Shown in pieces: positions 1-64,000 of a stretch of 64,000 bases of DNA. Numbering within the stretch: position 1 is the stretch's first letter; each line of letters opens with the position of its first letter. Made by a program: the position numbers and the translations under genes. Under the pieces are notes generated by a model. That model was not told where the DNA came from. It saw nothing but the letters and a program-made list of their open reading frames with translations, and ran no database searches. Source of the stretch: Raillietiella orientalis (Eukaryota); assembly GCA_036172245.1 (NCBI GenBank), contig JAYWIR010000006.1, positions 4,836,001-4,900,000 on the forward strand, given 5' to 3'.

Positions 1-429
1 GGGGTCGGATTTCCTGCGGAAGACGGCGGGGGGGTGAAGAAGGTACAGCTGCCGCATCCGTTCGTGGACGCCCGCGGCAGCTGTGCGGTCGCTCCGCAGG
101 GTTCTCTCTGGGGGCTGCCGAGGAGGGGACGACCCACGACTACTTCCCCGACCCAGGCAAGGAGCGTACAAACAGGGCCGCGCTCTCTTTAGACCCAGGA
201 TGATGGCACGACCAGTTTCTTCCCGGAAGTGGTCGCACCAGATCGTCCCTGAAGAGGATGGGAGGTCCTTCCGCGCCCTCGGCTCCTCCCCCTGCCTCCC
301 AGAGCCGGGCGGCCTCGCTCCCTGGGAATTCCCCGCCTCCGGGCTTCTCCGCAGCCCGCTCCAGGGAGTCAGCGCTCCGCGAAGCACCAAGAGGTGGAGG
401 CGTTTCGCGTTCCCGGGTCTCCTGTGTGC

Positions 430-1900
430 GGGCCGAGGAGCCAAAGGGGAGCCAGCAGCGCTAGCTGCATGTCGGACCGAGACCGGAAGTCCCCCAGCTG
501 GGCGACGGCGATGGCGAGTGGGTGCCATTCGCTCCTTCGCCATCCTGGCGGGAGGTCCGGGCTCCACTGCCACTCCCCTGGAAGAGGGACCGCTCGCTGC
601 CGAGCATCGGAGAACCCGTCGTGCCCTCCGAAGGAAGGGCCCACGCGCGACGCTCCCGTTCCACAAAACGGGAAGACGAAGGGATCGACTGCAGCTTCCC
701 GAATTCCTTTCCACATGAATTTTCACGTGCCCCCCTCCCCGTTCCCGTGGCCGGCGCTCTGCGCGATGTTGCCCTCCCTGCCGCTCCTGGACCGCATCCC
801 GCTTGCCTTTGCACGATGGGAAATCCTTTCGGGTTCCTCTGTCCCCTCTGCTTTCCTTCCAGCTTTCTTTCTTTTGTTGGTGAGCCAGCTGCTGAGGAAC
901 CGTCCACCCCTTCGGGGATGAGGGGAGAGGGCACAACGGAGCTCTTTAACGCTGACTGCGCCGCCCCAGGGTGCCTGTGGTAACTTCAAGTTGTAGGAGC
1001 GTCCCAGGAAGGGACCACCCTATGAATCCAGGAAGTGCTCCGGAAGGAGGGCTCCTTGTTCCTCCCATGCTTGGAAGGAGCCCCAGAAGGGAACCACCTC
1101 TTCCTTACTTCCATTTTCACAGCCGGGAGGGGGCCGCTTCTTCTTCGAGCGGAACCCGAGAAGGATGCGCTCCTGGTTTTTTCCTCTGAAGTGGATCCCG
1201 AAGGGACATTCACCTGTCCTTCTGACCCTCTGGAGAGGCAGCTCCCGAGGGAATGTCTCAACCAGCTCCATGGCACGGCCCCATTTTCACAGTCAGAGGG
1301 AAACCTCGAAGAGCTCCTTGGTTACAGGAAGGACCCCGGAGGGTCGACTTCCAATCCCGAGGCCAGGTCAGCAGGGCCGTCCGGGGTCTTCCACCAGTGC
1401 TGCCGCACCCGAGGCCAACCGAGGTGCCGACCAGCGTATCGTCTTGCGGGGGAAGATCGAAACCCACGACACACCCTCCCTTGCTCGACATCGACTTCTT
1501 CCTGCCCCTCGGGGAGATTTGAAGCCGCGACTCCCGGTGCCCTTCCCGGCAGTTTCCTCGCGGCAGCCGCTTCCAGTCGCCGCGGCATGCTGTCCGGGAA
1601 CGGCCGGCTCCGTTGATTCCCAGCTGCCTCGCGCGGAAGATGGCGGAAGAGTCTCCCCGGGGGGTCTCGGACGAGGGAATTCGCGGGACTCTTATTCGGA
1701 GAGAGGATAAATCGCCTCGGGCGTTCGACCCTTCGCGAGATTTCGGACTGGGCTCGCATTCCATGGGGAGGAAGCCCCTGCACCCCATTTGGATGCTAGG
1801 TCGCGGTCCCGCTCCCCCCCTCTCCTTCGCTGGAAGAGTCTGGAAACGCCACCTCGCTCTCATGCTCCCGTCTTCGCGCTCCTATCGGCTACGTCTTCTG
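430..1900 (+). mobile_element. Degenerate Ty3/Gypsy-like pol remnant (RT ~430-980, RNase H ~1640-1900), interrupted by repeat M
   Basis: Frameshifted motif echoes in Gypsy order: 'GRRRWRVGAIR' (DGxWRxCxDYR), 'EDEG..STAASRIPFHMNF' (EDxxKTAFxTPFGxYEF), 'LLDRIPLAFARWEILSG' (LxxLPFxFxYLDDIL). After the M insertion: 'SDEGIRGTLIRREDKSPRAFDPSRDF..HSMGRKPLHPIWML..FAGRV' (RNase H DASxxGIGxxL..PxAFxSR..YSxxEKE..YLxGR). Heavily decayed, so the call is motif-level only. Confidence 0.4.
985..1560 (-). repeat. Repeat M copy 1 (tRNA-headed dispersed repeat, SINE-like)
   Basis: Colinear with 8785-9500(-) and 15900-16640(+). Shared blocks (M sense): gtcgtgggtttc, cctcggttggcctcgggtgcggcagcactggtggaag, gtcgaccctccggggtcc, gagctggttga..ccctcgggag, ggattcatag..ctcctacaacttgaag. 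Degenerate B-box-like ggagtcgcggcttcaaatc at its 5' end. Confidence 0.75.
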
Positions 1901-3169
1901 GAGACCGGAGAGTCCGCGGGAAGGAAGGGGGTGGAAGTAGGATTTTTTTTCCGGGATCGGGATTGATGGATCTGAGTTCAGTTCAAGGACGCTGCGCTCA
2001 TCGAGCGCACACGCGTCCCGGAGGGGTCTTCCCGGCGAGTGATTTCCAGAAAAATGCGTCTTTCACGAACAGAGGAAGACGCGGTCTGGTCGCCGGGACT
2101 CCCGGATTCCGGAGCCGAAGGCCATTAAAAAATATGCTAAAAAAAATCGGGATCAGTTTCCTGTTTTTCGAAATGGTCCGGCTGCCGGGAGGCGGACAAG
2201 GTTATCCTTGTGGCGTGCCCGCGCGCCCCTGAGATGAATGGCGCGCGTCCAAATCATCGATCGCGGGCGCTGGAACGAACAGGTGGATGCCGAGCCCTGC
2301 ACAGCCCATTTCCGCTAGCGGGCAATAAAAACGGCTCTTCAGGGATGCCGTGGCTCCCCTCCGCAGCATTCTCATGCCGGGGATAGCGCGCCGCCCACCG
2401 GGAACGCGGGTAACTACCTCCCTTCTCCCCTCCCAGTCGTGGAATGAGGCGCGTAGCCGGTCGCAGGAAGGCGTCGGTCCGCCTCTCTGCCCTCCTCCGA
2501 GGGACGGGGCAGGAAGGAACGCTCCACCGACCAAGGCGCGCCCTCGCCGGGCTGGGTGCAGCAGACAGCGCCAGGCAAACCTTTCCGGCCCCGCCGAGGC
2601 ACTGGCAGCACAAGGAAGCTGCGAGAGCAAAGAGTCTGGTCTGGCGGCTCGTTTCTCTAGCAACCTTCCCTCCGACCGGGGTCTTCTGCTGTTCGTCAGT
2701 AGGAAGGTGAGGAAAGCGGGAAGAGATGCCGCGCCGCGGTTCTCCCTTCCTCCCCTTCTCTTCCTCCTCCTCCTCCTCGCGTAGCCAAAGGAGGCACCCG
2801 AGTGCCCTTCTCCCTTTCTCCTCCTTGGAATGTGCTGCGCTCGCGATTCCCGTAGGATCCTTGAGCCTTCCCCTTTTCCCCTGGCTTTCAACCCTGCCTC
2901 GATCTGCCCCTCGGTGATGTTTTCTCAGCTGCTAGGAGGCGTCCGACCTCGCCGCAGGGAGGGATTTCGGGCGCGTTAAAGGTCCGGCGCAGCGGCCGCT
3001 TGAATCGAAGCGCTGATCTCAGGAGACACCCTCCGGGGCTGGCGCTGGTGCCGGCACCGCCCTCCTTGGAGCGCCCTCGCCACTCTCAGAGTCACCAGGG
3101 TGCTTGGCCGTGCGTTGCCTCTTTGAGGCACCACCTCCAGCTTCCTTACTCCCCGTTGCCCTTCATCCG

Positions 3170-3785
3170 TAGGGAGAACATAGGGAGGAGACAATAAATA
3201 AATGAATAAAGACGGAAGGGAGGGGTAGGAGGTATTTAATTAAAGACGTTCCTTCCTTTCCGAAAGTGGCGCTGGACAGTAGCAACCTCCCTGGCGACTA
3301 TTGTGGAAGATGAGGCCACCTTGCTACTGTCCTCATGAGGGCTCCCACTGCCATGCTGGTGGCCCCCCTTCCGCTGCGAACCGTGACTCGAACGCATGGC
3401 AGGCCGTCATCACGGTGCGGATGCAACATGTCGTTACGATCGCAGCACCCTTCTTCAGCCCGTCTTCCGTGAATAAGCGTCTCAGCAAGTCCAAAGCGAG
3501 GGGTCCTGCGGTCGACAGAGAGTGGAAGGGAGTCTCCGCCACAAGTCGTCCGGTGCACTGCAGTCCAACAGGAGGTGCGGGAGCGCTTCCATCGCTCCGC
3601 ACCTCAAACAGTTCTGGGAGGCGGTTCCCCCGGAAACCAGGCGTCCGCGCTGATTGAACCGGAATCCCCGGTGCAGCAACAGAAGGACATCCCTTTTCTA
3701 CCAGAGCAAGAAGATGGAGGTGTCCACACACAGGGCAGGGACCAGTAGTTCTTTTGGTGGTCACACCAAGCAGGTCACGAAGCGA
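3170..3785 (-). mobile_element. L1/Tx1-like non-LTR retrotransposon, copy A (ORF2 C-terminus with zf-RVT, partial 3' UTR)
   Basis: Minus-strand peptide 'LLLHRGFRFNQRGRLVSGGTASQNCLRCGAMEALPHLLLDC' (CCHC zf-RVT), then 'RTVARWPHL', which matches the C-termini of copies B-D. A T-rich 3' UTR tract follows at ~3190-3215. The structured terminus is missing. Confidence 0.8.
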
Positions 3786-4798
3786 GCCCGGAGATGAGGC
3801 AGCGACTGCCGCCCTCCTTCTAGAACAACCGCTCTCTGCAGGACGTCATCGTGCAGTCCACCACGTGTGCGTGGGCGCAAACAACCTCCCTAGCCGGGAC
3901 ACTTTCCTCCCTCAGGGAGCATTTGGGCAGCAGCCAGCCGGCCAAATAGGAAGTCTGTTGTGAAATCTCGGACCGAGGGAAGGAACTAGATGCCTGGACC
4001 AAGGGCCAGCTCAGGGACGCTGAGACTCCAAGTGCTCCACCGAAGGGGCTATTGTACTGGGGTGAGCTGCTGGGAATCCTACAGGAAGACCTTGAGTGGC
4101 CCTCAGGGCTAAAGAACAAGCGGGCCCTCCCCCTGAAGTGGCAGGAGTTGGCACTCTTGTTGTTGTAATGGAGTATCCCGTAAAACGCCCGCCGGTCTCG
4201 CTGTACCCGGGGGGCTGTGGATCCGAACTGTGTCAGGTGCTGGGATAGTTACAGATAGCTCACACACCTGCTCGTAGACTTCGTTGCCCTCCGGGCCCTG
4301 TGGCTGCGTTACTCAACGGCCCTTGGTGCACCGACGGACGATCCCAGGGACGTGGCCCTTCCGCCCTGGCACATTCCCAGCAGCTCTTTGCTGCCTACGC
4401 GGGATTGGAGCAGCCTGGAGCTAGGCGAGGGGAGGATGGCGCGTTAGGGACGCCATCTGCTTCGCCCTGCGCTTTCTGTGGACGGCAGCAAGATGGCCCA
4501 GTTGGGGCATACCCGGAAGGAACTTGCTGGCATCCTGGAAAGGATGCAGAGGACGCCCTCCAGCTCCCAGTGATCTCTTCCCTAACGCTCCCAATTTTTT
4601 TTCTGTTTATATTACTTCGTTTTATTTTAATTCCTGTTTGCCCCCGCCCCCTTCCTTCGCTGCCGAGGCGGACCTCGCCGGCCTGCGTGCCGGTCACTCG
4701 GCAGGTTCCGAGCCTTTTCGGACAATGTAGGGCCGATGGCCCTACACCTCTATGTTTATTATTTTTATAATAAACGTCCTGGCTTGACCGGGTGATAA
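3785..4798 (+). mobile_element. L1/Tx1-like non-LTR retrotransposon, copy B (5'-truncated; ORF2 C-terminus plus complete structured 3' end)
   Basis: Plus-strand degenerate peptide 'RSLQDVIVQSTTCAWAQTTSLAGTLSSLREHL..YWGELLGILQEDLEWPSG..LPLKWQELALLLL..VDPNCVRC..LTHLLVD' aligns with copy C. It is followed by a T-rich tract, the hairpin module at 4660-4792 and the terminus gaccgggtgataa. Confidence 0.85.
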
Positions 4799-5979
4799 AC
4801 CAAGCAGGCCACTCCACCGAAGGAGCCCTTCCGCCCAGAAACGAGGAGTGGCGGCTAGAGGAGGTTATTCTGGTACCTCTGAAACTTCCGGGAAGGACAA
4901 GATCGATTTCCAGTGGTCCCAATTTCTCGGAGGTGAGGTCACTTGCCAGCTAATGCACGCGAGTCGAACGGAAAGGGTCGGAATTTTTGCCCTCGACCGT
5001 CGATGAGTCCGCATCGTTTGCACGCATGCGCAAGAGCAAGTGCTTCGGTGCGAATCCTCCTTGCAGATTAACACGCCTACCAGACGAAAAAGAGCTCCTG
5101 GTCTCGGAAGGTCGGTAAGAAAGCAAACCGTGGAATGAAAGAAAAAAAAAATGTTTATGCATTCTTCCCGGATGGCTTGGAAGATCGTTTCGCCCAAAAT
5201 GAGCGTCTTGCGATGACCCTCAAAAAACCCCGCTGGCGGACATCTTGAAGCGCCTCTTCGGAGGTGCGGCGCCTCCTGTCGCACCGATCACGACTCTTTG
5301 ATACTGCACGGCACGGCGTGGCGCCGAGCGAGGTCAGCAAGGATGGAACGCCTGCCATTCTCATGACGACTTCCTCCTTACAGGAGACAGTGGAACGCCT
5401 CCCCTCTTGGTTAGACGGTTGCAGGAACTTGTCTCCGTCCTTCACCGGAGTCATGGATTCCTTGACAACCGTCAGTTGACTTCCACCGCCACCACTCGCA
5501 CTATCCCCCATCCTCACCCACTTAGATGATCACGTCTTGTTTATCCTCTCTGTTTATTCGGCTGCTGCCTTTTCCCCCTACTTCCCGATGCAGTCTCCCC
5601 CCCCCCCCATGCCCGTCGCCTGGCATCTCCTGTATTATACGGATTGAGGCATTCTGTGTTCGGGCTCCTCCGGGTGCGAGGGGCGAGGTGAGACGGTCGC
5701 CGCATCAGCCTGCGGTTCGCGTCGCATGGTAGCTGCCCCGTCGAGTGCTCCTCTCACGGAGTGGGGCAACACCACCTACTCGCAGACACCATCCTCTTTG
5801 GGGTCGAAGAAAAGAGCCGCGTCTGCGTCCTAATGAATGGCAGGAGACGAGGTGAACCTCCGCGTTGCTCCCCCTCGAAGCCAAGCGCTGCAGGTCTCCT
5901 GCTGCTGGTTCCGAAACGTGGAGACGAATTTCCTGGAGCATCTAAGCGCATCCAGAAATCAAGAGGGCAACTTTTTTCT

Positions 5980-6007
5980 AGAGAGAGAGAATGAGAGAGA
6001 GAGAGAT
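5980..6007. repeat. (GA)n microsatellite, interrupted
   Basis: agagagagagaatgagagagagagaga. Confidence 0.8.
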
Positions 6008-6449
6008 TCTTGCCAATGCCCCTGGCACTCGGATGTTGCTCTGATGTGTGTCGTCCAGTAGTTCAGGGACGCACGAGAGACGGAGGGACATTGAATTTCG
6101 CGGAATCACACGAAAGGGCGCCGATGGCGTCCACGGCGAGCACGGGGGGAGCGAGAAAGAAGCAAAAAAAAAAAACAAAAGGACTTCTCACAGTCCGAAA
6201 AAGCGGGACCGGAAGAGACCGACCTGCCCGTGACGTTGGTTCATCTTCATTTTGCGAAGGGTGGCCGGCGAGCTGCTCTTCGTGACAGCGTGGATGGGAC
6301 CATCCCGACGTAATCCTGAGGAATCGGACGCGGAGAGGGTGGCATAGGCACCTCCGCACAAAGTAGGGAGCGTTCCCACGTGGGAACGCGTAAAAGAGGT
6401 CTCACGATGCCCTGATAGTAACGCATTGCACTTACAGTTGAAGTAAGGG

Positions 6450-7330
6450 GCGAGGTTCTTTTCCCCTCACGAGGCTCGCCTGTCCAGAGGCGGCGGCATG
6501 CACTGCACGTCTTCTACAGCCATGAGGCTGCAGAAGACGTGCGGACTGCGGTTGACCGCCCCGGCATCCTCCACACCCTCCGCAAGGAATTCCCTTTTGA
6601 GGGCCTTCTGATAAAGCAGGGGACTCCTGCCCAGCCGGCTGACAACCGCCGCCCTTATCCCACAAGGAGGGCAGCAGCGGCGCGGCGGAGGGCGTGACGG
6701 TGGCTGAGTGCCGGTTCTTTGGATCCGCAGGTCATCTTTCGGGGCTGAGGGAGCGGGTCGCCAAGTCGGTGCCCGCGATGCACACGCTCGGCTGACCACC
6801 GCATCAGTCTGAACTTCCTCACTTGCCGACGAGTCAGCAGCTCGCACCACCGCTCCTCCATGCACTGCTCTCGGTGCGCCCTGGAGGCGTGGGGGAGCCC
6901 CGCGATGATGCAGGCGCCGAGGGCTGACCGGTGGACGATGGCGTTTGCGGCCTCGCACCGTTCGTCAGTCTTCTCGTCCTGGCACCCGACTTGGTAGACG
7001 GTGGCAACCACAGCCTCATTCTGCAGCGTCAGGATCCACTTGGAGACGGGGGATCGGCAGGCTCCCTCAGGGCAGCAGCCTGCCTCAGCGACGGCCTGAG
7101 AGCCGTCCTTCCCGGTGTGGCCGCGTGGCGGCACGAGCGGGTGACACCCTCGCGACCGGCCGCGTACCCCTCAGGACGTCCAGCGAGGGAGTCAGCGGCC
7201 CTCTGTGCCCAGAATTTGCGAGAATGGAAGTAGGGACGGGAGTGCTGGTCTCGGAGGCGAGACAGCGGGACAGGTGCGGAGCGCCTTCCAGAGCGGACCC
7301 GAAGAGGACTGTGAAGACGGATGGGAGCGA
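6450..7330 (-). mobile_element. Degenerate AP-endonuclease-like region of a non-LTR ORF2
   Basis: Minus-strand motif echoes in APE order: 'PHLSRCLASET' (PDIxCLQET), 'GKDGSQAVA' (GxRGVA), 'LTLQNEAVVATVYQ' (xxVY), 'GACIIAG' (IIxGDFN), 'ALSHRHAL' (SDH). Catalytic residues are partly lost. Confidence 0.45.
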
Positions 7331-7499
7331 AGCAGTCGTACCTCCGGAAGCTCTGGAAGGCCAGAGCGGCTCCTGAGAGGCGGGAAGAGGCAGCAGCGCT
7401 GTCGCGGCTGGCGGGGGGGGGGGGAAGGGGGGGGCGAAAAAAGGAGTGCGCACACGCGCACACGCCTGCAGGGGATACGGGCACTAAAGGGCCGATGCG

Positions 7500-8720
7500 G
7501 AACTCTCTCAATCCCCTGATCCATCGGAGCGGGAGACCCCTGGCTTCGGTGTTCTCGGGAGACGCGCGACCGAGGGCTCCCCTCCTCCATTGGGGAACAG
7601 ACGGCTGCGCGCGGGGCGGAGGTCTCCGTACGGACGCGCTGGGATCGCTCTCTCTCGTGTGCGCCTCTCCCAGGGGGTCGTCTACTGCATGAATAAGCAA
7701 TGGCGCCTCGAGAGGCGAAGACGGGTCTGTTTCCAAATTGGACTGACTTCCCGAGCTGCTGAGTCCCCTCGCACCGACAGGCAGATCCGTCCCCCCTTGC
7801 AAATGAAGGGAGGGGAGTAAGGTGCCATGAGAGATGCCGCCGAGGAAGGGAATCTTCCACGGGACCGGGAGCTGCTCCCCTTCTCAGATCCCCTCTCCCC
7901 CCCCCGCCAGCGATACATCAAAGGGAGGCGGTGCGGAGGTGACTACGGGAAGCAGCGGAAGGGAACAATCAGCGTGCCACGCAGCGCGGCTTCCCATCGG
8001 ACGCCCATCGCGAGGAAGGGGAAGGAGAGGAGGAGGGGAAGAGCGTGTTGTTGCATAGCGATGAGGGGAACACGACCCTTCCACCACGAGCGCCCTGGAG
8101 GTGTTGCCGGCAGCGGCGAGGAGCTCTGCGGCTCTGCGCTTCGGGAAAAAAAAACAGTCTCCCGGTCGTTCCCAAATTTCTCCCCTCCTTCTCTCTCAGG
8201 ATCTCTCACTGGCAGCAGAAGCAGCGCCTCTATACCTGGCGCATCGAGGAGCTCCAGAGCCAGAACGGGGACTCCCTTCCCTTCTTCCCTCTTCTCCCGC
8301 ACCTCCCTCACCGGAGAGGGAAATTCACTTCCGGCCTGCCTCATCGCGCCTAGGAGGCGCTTCGCCGCGGGGCGACCCATTGCGCCGGATGCTCTCGAAT
8401 GCCTCCCTGACATCTGTTTTTCCGTGGTGCCTAGGGACCCCGCTCGCACAGCCGCTCCGAGGGAGTGACTGCTGCCCAGCTCCGGAAGGTGGGAAAGGGA
8501 CTTCCAGGACGCTGGCCCCAGGCTGAGAATGCGTCCCGAGAGCACCTTGCGGTGTGCCGCAGAGCGCCTCCTCGTTAGCCCAGAGATGTGGAGGTGGAAC
8601 ACCTTCAACTGGCCTCTTCCCTGACCTTTTCTTCTGGAGTCTTCATTGACAGATCCCGTTGAGACCTCTCCTCCGTGTCTTCCGTTCCTCGGGGTGCCCT
8701 TTTCCACCAAGTGCTCAGGA
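7500..8720 (+). mobile_element. Degenerate Ty3/Gypsy-like pol remnant (protease-like plus RT)
   Basis: In order: 'PLIHRSG..S' (LIDSG), 'PPRAPWRCCRQRRGALRLCASGKKN' (SPWxSPxxxVxKxDGxLRLCxDYRKLN), 'LSQDL..HWQ', 'HFRPASSRLGGAS..RRML' (FxxMPFGLxNA..QR), 'FQDAGPRL', 'TFNWPLP' (IxNWPxP), 'LPFLGV' (LRxFLG). Multiple frameshifts. Confidence 0.5.
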
Positions 8721-8784
8721 ACCTCTCTGCTGGGGGCTCGTGAAGCTCTCTGACACTGTCCTTGTCACCGGGGGCTGCTCACGA

Positions 8785-9500
8785 CCCTTCAAGCTACAGG
8801 AGGTGACCCAGGGAGACGACCACCACTATATGAATCCATCTCTTCTCTGGAATCCGGGAAGGATTCCGTTCCTCCTACGCTTGGGAGGGAAACTCCGAAG
8901 GGAACCGCCTCTTCCTCGTTCCCTCCGGAGAGACCTTCGGAGGAAGCCGCTCCTCGTTTCTTTCCTGGACCACTCGAACTCGCAAGGGAACCGCTCCTTG
9001 TTTCCTCCTCCGAAGAGAACCCCGAAAGCACTCTTCCCAGTTTCTCTGCAGGGAGCAACGCGCCTCTTGACACTCTGAAGGGGCAACTCCCGAGGGGGTG
9101 TCAACCAGCCCCAGGGTACTCTATGGAGCTGGTTGACCGAGGATTGTGGATGAGGGGTGAGAAGCCTAGCAAAAGGTGTCTTCCGGACCCAGGACGCCCT
9201 TGCGTCCCCTAAGAGGGGGGATAAGGGGGGCGATGGCTTCATTTGCACAACCATTTGATTCCTGGAGGAACCCCGAAGGGTCGAACCCCAATCCCGAAAG
9301 CCAGCCAGTGGGGGTTTCCGGCTTCCAATAGTGGCCGCACCCTGAGCCAACCGAGGGGCCAAGCAGCTCCATCCCGCGAAGGGTGATAGAAACCCACGAC
9401 GCAGTTTCCATTCTCGGTGTCTACTCTTCCCTTTCCTCCCCGGGCAGGATTCGAACCCGTGGCGCCCGATGCACGTCCTCAGGCTACCGCCGCCGCAGGC
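8785..9500 (-). repeat. Repeat M copy 2 (tRNA-headed dispersed repeat)
   Basis: Colinear with copy 1 from the head (cgggttcgaatcctgc, a B-box/T-arm-like motif at ~9442-9457) to ctcctgtagcttgaag. Three ~42-bp internal subrepeats at ~8897-9027. Confidence 0.8.
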
Positions 9501-9529
9501 CTTCAAGGCAATACCGCAGCTCTTCTGGC

Positions 9530-9694
9530 ACTCCAGGGAGGTAGCTCCCGAGGGGAAGGATCGACCAGCTCCATGGTATCCGTTCTCACAGCCTGAGTGA
9601 AACTTCGAAGGGCTCCTTGGTTCCTGGAGGGACCCCAAAGAATCGACTCCCAATCGCGGCCGGTCGACTGCGGCGTCCGGCTTCCACCATTGCT
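9530..9694 (-). repeat. Repeat M copy 3, downstream part (continues from 13612-13790)
   Basis: Minus strand agcaatggtggaagccggacg..gggagtcgattctttggggtccctccaggaaccaaggagcccttcgaag..ccatggagctggtcga..ccctcgggag aligns with M copy 1 starting at 'agcactggtggaag'. Confidence 0.7.
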
Positions 9695-9868
9695 CGAACT
9701 TAAAGACTTCTGCGCTGGGGCGTGTTACTGAATATTCCGGAGGAAGACTGCAGTAGTTCCAGGTGCTCATGAAGACCCGCATCCTCTCCTCGGAGTGGCG
9801 GGAGTCGGCGTTGATGCTGCTACACTGGAGTCCCCCGTGCAACTCCCGCTGGCATGGACACGAGGGCG

Positions 9869-12800
9869 TTCCCACCCGGTCACGCCGGGGCGTTTATTTC
9901 TAAACTCTGTACATTTGCGGTACGAGGCCCCGCTACGGCCAATAGATCGTGGAGCCTGCTGGGAAGCTGGTGCGCAGACCGGCTTGACTCTCCTCGGCAG
10001 CGGTGGGGATGGGGGAAAACAAAAATAAAAATAAAAGGGAAAACAAAAAAAAGAAACACTTGGGTGGGCCGGGAAGGGATCACTGTCCGCTGGAGGAAGA
10101 GACCATCCTCTTCAGGATGCCCTCGAGGTCCCTCTGCATAGCTCTCAGATGGGACCATCCGATCGCGATTCGCAGGTAATGACCCGCATGTATGATGGGG
10201 TCCCTATCGCTGCTTCCTCTGTTGGCTGCGCTCCACGCAGCCACAATCCCCCGGAGGCAGCAGAGCGCTGCCAGGGCTGAGGCTGGTTGCAGGGCGTCTC
10301 ACATGAAGAGGAGTCGCACAACGTCTCTGGGGGGACTGCCAACCGGCATCCGGAGGGTCGTAGCAGAACGTTCTCACAAGGGCCGGAGGGCAGCGCAGTT
10401 CACTAACAGATGGGGGAAAGATTCCTTCTCCCCGCACACTGCACAGTTCTGTCCCACGTTCCCCAACGTCCAGTGGTGGCGGCGCGCGTTGCAGGGAAGA
10501 CCCCAATGCAACAACAGCAGCGCCGTTTCCTGCCACTTGAGGGGAGGGTGGATGCATCTCTAAATAACGAGGACCACTTTAGGTCATCCACCGGGATGCC
10601 AAGCAGCTCGCCCACCTCTGGATTCCTCGCGGGAGAACGCTTGGGGCCGCGGCGTCAGCCAGTTCCCTCATGGTCCACCCACTTAGATCCTTCTTCTTGC
10701 CCGCATTCCGGCAGGTGACTTGCCACCTCGGTTTCCGGCTGTTATGAAGCGCTCTTCTCAGGAAGGGCAGCGCCGTGGCCAGTGGGGTCGTCTCCGCAAA
10801 AGTGCTTCTGGCGGGACACACGATCATGTTCCGCAGCGTGCAGCGGGTGTAGATGCCGGTACGCAGACGGTTGCAGGATTCTCCACTGAGGTCGTTTAAC
10901 TTTGCCCACGTTTCAACTGTTTCTTCCAGCCATGCGCTGGAGTTGGCGGGGCTGCAGGCCATCCACCCGTTCTCCTTTTCCAGGGTGGCCATGCGTCCTG
11001 GGAGAAGGCCGCATCTTCTTATTTTCCGGCCAAGGCACAGAAGAAAAGACGCGAGTCCTTCAGTCCCTGGCACACGTCTGGCGAGAAGGCGGTCCGGAAC
11101 GCACCAAGGGGTGCTCCACATCTTCGCCGCAATGGCTGGGGTATGACACCGCAGCTGTGTTTCCATTCGCTCCATCGTCAGGACGCTAAGACCTCCGGTC
11201 CCAACATGGAGCGCACAAATCCTCCAGAGGTACACGAGGCCTCCCGCCGCCCCACAGGGCGATGCGCAGGAGGTCCTTCGTTCTCTTTTTCATCTCACGG
11301 GGTACGGGGCAAACAAAAAGCAGGGGGCGAAGGAGGGGGGCTGCGAACGCGTTCCACACCGCGGCCCGTTCCGGCAAGTGAAACTTGCCTCCCAGGAACG
11401 GGCCGATAGCCGACTCCACTTTCTGACGAATACCTGACCAGGCTTCGGACTGGCAGAAGTCCCCGAACGGAACGCCAAGGTACTTTAAGTACCTCTCCTT
11501 GGGAATCCCCAGGCGGATCCAGTCAGGTCATCCTGCCCACCTCACGTTGCACCAGCCGCTACTACCGACGACTTGTTCCTGTTCACCCGTAGTCCTGTCC
11601 TGCGGCTCAGCAGGTCGAAGAAATCCTCGACTGCCAAAGCCGGGGCGGACATGAGCAGCAGGAGCAGAAGATCGTCAGCATACGCCGACGTGGCCGGCGG
11701 CACGAGCTCAGCAAGGCAGCCAAAGTCACCCTGTATGCACTCAGCACCAGTTCGAAATAGGTGCTAAAGAGCAGGGGACTCAGGCTGCACAGACTTCCAA
11801 TAGGCCGCGCGGATCCGACGGCGACAGGCGAGCCCAGGTGCTAACGCTGGGAAATCGGCGTTGCGGCGTCCGTCACCTGTTGGGGCTGGACGCTAGGAGG
11901 TGAAGGGGGGGGTGCTTCAAGCACCTGGTCCCCCTCCTCCATGGGTGCCGACGCGTCAGGCGGGTCGCCCGATGGTGGGGTCTCGCCCCCCTGCTCACCC
12001 TCCGCCATGGGTGTCGCCTATTTTCCGGCTTTCGAGCGTGGGAGATCCCCCTCAGGGGTTACCTCGCTCACGTCAGCTTCCGGCTTCTCCTCCTCGCTGG
12101 TTGACTGGAGGCGCCTCCTAGGATTCTGGGAGTTGCGTCCCGCTTTCCGTGGGGGTGCCCCCGCGGAGGAGGATGAACTTCTGGTCCCCAGGTCAGACTC
12201 ACCTGCCTACGGAACCTTCCTCGCGGCCGGCCTTCACAAGGTCTTTCGCGAGTTTTTCTCACGGCCTTGTAGTTCGGCCGCGAGTTCTTCCGCCGCCTGC
12301 TGGAAGGCGGCCTCCTCGAGCGCGTCGCGCAGTTCCCCCTCTGTTTCCCCAGAGGGTTTGCCATCCACCGTCGCGGCTTCGGCGGACGCGAGGGGGGGGA
12401 TTGCTTCCCCGGTGGCGGCATCGAGTGCCTCCACACACTCTGAAGCCACCGAACACGTGCGGAGTTTTTAGCGGCACGGTTTTTCGCGCGGCGTTTTTTT
12501 CTCCGCGTTTCGTTCGTGACTTTTCTCAACCGACGTTTGCTGGGAGGATTTAGGGACTGGCTTCTGGCTTTTTACAGCCTTTGCCTGTTTTAAGGCATTC
12601 TCTTCTCCCGCTCGAAATAGGTGCTAAAGAGCAGGGGACTCAGGCTGTCGCCCTGCCGGATGCCGCGCCTTACCGGCACGCCGAACACGTTCTGTCCTCT
12701 GAAAAAAACGGTGATGATCGCATTGCGCCAGCAGGCACGCAGGTAGGTCGTTAAGGCGTCCGGGAAGCCCATGAGATCCAGGAGCTCCAAAAGGAGTTTC

Positions 12801-12985
12801 TGGTCCACGCAATCGAACGCTTTGTGCAGATCGACTGCGATCGCTAGAACCCCCTTCCCTCCCTGGTTGTCCCTTACTTGCCGCGCTAACGCCCCCAAAT
12901 CAGGGTTGCCGACATTCCGTCTTTCCTTCTTTTCTTGGTGTTGCACATGGAACCATGTGCTGGCGAAGAACAGGCTCCAAGGACA
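9869..12985 (-). mobile_element. L1/Tx1-like non-LTR retrotransposon, copy C (RT to 3' end), interrupted by an 824-bp insertion
   Basis: RT motifs 'AIAVDLHKAFDCVD', 'RRGIRQGDSLSPLLFSTYFE', 'SAYADDLLLLL', 'TGLRVNRNKS', 'YLKYLGVPFG', then 'GGLSV' and zf-RVT 'NCAVCGEKESFPHLLVNC'. C-terminus 'GWSHLRAMQRDLEGILKRM', T-rich tract, structured end aaataaacgccccggcgtgaccgggtgggaa. Frameshifts and stops indicate it is inactive. Confidence 0.92.
11788..12611 (-). mobile_element. 824-bp insertion flanked by a perfect 36-bp direct repeat; low-complexity ORF1-like content
   Basis: tcgaaataggtgctaaagagcaggggactcaggctg occurs at 11752-11787 and 12612-12647. Removing the insert and one repeat rejoins the RT. 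The insert reads on (-) as a charged, disordered peptide with stops (ELRDALEEAAFQQAAEELAAELQG..STSEEEKPEADVSEVTPEGD). The ORF1 assignment is inference. Confidence 0.75.
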
Positions 12986-13611
12986 AGGGAGCGAGTGGAT
13001 CCAAACTGTGCCAGGAGCGGGAGCGGGGGTCCTCCCGCACCTCCTAGTAGACTGTCTTGCCCTCCAGGCCCTTTAGGGACGCTTTGACACGATCCTTGGA
13101 ACCCCCGGTGGCAATGCGAGAAACGTTTTAAAGTGCCTCTTTCTGCGAGACGCCCTCATGCCGGCCGCATCCCCAGCAGCACTTTGCTGCCCACGCGGAG
13201 GGATCGTGGCTTCATGGAGCATCGTCAGAAGAGGCCAGGACGACAGAAACGCCATTTATTTTGCTGTCCTCTTCATGAGGACAGCATCAAGATGGCCCCA
13301 TCTGGGAGTCTTGAAGCAGGAACTTGCCGGCATCCTTATAAGGATGCAGAGGACGCCCTCCAGCACACAGTGATCCCTTCCCAACCCAACTCCCACTCCA
13401 TTTTTCTGAGTGTATGTTTTTTGCTTTATTTTATTTTATTTTTTGTCTCCTCTTTCCCTGTGCTGCCGAAGCGAACCCTGCTGACCCGCATGCCACTTCC
13501 CGGAAGGCTTCTCCTCCTCGTAGTTGTAACTAACGTAGCAGCATCAAACGTCCTGCCACGTATGTGGGTGTTTATTTTATAAATAAACACCCCGTTGTGG
13601 CCGGGTGTCAA
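12985..13611 (+). mobile_element. L1/Tx1-like non-LTR retrotransposon, copy D (5'-truncated; zf-RVT to 3' end)
   Basis: 'VDPNCAR..VLPHLLVDCLALQAL*..AALCC..GIVASWS..RTASRWPHLGVLKQELAGILIRMQRTPSSTQ*', T-rich tract, hairpin gggtgtttattt-tat-aaataaacaccc (13566-13592), terminus ggccgggtgtcaa. Confidence 0.88.
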
Positions 13612-13790
13612 TTAGTACCGCCGCACCCGAGTAGACCAACCATCGCCATCCTGAGGAGAGACCCGAGCATCCACGATGCAGTCCCCGGTCTCGGCTTTCA
13701 ACCTTCCCCCCAGGCGGTATTCGAACCCGCGACTCCTGGCCAAACAAAAGGCCGCAGCCTACGCAGACCCTTTTGCTTGACCCCATTTGG
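13612..13790 (-). repeat. Repeat M copy 3, tRNA-like head and upstream part
   Basis: Minus strand ggagtcgcgggttcgaataccgcctggggg (B-box/T-arm-like, gcgg/ccgc stem), then gcatcgtggatgctc, then ggttggtctactcgggtgcggcggtact. It ends where the 9694 segment begins. Confidence 0.65.
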
Positions 13791-13799
13791 AAATCTTGT

Positions 13800-15400
13800 C
13801 CACGGACCAATTCCTCCTCGTCCCTTGCAAACGGCAACAACGGGAAGCAGCTCATCTGAACGCGCCCTTCGCCTTGACCTTAGGTCGGCGTATAGCAGCG
13901 TTCCAGTCGCTCCTACGAGACAGCGGGATCATCGCGGTGGGAGACTGCGGTCCAGGTGTTCTCCGCTCCTGAGTTCCTGTCCTCTCTAACTGGAACGGGG
14001 ACGCGGTTCCCAGATTCCCCAGCTACTGTTCTTCCCTCCCTGAGGCATTTGTCCTCCCTGCATCCGAAATTCCGCTCCTCCATCTCCGATGTGCTCTGCT
14101 AGTTCCCCGGCCCCGGATGGACACCCAAATTAAACTGACCTCGCCTTACCTTCCCTCACTTGCTTAACGGTTCGTGACTCTGACGGCTTCCTCCGATGTA
14201 ATGCGACACCCCTCAAGGGTTTCTTGTTCTCTGAAGCGTACTGTTCTGTTCTCTGATCTCTGATGACCATTCCGGAAGAAGAAACTGCCACCTCCTGCAA
14301 ACTGCTGCAAAGGGTAGGCGGTGCTCTGGAATGCGTCTCTGAATATCCGCCGGCTCCTGAGGAATCATCCATCCAGTGAGGTGCCTAAGAGGTGGGATGT
14401 TTTCCTTCTTCCTCCTCTGGCACCTCCGACCCCGTCAAAGGACGCACTCGGAACGCGTCTCAGGAAGGATCTGCTGCCAAACTCTTCTCATCTATGCCAT
14501 CCGGAATCCTCTCGTGCACCTCCTTTCCGCTCTTTCATGCCCCTCCCCTACATCCAGGGGCACATCCGATCTATTCTCCTGCTTGGGGTGAGGACCCCTG
14601 TGCTCTTGTAGAACAGAGTCCCTGCTCTTCCGGGACATCGAGGACAACTCTTTCAAGAGTCCACCACCCACCTGCTGCTGCGAGCCCCTTCGCGGCCTGC
14701 CGACCGCAGGCCAACCCCCGGCAACCCCATCCGTTGCTGCATTCCTGAAGCGGTCCGGGATGTGGAGAATCATCAGAAATCCAGCGCCTTCCAATACGAG
14801 CTTCCGCTTCCGAAGCGCGGGGCTTTCCTTTCGGGAATTGATTCCATCCCCTTTCCCATCCCCTTCCTTTTTGCTTGATCAGGATCCGCCTCCCTTGACG
14901 GCATCGATCGATCCCGTCTCTGAGGATCGCAGGGATGCAGAACCTTATTTTCGTGGGTTCACCGCGTGACTCGCGAGGCCAGTGCGGTCCTCTTTTCTTG
15001 GCTGAATCTGCGAACCTCCATGCTACCCCACATCCTTCGCCTTGAACCCGATTTCCTCCTCTACGTCTTACCTTCAAGAAAAAAGAATCTGCAACAGCTG
15101 TTTTGGATTTTCCTCGGTCTCCCTTCTCCAAACTCTTCCGTTTTCGTAATCTTTCGGTTTTTCAGCTTCACTGGAGAAAAGGAAAAGGGAAGACTTCCTG
15201 TTGCACCAAGTCTGAAAAACACCGCGGCCTCAAGATGCTTCCTCCCTGAAGCTTTGCATGATTCATTTTGATTCTGGAGTGACTTCCAGACCAGCAAAAG
15301 GAGTCCTCCGGACCCAGTACGCAGGCTTGAGTTATTTGGTCCATAACCAAATGACTCGAAGTCTCTCCCTCTCTCAAGAAGAATCGCATTCCTCCTCCAG
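13800..15400 (+). mobile_element. Degenerate Ty3/Gypsy-like pol remnant (RT-RNase H-integrase)
   Basis: In Gypsy order: 'LRLDLRSAYSSVPVAP' (KLDLRSAYHQIPV), 'SISDVLC' (YIDDVL), 'TSDP/SKDALGTRL' (TDASxxALGAVL), 'LPYIQG', 'LDGIDRS..PYFRGF..PVRS' (IN Zn region), 'VLDF/LGLPS', 'VFVIF..SFT', 'IHFDSG' (IxSDxG). Many frameshifts. Confidence 0.55.
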
Positions 15401-15899
15401 AGCCTGAGGGTTCACCGTCTTCGACTTCCGCAAACACTTCCGTAGGGAAACTTTTACTCCCGGACTGCAGGGAGCCCTGTAGAAGCGATGGGATGTGTCT
15501 GTTAGGAGGAGCTTCAGAAGATGGCCTGTCGAGATCCAAAAAGACAGAAAGAAAGAAGGAAAGAAAATGCATCCGCGAGAGTGACTTCGGACGCAGGAAT
15601 CCTGCTGATGATGACGGCGGCCAAATGACCAAGCATCGTACACGATCGACAGTACCGAAAGGGTCGTCCTAGATCTCGAAGCAAATCTCTCACGGGAACG
15701 AGGAATGAGTTTTGGGACCCGGGCTTACCTACTCGGAGTTTCCCGCTACAAACTAGTGCTCACTCAGGTCTGCCAGGTTTCACCTCATTCATCCTCGCCT
15801 CTCTCTTTCTGCACCTGAGTACCTGGGTCTTCTTGCCGGTCTGTCCGTCTGCCTCCCTGTTTATCCTGCTGGAGTGAGAATTACAGTAAATAAGGCGAT

Positions 15900-16640
15900 G
15901 GCTTCCCGTCATGGGATTCGAGTCCCCTCTCCCACTCGGGACGACGTTGGATGATCGCTCGGTTGGCTTCCCCCTTCCCCTGTGCTGCCGAGACAATCCC
16001 GCTGGTCTGAGTACCAGATTCCGGCAGGTTTCTTGTATTTATAAGAAAAGTGGCAGGATAAAACGTCCTGCCACAGACTTGTAAGTTTATTTTAAATAAA
16101 TGCCCCGGTAGACCAGGAGTCAACCCCTCGGGACGACTCTGGATGCCTACTGGGTTGGTTTCGGATGCGGCACTGGTGGAAACTCGATGTCCCCGTTGAC
16201 CCTCCGGGGTCCTCCCAGGAACACTACAGGACACTACAGGGTTCCCCTCCGGTTGTGAGGATGGAGCCGTACCGTGGGGCTGGTTGATGTGTCCCTCGGG
16301 AGTTGCTTCTCCGGACTATCAGAACCACTCTGCTCCCTTCGAAGAGAGCCCTTCAATGACATGTGGAAGCATCCCTTTGGGGTTCTCTTCGGAGGAGGAA
16401 ACAAGAAGTGGCTCCTTTGAGGGTTGCATCCGGAGAAGAAACGAGAAGTGGCCTCCTGCCTTCCGGGGGATCCTTCCGGAGAGGAAAAGGAAGAGGTAGT
16501 TCTCTTCAGAGACATCCAGGGCGCGAGGGTTTCCTCCCAAGCGTCAAGAGGAACGGATTCCTTTCTCCGTAGCCTTCCTGGATTCCGATGAAGAAATGAA
16601 TTCATCCCCTCTCGGGATACCCCCTATCTCGAAGAGTTAC
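15900..16640 (+). repeat. Repeat M copy 4, interrupted by retrotransposon fragment E
   Basis: gtcatgggattcgagtccc, gggttggtttcggatgcggcactggtggaaac, gttgaccctccggggtcc, gggctggttga..ccctcgggagttgc, ggggttctcttcggaggaggaaacaag; colinear with copies 1 and 2. Confidence 0.8.
15971..16123 (+). mobile_element. Copy E: 153-bp 3'-terminal fragment of the L1/Tx1-like element with ~39-bp degenerate target-site duplication
   Basis: Matches the ends of B/C/D (ccctgtgctgccgag..cggcagg..aaacgtcctgccac..gtttattttaaataaa..cccggtagaccaggagtcaa). Flanks 15932-15970 and 16124-16162 are 30/39 identical. Confidence 0.75.
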
Positions 16641-19410
16641 GCTCACCCTCGGGTGGCGTGGAATAGTACTACGAAGGAGCTTCATGAGTCGCTAAGCGAA
16701 CAGCGAAACAGAAAAAAACCCAAGAGGATTTCGATCAATTTTAACCTGGCTTAAAAGATTGGATAACCCGTAATGGGTTTTAGCATTCGAATGTGGTAAG
16801 CATTTCAAACCTATATAAGTCAGGAAAAGAATGATGAGATCAGAGGGGCATCATGCCCCATTTCATGATTGCGAGCTCCGAGCAGCACTACATTATGAGT
16901 ATTTCGTGGATTCGGAAACACTGTGTCTTCTATTAGATCACAACAGTACTGCGTGTACCCAACCACAGTCCTTAATTCGCATATGTAAAAAGTACTAATA
17001 CAGATACACAGTCGATTGCAAAAATAACGTATACCTTGCTACCTTGGACGAAATTACGAATTTAAAACGACTATCTGACTGGAGAAGCCATATCTGCACA
17101 CGTCAGACCGCATTTGATTTTTCCTACAAAAAAAAACAACGTCTTTCTAGTTTTGGTGCTTTGCAATTTAGTGTTTCGCATAATTAACTAAATAGATTCA
17201 ACCACAAGGAAGGCACACGAGATTTAGACTCGATGTGAAGTGCAACAGTTTGATAATGTGCATTCTGATTTACCGTGTAAGTAAAATTCTCAATGGAAAA
17301 GCAAATATCAGCAGAAATGGAGATTAAGAAGGTAAAGAAATTAAAATGAGTAAGAAGTGTATTTTTAAGTAATCTGAATTCAGAATGGTCAGCTGAATTC
17401 TGTGAACTCTTTGAAAAGTCTAAAATTTCAGTCTAAACACGAAAAGTTCATAGAAAATTAGTAATTTGTATTTTTAACATTGGTAATATATAAACTGAAG
17501 CTGGTAAAAATTTGCACTCACAGATGATTCATTATTTTTTGTTCATCCTAAATTGTTCTTCTAGGCTTTTTGATTATACCTAGTATAGTGTCTCTGGAAA
17601 TGGGAAGATGCTTTCGAAATATGAAAATCCCTTCATCGTTCCCGACTTATAGGTTTGAACATCCCGTGAACTTTAACAGATGGCTAGTATGGCTCAATCC
17701 TTGCCCCCTACTGCAACGTTACAATAGTCTTCAGAGAAAATATCGAGCATGACGACAACAAAAATTCAACCTGTCATGTAACTTTTGCAATTAGCTGATA
17801 TCTGCATGAAGTTTCGGTGTCAATTGCAAATCTGGGACGTATTGTGTGCTCCTGGCTTCCCATCATGTTTCGATAAGGAGAGTGAACCTTCACTAGCATG
17901 TTGGGAATCCGATTTTCTGACGAGAGTTTTTATGGTTCTGGAGGCCCCGTTTTATCATCTGGCACCCATGTTGTAAACATTGGCCGATTGTCATTTTTTG
18001 CATGCACTGAAGGAATGATTTTGGTTTTCGTTTAGTTTCAAATTTGTTCACACCATGCGTTGGAAAACGGCTCTTTGAAACCTTTTGCTTCATCCCCTGC
18101 CTGGAATCGTAATGAAGGAAAAGAAATGCGGGAATGCCTTTATCAGCTGCTTTCCCAAGTTGCAGGTATCGAAATCAATTCACTGTCTGAGTTTCAGAGA
18201 AGGACGAAAGTGAAACACTTAAAAAGCTGCCGAGGGACGTTGACTGTGAAATTGCAAAAAGTGACAAGTTTCCGAATCGGGAAAGCTTCTGCGGATAGTA
18301 GAAATGTTTCTTTGTTTGCCATTTGGAAAATTTGTCATTCGTTTGTACTTTGTTCGTGACGTGACTTAATTTTTCATTAAGGGTAGCCGAATTCAAGGTA
18401 TCGTAAACGTGGATGGACTCTGTAAATAATTGATGCACCTGCATCAAATAAATTGCCGTTTATTTAAATCGGGGAAAATTTTTCGAAAGCTTATTATTAA
18501 ATTCCTTGTAATGTGTTTTGAGAAAAAGTGATGCCCACTCTTCGATTTCCCCCCATTTTCAGTGCGTTCCTTTATTCTGGCAGACGAATCGGATTATTAA
18601 ATAATTTTTTGGTTAATTTGCAAATTCGTAAAATAGAGGAATATAAACTACCGAGACTTGGTGTTTGTGTTTTCACATAAATGTGTAGATATTGCATGCG
18701 ATCCCAGTTGGTATTCCAAATTCCTGTTAGAACAGCAAGAAGCTCAATTATCAATAGTCTGCTTATGTCAATATTCTTAGCAATTACAAAAGTGCCTGTT
18801 TAATCGCTTGCTAGTACAAAATTTGAAGCACCGAATAAATTCCCCATCATTAGATGAAGTGTAAAGTTTTTGTTAGCAAGCATCATGTGTTTGTTTGTTA
18901 AACTTGTAGATAACATTGGACTTTCCCACTGTACATACATATTAGTATCAAAATTAAAAGCAATTTTTAAAGCCCGGAATGTAAGCAATAACATTCATGG
19001 AAATATTTTGAGTTTAATTCTTGCCTAGCATCAAAATGAGAATTATTTTTAGTTTTTGTTGATTTGAATTTGAATGCTTTTCTTTTTCTGATCCTGTGCC
19101 TACGATACAAAATTATTTTCAGCCATATTTTTTGCTGCTTTCTACCTTTATTTTGCATTAGTTTAATAATGATTATGCATGTGCAGGTGAAAATGAAAGA
19201 ACAACAAAATTTATTTAATGCATTACTTTACATGGAAATCAAAGGAGATACAGTGTAAATGGATTCCGGAGTGAATCCAAAAATTGTTTTTCTGTTCCTC
19301 TGTGATCATTGTATTTATAACCATCTAAAGCAAATATTTTATAAGCAAGTGAATGGAGCATTTTTCATTCAGATTTATGTAAACATGTAAACAGATTTGA
19401 AGAAGGTGTT

Positions 19411-19427
19411 TCTCTCTCTCTCTCTCT
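19411..19427. repeat. (TC)n microsatellite / polypyrimidine tract
   Basis: tctctctctctctctct immediately upstream of the acceptor at 19437-19438. Confidence 0.7.
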
Positions 19428-19438
19428 TTCATTTGTAG

Positions 19439-21495
19439 AAGAATGATATAACAGCATATACAAAACTGCAGAATGGATTCCATCAAAAATTTTACCAACA
19501 TAAAATACTAATATTACCAAACTTACTACTTCAAAGACAGGTTTGTTGTTTCCTGTTTAAGTAGTTCTGATCTTGAACTTCATTAATTCAAAAGTTCTGA
19601 TTTACTGAGTACTATTTCAATGACAGTAGTGCGATTGTATCCTGTGTGCCTGTTTTCATTCCTTTAAATTCATGGATGTGTTTCAACCATGCTTTCCATG
19701 CTGTTCCAGAGTATTTTGCCTATTGCATGCCACCATTCAATTAATCTGTATCTCAGTTGCCCTTATGTTTATGCGAAAAAAAAAATAAAATTTTGCACTA
19801 TGTTAAGCTCTGAGATTTTGTTTGCATCCCTTTGCAATTTCAGGATTCAGTGATTTGTTCTGTTATTAAGTGTTTGAATTTGTAATTTAGACTGGAATCC
19901 ATGGTACCTGTACCTTTACTCCTGCAAATCGTTGCTATATTAGCTCTTGTTTCCTTCCTAATGAGTTAGATGCTGTAACAATCTATAAAAACAAAGCCTT
20001 TTGTGGTACATATTCAAATAATGGAGACTTATTTTTGTCTGCTTGTCAAGGTTAGTATCAATGAACACTTATCCAATTCCGACCATTAGATACGTACGTC
20101 CGTGTTTTTGACACATCCAAGGGGCAATTCCATCTAAAAAAAGAAATCAAGGCAAAAAACGTGGGCTGGAGCATTTTGGATACTGCATTTAGCCCCACTT
20201 GTCAGTTCATTGCATATAGCAGTTGGTCTGAAGCTCGTATGTTATTGCACTTGAATGTTGTTTGGTCACTTTTTGTATTGTTTTTAGTCCATTTGTGTGA
20301 CATTAGCGATGAGTGTAGTTTTCATGGAACTCTAGCAATGTTTCCAGAAAACAGGCAGTTTTGTATATTCTCTTTGACATTTTCGCATGATGGTAGTGAA
20401 ATACTAGGTGGAGCAAATGATCGTTGTTTGTACATATGCAACATTGAAAATAGCAGAAATAAGTGGTTAAAGGTAAACGCAGCTGACATTTATTCTGCAA
20501 TGATGATGTTCTTTGTAGATTGAGTGCCATGATGATGATGTCAATGTGGTTGCATTTGCAGATGAAAGTTCACAAATTTTGTTCAGTGGAAGCGATGATG
20601 GCTTGTGCAAAGTGAGCAGCAAATGATTATACATATTAGGCCCTCTTTATTCAAATCACACAGGGAATTATCTTGACCAAGAGTGGAAAATGATCTTATC
20701 TGTGCACATTCAATTTACGCTTATTCATGTTTCTTTTTGAAAGGCCTGGGATAGAAGGATTCTCAGTGAATCCAATGCTAAACCAGTAGGAGTACTTGCT
20801 GGTCATAAAGATGGAATTGTCTTCATTGATTCAAGGGGTGATGGGCGTTACCTTATTACTAACTGTAAAGATCAGACCATCAAGCTATGGGACATGCGAG
20901 TATTTTCATCCACACTTGGTCAAGATAACACTCGCAAAGCAGTAGGAAGACACAAATGGGATTATCGTTGGCATAGTGTTCCAGCAGCCTGTAAATTAGT
21001 GTGTTGATTGTTCGTGTTGTTATCACGTTTTGTCTTAGTGGATCCGTCAAAAAGTGCACTTGCGGGTGACTCATCTGTCATGACATACTATGGCCACACT
21101 GTACTGCAGACTTTAATTCGTTCTCGTTTTTCTCCCGTTCATACGACTGGCCAGCAGTACATTTATACTGGATCTTCGATGGGTGCCATATTCAGTATGT
21201 ATAAAGGAATCAGGAATGTAATTGTTTCTTGTGTAACTGTTGCAGTTTATAACTTGCTTACTGGACACATTGAAAAACTTCTTCAAGGGCATGAAGAATG
21301 CGTAAGAGATGTAGCATGGCATCCTTATTCGAATGAAATTATTAGCAGCTCGGTAAGAAAGAATGTTGCTGTTTTGGTGGTGCTGGAGTGTAAATGTCCC
21401 CCCCCCCCCTTTTCTTTTTTTTTTAGTGGGACTCCACGCTGAGAAAATGGACTTACCAAAACAAAGAGGGATTGCGATCGTTAATACACTTGTAA
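19439..21495 (+). CDS. DCAF11: DDB1- and CUL4-associated factor 11 (WDR23/WDR-23), WD40 CRL4 substrate receptor; multi-exon, 5' start not resolved
   Basis: Exons with GT-AG boundaries and continuous frame: 19439-19540, 19891-20050, 20090-20236, 20288-20472, 20519-20611, 20744-20990, 21039-21194, 21246-21352, 21427-21495 (TAA). Peptides FLPNE..KAFCGTYS.NG..FLSACQD, NVGWSILDTAFSP, ILGGANDRCLY, HDDDVNVVAFADESSQILFSGSDDGLCKAWDRR, GHKDGIVFIDSRGDGRYL..KDQTIKLWDMR, WDYRW, GDSSVMTYYGHTVLQTLIRSRFSPVHTTGQQYIYTG, CVRDVAWHP..ISSSWD match DCAF11 closely. Confidence 0.95.
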
Positions 21496-21937
21496 AGATA
21501 ATCTTGTATGGAATCTGCAGTGCGTATTTGATATAAAAGGCGATTTATGTACTTGCGTTCCCTTTTATTTACATGGTGTTTACTCATTATCGACGTTATC
21601 ACGAGTATTAGGAGTAATTAGCAGTGTTGCAGACCCCCTTTTTTTAAGGGGGGGGGGAGGCCTCAGGTGTACGAATAGGTGGAAGAAAGGAAATCACTAT
21701 ACATAATCATGTTTGTCTTATATACAGGTTTTGCGGCTGCATTTGAATCGTATTGTAATCAACAAAGTGACTTTCCATGGATCTCCAACCGGTCCAACCC
21801 GAGAAGGAACGTGCGTTTCCGACATATGCAGATTCGTGCTTGCATGTGGCGAACCCGAGTCAGCGTGGACCGGCGTGTTGCGCCCATCGCCCAGCATATG
21901 AGCTTGTCGAGGAAGCGAACGTGTGTGTACGTGTTCT

Positions 21938-21941
<4 letters not shown>

Positions 21942-21968
<27 letters not shown>
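21942..21968. repeat. (TG)n microsatellite
   Basis: gtgtgtgtgtgtgtgtgtgtgtgtgtg. Confidence 0.9.
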
Positions 21969-24240
21969 GTGGCCACCAGTGATGGTCGCAAACGACATGG
22001 TTCCAGAAGTGAGAGAGAGACTGGCGTCCTGCACAGACGGGGATCTCTGCCACCAGTCGTCTGCATTTTCGATCGGGCCGAAGGAAAATGCTTGCCATTC
22101 GTGGTGCGTTTGCCCGGGCCATGTAACACAGCGTGGAACTTGTCCGTGCTGGAGCGAAAGTGCTGGGGAAGGCATGTCTGCTTCCTTTTGGAATGTATGC
22201 CATCCCGAAAAGTAGACGTACGTGTGCAGTCAGCACGACACCAGTCTGCGTTTACAGCAGTGGCTCTGGAAATCTGCAGCAGCTGGGCTGAAAAAAACGT
22301 TGCTTGGGCTCGCCTGAATACCAGAAGCCTCGTCAACATGAGAGAATCTGGTGGTGCGCAGGGAAGGGGGGATCTTCGGAGATTTTTTTTTCATCCAGTT
22401 GTAAGTTGTTGACGCCCTAAGGGTGGGTGGGACTTGGACCAACGATTCCTTGGTGGGGATCGGTGCGGTTGGACCGCGTCCGAGTGATGGTCCGAGCGGA
22501 GATCCGCTCTCGAAGGCAAGGTTCGGAATGCCTGGCAGAGACAGGTTCACCGTTTTGGCGCGAGAGCCCGCCTACATCTCGCGCCAATTCTTCCTGCATC
22601 TCCTTTCTATCTAGCCTGTAGTCGAAGCTCTCGGTGGCTGAACACAGACACATGAATCCGGAAACCGCACTTGATTAACAGGCCATCTCATCATTAAAGG
22701 TAATTCGCAAACGCTGGCGTTCCGCGAACGTACCAGTGCTTTGATCAAGTCGTGTCAAGGGGGAGGCTGCATCCTCAGTTCCCCCTATTCCGAGTTTGTG
22801 AAATTGTTTGCACCTTTTGAAAACGGGATCCACGATTACAGCTGTTTGTCATCAACACGAGTACACTGCTACACATCCTGTGCGGAATCCTGTTTGTTCC
22901 CCCCCCCCCCTCCCATCCCGGAAAAACGCCTGTCTCCCAGCAGAGTCGCAAAGAGCGCGTATTCCGTTTGTTATCTTGAGCTGTCTTCCCCTGCGTTTGC
23001 TCCTCGTGATCACGCGCACGCGGAGATGGTTTCCTCCCGTTCGAAACGTTTGTCGCTCCCTCCGTGGGCTCCCGGGCCTGTCTTTCGCGGAACATCCTGG
23101 ACCGTTTTTGCGGATCACTTGCGAAACCGGCAACGAACTCCAGCATAAGCTGCAGAGGATGAGAGGGGAACGCCGTTCGGCGGAGCAGCGTGGGATAAAG
23201 AGATCTGCGCGAGTTTATCTCTTCGGGGATCACATTCCATGCTGAGCGCCCAGCTCTCCGTAATTGAAAGGCCGTCAAACTGGGCGGAAGGCTCCGCTTT
23301 GCACGCTTTCCACGAAATCCACACAATCGGCCCCCCGCTTGCTGGCTGCGGACCGGGCAGGTCCTTCTGGCGCTGACCAGTGGATTTTCCACTGGTGAAT
23401 GAAACACTTTCATTGCACACTTTTCAAGAAATTGAAGTTCCGTTTTACATGTACTTAAGGCAGCTGGATAACTACGGAAAGGCGTTCCGATGCCAGAAAC
23501 AGTTTAGTTTGAAAAAGGAAAAGGATGATGAAAATCCGTTGCGCTGCCCTGGAGTCACAGGTTTTTTTTTCCCTCTCGAGGGATAAAAAGAAAGGAGATA
23601 CGAGAGAGATGAAAGATCCTCGAGCTCCACGCAGACAGTATCCTTTCTTTACACGCAGTGTTGCTTCGTTTGGTGTTTTCCAAGTGTCGGACGGCAACCT
23701 GCTTCCGGATCCTCTCGCAACACCCCTTTGAAAGACGAGTGGTTACGAAACGGAAACGGTTCGCAATCCTCTCGTCCGTTGGAAACTGCTTCGTGAATGG
23801 TGCGCGGATTTCCCAATCCCGCCTGTGGACGGTGACGGCGAGGACTGGGAATCGTGGACGGCTGGGAACGTGCAAGAAGGAAGGAAAAGAACGAGTCGGT
23901 CGGCAGTCGCCCTCCTGCGCTGCACCGTAGGTTTTCCTCGAGTGTCGTTTGGCCACGCAGACTGTGGTCGAGGGAATCCAAGTTTCTTTCCGAGCTGGGC
24001 AGAGTTCCTTTTTCCGTGGTGCGAGCGAGACTTTTCGTTTTGCGAGAACGTCTTGCTTTTTTTTTTTTTTTTGATTCTAGTGGAGCTGTGTTTGGTTGAG
24101 AAAGATGGTTCCGATCGTAAGAGAGTTGGCTTCATTCCGCGTGGAACGCGAGCGAAGGTCCCCGGAGGGTGTGCCGTGTCTCCACGCAAACCGGGAGACG
24201 GTCGAGACGCTCACGGGAACGGAACGAAGAAGCCGTTTAT

Positions 24241-27200
24241 TCACTGCGGAACAACGCTGTGTGCAGTCTGCGCGGAAGAGCTTTGGCGTTTCGCCGAAGA
24301 ATCACTCGCGAAAGTGAAATAGTGCGTCACAGAATCCCTGACGTTGGTCGGGATCGGATCGGTCGGATCTACCGACCTCGCCTTTTCCAAGACCTCGTTC
24401 AGGAGAGCCGTCGCGGTTTCGAATTCTCGCAGGATGTTTTCGTAATGTGCACGCAGGAGTGGCAGCTTTCGCCTGTTTTTGGCTGGAATCATCGCGGAGT
24501 CGCACCTTGCCCGGGCGCAAGCAGACTTACATTTCAGATACAAGTGCAGCATCCCCATCGCTGACTGCTTTAATGATCGGAAAGGATATTTGGGTTTGCG
24601 CGCTGCCACATACGCCAGCGCATCTGTCAACAAATCGACAACCGTCTGTTCCAGGTATCCGAGGGCCGGGAGCAGGTTCAGCTGGAAAGGATCGGCTGTC
24701 TCCACGAAGTTGGTTGCACAATTCTTTTTTCCTTCCCCTTTCTTTTTTCTTTTTACCTGCAGGTTTACTTTATTGGGAGGAATTTTAGCGATGAGTCGTA
24801 CGTTGCTGTACAGTTGTGGTTGCATCATGAATTTATCGGCGCACTTCTCGCTGCAAAAAGCGTACGTTTTCCCTCGGTAGGATACCGTGTAGGAGGGATT
24901 TCCAGGAACCACACTGTGATACCTACATACATTGGCACAATGTCACGAACTTGCCTCGATGACGTCTTGTCAGCGCATAGGGAGGGCATCGCAAAGGTGG
25001 CGGGGTTCGGGTGGTGGGCGTGCAAGAAAGCATGCAAAGAACAACGCAGCTTCCAACGGACCTTTTTTTTTTTTTTTTTTTTTTTTTGCATAAATGCACC
25101 TTTTCTAAGAATTGTGGTGGCTCTTGGTGGCGTCGCATTCGGTATCTGCACCGTTCGAGGGTGACTCCAGTTGCATTCGTTGCACAGTTTGCCTTGCTCG
25201 TAGCCATCGGCATCTTCTTGGAGCCTCGAAACCTTGGTGTTTTCTGCTTGCTTGCTTGTTTCCACGGCTTTCGACCTCACCCGAATTGTTTCACGTGTCC
25301 CAGCCAAGCATCTTCATCCGTATCATTTCGTGTCTGTCGCCATTCTCAAGTGGATGTGTCTGCGACTGCGACTTCCGTTTCGATGGCAGGCAGCGTTGTA
25401 GGATTCTCGTGCAAGATTCCATGCCCACCCACTCGCCCACCCACCCCAGAAAAGAAGAGAGAGAGAGAGAGAGAGAAAAAAATGGGATTTTCATCTGGAC
25501 GTCTATTCTGGGAAATTGATTCCCTCGGAACCAAATGTCGAAAACGTGGACTGTACGCAGCAAATGTGATGGTACTTGTGATAATCTGCGAGGAGACTAG
25601 CGCGCTCCGTCGCATCGCCCGCGATGCGGGCGGCCATTGAAAAGAACCTTTCGGGCCGCACACGTCTGCGAATTTCTTTCTTCCTCCTTGCTCCTATTTC
25701 ATCGGCGACATAATAGTCCTCGTCGAAGCATACATCGCCATTTCGCAGCAGTCCATGAACAGATGCTCCCCTGTGTGGCTACATGTGTTAGCATTTTGTG
25801 GCTTTCCGTGGGTCTTGAGAGCTCGTGTGGTTCAGGAAGTCCCGTGGTTTTCCTTTCTCCCATGTCCTGTGCGTACTACCAGTGCAAGGCGTTCCGGTTA
25901 GTTTGGGAACTCTCTTTTTGACACCTTGAACGAGTGCTGTAGATGGTTTCAGACTAATTTAGGTCAAAAGTTTTTGTTTGTTTGTTTGTCCGTTTTTTTT
26001 TTTTGTTCCTTTTTGTTTTTCCGTACTTCGATGCGGGAGCTGCTTGAGTTCACCGCCATCATATATGTTTGCGTACATTCCTTAGTGGTGGATTTTACAT
26101 TACATGTCCGATTGGACCGGAATGTTTTGTCGGCTGTACGGATGAACTTGCTTGGATGCACTTCGTGCAGGCATGCCAAGTGTAAAGCACAGTGAAAACG
26201 GGTGCTTCTCGTGGGTCTCCGATCGCTCAAACTTCATGCTTTTTTCGTTCTTCTTTTTCCTCTTTCTGCAAATGGAAAAATCGGCGGTGTTTGCAACGAT
26301 TCGGCCACAATCATTTCGCACAACGCCAAAGTGCAGCCTCTCTCGCTTTGATGCGAGTTCTCATCGCCTGGTTCGTGTACGCGTGTCCCCCCCTCCCCCT
26401 TAAGGATTAACGATTCTTCCGTACAAATTGCTCTTCGATTCGGTAAGCCAAGTTGGCTGCTTGTTGCAGGTCTCCAGCAAGAATCCGTTCGGCGGCTTGG
26501 TGTTCCCGTTTGCCTCGAGCACGTACGAAGGCATTTGGGGGTCATCTGCATTGGTGTTCAACGTGAGGGATCGCAACGCAGGATCGCGGGCATGTGACGC
26601 ATTAGGTCGCAACTCGAGTGCAACAAGCTGCCGCCAGCAGTGCACACGTGTAGGAGGAAATCTCGACCGCCTCGCAAGTGTCCGTCGTTCACATGACCCC
26701 ATTGCGAGGCTTAGCGCTCATCAGCCTGCGGCCTCCCGGACTCCTCCTGTCGAATGCGGCTCCTCAAACCAAGGCATGCCGACCTTGCCAGAGAAATGAC
26801 GGTAGTACCAGTTGCAAATCCTGTTCGTGCTTGCATCTTGAGTTACGTGAACTCACGGGTACGTGGGCATCTGAGCGACACGCAGCTTGAGCGGTTTTCA
26901 TGGGGACATTCCCGATGTTCTCTCGTCAGTGCCGCAGGGATGTGAAATGGCACGTTTCCACTTATTTATGTTTGTCGCCCGAGGTCGTTCGCAGCGGACG
27001 GATGGACGTGTAGATTCGGGGATTTTATGGACGTGCAAAAGAGATAACCGGAATCTGCGGAATCACAGACCTTTGTTTCCCGTCGATGTACGTGACAGGA
27101 CAGTAGCTCCCAAACGCCATCTTTTCGCTTCCGGTTGTCGTCACTCTGCGGGGAAGGAAGTGTGGCAGCCGTATTTTAGAAACGTCCAAACTTGTTGAAT

Positions 27201-30200
27201 CGCGTAAGAAATTCTCAAAGTGGTTTTCGCAGAATTTATAGTACGCTCTCTAAAAAAAAAATCAGAGGATGTTCCCCCCCCCCCCCCCCCCGGCAAATGG
27301 CACAGTTAATCCCTTCCAAGCTCATCCATCAAAAATTCATGGAATGAATTGAAAACGAGACAAAATAATGCATAAACTGCCGGTGGGTATTTCGATTCAA
27401 GTAAAATGAGGTGATTTTAATGATTGAAATGACAGAATTGAAAGATTACTTTGAATTCCACAGCGAATGTCAGTGTTTTGTCAACGCTTCGATCGTTTAA
27501 TACTTCGTACATCGCCAGGCACGTGGGACAGTACTGTTGCAGTTGACCAAGCTGCTTGGTAAATTCTTTCTCTACGATGCATAGGCCATCGATGCTTGCA
27601 GGTAAACCTATCGTTGCAAAAAGTACTTTCGATTAGCTGCATCACCAAAAATCGGAGGGCAACATGAAATCACAGTATAATAGGTGCGAATGGTGGAATC
27701 AGCATGCAGTTCGCGCGAGCTGGCCGTTTTCACTGCGTTTTTTCGAAGGCGGCGACGGTGCGCCAAAAGCGTGTCGAAGAGTGGTGCTTGCAGTGCGGGT
27801 GTGCACAGCGGCGGCACAGCAGGGAGGTGAACAAGGGAGAGAATTCACACTTAGACGCCCAGAGACAAAAAGTCATCCCGGGTCGGTAAGCTCGGCGCGC
27901 AGAAGTTCGTGCAGGGTCGTCGAATCGACTTCTTCGAGGGAACATCCAGGAGCGGAAGCTCTCATCCAAGCCCCCTGGGTTCACCATAGTAACTTTTGGC
28001 CGGCATTGGCATTCTTTGAGGATGTCGTCGTACGGATCGGATTACTTCGTTACGGATTGATTGCCCGCATCTCCGCAGGGCCATGTTCCTTCTTTTTAGT
28101 TCTCCCGATTTTCACCCCCTACGCGTAAGGAGTGCTGAGGCGCCGCCGACCGATCTTGCTTGAAGAGCAAAAGATACAGTTTGCATCATTTACAACCACT
28201 ACCGCCACTTGCATTTCACCGGGAGGATCGGCAGGATGCTTTTCTGTTTCTGTTTTACTTTCATCACGTTCTCGGCTGGCTTACTTGTTTTTCTGGAAGC
28301 ACATCGTGCTCGTGACCCTTCCTGTCATCCCGTGTTTCTGCGTTTCCATTCATTCGGAACGGTTTTTTAGGAGTGAAGGTGTGTGCGTGTGACCTTTACG
28401 TATGCGAGGAAGAAAGATTTCTCTTTCGTGTCCGAAATTCCGACCGTATTTCCCTGCGCATCGGCAGATTCGTCACCAAGACGAGCCACTAACTGTGTGT
28501 GCCACTAACACATCTTGGTCCTTGGATGGTAGTCAGCTTTTAGATGCAAAATCACGAGGTACTCGAAAAGTGCGTGGCAAACGCAGACGCGCATGCAGGT
28601 TTCACATGTGTGTGCCGTTACACTTGTGTGAGCATGCTCATACCACTTCTTTACTCTGGGAGGGGGAGGGGGGAGAAAGAAAGACAGAAAATCATCATCC
28701 GTTGGCGCACGGATTCACGAAATCCTTTGATGTAGGTATCAGAAAGTTGTCCAACTCTTAAGGAAACAACGGTCGGATAGTCCGCCAAAAAAAAAAAAAT
28801 TTTCTCTCATTTTTACGCAGATCTGGTGAAGATTGCTCAACTCGTGTTAAACGCATGGTTAAAGCTGTGCTCATCATAAATTGGATCGTGCTCTTTGATC
28901 AAGCGGAAATTCCAGTAGTTGATAAGCTCAGAACAAGGATTCCACGTTTCGAAGCGTGCTGTATAGTGTGACAGCTCCATCGTCATTAGCAAAAGTTTAA
29001 TTTTTCACGAATGAAAGTATGGAATTCCGCAAAAGCGTTTGCAACGAGCGCGCGCTGCCGATGAAGAATCCGTCGTTATTACCTGCAGCTAGTCTTTTGT
29101 AATAGCGTGCTATCTGAGTTATTTTCCGTAAAGCTGCTTTCCTGGCTTCGTTCCATATCCACCATTCGCTGCGTCCGTCCGTGTCCAACGTCAGCAAGTT
29201 CTTGTGCTCTTGCCGGTACCACTCGGTTACATTTCGCACCGTGTCGTCGTACGCCTGGTATTGGTGGCACAGCAGAGAAGAACTGTCTACGAATTCATAA
29301 CTGGCGGCACAAAGGAAGAGAGCGTAAGCTGAAGTGGTATCAGAAAAAGGTCGTTTGAGAAGAATCAGATCGCGAAGATTTGTAATAATGAAAAGGAACC
29401 GAGGAGCCCATTATCCTTCGCCGGGTCACGTGTAAGAACGAATGTATAGTAACTCTACGTACTTTTCTTCCGGGATGCCTTTTCTGTTCCTCAAGCATTT
29501 TCTCAGGGAAGCGCTCAACTCGATTACCAGAAACGGGATGATGAGGTTCTGTGTCATCGAGTCGACCTGTTCTCTTGATTGAGGGAACCCGTCGAGGATG
29601 CATCCACGTGTCTGTATTCTGTCAAGAGAGAAGGCACCTCAGTAGCATCACCATCAGACGACCGCTTGAGAAATTCGTTTCCGTGAAAGTGAAGACAATC
29701 GAACTTTCCATCGCACGGAGAGGTGAGCCGGAAGAGTATGCAGGCGACGCTCGACCGAGAAAGAAGCTCGTGTCTTTTACCTGGTGTCGAGAAAGCAAAC
29801 ATTCAGAGCTTTCATGGCCAAATTCGGCGGCACGGTAGATCCCTGACGCAGGTGAGCCTGCATCTCCGCAGCCAGGCAGGATTCTGGATGATCTGCGAGG
29901 ACTCGACGAATCGCGCTCCCCAGGGATACCCGCACGGATCCGTATTCTCTTTCGATTCGCCGGCACACTGTACGGTTTGCGTGGTGGTGTGCACCACCTC
30001 CGTCGACATGGCATTCTTTCACGCAATGCAAACATACACGTCGTCTTTCCGCATTTGGGAGGTCCTATGACAGCCATCCTGATGGGGACAATGACTCCAG
30101 GAATCGGAGAGCCGTAAATGTACTTCAGGGGATTGCGGATGAAAGATTCGCAGGCTTTCTGCGTGTCTTGGAATTTCCCGGACTATTAAACCTCTATCAT

Positions 30201-33200
30201 GCGAGGGTACTTACGGAGAAAATATACGTAATTTCTCCAAATGGCTGGAAAAGTAGTGTCGAAAGGGTTGGGTTGAATGGCAGATTCCTCCTCGTCAAGT
30301 AGCTTTATGGGGAGAAAGAACGCAGCTTGCGAGCGCGCTCATCCCCAGCTCAATGGAACGCATGCGCGGCTGCGCGCCGCGGCGGACGGGACGGAAGGGA
30401 CGCAAAGAGCTCCGAACAACTGTGAACACCTCGGCTGTTGTCTCAGGGTGGTCAGGCTCTCCAGACCTGCGATGCCCGGTGGTCTGAACAGCAGCACGCG
30501 AGTCCCGCAAGGAGAGCGATGGGTCGAGATGAGCGAAGCTGGCTCGATCGTTACTCCGAAGCGAAGTTGTCTTCTCCCGCGAGTTCCCGTGCATCACACT
30601 TTGCCCACGGAGATGTCGATGCAGCCCGAGATGAACTCGCGCGGAATGCAGGTCCCACTCGGAAGAGCTGCACCCGCGTGTGGCTGCTCGCCGCAGTAGG
30701 CGAGCAGCAGCCCGTTCCATTGGACTGGCGCGAATGCAGTTTGCGCAGTTTCGGTACTCTTCATTAGGCATGTATGCGTATGCGTTTTGCCTTTCAGAAG
30801 TCAGTTGTCCGCTCAGAGGTCACGGAATCTCTTTTCTTCGGCACTGGGGCAGAAAGATGGATAAAACGTATCCGAGGGATAAAGGGGGGAAGCGATCAGA
30901 AATTCCCGAATCCAGAAAGGTAAACTTCAAGTTCGTAGGGAGCGGATTCCCTTCCCAACATGACTTTTGTACCGAGTGTAGGTGCACACGGTGCGGGGGG
31001 GGGGGGCAGCATCTGTACCACCGCCATCCGCACACGTGTCGTTTCCGTCGAAGACTCCGTAAGGATTAACCTGAAATCGAGCTTTTCGGAAAATTCGGGA
31101 GCGTCCTTTTGGGGTATCGGAAAAGGTGGTGAGTCCAAGAAGGTTTCTGCGGAGGAAAAGATGGGGAGACACGGTCGACCTTCTCTTCGCCACTCGTCCT
31201 GGACCACGCTCCGGAAGAGCCGAAGATGGGACGGCGGTGGAGAAGAGGAAATTGCTACCTGGAAACGAACCGAGGGCGGATGGAATGGAGGTTCCTCGCA
31301 TTCCAGTCGGACGCGGACGAAGGGAAAGGAAGGCGCACGAGGAAAGGAGGAGGGAGGATGGACGCCTCTGTTCAACGTGTAGCGGCAAAATGCTTTGCCG
31401 CATCTCCCACTCGACAATAAGAGGCCGTCGGTCGCAGCGTTTAGAGGAACGGTGGTGCGCTCAGCACATGCCAGAAATTTCGAAATGCCGAATCGATCGG
31501 TCACGCAGCAGTCCGACCTCCAGCCCGTGTTTGCCAACGGAACGGGGGGATTCAAGAAGAGGCGAGCGGAGCGGAGGCATTTCTTCCGGAAAAACAAAAA
31601 AAAAAAGAACGCGCCTGCGGAGTTTGGGGTTGCGCGCAACCTCCCGTAAACAGCGGAGCCTACGCGAGTACCGTGAACCCTGAAGGCATGAAAGCCCGTA
31701 GAAGGAAACGCGTGCGTGTCCGCAAGAAGGTCGGAAACGCGAGTACACCCAACCTCTTCTCTTCGTGGAAGATTTGGTCCTGCGCCGGGGTCATTTTCTC
31801 CTTCGAACGAATCCACCTGGGGTACACACGTACTCTTTGTCATCGCGTGAGACTGCATTTGCGAGCTGGTTGCGTGCGATTTCGGAATGGGTGGAAAGTG
31901 ATCGAGGGTGGCTTCGTGTGTTTGCGTTCGCACGCACGTGGTGAGACCGGAGATTCCTTTTCATGCAGCATACCGTCGAAGGATCGTAAAATCATTTTTA
32001 AAGCAGCAGAAGAATAGAAGGAGCTGCTTGTCTCGTGGAAGGTCTGGGCATGGAAATCACTGTTCCTTGCCAGCGAGAGCCTCCATCTCTAGGAGTCCTG
32101 CCAGGGGAAACAGGAATGCGGTCCGGAAAAATAGGAATGGGTATCTGTTAAGGTCATCAGGTTTCAAAGGCACAGTTCAGCTCAATGGTCTGAGAGGACG
32201 CAAGTCTCTTCCGTTTATCGTTCCGGCCAAAAAACGTGACGTTGGCGCGTGGGTGATTCCAGCAGCATTCGTGCTTCGCGAATCCTGCGGGTCTCTCGCA
32301 GCCACAGATGCTTGGAGACTGGAAAGTCGGTATCCGTTCCGTGGTGCATCCGCACGCGGCGAGATCCCGGCATTGCGTCAGGTGTCTGGGGGTCCGCTGA
32401 ATGCGTGCTTTCAGGTCGCAGAATCCGTGCTCGCGCCCACACGGATTCCAGTGCCTCTGCGGGCCGGCTTGCAGGTAAGCCTTCTTCGCGCAGCGCACTG
32501 CCCACCTCAGCAAACGAAGCTTGTCGTTCCGAGTTGGGAAAAAACTTTTCCGAGGACAACCCGGACAAGTGGAAAGACATCACATCCCCTTGTCCGGGGG
32601 TTGTTGTCGTACCGAATCCGAGAAGCGTTTTCTGCATCCACTCGTTCTCTTCACGAAAGCAGAGCACTGTATACCACGCATGCTGGAAGCTGCTGCTGCA
32701 TCCCGAGGACGCATTTGATACTATCAGTGGGAAGCACTCAGTCTCGAAGAGCGAGGAGTCAGATTTGAAAGATTTAACGAAGGCGTACGATTAGTTGGCC
32801 GCAAAGATGTCAGCATCTTTCTAAAGTTGGATTTTAAAAAAGTCGCACTGGCACAGGTCACAGTGGAGGAATTCCGTGCAAGACGATTGCAAAGAAGTAA
32901 ATTGTGAAGAGGCGCAAAAAAAAAAAAACTTCCGAGGAAAGGTTTTTGTTTCGTCACAAAGTATAATGTTTCAGAAATCTTCTAGTAATTCTGCGAAAAT
33001 TGTTACCGGAGGATGAGCGCGGTCATGGAAACCGATCGTGATTTCTGATTAATGGTAGCTATAACAGTTAGGAAGATCATTATCGCATCATTATTTAGGG
33101 AAAAAGCAGCGTGCTGGTTTCGTTCCGTCCTGGGATGGACCCGGAACGCTTTCCGTACACCTTCGCGAGCCAGACGGCCTCTCCAGTTTGCAGACGATGT

Positions 33201-36200
33201 GAAGTTTGTGCCTGGAGGGATCGCTGGAGTGGTTGTGTTTCGCCTGTTGTGATTCTGGACGACGTGCATGCCGGGCCTCTTTCGCGCGCAAAGCGTGCCT
33301 ATAGGTACCACCTATTCCGTTAAAGGGTTCACGGCTTTCTTGCGAACACATTTCATGAATAATAACGACGTGTGGACCACTGGATATTTATCGCGGGGGA
33401 GTTGTTATTCGTGCAGTTTTTTTAAAGACCTCATTCGGGCTTTGCTGATTGCCAGCTACGAGAGGAAGAAAAAAAAAAAGAAAAGAATGGAAGCAGCGTT
33501 TCCTTTGTTTGGGAAGAGGTGACATGATCGTAAGACAGCTGTACTTATACGTAGGTATAGGTATACGTGTGTGCGCGCGTGCATGTGTGTGTTTTACTTT
33601 TGAATGTCTCCCGATTCGGTTGCTTCGCTTGCAGTGCGGGTCTTTGGGACTGCAGACGCAGGAAGAAACAGGATGCGGATCCAGGAAATCGCACCGTTCG
33701 AAGCCATGGGCACGCATCCGTGTAATCAAAAGTTTCCCGTGGGAATGCTGATTTGTGCGGAATTTTTTAAGCAGTCGATGAGCAGCAGCAAGGGAGCATG
33801 AGCATCCCAATAAACGCGGAAAACAAAAAACAAAAAAAAAAGGAGGGGGGGGGGAAGGGAGGAAACGTTTCGGCCCTTGAGGAATCAGTGGGATGATGGC
33901 AGGACGGCTCACGGGGCACGAATTTCACACGAGCAACGTGATTCTGTGGAACGAATTTCAAAGCACTCGACCCCTCCCCCCCCCCTTTCCCCTCCCCCGT
34001 TGGAAGCGGAGAGTGTTCCCACAGTTCACTGCCGCAAAGCAAACAAAGGCTCACTGCGTTTCCTACTTTGCATATCAGTCGCAATGGGCAGGCGAGTTGA
34101 TCATCGTGTCGCTTTCAAATCAGCCGGTCACTCTGGAGAAGCCGATCTGATCTTGACACGATAGCCGGAAACTTTGTGCACCGGATTCCGATTTCCCAGG
34201 GATTCCGGGCGCTCGTGATCCATATATGGAGATGCCACCATCATTACTTGGCCAAAGATACGAATCGATTGCATACGAACACTCTCCCTTCTTTAGCCAT
34301 CGAGCGGGCTGCTCGATCGTTCGAGGCCGGCTGGCGGGCGGGGAGGTACGAAAGCAGTGTACCCACAGTGAGCAACCCAAAGGATAAGTCGGCTCGGTCC
34401 TGTGATTCCTGTGAGAAGGGAAACCTGGCACTCTTTCAAAAGGAGCGTTGCAAGGGAGCCAGGAGGGAGCGTGAACAGCTCGACTGTCCGCCTGCCTGAT
34501 TCCAAAAAGCGGCGAAGCGCGAGTGGACGCGTCTCTCCGCGCGGGCAGAGGATGGAGTGGTCGGTGGGAGGCAGACTGCAGCCGGTCAAGGAGTGTCAGA
34601 GAGTAAACTTTTCCGAAACCGAGAGCGCGAAAGGGGCTCCCACTTGAGCGAGAGGGCACATGCCAGGCCCTCATCGAGTGTAGGGTCAGCAGCAGGAAAA
34701 GCTTCCCGCCTTCCATTTCCCCGCGGCGACCCCAAGTACGTACCTTCACCGGGCACCACCTTCCGAAAACACTCAAGAGTTTGTAACCTCTGCCGAGGAG
34801 GACGCGGGCAGTGCGCATCGTGACGGGGCGCACAACCTCGCAGATGCTTTCCCGTGATCCTTTCAGATATCCGCCCAGTTTCTTCCAGGGAACGCTCTCG
34901 CTGCTTCCCGGCTTGAAAGCACCTTCAATCTCGACAACAGGAACGTGGATGCTCCGCATCTCGTCCTTGAAGGAAATTATCGTGATCGGGAATTGCGTCG
35001 TTCCAGGATTAGGGAAGTTGAAAAGGCATCGACTCCACGAGTGAAAACCGGTTGTGCATTTGAGGACTGTCTGATCTCGAGGAATTTCGTGTGACGCGGG
35101 GGACGCGTGCGTGGTGGAGACGCGTCGGCAAATATTCACCAGAATGTCCTTCAGTTTCGTGTCGTCGGCTTCCGTCCACGACTCCAGAGTCTGCTGCACG
35201 CGTTCGGCGAACTCATCCGCCGTTTCGGTGGGCGTCTCGTGGTCGTCTCCTTCGTTTTCTTCTTGGGCGGAAAACTCGGCATCCAGAGTCTCCTCAATTA
35301 TTTCCATCTGCTTTGAATTTAGACGAGAAATCTCGTCTGCTTCGGGATTTTCGGAAGATTGTCCCATTCCCTCCTTCTCCATGTTCTCAATCAATTCTCT
35401 TTTTCGCTCTTCTCTCTTTAAAAGTTTCATTGCGATCTGCCTTTGTTGTTTTAGCGATCTTTCATGCATTTTTAAGTCGTTGACGGCTTCCCATCCCGTC
35501 ATAAAAACAGGGAGCATTCTTCTGATGATAGCCTCGGTGTCAGCCTGCAAATAAAACGTTTATTTATTCATTTACACCTCATTCCGGAGAAGGGAACAGC
35601 AGGCTTCTCGCGAATGCATTCGAAATCTGCATGCCGCGTGATAATTAGGATTTACGGACGGTTGATGGAAGTGAAGTTGAAACGAATTGATTGGAGAGGT
35701 TTTCTTTCTTTTTTCCTTCGTTTGTTTGTCTGAGGACGAGGAGCCCAGCGGCTCTGGGGCGGCAGCGCCGTTGACTGACGCCATGTGGAAGGCAAGTGCT
35801 TGGTTGATGCGGGTATTCGACGGCGCCCACAAACCAAATGCGGGGCAGCTGAAAGCGCGCGCCCGCTGGTAAATGAATCTCGCATGCTCGGGGAAATTTC
35901 TGCTCTAATTAAATTTCCCCTGGAAAGTGCATCTCTCGCTTCGAAGGATGGGATTAACCTATGGCTGACTACTCTTGTGAATTTGTTTTCAAATTGCTTG
36001 ATGGAGCTTTCCGTTTCGGAAGAGGAGTTCTGCGGACGGCACATTCGCTGTTGATTTTCTTTCTTTCTCTTTTGCCTCTCTCCGTGCGAATTTTAAAATG
36101 CCATCTTTGAGCCGGAGGAAGCGGACAGGATTTTCAAGGAAAGTACCTTACAAAATATGAAAGGCGATTTCATTGTCCCTCGTTTTACTTCAGGCGTTTC

Positions 36201-37079
36201 TTTGCTTCCGGTGATCCGGGGTGCACCTTCCTTCACTCTCGCTCTGCTTGGTACCATCTCGAATGGCTCACATCCATCGATAGGGTTGCATTCTGGAACG
36301 GAACGTTTTCAGGTATCCAGTTTTCAGTCCATCTCCGTCTTCCTTCGAAACTGATGGAGAGAAACGTTTGATGGTGTTTTCTGCGTCTTGCGCTTCGGCT
36401 CGCAGTTGTCTCCGGAATTTCTCAGGTCTGACAAGAGCTCCGATCACGCTTAATCCTTAGCCCAGACTGGTTTCAATGACTCTTCCCTGGTAAGTGAAGT
36501 CTACATCTTGGTTTATTGTAGCCGTACGTGATGGTGAGATCTTTGGAGGGGTCATAAATGCTTTCCTGATCCTTTAAACAGTGGTACAGGCCAGAATATT
36601 TATTGCAACTGATGGTGTCGTATCTCCGATTCATCTGTGAATCATCGTCAGAATGATAAATAAGTAAAGCTACGCGCGATAGTAAAAGCTCACGGATGTT
36701 TTTTAAAATAAACTTGCTTGCCTTCAATGCCACCACCAGATCAGGAAAGAGCTTTTCCTCGACCATGTAATGGACATCGTCGACCGAAGATGGAAAACCT
36801 TCCAGGATAAAGCCACATTCCTCAAAAGGCTTTTCTACCCACAGGCATTTTATCAAATCGTCCAGTACATTCTTTGGGAGAGTAGGTGTTTGCTCTTTCA
36901 GGAAATGTTCGATGAACGGTACATTGCTTAGTATGCGGCTGCCTTCAGATTCTTCAGATCTAAAAAAATCAAGGCTGAAATCTCAGCCACCTCGAGTTGA
37001 TTCAACGGATGTACCTTTTGGTAACATACATTAGAAAGAAGAAAAAAATTCTTTTTTGAAAATGATCGCCAAATTGTTG

Positions 37080-37118
<39 letters not shown>

Positions 37119-40100
37119 AAACCCTCCGAGTTCGAAGATTACGGTGCCCACTGTGCGAAGGAGCACGACGTGTATAATTTCCAAGCACATTTCATTTTCC
37201 AATCTCAGGCTACTGGATGGATCGATACTGTTTGCCACTTCGATAAAGTGGCTGTTGTGTCATTCTGTTGCAGACTTCTCGAGGCCTCCTCCTCCTCCTC
37301 CTGTGATAACTGATCCGGATCTCAAACTTGCGACTGAAAGTCACGAGATGCCATCCCAATGCGGCAGCTGCTAGGACAGAAAGGGTAGCGGAGCTTCCAG
37401 TGTCCTCACTGTGCAGCCTCAATACCAAAAGTCTTCTGGTCGCTCGGCGTGGTTTCGATCGTTTCTCTCGAAGCAACGAAGAGTGAAATTTTTGCAAAGA
37501 CTTTGATTCCCTCGCACCTAGTTAAGAATGGACAAATGCACTACCATCAAGCACCTTGTTTTGCTAGTAGGGTTGGTTGTGTGTGGGACTGTAACCATTG
37601 CGCCCATGCCGACTGAATGCCATACATATTCTGGGTTTTTTTTTTCCTTCTCCCCCCATCTGATCTTTATTATTGAAAGGGCCAATCCATACTGAAGGAT
37701 GAGATTAAAGACTGGTAACTCTGGCTCATCTACATATCATCAAAAGCCTGTAGCTTGCGGTGGCGCCGCCTTTTTGCTTTCCCCTGAAGTGTTTTCTGTC
37801 TTTTGCTTGTTTTATTGCAATCGTCTCCTCGCAGACAAAGGCTCAAGAAATCTGTGGGCGGAGGAAAAAAAAAAAACTTCTCGCTCTTGCTTTTGTATCC
37901 CTGCTCTTCGGGATCACTCTGCGGCAAAGTGGAGCCTGCGAGTTTCTCGGGAAATGTCACACAGCCGGTAGATGTCAAAACGTGAACTGTCAGAAATATT
38001 GCACGACGCAAACGCTTTCTGTGTGCTTCCTAGTTTCTTTACACGTGGTTTGTTTATCGCCATCTCGTTTCCAGATGTACACAAATGCCTCTTATAACAA
38101 AGTTTGTCATTTTACTCGAGTCTGAGACGTATCTCAGGCAGTCAGTCGTCTTTCGTGGAATCACCGAAGCATTCAGTGCATGGAATTCTTCGGCCAAATA
38201 TCGCTTCAGGTAAACAGTTGGAAAGGCAGAACCAAAGATGGTGGTAATGATGAAACACTGCAGTCAGAGAAACGATTCTTGAAAGACTCCTATGATAGTC
38301 TATCAATGATTAAGCGTACCTGTTCTAAGTATTCTCCAAATCCAAAAGTATCCAGAGTAGCTCTCTTACCCTAAACAGAGTGGCCACATCACTGATGGTT
38401 GCATATGTTGATGCTCTCAATGTAACGAAAAAAAAGGGAGAAGGGGGGGGGAGGGGGAATGACTGCTCTATCCTTCATTTCTTGTCATTTAGAGATTGGT
38501 CTTCGGGTGCTCAGGAGTCATCGGGAGTTAGAAACTTTTTATCAGCAGTCATTTGCCGCGCATAATTATGAAATTTCTCGAGGCTACTGATGTCTTGCTT
38601 GTTTGGATTACCAGATAATTCCGCGACGAGAGAGCCCACTGTGTGCTACTTCAAGTGAAACTTCTCAGAAGAAGTCCCTTTGAAAATTCGATTTTTTTCG
38701 AGTGTTTCGAAAATTTCAGTTCATCGCCGCTGCTTGCTGCTGCTCGGTGGTGAGCGAACGCGCATTTCCCGGGAGTATCTGGCAAGCCACTGTTCACAAA
38801 TCCCTTCAATCCTCAAGCTCTCTAGGACTTCAGCATAGTTTACGGCAAAAAAAAAAAAAAAAAACGCTTATCCGAAGCATGATGGATGCATTTCCTGAGA
38901 GGAACACATGAAAACTTTTGAGAGAATCTTGCAAACGATTGCATTTTTTCGAAAGGAGCCCTCTACCCAAAAGCGCCTTTGCTGTTGTATTCTTGGGCCC
39001 ACTCGTTCGGAAGGCCCCCGAATTTCACCGAAGAAGAAGAAAAGTGTTGATGGCGATCGGCAATGTGTTCAACTACGTCTTGGCAGTTTCAGTACACAAT
39101 TTGCAAAATCCTAACTAGTTGTTTTGATGACGCTGCGATACGAAAAATGATGATAGACTCTCGACAGGCATCAAACGAGTCCACGCTGATGTGCAAACAA
39201 GCCATTCCTTACGCCAGCGTTTCCCAAACTCTTCGTACGACGTAAGGCCTCACACGAATGCTGACATTTTAGCCGGAACCGTGGTTATTTTATATTAATG
39301 CTAAACAAAATCAAGCAAGTAGATATAAGACTTAAGAAAACAAAACAGAACATTTATTCTGAAATTTTAATTATGTAAAGCAAAACACATGCAAATGGTA
39401 AAATGAACTTAATTTTTATTATTAATTTTCACAATGTTTCACGAAGCACTCATCGACTTTCCGGGGAACATTGGTGTTCCGCGGAACACAGTTTGGGAAA
39501 CGCTGCCTTGCGCAAGCAAACGGGATTGACTGTACGTGTGCGGTTAGAAGGTTTCGGAGAAGCAGTGGAAGATGAAGAAGAAAACCGATAGATGATCGAA
39601 GAATAATTACAAGTTTATTTGATGTTAAAATACAAAACAAACATTGCTTGACGGTATTAATTAGCAGTAAGCTGAGCCAACTGGATAGGTATCCTTTATT
39701 CGATAAAAGACTTTGCTTTGTTTTGTTTTTCCTGCCTTTCTCAGAAGGAATGCAACCGAGCTGGAGAATCATCTTGATTTTGTTAACCTCAATCTCAGTG
39801 CTCCGAAGTGATGATTCTTCTTCTCAGATGTTGCCTGACGGATGAAAAGCGATCTGGCTTCCTAACCATTCAGTCATTTCTAAAGCCTGAAAGTGTTCAT
39901 CAGGAAGGGAGGACTAATGCTTTCGTGCGGTAGTAGTTTGAATCCCACCAGCTCGCCGGATGATCTCTGGTTGTGATTGTACTCATGGATTTGGCGTAGA
40001 GGATTGTGGGCACGGTTATTAAAGTGTTCCGATGGATGCAGGGGCTCAAGCAGGAAGCAAGTCACACCTTAAAGGGTTATTATTTTTGGATTGGCGCATG

Positions 40101-43100
40101 TATGAAGTAAACCCCTGTTCACCACCCATTTTAATGTAATAAATCCTGTTTCTCCTACGTACACTCCTTCCTCCGTTGGTGTGAACAGAGAGGCGTTCGA
40201 TATTTGTACGCCTTCCTACTTGAAGTCGGTAGTGTTCAGTTGATATGTGAACTTGGGAAAGCAAAGACTTTGCTGCACGGAATGCGATGCACGTCCACTG
40301 CATCTGGCCTGCCGGGAAGCACTTGTTTTGTGTATGGATGAGGTTGTGTGTAGTTTTCCGATCACCAAGAAATTTCGAGCAGCGCCTATTACAGGTCATT
40401 TCAGACTTCCGCCGATAAGCGAACATTCGGACATTTCGGATAAGTGTACCTTGTGCTAGGCGAATGGCTATTCATGTGCTGAACGCACATTGGTTCATTT
40501 TTGTCTTTCCAGCACAGGGTCGTCCTTTGATCCAGTGAACGTGACGCTTCCGATAGTTCCATTCATGCAAACCCCCTTCGACATTTGCTACGTTCCGTTC
40601 TCCTCCGAAATGTAGCTCGTGTTTGATCTCCGCGATTGACTTTCACGTGTTTTTTTTGTTTTTTTTCCTGTTCGAGAGTTTTGTTTTGCCAACACCAGCC
40701 ATCATCATCAGCGGAGTGTACGTTACCCTTTGAAGGGGACGAGGGGGGGGGGGGGGAAGGGAAGCAAGGGGGAAACAAGTCGACTAAACTGTTACTAGAA
40801 AAAACTATCGAAAGTCCAACCCGAGGTTTGCTTGCAAAACTGGTAATTCAAATACTACGCAGCTTCGAAGCTCCAAGTCGAGGTAAAACGAGTGTTTCTC
40901 TGGTGTGCCGAAAAAGGCGAATTCGTTTCTGTCTTCCTTTTCCCAATAATTTTGTGTTTTTTCCACAACTCTCACATCAGAGTGGAAAAATTAAAAGTGC
41001 TTATTACACGAGTGCAAACGGAAACCATCGTTGAATTTTTTTGTTCGGAAAGGTGAAACAAGGAAGGAATGCTTTCCTCCGCCATGAGGCACGGTGGTTT
41101 CCGTGCATGCTTTCTACAGCTTCTGGACAAGAGCCACAAGGCTCCCAGGCTGGAAATTGATACGTATGTTCTTTTCGTTTTTTTTTTTTTGTTTTTTTCA
41201 GGTGCTCCCTCATCGCAATGCAGTGTGTGCGCTCTCCGAATTTTTTTCTTTCGCTTTCTGTTAATCAGGAGAGCTCACAGGGATTTGTAAAAAAAAAAAA
41301 AAAAAACAAAAAAAAACCTTCCTTACAAAATATATCTGTTTCATCTTTCACAATTAGAATCGGAAAGGATTTCTTTTTGTTCGCTGAACATTAATAAATA
41401 AATAAGGTCCGGGAGAATGTATACAATGACGTGCGTGTGTAAAGTCAGTACTACGTAACAGAACTTTTCACGTACATGAGTGTTATTTCAAGTATGTAAT
41501 TATCTCCCATTTCAGTAACTTTGTGAAAGCACGATCATCCTCGGTTTGAGTCCCGGTACAAAAGACATCTGTATGTATGTGTACACACCATGGAAGAAAA
41601 TAAAGAATGCTTTTAAAACTTTAAACATTTTAAACTGTTTTAAACATTTCATGGAGCGTTTCCCCCCTCCCCCCCCATGGCAGCAGGACACCTTAGCAAT
41701 TTGTTGCAGTAACTCTACGCAGTTCCCTTTAATGTTGCCTAATGTTAGCGATTGAATTCTATTCGTTCCGCAGAAATTCGTAATGACGTTTCAGCAGCGT
41801 AGAAGAATTGTGAGTTTCCATCGGAAATTCATGAATGGGATGCAGCGATGTCGGGAAGATGGGTTGTTATACTGGAAGCTGCCGTGTTGGCAGTTGGCAA
41901 TTCCATTTTTAATTCGCAAAACTTGGGTTCAAAGACTTCAGAAACACTCGCACGTTAACGAATGGGAACAGCAGCATAATGGACGTTGCATACTTGAGAG
42001 CTTTTTTTTTTTTATTTATTTATTATAACAGCGCGTTCGCAAGAGCACAAGTCCTTCAAACCAGTGCACTGGTTCGGAAATATTCCATACCAGAAATGTT
42101 CTGCAGTCTGCTGTGCTTGTCGAAACCAGGAAAAGGAACGATTCCGAAAGTGAAACGAAATTTTGCAAAGCTGAATGAAAATGAAAATGTTTTTTTTTTT
42201 TTTGAGCTGGCTTTGCTGTGTATCTCGAATAATGCAGCACCAGACGGGCACATTCTTCGGCCCACGGGTCCAACCATGCGTTGATCTGATGAGGTGCATG
42301 TGAGCTAACGGAAGGTGAGTGAATTGTGCCCGGAGCGATATGAGTTGCCCTCAGTCCAATCCGTACACAAAACAAACAGATGATCTTTTTAGATCTGCGA
42401 ATGGTTTAGACTATCGTGTTCCGTACGGACGAATGCCACGCCGTGGAACCGCAGTGTACCGCCGCACCCACTTTCCGTGAACATTGGGACTGGGAGTTAT
42501 TTGTGAAGCATCTCTTGCTCTGTAGCACCTTGAGCGCAAGCTCTGTACCGCAGCCGACGCACATCATGACAAGTGAACCGACAGCACTAAAGATAAGGTG
42601 TGGGGTGGAACTGCCCTGCACTGGGAACCCGTGCTTCATCGTGGTGCGTCGTTTAAAGACGATACCAGCTAACCTCTAAATAGTCGCTGGGCAGTGGGCG
42701 ATCGTTTCGAAAGAGGGATACATTACGAATAAACGTGCAGCCGATTACACTGTATCTCTTATTTTGTGTAGGGCTCGGTGTACGGTTTGCTTTTTGGTCG
42801 CCATGCTTTTGTTTCTCTGCACAACTTGCCATGGAGAACCGGGTTCCGATTTTTTTAAATGTGCGCAGATCCCCGAGAACGTTTCTCATCAATAGTGAGT
42901 TTTCAATCATTTCAGACACTCCCAGCTAATAATCGCAAACTACTTTTCGTGGACTTGCACGTTCGATGCAGTGTATGCGATGCAATGCTGCAGCTTGTGA
43001 ATGCTGCACTCTGCGAATGGGTGGTCCCCCCCTCCCTCCCAGTGCATACCTGCTCGTTTTGATTTCCGGTTTCGTTTCCGAATGTTCCTCTTCTTCATCA

Positions 43101-46100
43101 GCCTCGAAGGGATTGATGAGATTGAACGCTTCTCTGCCAGCTTTTTTTCCAGTTTCGACTTTCATTATTTCCTGCAATCTCTCACGAAAATTGAAAAAAA
43201 ATATCCCTTCCTTTTCGGCAATCAGTTTTCCAAGCTCCGTTTTGCCAGAAGCGTATGGACCTATTAAACGGATAACGATGAACTTCAGCAATCAGCAAAA
43301 ATTAAGTACTGTATGAGAACAGCGTGCTGCCAACTTCGCTGCTTTTGCCGTTCGCATTCCGAAGACTAACAACGCACGCAGCAAGCCAATCCAGTAAGTT
43401 GTTATTAAAGTAAGAGTTGCTGATCTGTGATCAATTTTGGTTTGCAAAAGCGTGACAATTTTATTTTCGCCATGCTTTCTAAGTAAAATCGTTTGCTGAG
43501 GTTATTTGCTTAAGAGGGAGAGCGGAAGAAGAAGAAAAAGTGAAACTGTGCCCGGACTTCGAATTGAACACGAAGCAAAGAGGGTTCGCGTTTTTTTCTT
43601 ACGGATTTAAATTTTCAAGTCATTCATATGTTTAGGGAGAGGAAATCCAGCTGTGAAGTGGGAGGAACTTCATCAACTCCATCCGTGCAGGTTGTGCTTT
43701 CGTGCAGGTTTGTGTCGCACAAAGTAAATTGGTGCTTAAGCCGCTGCAATCCAACCTACTGCTGCCTTAGGTGGCTGAATGCGGGTGGAAGAATCCCAGT
43801 GCTGTGGCTGTGTGACGGAACTGGGAACTCTGTTTCTCTTTTAGAGACTGATCCTCGTGATGAAGTTTACATTAGAAATGGCATTTGTATGACTCAGCTC
43901 TTCGAAAATGGCGAACGCCTCATATTCGTGATTGGACTCTTATCATTTCATATTGCAGTGGCTCGTAATCCTGCGACCGCACTTTCCGTTGAAATTATAA
44001 CAAGGAAACTTCCACAGCACATGCTCAGAGAATCTTTCAAACTGCATGAATGGTCACTCGTGCGATTTTCAGTCGATTGAAATGCAAAACAATTTAGCTT
44101 GTGGCCACCGTGTACTAATCCTTCGATGTGGAATCATCAACGAAGACACTTATTCTCGGACATTATGTTCTCGACTCTCCCTGGACAGAAATTACTTGGG
44201 AACCTCAGGTGTGACACGAAGTTCATAGAGTGGTTAAAACGCTTCCGGTGATTTTTCCGGCGATAGCAGAAACTTTGTGACAGACTTTTGCAATCTGGTG
44301 AGAAGGAACTAAAATGGAAAGCAATGAGATTCCACCGTTTCGCGGTATTTCAAGAGAATCGAGCATCTAAACTGCGGGGAACAAATTAGTCAGTGTATCT
44401 TGGTGTTTTGCACACCACTTTCAAACATTTTCAGATTTCGTCCTCGTTGGCAAAGTCAGGTTGAAGAATACGGCAAAGTATTTGGAGAATTCTTTCTATG
44501 TTTTCTGTTACGGGACTCTGGGGAGGACTAGTGATGTCGAATGTATTCATTTTGCTGAATGCAAAACTGAATTGACGAAATGATGATGATGAATTTCGGA
44601 AACTCACCAATCCAATTCAATCATTACTTCTAAGAAAACCGCTTTTTTCTCTTGTTTTTTCTGTTTGTTTCTGATTCAGTGACTGAATAAAAAAGTTCAG
44701 AGCTGTGATAGTAGGAAGTGGCTCCCCGCTAATTTTGAAGACGGGCAGTTTCAGCTGAGTAACAACCGCGGGTGTTTTCAACAAACTGTTCAAGTGAATC
44801 AACCGGTATTGCTTTTCACAGATGCCGACATCTGTGGATCACCGTACGTCCATTCGTATGCCGCTGGACTGCTTTGCAAGGTAACTTTCAGAAGAAACGA
44901 CGGAGTCGATGTAAGAACCACGATTATGGTCGAGAACAGTGTTCGTATGCTGCTTTTGAAGCAAATGAGGCTGAGGTTCTTAAACACTAAGGACCTTAGG
45001 TACTCTTCCTGATTTATCTTGAGATTTTTAAAAGCTGCACCGTATATAAGAAACGTCCATTGTGCACGTCGGATTACGACCTATTACGATGATATGAGCG
45101 CGACACGGAAGGACGGCGGCCTGTGACATCTTGAAAAAAAGTTGACTTCTTGTTTTTTCGCTGTTGTGGGTCAGTTGACATAGTTAATGGGCACGTCCCA
45201 GCTTCCCGCATTGCTTTTTGTTCCTGCCATTTCATCGGGATTCAAAAGCCATAACCAATTGCTTGCATCCATTTCTTTTTTTTCTTTCTTTTTTTGTTTT
45301 GCCCGTTTTTGATGACCTTAGCAAATGTCGACACAAACTAGAGCTACAAATATGCATACAATTTACTATGCGTGCTTGTGCATGTGTATACTAAAACTGA
45401 AATCAGTTGGGATTGAACTCGCAAAATTTGGCGGGTAAAAGCAGTAAATCCTTGCAAACCTTGGTTCGACTCTTTCTTTCATCCGACGAAAATTTCGTTT
45501 CCTGAAATTGCAATTCGCTGACAGCTCCCCAAAGATCAAAGATCAGCAAGGATTTCAAGGAACATTTCTCCGTCATGAACTTATTAATCAGAAGTTTTTC
45601 TTTGAAAGCTTTCATTTGCGTTGTCATTTCGACTTCAGGTCGGAATATAGCATGAGTAGGTGTTGGCAACTGAACGTCACTGTAGAAGTGTCTGGAATGT
45701 TCAAGTCCTTCGAGTTATGAATGCCGTCGGTGTTGCTTAAAGAGTTCTGCTTCAAGAAAGGGAATACATCAAACTGAGAGCCATCTTCGCTTTTTTCGGT
45801 TACTCCAAAATCGCGAGGTGTTCCGTTTCGCATAGCAGAATTCCTGCACGAATGCATGTGGCTAATTTTCTCGTCGAAGATGGCATGTTGCTGTCTGAAT
45901 TTCTCTCAAAACGTTTGTTTTTATTCTGGCTCCCGCTGTCTACGCGATCAACTGCTTTCCAGGTTAAAAAAAAAAAAAAAAAATCTACATATTTTAGATT
46001 GCTACGTGCTTTTGCGATTGATTGAATCATTTCTTGATGAGTTGATGATGTTTAGAGTCTAATCTGCAAATTTTATCTTAAAATGATCTTCCAAAATGCA

Positions 46101-49100
46101 GCATTCAAAATTTCTGCATCCGACAGCATTATTGCACTTGTACATTCAGGATTCATACAAAAGGAACGTACAGAAATCACTGGCATGTAAGCGCAACGAA
46201 GCTTAGAATTATTTTTTTCCTTTCTAATGATTCATTAGCATTCTTTATTAGGTGCTGCGACTCTAGTTGAAGAACCTGAAATCTCAATGTCCTGAGTATG
46301 TTTCATTTGAAGCATCGTTTCATAGATTTGCGATTTGTTCGGACCGTGGCTGATTTTTCCCGTTTCAGGCCGAGAGATTTGCATCTTTGTCTGGACCAAT
46401 GAATCAAAATTGTCTAAAGCTGCTCCACTTTAAAAATAGCTGTTTTCATGGAAGTACTGAATAAACAACTGCTTTCATTTGTGCAGCTCCCGTCCTAAAG
46501 ACTATTATTCCAGATGCGTTTCTAAAATCGAGCACCAGTTATGAAGGCTTTTTTTTTTTTTCGACCCGGATCTACGGATCCACTGAACTCTCTATCTCCT
46601 GCTTCGAGAAAACGCCGTTTGCTGAAAGTAAGAAGAATTCTTGCACTCTGAAGTAACTTCGAAAGCTGGGCAGCTGGATCAAAATCTTAGTTCCTTAAGC
46701 AATCACGGAAAACTTCTTTGGTTTACGTATTTCTTGCGTCCATGCAACGGTGGCTGCTAATTGTTAAAAATGGCTTCTTTTTCCACGAGTGCAGTGGTCA
46801 TCAGCCCTTTCGTACAGTCGCATGAATTCCCTTTTGCACTGTCCAGGATACACTGCGGACTTTGTGCACGGTTTGGAAGAATTCTGTTGTCTCGTATGCT
46901 TAACTAACTAACAAGAAATAATACTTTTTAATAAACTTGGGAACGAAAAAAAACTAAAGTGCATTGAAGTGGGAAGACGTCATTATACGTCACCACTGAT
47001 GGCAAAGAAGTTTTCCCTTGCGTGGAAGTAGAACGTATGAGCATGGGTTTTTTTCTTCCTGTTTTTAGATTCTATTAGATTTAGTCAACACAAGCAAGTT
47101 GGTGCAATTTTTTTTTGGCAACTGCATATTTTTTGAAGCGTATCGTGCTCTCATGAGATCAGTCGCAATTCCGAACTATTTTCGTCCGTGATATGTAATC
47201 ATTGCCTATTTGCCTTGGCTAAAAACGGAAAGCAAATTTAAAACTTTTCAAAGCTCATGGAAAAGTCGTCTGCATCCACTGTTTTTCGTGAATTTCCAAG
47301 AAAATTTACATGAACGAATCCGCTGTTGCAAAATACACGAGTGCTTGACGGATTTCTGGAACTTCCGAACTTTTTCCGAAGGTAACGGAGGAATCAAGTG
47401 CTAAGGATGTAGCAAGTTACAAAAGTTCCAATCTCCCTTCTCCCACAGGTCAGGGAAGCTTACGTTGAACGAAAAAGCACCATCCGGGTGACGGACTCTT
47501 TGCAGCTCCAGGCAACTAGACTTTCCCCGCTATTTACAACTAAATAGTGTGAAACGTTCATGATTTGTGGTGTGCCTAAGAGTATGATAATGTAATGCAA
47601 ACAGACTTCCAAAGCGACAGAATCCGACAGCGCTGGATTTCACTCGAAAGTTCCGCTAGGCGTAGATGTTGAAGCGATGTTGAAGGACATTCTAAATAAA
47701 TGGAAAGTTATTTCCAGTTAGAGTAGGGCTTTTATCTTGCGAAGAAGCATGCGTGCGTTTTCAGGTCTTACCCAGGATGCAAATTCTGACGGGGGGGACG
47801 TCTATCGGCTTATCTATACCAGCATACTTTTCTGGCAGTCTAACGAATTCCTGACGCGCCTCCGGTGAAGAAAAATAATAAATCTGAAATGGCGAGCTGA
47901 TTCCTGTGCTCTCTACTTGAAACATTGGTACCTTGTTTTTGTATAAAGCTGCAATGTCGGGATTTCCGGGGCAGAAACGTCTTAATTCATTAAACAGCAC
48001 GGGGCAGAAATGCCTGTATTCCCCATACCATCTCGTGTTGGGGAATTCATTCGGCTGGCATGAAGAGATGCTATGTATTGCTTGAAATGAAATCAGACAA
48101 CAAGATGTAAGTGAAAACACGGGACAAGCTTGCGAAACACTTCGGATCGGGTGTTGATGTGATGTGCTCGAGCTGAATGTGAGAGAACACAGGTGAGTGT
48201 TTCGTTTTAAGAACCCAAAACAAGCGTCAGCGACTGCTTAGAAAGTTGTTAAATTTTTGCACTGTCACTCGATGAGGATTGACGGCTGCACTGCACATCA
48301 CACATATATTATTCTTATTATTATGCGCATGCCGCATATGCATGTACTTCCAGTGTAAGTGAGTTTCAAGGTGTGTTTGTATGCATATCGAGCATCGCGG
48401 TAATCTCATCGCAAAGTTTCCGTTCACAATCTGGCACGATTACGCGCATCAGAAATGCATATACGAGGTACCTGCTTCCTAGTTTGCAAACTTCCGGGGC
48501 GTAGATTCCAGAAAAATCCCGACTGTACGTACGTCCGAAATGGCTCGGAACCGAACGAGCAGTGTACAAAGCTTACATTCCCATGGTTTCCGTTCCAGGA
48601 TGGATAGCAGCTAGAGTGAGTGATTCTCAGCATACCGTGTTGCCGCAGCAATTCATTTCGGGAACAAATTGCAGCCGGAGCTCGAGAAGGAGTAACCAGG
48701 CCGAAAGTGTTTTCGAGCCGTCAGTTTTCCATTTTTGTCAAATCGGAATCTCTGGCAGCCGGGAGTCATGTGAGATTTCGGCAGCCGTGATGCATCGCCA
48801 GAAGAATCTACGCCGTCGCTAGATGAAGCTGTGTCTGATCTCTGGAGTGTTTTGCTATCCTGAGGACCTTTCGGTCTCTTGGGCATAATTGTGTCACACT
48901 GGATTTGCATTCGGAATCGGATGATCATAAAGGAATCGATTGCTCTCCGGCCTGTTAAACCAGTGGGAATCGATCAGTCCAAACGAAACGAAATCGGAAA
49001 AATGCTCACGTCTAGAGTCAAAAAGAATCCCGGATCTTGAATTATTTAAACGAAAATAACTGCCAGCAAGAAAACGGGAAAACTCAGGTGACGGGGATGA

Positions 49101-52100
49101 TCAATGAATTTTCATGAACGATTTTCCTTTTTTTTTTTTTTTTTTAAATATGGATGACTGAAAGAAACCTGCCTACGTTTGTCGAAATACGCATCCTACA
49201 TTACCACCTTACATCATACGTTTTTGATACGTCCCAAGTAATCGTCGATTTTCTGGGTTTAGAAAATGCCGCCGAAAAGCAGAGTCCGATTCATCGAGTC
49301 ACATCTGACTCCTAGGTCGAGCGGTTTACTAGTTTGTCGCTCTTCCGGAGCGTCACGGTCACATTGATTCCATGTCTCTGCGTTGATTACAATATTTACT
49401 TCTGAACGACTCCTTAAAGCAACGGATGTTACGCCTGAAAGCAGTCAGCGGTTGCATCGTGGAACTGGCTGCTAATTTTGCTGGATATCTCTCGCTGGAA
49501 TTCGCTGTTAAAAGCGGGAAGCTGTGCACCTCGGAAAATGCACACGGATCTCATGAGCCAAAGCATACGTAGGTCTCTACCGAAGGAACCGCCCCATTTC
49601 GGAGTAATGGAATCCGGTGGCATTCTACTGAACATTCCCTTAGGACATCTCGCGTGTCCTGATCTCAAATTTTGCGATTATTTTTCCGAGTACACGTAAC
49701 AGCAAACAGCGTTTGAGTTGTGCTTTTCCTGCAACCATTTTCAGAAAGTGCAAAGCTACATGGAACTCTGATCTGCTTTGGTACACCATTTGTCAAATGG
49801 TTTCGCGTCATAGCTACCCAAGAATTCTCTTCCTGCACTTCTCTAAAGGTTTCGACAATTTCTTCTTCTTCTTCTGACACGTTTTCATACCACTCAGTCA
49901 CTTTCGATTCTTCCCAACTTTCCACTGGAACTGAAGATTGTAACAGTGGAACTAAAAAGATATTTGGGGTGAGGGGTGGGGGGAGGAACCTTAAAAAGAG
50001 AACTCTTATTTGATCATTTTAGAAATGCAAGCCGTTTGTTCTGTTTCAAGGGAGCAGGCGCTTGGAGACGAATCACAAATTACCTTGGATGTCGAATTTT
50101 CCGCATAGAATGAAGATTGATAAAGAAAGTTATATCTCCACTTTCCCCCCCAAAGTTGTTGCAAGAATGTAAGGTCCTTTTCCTTTTCTTTTTTTGCTAA
50201 TTCATTACACTGCTGGAGCACACGTAAAAAATCGTGACTATGTACAGAAACCGAAGTTATGAGCTGAGAAAATGAAAGCTGAGAAAACTATTGGAAAACA
50301 CTCATATGAAGAAGAAGTAATCAGCACGGACGCTGCCTAGACAACAGTCTCAGAATATCACGAACACAACGGGCGTATAGGAAATTGACGCCATCAGATC
50401 GACGTATTTTTGCGAAGACGCTGGGAAACCAGCTAGCCGACTGAGACGGAAGTAAAATTCAAGCTGCAAATTATCCATTCATGAAGATCATTTATCAGCT
50501 CGGAAAAAAAAAAAATAATAATAATGTTTTTTTTTTAAAAAAAAAGAGGAAAAAAGAAAATACTCGCTCTCATCGGCATGGAAATGAAACAACTGCTAAT
50601 TGCATCGGAAAAACTCTTTATGAGAAGGTTACGGGCTCTTATTTTGCTTGGATTTTATTCATCTTCCAGAAGATGGATAAAATTGGATTAGAATTCTCAT
50701 GGATTAGAATTCAACCGACAGATTTAATTCGAAAAGAAACTCAAATCGCTAGTGTGGTTTTTCTCCCTCAAGAATTTAAACTGTAAATAAGCATGGGAGC
50801 ATCGAGGGCGTGCTTTAACAGTGCTTCATTAATTCAGAGTCCTTCTGTCTTTTTAGGCAGATGTGCAGACACATGTACAGTACACATTTGTTTTTTGTTT
50901 TTACCTCTTCTGATCCGATCGAGCTCAGTAATGTACTGCGTCAGAGGTCTGAACTTGCGAAGCTCTAATGGAATAACACGCATCGTCGATTCGGTTCTTA
51001 ATCGGGAGATCCACTCATCAGCTCTATGTTGCAACTCCTGCGACTTCTGAAGAAAGTCGCTGTACCATTCAGGTTTCATCGAACTAGCATCTTCCTGTTT
51101 TGAAATGACTTTGACAGAGTTTTCATCACATCACAATCATTACTATGTCTATTAACTGAAGCATTCTATCCATGACCATGTTAACGGAAGTAAAAGTAGG
51201 CAGATCTTCGGTCCTGGCTGGGAGGCTGTCTGCGGTGTCCTCCGGGATCGAGTCCAGAGCTTCCTTTATCTGCGACACGAAACTTTGCGACGTGTCGTCG
51301 ACCGGGTGAGCCTTTTCGAAATGTCGCATCAAGCTGGCGAAACACTCTTTGGCACCAGCTTTGTGGATCCCCGCATCGGAAACCATGTCCCAACACAGAT
51401 CTGCGAAGATCTTCTTCTCACTCGATCTAAACAAAGCCATCAGCAGTAGTATCGTTGCAAGCAATGAGTATTGTGTGAGCTATCCCGACAAGTAACTCTT
51501 CGACAAGAGAGAGGATTCCCAGAGTGATGCTTACACGTTCTCTTCTGCATAAAGGTGATCGTGGAATGCCTTCACCAGGCCCCTTAGCTTCAGAGTGCTT
51601 TCCGCCAAGCTGGAATGAATGAATTTTGGGGAGAGTCACACACGCGGGGTGCGTTTGTCTCAGGGAAAAAGAGGAAGAAGAGGATTCGTCGACCGGTCGA
51701 TTTCCAAAGCAACGGAGAGAACTTTAATCGGATAGGTGAGTCACACGGTTTGACATGAATTGGCAAACGGCAGCAGGAGATGGTGCTCAAGCGGTAAAAA
51801 CGAAAGTTCTTTTGATAAAAGTAAAAATTTCTGATGGATGGGAAGAAGGGAAATCTTTTCTGAAACTGCACACTACACAGTTCCCGAAAGGTTGTAAAAG
51901 CTCGTGAATCATTGATAGTTGCTGATTTGATTTTTTTTTTTTTTGGTAATAGGAATTGGTGCTTGCAGTGATCCCTTCGAAGAGAGGCACTGCTTCCCTA
52001 TTTTGCTGTTCCTTTTTGTTTTTAATATTGCTGCACTAAAGTATTGAATAAACGGAATTATAAGTGAAATGTGATAGCAAAAGCACGATAGAAAAGTTGT

Positions 52101-55100
52101 CAGTTTAAAAGAAAAAAAAAATTTTTTTTGCTAACAGACACTTACCTTTCTTTAGTGCTTGGGAAGAGTGCTTCCGGAATACTTTTCTGGAAAAAAAAAA
52201 AAAAAATGATTTCGTATCATTGTCATTTTTGAAAAATGATTCACCACGAAATCGAATCTGATTGTGTTGAGGGAGAACAAGCCTGACAAGATGCTATTCT
52301 TCTTTCGCCTGGATGTTCCTTGCTTCCTAAATTAGCGGCCAGTCGATTACTTTTTTTTTTTTTTTTTTCTAATTTCTGTTTGGACCGCAAAGCCAAGATT
52401 CGTTTTTCCACGCAGCTATAGAATCGCAGCATGGATCGAGCTTTTCCGAAAGTTTGCAGATCCCGGCATTTGAATTCTAGTCGTTGCAACCACGCCAGCA
52501 TCTCTCATCCCGACAATTCTTGATGAAATGAAAGCAAACGTCATCTGATGACGAGTTAAAGTTGCGAATAAAGGATAGGCACAGTGGAACAGTAAGTGAC
52601 AAGGCAATAAGCAGGATCGGCTGTAATTAATGGCAAATATGCGCCTCGCTGACTCTGTGCGACTTGCATAAGCTCTTGAATTTTCGTTAATCACAGCATT
52701 TTTAAAATTCAAACTTGACAGCGCATTTCCACTTTTAATGATTCGGTTTATTCATAGGGGAGCGAGGGTTCGGAAGCCTGATTTCGAAAGTTCCATCACT
52801 CACTCGTTATTTACTTGTGGTTACTTGGAGGGGCCACGGTGGTTCCCGACTGCGGTTACGCGGACGGTCGCTGTGCTTCGAGGTTACCACCACCAAACCA
52901 CCAAACCTGTGACTCTCTTAAAGCATTGCATTTTGCTCGGTGGAACACCAGCACCCGTCCGTTATTTGTTTCTCAGCAATTTGTGCTTGATAGTAATTGC
53001 GCTTTTAATCTGTGATAGCAACTAAGCTTTTTTGTTGACGCGCTTTCACGAAGATTGATGCAGGTTTGATGCACGTCGATGGCTGGTCCATTCACGACAC
53101 GGATGAATTGATCCTATAGGTTTATCCAATGAATCACGGAGTTCTGCGTGGAGTTTCTCACATCTTGAAAAACTTATTATTCAGAAATCTCGACTGACGA
53201 TGATACTATAAGGCATAAATGGAAAAATGGATAGGTAATAAATTCACCAAATGAATCGTGCGTGCTCTTTCAAGTGCTTATTCCTTCGACGTGTTCGTGT
53301 TGTGTTTTCTCTCCGTCTTTCAGGACTGTAACGAACTTTCTTCTTCTTCACCCCCCTTGTTCTTTCGGCAGTTTTCATTTTTACGTCGATTAGGAAAAAA
53401 TTTTTAGATGCTAATGGCATGCTATCTTCTGAGAATGATGCAACTTTAGACATATGGGGGTTACTTTTTTTTTTTTTTCTACTAACAAGACCGCAGGAAA
53501 GCTACTTTTGTGAACGCAGACGCATGTTCAATTACATTCCGGAGATTAACGTACACGGCTGAACTTCTCCGATTCTTTCGTTTTCATGTTGAGCTAGGCG
53601 GAATGGACGGGCAATCATTAAAGGAAGAGGAAGAAAGAAGAAAAAAAAGTAGCATGAACAATAGCACCCATGTTTGGGGGGGGGGGAGCTGGTCATAGCC
53701 GTCTAAAAGTAAAACCAATTAATGGAATTCACATGTCAAATGACAACTTGCAAAATCCGAATTTGATGCGCAAATAAAGGAAAGGAAAAGTTTTATAAAG
53801 CGGTATGGGAAAAGGAAGCTTTCTAATTGCTTTCATTTCCCCTATTCTTTCTTTCGTTATTCTTATGAAAACGACCAAAATTAAAAATAGCCCAATTTGT
53901 CGGGAAGATCATCGATAAGTGGTGGAGGCGGTGGTTTTCGGTCCCTACAAGGGAAGCCTCGGGTACGCACCCACGTCCGAGGAGTGCGCTTTCCAGGGCA
54001 CGCGTGACGTCACGGCTTTGCTTTTGCTGGGAAGCGCTCCCCTCCCGGCAAACTCGTTATTGCTGTGCGAATCGGGAATTCCGTGTGAAACTCACCGAGC
54101 AAAGAATTCCTGTGGCTTTCGACAGACTGCAACCCGTCCATTCCGAAAGGAGATTCGCCTTCTCCGTTACGCTCCTAAACTCTTCCTCTATTTCGGTCTT
54201 GATCACTTCATCCACCAGGGAAGAAAAAACGATTCCTTCCATCCTCGAATCTGGAAAGGGGTGGGGGGTGTAAAACGTAATCGTAGAGTTGCCACCACAC
54301 CCCTATCATCCTGAATTCTCTCGTGCATGTTTTTTTCTCGTGTTCTCGAAAGAAATTCCGCATTTCCAAACTTCTTCGGAATGAGCGGCGTCGGTATGGG
54401 CTTTGTAATTTTAAAGTGTTTTGAAAATCGCGTTTTTTTGTGTGTGACAGACAAATAATATTCATGCGAGTGTATCTGAGGAGCTAAACGAAAAATCGCT
54501 TATGTCATGAAGTATTCTCATTAAATCGTCATTGCAAAAACCATTTTGATAGTAACTGGGGAATTCCTTTGGCGACAGAATGACTGGACAGTTTGACGTG
54601 GCTTGCAGGATCCAAATCCCTGTTCCATGACCAAAGAGGAACAGCGCCAAACAAAACGCGGATCCCCGCATAACGGGCACCAAATATTCGTACGAAATGT
54701 TTCTATTCATTTCTTCAATATAGAAAATACGCTACCTCCCCACTAGAGTTATCGTTCAAAGCAATGTTCATACTTACCCATTGGCCTACCATTCGGTGAC
54801 AATGTTAATGAGAATATGTGATTCGGATCTTCTCCTATGCTATTAAGCCATAAATAACTTGGATATAAGCTGTGAGTGCTGTCTTGAAAAAAAATTATCA
54901 CCTGTGGCCAGGAATCCTGATGGGATATTAGCTCTGACCAGAATTCAGAACTATTTGGAAGGTTCCAAAGAATCCAACCTCTGAAATGGAAACAAGAAGG
55001 AATAATCGTGACCTTTCTACGTCTAAGTAAACAGAGTTGATCGAGATGTGCGAAAGGAAATTACTCATATAGTAGCATAAAGAATTCCTCTTAATTATTT

Positions 55101-58100
55101 TTATTCAAGAGTTTTCTCGATATTCAAGAGAGGTTTTTCAAAATTTTCGAAACGTAGGGAACGACTAGTTCTCAACGTGGGCAGCTATCGGATTCCTCAT
55201 CAGTCCTGTAGCTTTCTTAAAGTGATTTCTTTGTGATACAGTTCTAGATGTTTCCACGTTCATAAGATTGATCTTGGAGGCGCATCTTTCTCTGATCCAC
55301 TTGTAAGGGTGCGTGTACTATGATTTAAGGATGTTTAATGAGTCCTCTCCTGTTTATTTGGTCCGTTTTGAATGTGAAATGAAAAGAGATGTGCTCCAGT
55401 TTGAAACAAAACTTAAAGCAAGCACAAGCCAGTTCACTGAAAAGATTCCTAAGTACTTTGATGCTTTCAGCTCTTCGTGACATCTGGTACTTCGTTTTTC
55501 GATGAAATACAAGATTTATTCCTAAAATTCGTCTAACTGTGAACTTTTTAAAATGTAATGTCGCCCGTATGGTATCAGCGTTACGTCGGAAATAAGTCCG
55601 GAGCAAGTGTGGAATCTTCTCTGGTTCCCATGAAATACGCACAAGAGGACCACATACTCTCCAGCATTCAATGTATAGGAAACATTTGTCATCGTAAGGG
55701 ACATTTACATTTTTGTTTTACGACTAAATGCGCCACATAACAGCATTTTCGGATTTGAGTCTTTTGTTTCTGGCCGTGAATCCCTCTCAACCCGATGCAC
55801 CATGCAAACGTGCAACTGATCAGATCCTATGTTTTTGTTAGCTTCAAATTATCTTTTGCTGCATTCGATAGAAGTGCTGAATCTCGAACTTCAGCGAAAC
55901 GGCTTCTTTGGAGCTATCGGCAAGATTTTGTTTACGCGATACTTTCCACGTTTGGAACTCAATCCTCAGAGGCAGAGACTGCAGTGCGGGATAAACACGA
56001 TTACCGGATTCGAGAGCGTGGAAACCAGTCCTTACTTGCAAGTTATTTCAAGATTTTCGTCTACTCCTACTTCAAGAAGTCCATTTCTCTGAAGAATTTC
56101 TCTGAAAGTCACAAGCACATCCTCTTCAGTAACCCTCAAGTTTTGTTCAAAAACTGTTTTTGCTTCGCCGACTGGAACGGAAGACTTGTTACTCCTACGA
56201 GAATCGAAACGTTATAATAGTTACTTGCTAGTAGAACTGCGTGTACGACTTCTGTATCGTTTTCATCTATTACTGGTTTGGCTATGGGTTCTTTCAGCTC
56301 GGGGGGAATCAAATCCAGTATTTGCTTGTCTATTTCCTCTTCGTTTATGAGGGCACTCAAATCTGTTGAATCATCTTCAAAGATATCATCATTCTGATCA
56401 GCAATACTTCTCTCCAATAGCTCACGTTCTGCAGAAACATTGCTAAAGGATTATCCATTCCAACTTAGAGGCACAATAATTTGAATTTCAGTGCTCAATC
56501 TGCAAATGCGTAAGTGCTTTTTTACATTTAAGAATCTCAAGCTTGAAGCGGGGCACACTAAAAACCAAACTAATAAAAAAAAAATATATTCGGAAACAAG
56601 CATCATCATAGGAAGGGATCTATGAATTAAAGAATTCAAGGATTAAGAGATGAAAGCGATCCTCCATCAATAAAGTAGATCGTGTGAAAGAAATGTAAGG
56701 AATAACTCGATAAGTAATTCATCAATTCAAGAGATGAAATGAATGGAGACATGACTTTGAAGCAGTGAGACATTAGAAGAATTTCCATTTGAAGAAATAA
56801 GGGCGAAAACTGAATACACTGCAATTAAGGTACGAGAGAATGTAGTAACTACAACACATATGAAGTTCATAGGGTATGTTTTTATTTGCATTACCAACAA
56901 GCACTAGAGCCCTACTGAGAGAAAGAATATAGTAAATTATCTCAGACGAGAAGCACGCTCCAATGTTTTTCAGTTATGCGTGGCTTTAGCGTTTCTGATC
57001 AGTACAAAAGGTACAGTACAGAATCGTAGACACGCATCAGCAGGTCAGAAGAAATCCTTCGAATCCGAAATACTGCGGAAATTCTTTGGCACAAGAAAGT
57101 CTAACATAGGTTTTGGTCTTGATAAGGCAAGAATGGTCCCAAACGCAATATCCGTATCCAACCTTCTCCCTAAATTTACGGATATGACAGACATTCACAC
57201 GCCAGTGCAGACAACCATTTTCAAAAACTGAATGTGACCAATAATTTATTTTTAATTACACACACATATGTGCGCGTGAATCATAAACATGTGCATGTTT
57301 GGAATCATTTAAAGAAATGAGTAAACTACGACTCATTTTCTGTTTATCCCACAGGAGAAAAGTACTCGTGTCGAAGCAGGTGTTTCGCACGGGATCTGAA
57401 TGTGTCCAGATTTTCAGTGCATTCGGATCTGAATACATCCCAAACTGCATATTCCAGATACGTAAATTCATTGCTGAGCAATTCACTCATGATCGGTCGC
57501 CACAGAAAAACAGGCTTTTGATGTCGGAAGGTTACTGGAAACTCATCAAAAGTTTCAAAAGTTGAACTGTCCTCAGCCTCTGAACCCGGCAACCGTTTAA
57601 TGAATTTAGTTCCGTATTAAACCAACTGTATAAGACACGATTGGCTGTTCAGTTTGGAATGTTCAATAATTGTAGAAAGAATCCACTTTGCCTTTACGTT
57701 CTGTCGGTTCGAGCGAGGTTTCGGTCCTCGTTTTTTATCATCTGTTTGAATGTGTTGTCTTTTGATTCACGCGTGATTATCCATTGTATGGAAACTGAGA
57801 AGCATGGGTGTCTTTAAGGTTACGACCTCGCTTTAGCGAAAAGATTTCAACAACTGAACTCGATCCAACAAGGCGGAATAAAGAATATATAAGTGGGAAG
57901 AATGAGGAAGCAGTATAAAGTCGAAGGTTTTAAAATGCATGCATTCATAAGTGTTCATACTGCTGTTAAGGTTGCATACCTTCTAGATTTTCAGACGAAG
58001 CAGGAGATTGCAGGTCTTCTATTTCCTCTGTTTCTAATTCGGAAACCGATTCTAAAAGCCACTGCCTGATTAATAAAGTCAGTTCGTCAGTTCCAGGCTT

Positions 58101-58346
58101 TTCCATTAGGCTTTTATCTTTTGCTTGCAAAACACTTTCTAACTGCATTATCAGTTCATGTTTTTTATTTTTTATGAAATTTTGTAAATCCTGCTCTCGT
58201 TCCTTCTCAGAAATCATCCACTTTTCGTCAAGGTCAGACTGCATTTCTTCCATTTTTTGTGCTCTAGTTTTTTCGGCCAAGTTGTGAAGCAAATCCTCAA
58301 CAGTTTGTGAACGACAGATCATTTTCACTTCTTCGTAATCAAACAT
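24241..58346 (-). CDS. AK9: Adenylate kinase 9 (large multi-AK-domain protein); multi-exon, 5' exons upstream of 58346 not identified
   Basis: Minus-strand exons follow AK9 order: ~58346-57970 (MFDYEEV.., coiled coil), ~56430-56200 (IDENDTEVV), 54982-54777 (GWILWNLP..WPQVIIFFQD), ~51100-50905, ~49930-49785, ~48081-47932 (YGEYRHFCPVLF..PGN..AALYKNK), 47883-47772 (IYYFSSPEARQEF..P.KY..PPVRICILG), ~43261-43050 (PYASGKTELGK), ~36959-36722 (GFILEGFP..LFPD), ~35546-35137, ~34968-34744 (YKLLSVFGRWCPVK), ~30300-30215, ~30160-30038 (NPLKY..PIRMAVIGPPKCGKTT), ~29968-29780, ~29619-29462 (GCILDGFP), ~29254-29083 (SEWWIWNE), 27607-27450 (QYCPTCLA), 27249-27071 (SYCPVTYIDGKQR), 24922-24757, 24681-24531 (LGYLEQ..KPKYPF), 24482-24241 (stop). 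Further exons at 51-57.6 kb are less certain. Confidence 0.9.
25456..25476. repeat. (GA)n microsatellite in AK9 intron
   Basis: agagagagagagagagagaga. Confidence 0.85.
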
Positions 58347-61204
58347 CTAAAAATTAATGCTGCTGTAAGACAACAGTGTGCAATCTGTTAAGACTAGCAA
58401 ATTTTGCTGATCTAATGCCGAAACGGAGCGTCGTGCCCTTTACCAGAAAAGCAACACAGTAAATATGAGTTTGTCATCAGCTGAGGTGTGCACAATGAGA
58501 AACTGTGCGGTTTTCGACTAACGGCAATGCATGAAATGAATGATGTGGAATGTATTGACTGATGGACTCATTAATAGAATAAAAACATTTGAGTTCTTCG
58601 AAAAACAAAAAACAAAGACAAAATCTGCACTGAAACTATTTACAAACTGATTTATTTTTTTTTTTCGATACAGGCTATTAATCGCCTTGTATTCACAGAA
58701 TAACTGTAACTGAATCTGCGATCCATATCTTACCGTGACCTGTTAGAATCGGAAGAAATGATGAATAGGCACTGAATGACGAGCCATAAAAGTGAACAAA
58801 GAATACACACCCATAATTTACAATATTTGGCAACCAAAACTCAGCACACAAGCGACAAATAATCTGCAATTCCGAACCCTACTTCGAAAAGGATCGTCAA
58901 GCATTGGATGCTATTCTTCATCCCATTCATGTTTGGGAATTATTTGATCTTTTATGCTCCTGTCATTTCATTGTGCGTGAGCATTTGATTTAATGCGTGG
59001 TTCACAAACAAGCCATCCCGTCAACTTCGGCTTTTATGGCATCAGAACGATTCAGGAACTGATTCGTGTTCGAATCATTTTATAACATTATGAAAACTGA
59101 TCAGCAGCTCCAGCGAAGAGTCTTCGATTGTGCTCTAGAGGACTAAAAACTGTTCTTTTCATCATTTCAATCCAGCAATAGGAGTGTTCGTTTTTTGAGC
59201 TTCATCAAATTCTGCACCAATGCCCACATTTTTTTTTTTTTTTTTTTTAAGTCTGCAGGATGGATAACAAGGAATGCAATTGCTGGGCTCTCATTTTGCC
59301 ATTTAAACGACCGTATACACGAATATGTGCGTAGGCCAGTGAAAGGATGCGAAGCAACATTCGTAGGCAAACGGATTCCCCTACCCTCTAGTAGTTAAGA
59401 ACTCATGCTACCAAAGTGTATGAACATTTAGTCAAAGATGGTCTCATAACATGATTGATAAGAGGGAAAAAGAAACGCACTCGAGCAGTAGGAACTCGAG
59501 TTATTCCTTAACTTTTTCGCTCCTGACGCCAGCATCCACCAGACACGGATGGCGGCCATAGTAGCTGAACGCAAAGCTGTAGGAAAAACAAGAGAATACA
59601 CAATGATGGTTAGGCATATTTGTATCCGGGATACAAATCTCACTTGTTTTTCAGTCAGTCCTCTGAAAATCACAGTGCTGTATTGTACAGGCTTGCAGCA
59701 AAAGGAAGTTAAATACAGAAAAAAAAAAAGAAGTATTCCAAAGTATTTTTGCACATAGCGTTTGAAGAAATTATCTGTCGGTACGTCCGTTCACTAGTTA
59801 AAAAAGCTTTCCTATTAGTTTTCCATTTCGATTGATTGTTTCGGTTTTACCCATCTCAAGATGAATACGAGGAAGCTAAGAAAAAATAGCAATCATTGAA
59901 CACGTGTTCAATGATTCGAAGACGGATTCCGGTAACCGCAATGAAAGTGCAAATAATCAGAATCAATATTTCACACACGAAAAGAAAAACACGATTAGGA
60001 ATACTCAGTACCACGGAATCAAGAGAAAAATAAATGAAGCCAACACACAAAGTACCATCTTCTCACGCATCATATAAGGACTTGGAAAAAATTTCGGCCA
60101 GAAATCTATGGTTTGATGCTGCAACATTCGGAGATTCGAGCAAACATAAATCATTCTTTTAAAATTATAAGAGGTGAATCGAAGTGTCAGCGCGCGGAGT
60201 GTGATGCTGGGTCATGCGTATTCCCATGTTTTAAAGTATATCATTCCGACTTAGATTATTATTCATTTACTAAATTATTAATTATGTTATGGATTCATTT
60301 GAAACGTGCTAATTATTACTTTGACTCCTTTGTACCAAACGCAGTTCGTACACCGGTGTGACAACAGACAACAGACTCGGGGCGTCGGGACACTGTCCAC
60401 GCGGACAGTGCACCCCTGCAGGCAGGGCGTCCCGTTCGGCGGTGGCGTACTGACGTCCAGTTGCGTCGTAACGATAAGGTCAAGAAGACTATTGAAGGTA
60501 GCAAGCACAAGTAGAACAGCGGTTAGCATTCCAAGAGACTCGATTCTGTTTGCTGCTCTCTTTTGCACTCGATCTGTGACGACAAAGCGCCTTCGTGTCA
60601 CACGGATGATGGAACTACTGTCGAATAATTCTATGACCAAAATATTCTGAAATTATTGGCACCAGCTCAACTCCTTCACGAAGAGCTACTTATGGCCACA
60701 TAAGATGGAGAGATAAAGGGAACCGCTCACTATTTGCACTTCTTTGGTCACGTTATCTGGATATAGCTCGGAGCAAAGTTAGACAACAGACCACGAAATA
60801 ATGACCAAGTTCGTTTATTATTATAATGTCCTGCCGTACAGAAATGTTTTAAAACTTTTTTTCCTAATTTTTTTTTCTTTTGCTTTCCAGCTTCTTTTAA
60901 ATACCTCCTTGAAATGCACACACATAGGAATAAATAAAATCGATTTTCTTAATCGATTTTCAAACTGAGCATGACTGTAGAAATGTTTTCCGTTTTTATT
61001 ACTTCTTTATCCGTTTCAAACTTTTTATTCATCCAGCACACTCTTCCTAGCCTCTCTCGAAACTGCCGCATACCGCTTGCATCTTTCAATCTGCCCATCA
61101 CACATTTGACCATTGAAAGAATGAATTCACTTCACTTTCGATTCCTCCTGCCAGCACTCAGGTGACTGCACAGAATTTATCCACAGAAGATTCGCACAAG
61201 CATG

Positions 61205-61254
61205 CAGTCCTATTACGGACTTCAGATGCTATGACTTCAGTCCTATTACGGACT
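61205..61254. repeat. Two identical 17-bp direct repeats, each a small hairpin, 33-bp period
   Basis: cagtcctattacggact at 61205-61221 and 61238-61254; agtcc/ggact stem within each unit. Confidence 0.85.
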
Positions 61255-64000
61255 CCAAAGTGCTTTCACGAGCAGCGCTACTTTAGGCGTAAGCTTAGGT
61301 TTCTAAAGGGGTGATTTCTGCAGAGAAAACGAGGCAGGCTTGATGGCCTGAAGACCCGAAACGTGTAACTCAAGGCGGCAATTTTGCACTGTTTAGAAGA
61401 GAGAACATGGCTAAGCAATTCTACTGAAAGAGGGAGTGTAAAAAGAGAAAAGAAATGATAGTCTTACCCTCGCTGCACAAGAAGCAGAAGTTGAACTCGT
61501 GAGGCGCACAGCACAGAAAGCGCAATGCGTGAAGCAGGCAAAGGACTCGAAATGACATCTTAAACAGTCATAAGATCCTGTCACAGACTCCGTGTGCCAA
61601 AAATAACGCCAATGGACCAGGAGCACATGACCTGTAGAAATCAAGAAATCGGATATACGGTGCACTCCTGTGTTCGTAGACGTGTGCTACGAGAAGAATG
61701 CCCTCTTTCACGTGAAGATGTACATGATGGAGTGACAAATGCAAAAGTGCACGTGATACACAGCATTCTCCGACAGCCAGTTTTGTAATCGCTTTTCACA
61801 ATAAAGATATCTGTTGTTATATTAGTACTTGCACTTTCATTCTGGCCCCTTAAAATCTCCACATTGCCTGAAGAACGTGAAACATGTGATCGACATTTTG
61901 CTTCACCTGTTTTCGTCGTGATTCCGTTTAGCTTTCCTTAATCATACTAATTGTATCAGTACTCTTGACCCTTGTTTATTATCTTCCATTTAAGTACTGA
62001 AAGCTTTCGTTTGGTGTGTTTTTTTAATCATCATTAATCATCAAACCATCCTGTTACTATCCATTCGCCATTTTTCCCTACATATTCAAGCGTATCGCTT
62101 AGTTGGGTTTATTTATCGTTTGAAAAGTGACTTAAACTTCCGGTCATCTGCCCAAGTGCAAGCTTTTCATTTTTTTTTTTTTTTTGACCGTTAATGATCT
62201 TCCCGACTAGCACAAAGATACTTTTCTGGATTCTCACTTCCTCTCTAGCAATTGCTTCAGTTTCCTTTCGTATCTCTGACAGTCGCCTTTTCGAAGCATC
62301 TGGACATTTGGGGATGGCCATTCCGTAATGCATCTTTTTCGTCTTCCCTATCTCCTTGACTGTAAGCATTTATGACCTACCACTCCTAATTCCTTGTGAT
62401 TTCTCGAAAAGTGTATATAATGGCCGTTTGACTTCCAGCACGGGCAGGTGCAAACAAACTAGGTTAAACTCCTGGATTCCTCTTCTCTTAATGTAATAGA
62501 TAACATTGCAGTGTTTTGTGGCTTCCAATTCTTTGATTTGATATTGCAAAGCTGATTTGAAGGTGATTAATTGTACAATAAAATCAAAATGATTTTGCCA
62601 TTAATGGCAATACAGAATGCTTTTGCAAAATGGAAAACAAAAATCCGAAATTTGTGCATCACTCTCCAGTCGTTCACAAACATGACGCATTCTCCGTTCT
62701 TATGGCAAGAGGAAAAAGGAACCCTTCGACCTGATATTAACAGTACAATGCTCTCCTTTATATGCCGAGTTGCTTTGGTCTCCAAACGACAAAGGTACGG
62801 CAACGAACATTTTTCGGAGTGATTTATAAAGCAAAGTGAACTCAGGTGAGCGGAATCTTCAGAAAAGAGTGTGGCGTACGAAGCGTGCCATCAATTTACG
62901 TGGTATGAGACATTGGTGTGACCAATATCCACGGAGACGGACACTGTGCTGAAGATGCATCGCCAGGAAGACTGTGCTTATCCCATGCTTTCTTCGGATT
63001 TGACAGTTTCAAAAGAGAAAACTTGCCGTCCGCAGTGCGCGCGCCATCGCAGATGCTGCGATCACTATCCAAAATCGACCTCGTAACTCCCGTTGCGAGG
63101 TCCTTTGAAAATGCGAATCGTGTAGGTACAAGCACCTGACAGGCGAGAAAGGTCGACACTGGACGACCCCTCCGTCACAGCGGACCTCCCGATCTCATCC
63201 CGCAAATATTTTCCAGGTGAGGTAGCGTGTACCCCGTTCCGCACAATCCTGCTGCGGATGCTGAGAACCCCAGCAACATCCCCGGCGGTATTTCCGTGTA
63301 TTCACTCCGGATATCCTCGCAAAGCGCGTTCGTCGTACTGCCTTGGACTTCGGCATCCCATGAAGCGAAGCGGCTCGAAAGACGACGGTTGGAACAAGCT
63401 TTTTTGCTCGGGAGAAGGGGAAGAGCGATCCAGACAGGGATCAGAGAGGAACGAGTCATTGGGTCAGGATTATTACCGATTGGTTTCGTGACGTCATTTC
63501 GTGGGTACTCGTTGCGGTTAAATTAAATCCAGCTGCTTTGCACATGAATGTCTCGGTTGATTTACTATGCCCTTGTGCACGAATTCTCCTTTTATTTTTT
63601 TTAAGAGCACTTATTTACGCTCGTGCGCAGAATTCGTACCTGTACCCTTAGCATGGAATTCTTTTCCCCATTCGAAGGTGTCCGTTCATCGAGTAATATC
63701 CCGCAATGGAATCTAAGTGATGCTTTCTTCTCTGGATGCACAGTCATTTTTTTTTTTTTTTTTTGCTTTCTTCCTTTCACTTGCATCCTATGAGTGTTAT
63801 AATTTCGCAAATTTCTGCTTGAGGCTTTTTTTTGCTTTTTTTCAGGTTTGATTTGGACCTCATAAGAGACTTTGGCAAATATTTTCACGAGAGCACTGTA
63901 CATTTCGTATAATGCTTTTCCTAGACATTTACGTATGAATATGTGGATGCACGAGGTCTTCATCCCATTTTCTTCATTCAGGTGTCTTGTTTTTCCTTTC

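Follow-up and report, generated by a model that had tools for sequence, protein, structure and literature searches.

Introduction

Stringent-type 3′ stem-loop recognition has been described for many LINEs, L1-clade lineages included (PMC3472496), and it also figures in PMC4176376. Ohshima (2012) reported that the monocot L1 lineage 1a (LINE1-1_ZM) carries a conserved 3′ hairpin with compensatory stem changes and a conserved loop and flank, and that the green-algal L1-1_CR of Chlamydomonas shares its tail with a SINE; in the same study, no 3′ repeat was listed for 5 of 15 L1 families of green algae and 9 of 233 of flowering plants (PMC3472496). The original prediction made from the sequence studied here had taken a structured 3′ end to be foreign to the L1 clade, a premise that has to be given up, since L1 3′ hairpins and tail-less families were already on record (PMC3472496).

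The element reported here was found in a 64-kb stretch of DNA from Raillietiella orientalis, referred to below as the window. Like monocot lineage 1a and L1-1_CR, it combines an L1-like reverse transcriptase (RT) with a conserved 3′-terminal region that can form hairpins. By the description of their tails, however, those elements have about 45-80 nt and one hairpin, whereas the tail here comprises about 140 nt and five stems. L1-1_CR ends in poly(A), whereas the end here is tail-less; partner SINEs are known for the monocot and algal elements, whereas none was found here in 64 kb; and the RT here, at 26-30% identity to its nearest database relatives, represents a different lineage. Relative to the described L1 tails in general, the present one is set apart by an AATAAA that lies in a predicted hairpin and keeps a constant spacing to an end without an A-tail, and by the isolation of its RT lineage.

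Outside the L1 clade, R2 is a site-specific element of a different clade; its 3′UTR contains several helices, and Rfam holds an R2 element family. The poly(A) hairpin of HIV-1 embeds AAUAAA in a hairpin that can modulate the use of this signal. That hairpin is retroviral, lies in the repeated R region and suppresses the 5′ copy of the signal, so that its likeness to the AAUAAA-bearing hairpin described below is one of analogy only. For the stringent-type L2-clade LINEs UnaL2 and ZfL2, the reference cited is reportedly that of Kajikawa and Okada from 2002. According to PMC4176376, UnaL2 of eel and ZfL2 of zebrafish have a 3′ stem-loop that is recognised by ORF2p and a defined start of reverse transcription, both of which are proposals for the present element; UnaL2 and ZfL2 end in short tandem repeats (TGTAA in UnaL2), whereas here there is no terminal repeat and AATAAA lies 23-24 nt from the end. 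The L1 3′UTRs of non-mammalian vertebrates resemble the present one in their pyrimidine/T-rich tracts and canonical AATAAA (Boissinot and Sookdeo 2016; PMC5381506); they end in poly(A), whereas the end here is directly followed by a target-site duplication and is separated from the T-rich tract by a hairpin module. SART1, a site-specific element of the R1 clade, keeps and needs poly(A), as cited in PMC3472496.

Results

Four copies of a non-LTR retrotransposon with a common 3′ end

The first 17 kb of the window form a GC-rich block (54-64% GC) of decayed repeats. In self-BLAST, four stretches turned out to have the same end point and 61-69% mutual identity, namely B (3803-4794, plus strand), C (10869-9873, minus strand), D (12995-13607, plus strand) and E (15971-16123, plus strand). 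The copies are about 2300 (C), 1020 (B), 617 (D) and 153 nt (E) long, i.e., their 5′ truncation varies and their 3′ end is shared. CpG is mildly depleted in them (observed/expected 0.59-0.83, compared with 1.03 in the rest of the window). The features of the copies are listed below.

3779-4798, plus strand: copy B, 5′-truncated, with a remnant of the ORF2 C-terminus and the 3′UTR (self-BLAST against C and D, inter-copy tblastn frame, target-site duplications)
4571-4573, plus strand: ORF2 stop codon TGA of copy B, after ...ELAGILERMQRTPSSSQ (frame and stop conserved in B, C and D)
4574-4659, plus strand: pyrimidine/T-rich first part of the 3′UTR of copy B (read directly; aligned in B, C and D)
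9869-11787, minus strand: 3′ part of copy C, with RT motifs, knuckle, stop codon, 3′UTR and a decayed tail at 9869-10003
12612-12990, minus strand: 5′ part of copy C, an RVT_1 fragment (RVT_1 and P0001 match; 5′ limit approximate)
12995-13611, plus strand: copy D, 5′-truncated, with its tail at 13463-13611 and a 12-bp H4 at 13566-13592 (self-BLAST; tail z −3.71)
15971-16123, plus strand: copy E, 153 nt, made up only of the tail module and 14 nt of the upstream tract (self-BLAST; z −3.84; covariance model)

The conserved frame ...ELAGILERMQRTPSSSQ*, which ends in the TGA at 4571-4573, was found by tblastn between the copies. The two parts of copy C, separated by an 824-nt insertion, are linked by a direct repeat that matches at 36 of 36 positions (12647-12612 and 11787-11752). 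This repeat shows the RVT_1 fragment and copy C to be one split copy. A twin-priming origin of the inverted RT fragment beside D was rejected, as the fragment is continuous with copy C across the 36-bp duplication.

Among 99 ORFs (at least 90 aa, 1-17.5 kb) searched against Pfam, the only one to pass the cut-off carries RVT_1 at 12593-13072 on the minus strand (E 1.8e-8, 34.7 bits, cut-off 29.6). When copy C was read through its stops (as X), the RT motifs LSPLLFSTYFE, YADD and YLG appeared across three frames. A CCHC-like knuckle, CxxC-x7-H-x4-C, lies 3′ of these motifs and can be made out in copy C and, in part, in B and D; the match of zf-RVT to the knuckle of copy C was weak (E 0.015, 16.4 bits, under the cut-off of 27.5). 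The RVT_1 fragment of copy C shares 65% identity with a partial database protein of 619 aa, P0001. This intact relative matches the RT motifs of copy C, and the two are collinear across the frames of the copy.

In a set of 5.8 billion proteins, nothing else exceeded 30% identity to P0001. The closest relatives of this protein (26-30% identity), whose sources include ticks, frogs, fishes and plants, carry Exo_endo_phos (PF03372), RVT_1 and zf-RVT. Compared with solved structures, P0001 matched human L1 ORF2p best (E 7e-40; R2, E 7e-17), and an Atlas neighbour, with a score of 0.88, is named Tx1. The best solved match and the domain set of the relatives suggest that the element belongs to the L1/Tx1 group. 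All copies in the window start 3′ of the endonuclease domain, and the nearest relatives carry PF03372. Scanning with P0001 gave seven loci in metagenomes, each of them distant (best segments short and 22-61% identical) and the contig of P0001 itself not among them, one distant locus at only 26% in genome contigs, and none in viral contigs. Judged from these sequence comparisons, the RT lineage is isolated and barely sampled in public protein sets. For a host ORF, the best hits were adenylate kinases of chytrids, with 27-31% identity. The RVT_1 fragment, the RT motifs matching P0001, the variable truncation towards a common 3′ end and the target-site duplications (below) identify B, C, D and E as copies of a non-LTR retrotransposon, as had been claimed.

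A covariance model was built from the four ends and run over all 64 kb with the filters off. It recovered the four tails of the window (n = 4) at 119-145 bits, with the next best hit at 8.7 bits; the 64 kb thus searched contained no fifth tail and, within the window, no partner SINE bearing this tail. Repeat X, a candidate partner, was discarded since its copies lack the tail by the same model, and a short resemblance to the terminal motif in an alignment (1450-2350, minus strand) turned out on reading to be no tail. A three-anchor pattern of the tail picked up 12 stretches in viral contigs, none matching the model; tested on these 12 stretches together with the eight loci of the P0001 scans, the model gave 9.5 bits at best (E 0.62), i.e., no match.

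Target-site duplications place the 3′ end at a terminus without an A-tail

Direct repeats flank copies B and E exactly, as follows.

3765-3778, plus strand: left target-site duplication of B, ACCAAGCAGGTCAC (13/14 match to 4799-4812, at the homology boundaries)
4799-4812, plus strand: right target-site duplication of B, adjoining ...GGGTGATAA (13/14 match to the left copy)
15932-15970, plus strand: left target-site duplication of E, inside repeat X (31/39 match to 16124-16162)
16124-16162, plus strand: right target-site duplication of E, adjoining ...GAGTCAA (31/39 match to the left copy)

The repeat flanking B reads ACCAAGCAGG[T/C]CAC, and both of its copies stand exactly at the homology boundaries of B. 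For E, a copy of repeat X at 1290-1500 (X1) contains the target segment once and uninterrupted, and so provides a paralogous empty site; another X copy, at 9560-9760 on the minus strand, aligns only from further downstream of that segment. Copy C is likewise followed by X copies, yet not at the site of E, and insertion into X was seen for E only. No target-site duplications were found for C and D.

The copies end in ...GGGTGATAA (...GATAA; B), ...GAGTCAA (E), ...GGGAA (C) and ...GTCAA (D), all four in AA. In none of the four copies do the 20 nt 3′ of the end contain an A-run. Since the duplications directly abut the ends of B and E, the element ends at GGGTG(A/T)(T/C)AA without an A-tail, and the original prediction was right on this point. 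The poly(A) ending of typical "relaxed" L1 members is not what was found here, where the duplications abut ...TAA and ...CAA.

The two duplications also give an indication of age, with 1 difference in 14 positions for B and 8 in 39 for E. This divergence suggests that B is fairly young and E older. If B is fairly young, its perfect stems need no special explanation, because they would reflect the source element.

The terminal module contains five predicted hairpins and an invariant AATAAA

A terminal module of about 140 nt is common to copies B, C, D and E. Its hairpins, designated H1-H5, are located in copy B as follows.

4660-4704, plus strand: H1, with outer stem 4660-4667/4697-4704 (ctgccgag/ctcggcag), inner stem 4678-4682/4689-4693 (ccggc/gccgg) and loop CTGCGT
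4707-4722, plus strand: H2, a 6-bp hairpin with one G.U pair and loop CCTT
4726-4746, plus strand: H3, a perfect 9-bp hairpin with loop GAT
4754-4775, plus strand: H4, a 9-bp A/U hairpin with AATAAA (4769-4774) in its 3′ arm
4778-4798, plus strand: H5, CCTGG-N5-CCGGG at 4778-4792, followed by the terminal TGATAA; the element ends 24 nt after AATAAA

In copy E, H1 has the outer stem ctgccg/cggcag and the inner stem-loop ctggt-ctgagt-accag. H2 of E (tttcttgt/ataagaaa, 8 bp with one G.U pair) stands at the same offset as H2 of B with another sequence, and H3 of E (gtggcagga/tcctgccac, a 10-bp hairpin) at the same offset as H3 of B with a different inner sequence. Copy D has a perfect 12-bp AU stem as H4 (13566-13592) and keeps 7 of 9 pairs of H3, and its inner H1 stem is broken. 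In copy C the inner H1 stem is gccggt/accagc with one C.A mismatch, and H2 and H3 are largely decayed. RNAalifold run on the four copies recovered H1. Every stem quoted in the original prediction is present in the sequence at its place. The further claim that the four copies share one terminal layout holds for the placement of the stems but has to be qualified for C, with its decayed H2 and H3, and for D, with its broken inner H1.

The AATAAA is invariant in all four copies, with variable columns next to it, and it stands 24, 24, 24 and 23 nt from the element end. A distance of 23-24 nt is the usual one between a polyadenylation signal and the cleavage site. The hexamer is predicted to pair within H4 in B, C and D, and H4 is absent from the minimum free energy (MFE) fold of E.

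The tails were also compared with known RNA families. Rfam gave no match at the gathering score in the whole window; in 1-17500, the 14 matches with E up to 10 (best E 1.2) all lie outside the tails. A tRNA or tmRNA identity was rejected, as ARAGORN returned none. The earlier statement that the module matches no recognisable ribozyme consensus is thus borne out by the Rfam check, in which no family matched the tails.

The middle of the module is predicted to be unusually stable in copies B and E

Folding energies were compared with those of 200 dinucleotide shuffles. The z-scores of the whole tails were −4.67 (B), +0.61 (C), −3.71 (D) and −3.84 (E). As a local control, 234 non-overlapping windows of 145 nt were taken from 1-17000 on both strands; their mean z was −0.64 (sd 1.35), and only eight reached −3.7 or lower. 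Four of these eight most structured windows are tails, and the other four are non-tail windows (10441, plus strand; 12181, both strands; 15226, plus strand).

The stability is concentrated in the H2-H4 segment, for which z was −6.88 in B, −5.80 in E and +0.14 in C, and −1.13 in D, an underestimate because the segment cut removed part of the 12-bp H4. In both B and E, none of 300 shuffles was as stable as this segment. H1 alone (z −1.8 to +0.4; B, −1.24) and H5 with the end alone (z −1.2 to −0.1) could not be told apart from shuffles. The five-hairpin model came within 3-4 kcal/mol of the MFE for B (−58.6 versus −62.9 kcal/mol) and E (−43.2 versus −46.3 kcal/mol), but not for C and D. By these predictions, real hairpins of unusual stability are present in three of the four copies.

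The antisense strand folds about as well as the sense strand, giving no strand signal. Because of this equal stability, folding alone does not single out the RNA sense strand as functional. The modular stems of the sense strand contain G.U pairs, two in B and four in E, that are mismatches on the other strand.

Stems H2 and H3 differ in sequence between copies B and E and still pair, and formal covariation is weak

The H2-H4 segments of B and E are 59% identical. H2 (6 bp in B, 8 bp in E) and H3 (9 bp in B, 10 bp in E) nevertheless form near-perfect stems in both copies with different sequences, at start offsets of 2 and 21 in B and of 1 and 22 in E.

Formal covariation was evaluated on the 23 alignable pairs, which come from both stems of H1, from the outer part of H3 and from H5, in the four related sequences. 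Paired cells amounted to 90.2%, against 87.4% after shuffling (21 of 500 shuffles reached the observed value), and the covariation score was 0.312 against 0.232 (17 of 500). Pairs changed on both sides numbered 4, with 2.5 in shuffles (85 of 500). On these alignable pairs of four related sequences, covariation was not significant. The module had been called "covarying", a description that formal covariation supports weakly (17-21 of 500 shuffles, n = 4). A stronger argument for a maintained structure is that B and E carry different near-perfect stems in the places of H2 and H3.

The two compensatory swaps proposed for H1 are both present. In one of them, however, the CCGG of the 5′ arm has become CTGG and that of the 3′ arm CCAG, which are the products of CpG deamination, so that this swap could be CpG decay whose two products happen to pair. 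The other swap, from C-G to T-A at the loop-closing pair, involves no CpG.

Discussion

We lean slightly towards the explanation that the tail is the last ~140 nt of the 3′UTR of an L1-like (APE-type) non-LTR family of the stringent type, built as a row of independently folding hairpins H1-H5. The 3′ end of the RNA would be set by the element's own AAUAAA in the 3′ arm of H4, 23-24 nt further downstream at ...CAA or ...UAA; ORF2p would recognise the structured tail in the manner of stringent-type LINEs, and target-primed reverse transcription by ORF2p would start at that exact end. Because reverse transcription would start at the very end of the RNA, the DNA copies would carry no A-tail. Stringent-type behaviour of this sort is on record for most LINE clades. 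All three steps, i.e., the binding of the hairpins by ORF2p, cleavage at AAUAAA+24 and the start site of reverse transcription, are what we infer from the copies, and in the same way we infer that the tail serves RT recognition or 3′-end formation. In copy E, 153 nt with only this module sufficed for insertion. The points that weigh against a stringent-type tail are that only four old, broken copies are at hand, that the tail of C (z +0.61) and the middle segment of D (z −1.13) fold poorly, that covariation is not significant and one H1 swap is explicable by CpG decay, that H1 and H5 resemble shuffles, that the antisense strand folds about equally well, and that the window contains no partner SINE bearing this tail.

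The invariance of AATAAA, its fixed distance of 23-24 nt from the end in all four copies, its pairing in the predicted H4 of B, C and D, and the end at CAA in D and E would also be expected if the module served the processing of the RNA 3′ end or its stability instead of RT recognition. In that case H4 would present or mask AAUAAA, H5 would lie between the signal and the cleavage site, and stable terminal hairpins would protect a transcript that is poorly or not adenylated; the A-tail would be absent from the copies because that of the RNA was short or missing. We consider this unlikely, since it leaves unexplained why H2 and H3, far from the signal, were kept up with changed sequence and why reverse transcription starts at the exact end, and since the MFE fold of E lacks H4. 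Roles in 3′-end processing and in RT recognition are mutually compatible. It is also conceivable, and in our judgement quite improbable, that the hairpins have no function. They would then be chance or mutational palindromes in the GC-rich and A/T-rich parts of the 3′UTR, alike among the copies by descent; template switching is a mutational process able to create short palindromes. The lack of significant covariation, the absence of stems from C and part of D, the shuffle-like H1 and H5, the four non-tail windows that also reach z −3.7 or lower, and the equal folding of the antisense strand all fit such an origin. Neutral decay, however, should destroy stems and not replace them, whereas B and E have near-perfect stems of 6-10 bp with different sequences at the same two offsets (0 of 300 shuffles), and tails make up four of the eight most structured among 234 windows.

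The predicted folding of both strands to about the same degree would be expected, too, if the stems acted as DNA, e.g., in the first-strand cDNA, by priming or positioning second-strand synthesis. The G.U pairs of the sense strand (two in B, four in E) would be A.C mismatches in the complementary strand, to our knowledge no LINE of this type offers a precedent, and we hold such a role to be highly improbable. As a speculative extension, to which we assign a low likelihood, an isolated lineage of the L1 superfamily might use one five-hairpin tail that joins 3′-end processing and template recognition: AAUAAA would lie in a hairpin, the tail would end at the cleavage site, ORF2p would prime on the final A or the final two, and the element could do without poly(A). 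Such a joint tail, if it exists, would be an architecture undescribed for L1-like elements and possibly near the "stringent" state put forward by Ohshima as ancestral in the L1 clade (PMC3472496).

As it stands, the stringent-type tail preferred here is an ordinary feature of LINE biology in four dead copies. If confirmed, it would reveal an L1-like lineage outside plants and green algae with a structured, tail-less 3′ end, and copy E would offer a compact 153-nt unit for studying template choice by L1-type ORF2p. It would then also bear on the question, raised in PMC3472496, of whether specific template recognition was ancestral in the L1 clade and was later relaxed.

Compositional break in the window

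Analysis of base composition revealed a sharp break in the window, which divides it into two parts.
1-17000: repeat block, GC 59%, CpG observed/expected 0.83
17001-64000: gene-bearing remainder, GC 44%, CpG observed/expected 1.03, including a GC trough of 34% at 18-20 kb

Host gene pieces were found outside the repeat block at 20065-21439 (+) and 24244-24942 (-). Two of their ORFs gave weak WD40-repeat matches under the Pfam cut-offs, and a 233-aa ORF contained a YHS domain together with weak FAP206 and Dpy-30 matches. Chytrid fungi supplied the closest relatives of this 233-aa ORF, adenylate kinases of the long flagellar type, which share only 27-31% identity with it. The host appears to be a flagellate eukaryote from a group with little sampling.

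The background control, in which 234 non-overlapping 145-nt windows of the repeat block were folded on both strands, showed that windows outside the hairpin tails (the terminal modules of the LINE copies) also reach a folding z <= -3.8.
10441-10585 (+)
12181-12325 (both strands)
15226-15370 (+)
These represent local structure or palindromes of the repeat block.

Repeat family X and tRNA-like motifs

A second repeat family, X, was identified, whose copies are about 66-75% identical.
1073-1601 (-)
8830-9119 (-)
9255-9694 (-)
15908-16605 (+)
One X copy is the insertion site of LINE copy E, and downstream of LINE copy C lie two or three X copies that share its orientation. The LINE might favour X, or tRNA-like sequence, as its target. 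X starts with a tRNA T-arm-like motif (GGGATTCGAGTCCCC / GGGTTTCGATCTTCCCCC), but neither ARAGORN nor Rfam detected a tRNA. About 90 nt 3′ of LINE copy D lies ggcggtattcgaacccgc (13690-13730, +), which may be another tRNA-derived relic close to a LINE end, because its reverse complement resembles a tRNA T-arm.

Probable recent insertion in LINE copy C

Copy C is interrupted in its RT region by an 824-nt segment.
11788-12611: insertion
12647-12612 and 11787-11752 (minus strand): flanking direct repeats
The segment carries an open frame starting with ATG on the minus strand. No Pfam match, poly(A) or copy of the hairpin tail was found within it, and it had no match elsewhere within the 64-kb window. 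The direct repeats are identical at 36/36 positions. The segment has the appearance of a very recent insertion whose target-site duplication is unusually long, at 36 bp as compared with 39 bp for copy E.

What the first reader, a model, noticed from the sequence alone, without database searches (positions are those of the whole stretch)
9530..13790. Retrotransposon copies pile into one site of a tRNA-headed repeat (Tx1-like target preference)
Seen: intact repeat M reads ...cctcggttggcctcgggtgcggc-agcactggtggaag... M copy 3 is split at this point. Its upstream half ends at 13612 (..ctcgggtgcggcggtact) and its downstream half resumes at 9694 (agcaatggtggaagcc), with a ~3.9-kb block (copies C, D and a nested insert) in between. 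Independently, copy E sits in M copy 4 within ~20-60 bp of the same motif, in the opposite relative orientation. Copy B is followed by M-like sequence (agaaacgaggagtggc, ~4837). Known: Tx1-clade elements are often sequence-specific (Xenopus Tx1L in the Tx1D transposon, Dewa in tRNA-array spacers, Keno in U2 snRNA). Inference: an undescribed pair of a target-preferring non-LTR element and a Pol III-like host repeat.
Basis: partly seen in the sequence, partly recalled or inferred. Interest (0 to 1): 0.72.

Follow-up and report, generated by a model that had tools for sequence, protein, structure and literature searches.

The report
LINE subfamily homing to one SINE base
An extinct family of jumping genes (a LINE) in this animal genome landed most of its copies backwards at one exact base of an older short repeat (a SINE), while its sister families picked other fixed spots, including the LINE's own gene: a new landing pad for a known kind of targeted element.

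Summary
The split of repeat M is real: LINE copy D sits antisense in M copy 3 (9695-13611), and copy C later landed inside D. Genome-wide test: of 192 exact D-type 3' ends, the first 66 listed were read; 41 of 66 end at the same base of M (model position 290), antisense. Chance is about 2 in 100,000 per insertion. M's other half lies upstream in 37 of 40 long copies, with 13-14 bp duplications and varied 5' truncations, so these are separate insertions. M is a tRNA-headed, older, SINE-like repeat. Corrections: E uses a minor second site 49 bp away; B's flank is LINE ORF2, not M; C targets ORF2. Sister subfamilies hit M290 in 0 of 57 copies and have their own sites. The element is an L1-group endonuclease LINE; Tx1 membership is unresolved. 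Real tRNA genes are not hit (0 of 40). This scan noted SINE-targeting and self-targeting before in other windows of this genome, mostly from two or three cases each; this adds the genome-wide test. Verdict: new variant of a known kind.

The parts
13612..13782 (-). M copy 3, head half: tRNA-like head and body up to the insertion site (model M105-290); first 8 bases are the decayed right copy of the target duplication
   Evidence: head aligns with the genome's tRNA-Arg(CCT), 50 of 76 columns (model head)
12981..13611 (+). LINE copy D, 3' part (end of ORF2 and 3' UTR, terminus GGGTGTCAA); first 13 bases are the duplicate made by C
9869..12980 (-). LINE copy C, 5'-truncated in RT, inserted antisense into D's ORF2 near codon 1090
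   Evidence: (RVT_1 1.8e-8)
11788..12611 (-). ORF1 C-terminal half plus ORF2 start of the same family, inside C's RT, between exact 36-bp duplicates 11752-11787 and 12612-12647; no family 3' terminus
   Evidence: blastx to ORF1 residues 266-493 and ORF2 1-33
9695..9868 (+). LINE copy D, 5' part (ORF2 codons about 1030-1085)
9519..9694 (-). M copy 3, tail half (M284-462); 9687-9694 is the decayed left copy of the target duplication
8700..9525 (-). M copy 2, full length, not interrupted by a LINE, joined directly behind M copy 3 (dimeric M)
863..1566 (-). M copy 1, full length, empty target site near 1391-1400
15898..16715 (+). M copy 4 (head missing), interrupted at M241 by E
15970..16123 (+). 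LINE copy E, 154-bp 3' stub of the D/E subfamily, sense in M at the minor site M241, duplicates 15931-15969 / 16124-16161
3779..4799 (+). LINE copy B (B subfamily), inserted into an antisense ORF2 fragment of a related LINE near codon 1041; duplicates 3766-3778 / 4800-4812

Best explanation
An L1-group LINE subfamily (D/E type, now extinct) inserted by target-primed reverse transcription, copy by copy, into an older, already decaying tRNA-headed SINE. Its endonuclease nicked the SINE's sense strand after a GG at M290; that end primed cDNA synthesis, so the LINE lies antisense; a second nick 13-14 bp away gave the duplication. The enzyme needed little more than CC/GG at off-target sites but strongly preferred the sequence or shape of M290, which M supplied in thousands of copies. 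Sister subfamilies with other 3' termini preferred other fixed sites: M704 (sense), and two antisense sites in the LINE's own ORF2. Shown: site, strand, duplication, independence, subfamily-specific sites. Inferred: that the endonuclease sets the preference, and that the benefit is avoiding host genes.
For: 41 of the first 66 listed exact D-type ends lie at M290 antisense; 46 of 66 are in M antisense at all. Similarity-picked sets agree: 20 of 29 and 15 of 27, classified. Null: 7 M sites in 200 kb of arbitrarily spaced DNA, 1.75e-5 per base and strand; 7 of 1,675 CCAG words. Internal control for repeat density: 0 of 28 C-type and 0 of 29 B-type copies at M290. 37 of 40 long copies have M's tail half directly upstream; inserts run 365-1,652 bp with 27 different lengths; 16 of 27 duplications are 13-14 bp, and several pairs share private changes absent from the M majority. 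M diverges 0.19 from its majority, D/E 0.11. All 32 M290 rows fall in the D/E clade (100/99), mixed with off-target copies. Intact relatives encode APE endonuclease, RT and a C-terminal knuckle.
Against: 20 of 66 ends are not in M antisense, and off-target sites share only CC, so a strict long recognition sequence is not evident. Occupied and empty M copies barely differ in conservation around the site (M271-277: 0.13 vs 0.21, p 0.0075 uncorrected, 1 of 13 windows). No intact D-type copy was found (best hits 78-85%), so its endonuclease was not examined. The exact-15-mer sample favours well-preserved ends. M's higher divergence may partly be subfamily structure.
Confidence: 0.68

Rival explanations
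1. Homing by read-through RNA: the endonuclease is relaxed (CC/GG), and a source copy sitting at M290 makes RNA that runs into its flank and pairs with the nicked primer, so progeny are guided to the same base of other M copies; each subfamily's target is simply where its source copy landed.
For: Each subfamily has its own target, some inside its own ORF2; all share a 13-bp duplication starting with C, nearly always CC in D/E and B. Off-target flanks lean towards CCAG. In about 5 of 18 readable off-target duplications the 3' copy is closer to CCAG than the 5' copy, 1 unclear the other way (judged by eye). PMC4494074 (passage) says cotranscription with target RNA can strengthen target-specific integration.
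Against: An AATAAA lies about 24 nt before the terminus, which suggests cleavage at the element's end (sequence; inference). No up/down asymmetry at on-target duplications. Two of the five shifts are CCG to CCA, which decay can give. Most off-target pairs are identical on both sides.
Confidence: 0.15
2. Tethering to the Pol III machinery bound on M's internal promoter, as for Dictyostelium TRE3, places insertions about 100 bp downstream of the B box.
For: The junction lies 88-123 bp from the B box in 24 of 38 copies where the box was found, inside TRE3's 40-150 bp window (PMC5911963, passages).
Against: Single-base precision while the distance varies by 35 bp; antisense, whereas TRE3 is same-orientation; 0 of 40 real tRNA genes have a family 3' end within about 390 bp downstream; B boxes of occupied copies are not better kept (0.128 vs 0.148, p 0.26); 1 of 22 off-target sites has a B box within 250 bp. 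Caveat: selection could clear insertions beside real tRNA genes, and indels may postdate insertion.
Confidence: 0.08
3. One or a few M copies carrying a LINE fragment were amplified as a composite SINE, or were spread by gene conversion, so the shared junction is inherited rather than re-created.
For: M is itself mobile and a dimeric form exists; 18 near-identical pairs of old copies show that local conversion or duplication occurs.
Against: 27 different insert lengths; duplications carry copy-specific changes on both sides; star-like tree with M290 and off-target copies mixed; two tandem cases where a second copy re-entered the same site (L209, L242).
Confidence: 0.04
4. The co-occurrence only reflects local repeat density.
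For: M and the LINE share GC-rich repeat patches.
Against: M covers 2.8% of 200 kb; junctions fall on one base and strand; sister subfamilies from the same patches hit M290 in 0 of 57.
Confidence: 0.01

Closest known systems
Tx1L in Tx1D (Xenopus) and crocodilian Tx1-Mar in Mariner-N4_AMi, Tx1-8_Crp/Tx1-4_AMi in LTR elements, Tx1-9_AMi in Harbinger (PMC4494074, passages and section 15; PMC1950540, passages)
   Same: APE-type LINE that prefers a fixed position inside another dispersed mobile element; related families with different targets
   Different: Target here is a tRNA-headed SINE-like retroposon; sister subfamilies target the LINE's own ORF2; clade placement in Tx1 not shown; invertebrate host; endonuclease lacks Tx1L's extended hairpin tip
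Keno (U2 snRNA genes), Kibi/Koshi (microsatellites) (PMC4494074, passage); Dewa in tRNA arrays (recalled, not read)
   Same: Sequence-specific insertion into a multicopy target
   Different: Target is a decayed dispersed repeat, about 95 bp past the tRNA-like head; real tRNA genes are not hit (0 of 40)
Dictyostelium TRE3 (PMC5911963, passages)
   Same: L1-group APE LINE found about 100 bp downstream of a tRNA-type promoter
   Different: TRE3 uses a 40-150 bp window, same orientation, real tRNA genes; here one base, antisense, no real tRNA genes
Zepp of Coccomyxa/Chlorella (PMC3446292, passages)
   Same: LINE copies nested in their own family (C and B subfamilies; large nested clusters)
   Different: Here insertions are antisense at defined ORF2 codons and also dispersed; one cluster per chromosome not tested
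Human LINE-1 ORF2p (PDB 8UW3)
   Same: Same domain order; best solved relative (E 1.7e-51 versus 7e-16 for R2)
   Different: No poly(A) tail at insertions, fixed 13-14 bp duplication starting CC rather than TTTT/AA nicking, ORF1 with CCHC knuckles

Membership tests
L1-group APE non-LTR retrotransposon | ORF2 with APE endonuclease, RT and C-terminal CCHC | tested here: met
   Intact relatives L161, L166: Exo_endo_phos 5.5e-11/3.3e-11, RVT_1 2.3e-22/1.6e-16, zf-RVT weak 0.021/0.0014; best solved match human L1 ORF2p. Window copy C RT is 81% identical to L161
L1-group APE non-LTR retrotransposon | 5' truncation, fixed 3' end, target-site duplication | tested here: met
Tx1 clade | RT groups with characterised Tx1 elements | tested here: inconclusive
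   No named Tx1 reference was on hand; family forms a long isolated branch (1.58) on an unresolved base in a 52-sequence FastTree tree; homologues at most 32% identical except one unnamed metagenome protein at 67%
Tx1 clade | Target preference for a repeat (over 20% of flanks, criterion of PMC4494074) | tested here: met
   41 of 66 at one base of M
Tx1 clade | Tx1L-type extended endonuclease hairpin (RDGH tip, PMC1950540) | tested here: not met
   L161 endonuclease shows no such tip and a 16-residue gap against L1 just before the loop; D-type enzyme itself not available. A Tx1L feature, not shown to define the clade
Tx1 clade | ORF1 with CCHC zinc knuckles (recalled feature, shared with plant L1) | tested here: met
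   zf-CCHC hits E 3e-4 to 2e-3; nearest atlas clusters zf-CCHC / ZCCHC3-like, a lead only
tRNA-derived SINE (repeat M) | tRNA-related head with B box at a sharp 5' boundary | tested here: met
   Model head aligns with own tRNA-Arg(CCT), 50 of 76 columns; B box in 35 listed copies, flanks diverge upstream. ARAGORN and Rfam find nothing in the window
tRNA-derived SINE (repeat M) | Dispersed, high copy, non-coding, A-rich 3' end | tested here: met
   2.8% of 200 kb; about 800 bp; terminal A run seen in 4 of 57 tail copies, internal A run in most
tRNA-derived SINE (repeat M) | Tail shared with a partner LINE | tested here: inconclusive
   M tail matches this LINE family only where copies are inserted; other LINE families not compared
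tRNA-derived SINE (repeat M) | Own target-site duplications | not tested
   flanks of full-length M not scored
tRNA-derived SINE (repeat M) | Pol III transcription | not testable with these tools
   no RNA data served
TRE3-type Pol III-tethered LINE | Window downstream of real tRNA genes, same orientation | tested here: not met
   0 of 40 tRNA genes; one base, antisense
Zepp-type self-nesting LINE (C and B subfamilies) | Insertion into copies of own family | tested here: met
   C type 14 of 28 at ORF2 codon about 1090, antisense; B type 4 of 29 at codon about 1041 plus window B
Zepp-type self-nesting LINE (C and B subfamilies) | One cluster per chromosome | not tested
   cluster map not made

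The most novel reading that the evidence does not exclude
This LINE family retargets without changing its endonuclease: read-through RNA from wherever the source copy sits guides progeny to the same base of other copies of that repeat, giving a succession in which each subfamily colonises an earlier repeat (SINE, then the LINE's own ORF2). That would be an RNA-templated, reprogrammable site choice in an L1-type element.
Probability: 0.15. Interest if true: 0.85.

Novelty: new variant of a known kind. Interest (0 to 1): 0.52.

Why it matters
Target-specific LINEs are known for RNA genes, microsatellites, DNA transposons and LTR elements; eight library searches showed no report of one aimed at a single base of a SINE, though the library lacks most subscription papers and Repbase. 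The larger value is the natural series: three close subfamilies with the same 13-bp geometry and different fixed sites, plus intact young relatives, which makes it testable how an APE LINE switches target, by protein or by RNA.

Tried and rejected
B's flank as M: rejected. D and C as one twin-primed inversion: rejected, C has its own 3' end and duplication inside D. A 3' terminus that copies the target upstream of the nick: considered, dropped because the shared bases after the junction are the duplication. Three of 30 automatic duplication picks were wrong (L031, L039, L047) and were left out of the length tally. Footprint of recognised bases from occupied versus empty M: inconclusive. ARAGORN and Rfam on the window: nothing. 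Metagenome scan with the family's 3' motif: 0 matches. Sequencing runs: none was listed. Tx1 placement: no named reference obtained. Host taxon: DCAF11 exon gave 45-56% hits, named ones tick, copepod and sandfly; phylum not determined. Upstream flanks of 14 long copies were not read, so their 5' junctions stay open. PMC5786205: abstract and outline seen, not used. Supplements were not opened; flank alignments in the supplement of PMC4494074 may bear on duplication lengths of Tx1 families.
Full report
OBSERVATION. The window lies in a 210-Mb, 491-contig eukaryote assembly and carries DCAF11 (named hits tick, copepod, sandfly at 45-56%; phylum not determined). Self-comparison shows old repeats of 60-75% identity in the first 17 kb. 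A profile of repeat M built from 85 segments places M at 863-1566, 8700-9525, 9519-9694 plus 13612-13782 (one split copy) and 15898-16715. The block is nested: D (9695-9868 and 12981-13611, +) is the insertion into M; C (9869-12980, -) lies inside D between 13-bp duplicates (10 of 13); inside C's RT sits an 824-bp ORF1-end/ORF2-start piece between exact 36-bp duplicates. D's own duplication in M is decayed here (about 8 bp, 3 of 8 identical) and is placed by family register. E (15970-16123) is in M at model position 241, sense, 49 bp from D's site. B is not flanked by M: its flank misses the M profile at E 10 and matches ORF2 of related LINEs in antisense, with a 13-bp duplication.

THE ELEMENT. 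A search with C's RT gave 3,766 candidates, some in frames of over 1,200 codons. Intact relatives have ORF1 with CCHC knuckles and ORF2 with APE endonuclease, RT and a C-terminal knuckle, and no RNase H hit. The best solved relative is human L1 ORF2p. Database homologues are at most 32% identical, except one unnamed metagenome protein at 67%. In an RT tree of 52 sequences the family is a long isolated branch; no named Tx1 reference was available, so Tx1 membership is open. Copies end in a short fixed terminus about 24 nt after an AATAAA, without a poly(A) tail. A tree of 107 3' ends gives three clades, C (100/100), B (100/99) and D/E (100/99); 14 short copies and 3 duplicated loci were left out and the bootstrap had not settled. 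Median divergence from each group's majority: C 0.06, B 0.10, D/E 0.11, M 0.19.

THE REPEAT. M is about 800 bp: a head that aligns with the genome's own tRNA-Arg(CCT) at 50 of 76 columns, a B box, a body with subrepeats, an internal A run and, in 4 of 57 tail copies, a terminal A run. It covers 5,551 of 200,000 bp in 20 arbitrarily spaced stretches. It reads as a decayed tRNA-derived SINE; its own duplications and partner LINE were not established, and ARAGORN and Rfam see nothing in the window.

GENOME-WIDE TEST. The exact 15-mer D-type terminus occurs 192 times (control 1). The first 66 listed were read: 62 newly fetched and 4 already held (L045, L125, L126, L147). Of the 62, 44 are followed by antisense M, 39 of them at exactly M290 (others 294, 295, 300, 278, 216); L247 was later shown to be at M290 too; 1 is at M241 in sense, E's site; 16 are elsewhere, 2 of them the upstream partners of tandem pairs that end at M290. 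Of the 4 held, 1 is at M290 and 3 are not. Total 41 of 66 at M290. Sets picked by similarity to D or E agree: 20 of 29 and 15 of 27. The 200-kb sample holds 7 M sites, so chance is about 1.75e-5 per insertion, or 0.4% given a CCAG word. Sister subfamilies from the same repeat-rich patches hit M290 in 0 of 28 (C) and 0 of 29 (B).

INDEPENDENCE. In 37 of 40 long M290 copies M's tail half lies directly upstream of the LINE's 5' end; L038, L052 and L058 lack it. Of 27 valid duplications 16 are 13-14 bp (range 5-26), inserts run 365-1,652 bp with 27 different lengths, and several duplicate pairs share changes absent from the M majority (L010, L124, L137, L149), so the targets had already diverged. 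M290 and off-target copies are mixed in a star-like clade. This rejects a composite element.

OTHER SITES. C type: 14 of 28 at one antisense site near ORF2 codon 1090, as window copy C, with 13-bp duplications. B type: 5 of 29 at M704 in sense, 4 of 29 at ORF2 codon about 1041 in antisense, as window copy B; 20 elsewhere. Six further sense copies begin just inside M's tail, a probable further site whose 3' junction was seen once. Young intact-type copies show still other ORF2 sites (not counted).

MECHANISM. Geometry fits target-primed reverse transcription (established knowledge): a nick on M's sense strand after GG at M290 primes cDNA, a second nick 13-14 bp away makes the duplication. What picks the base is inferred. 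Endonuclease preference is the default (PMC4494074, PMC1950540, passages), but off-target sites share only CC and occupied M copies show no clear footprint. Pol III tethering as in TRE3 (PMC5911963, passages) fits the distance but not the single base, the strand, or 0 of 40 real tRNA genes (the 40 best-scoring of 62 listed; one weak ORF1-region match at L274 is not a 3' end). Read-through RNA guidance would explain quick retargeting; about 5 of 18 off-target duplications shift towards CCAG in the 3' copy (by eye), which is a hint only.

KNOWN AND NEW. Tx1 families that prefer piggyBac, Mariner, Harbinger and LTR elements are described (PMC4494074, passages and section 15); PMC5035012 (introduction) lists transposons among LINE targets; Zepp nests in itself (PMC3446292, passages). 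Searches (listings and abstract starts) showed no LINE aimed at one base of a SINE; Kojima and Fujiwara 2004 and Repbase were not available. Earlier notes of this scan made both the SINE-site and the self-targeting claim in other windows of this genome, mostly from two or three cases; they are not independent support. Verdict: real, strong, a new variant of a known kind; interest 0.52.

Noticed in passing
L097/L099, L115/L119, L091/L092 (window copy B and G000:C6:4767961), L033/L041 and others: 18 pairs of loci share 95-99.9% identity over 0.5-3.3 kb although the families are about 10% diverged; most pairs lie a few to a few hundred kb apart on one contig, many inverted and with different flanks. 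Local gene conversion, inversions between repeats, or assembly joins.
   Followed up: partly
window 11752-12647: An ORF1-end/ORF2-start piece sits inside C's RT between exact 36-bp duplicates, same orientation, no 3' terminus; looks like a template jump or recombination product.
   Followed up: partly
window 8700-13782; L006, L007: Dimeric M: a copy cut near M462 runs straight into a full copy, with a similar junction in three places.
   Followed up: partly
L161-L180: Dense 60%-GC nests of young family members with intact ORF2 of 1,100-1,270 codons, many near contig ends; other termini (GGCAA, ATAAA) sit at further fixed ORF2 positions.
   Followed up: partly
L161:3850-4550: The endonuclease lacks about 16 residues that human L1 has just before the DNA-contacting hairpin.
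   Followed up: no
L129/L130: An intact tRNA-Ala gene lies about 20 bp upstream of a head-truncated M that carries a D-type insertion.
   Followed up: no
window 20065-21442 (+) and about 24200-58300 (-): Host genes: DCAF11 and exons that look like adenylate kinase 9 (name recalled, not searched).
   Followed up: partly
P0103: An unnamed metagenome protein is 67% identical to this ORF2 and groups inside the family, so close relatives exist outside this assembly.
   Followed up: no
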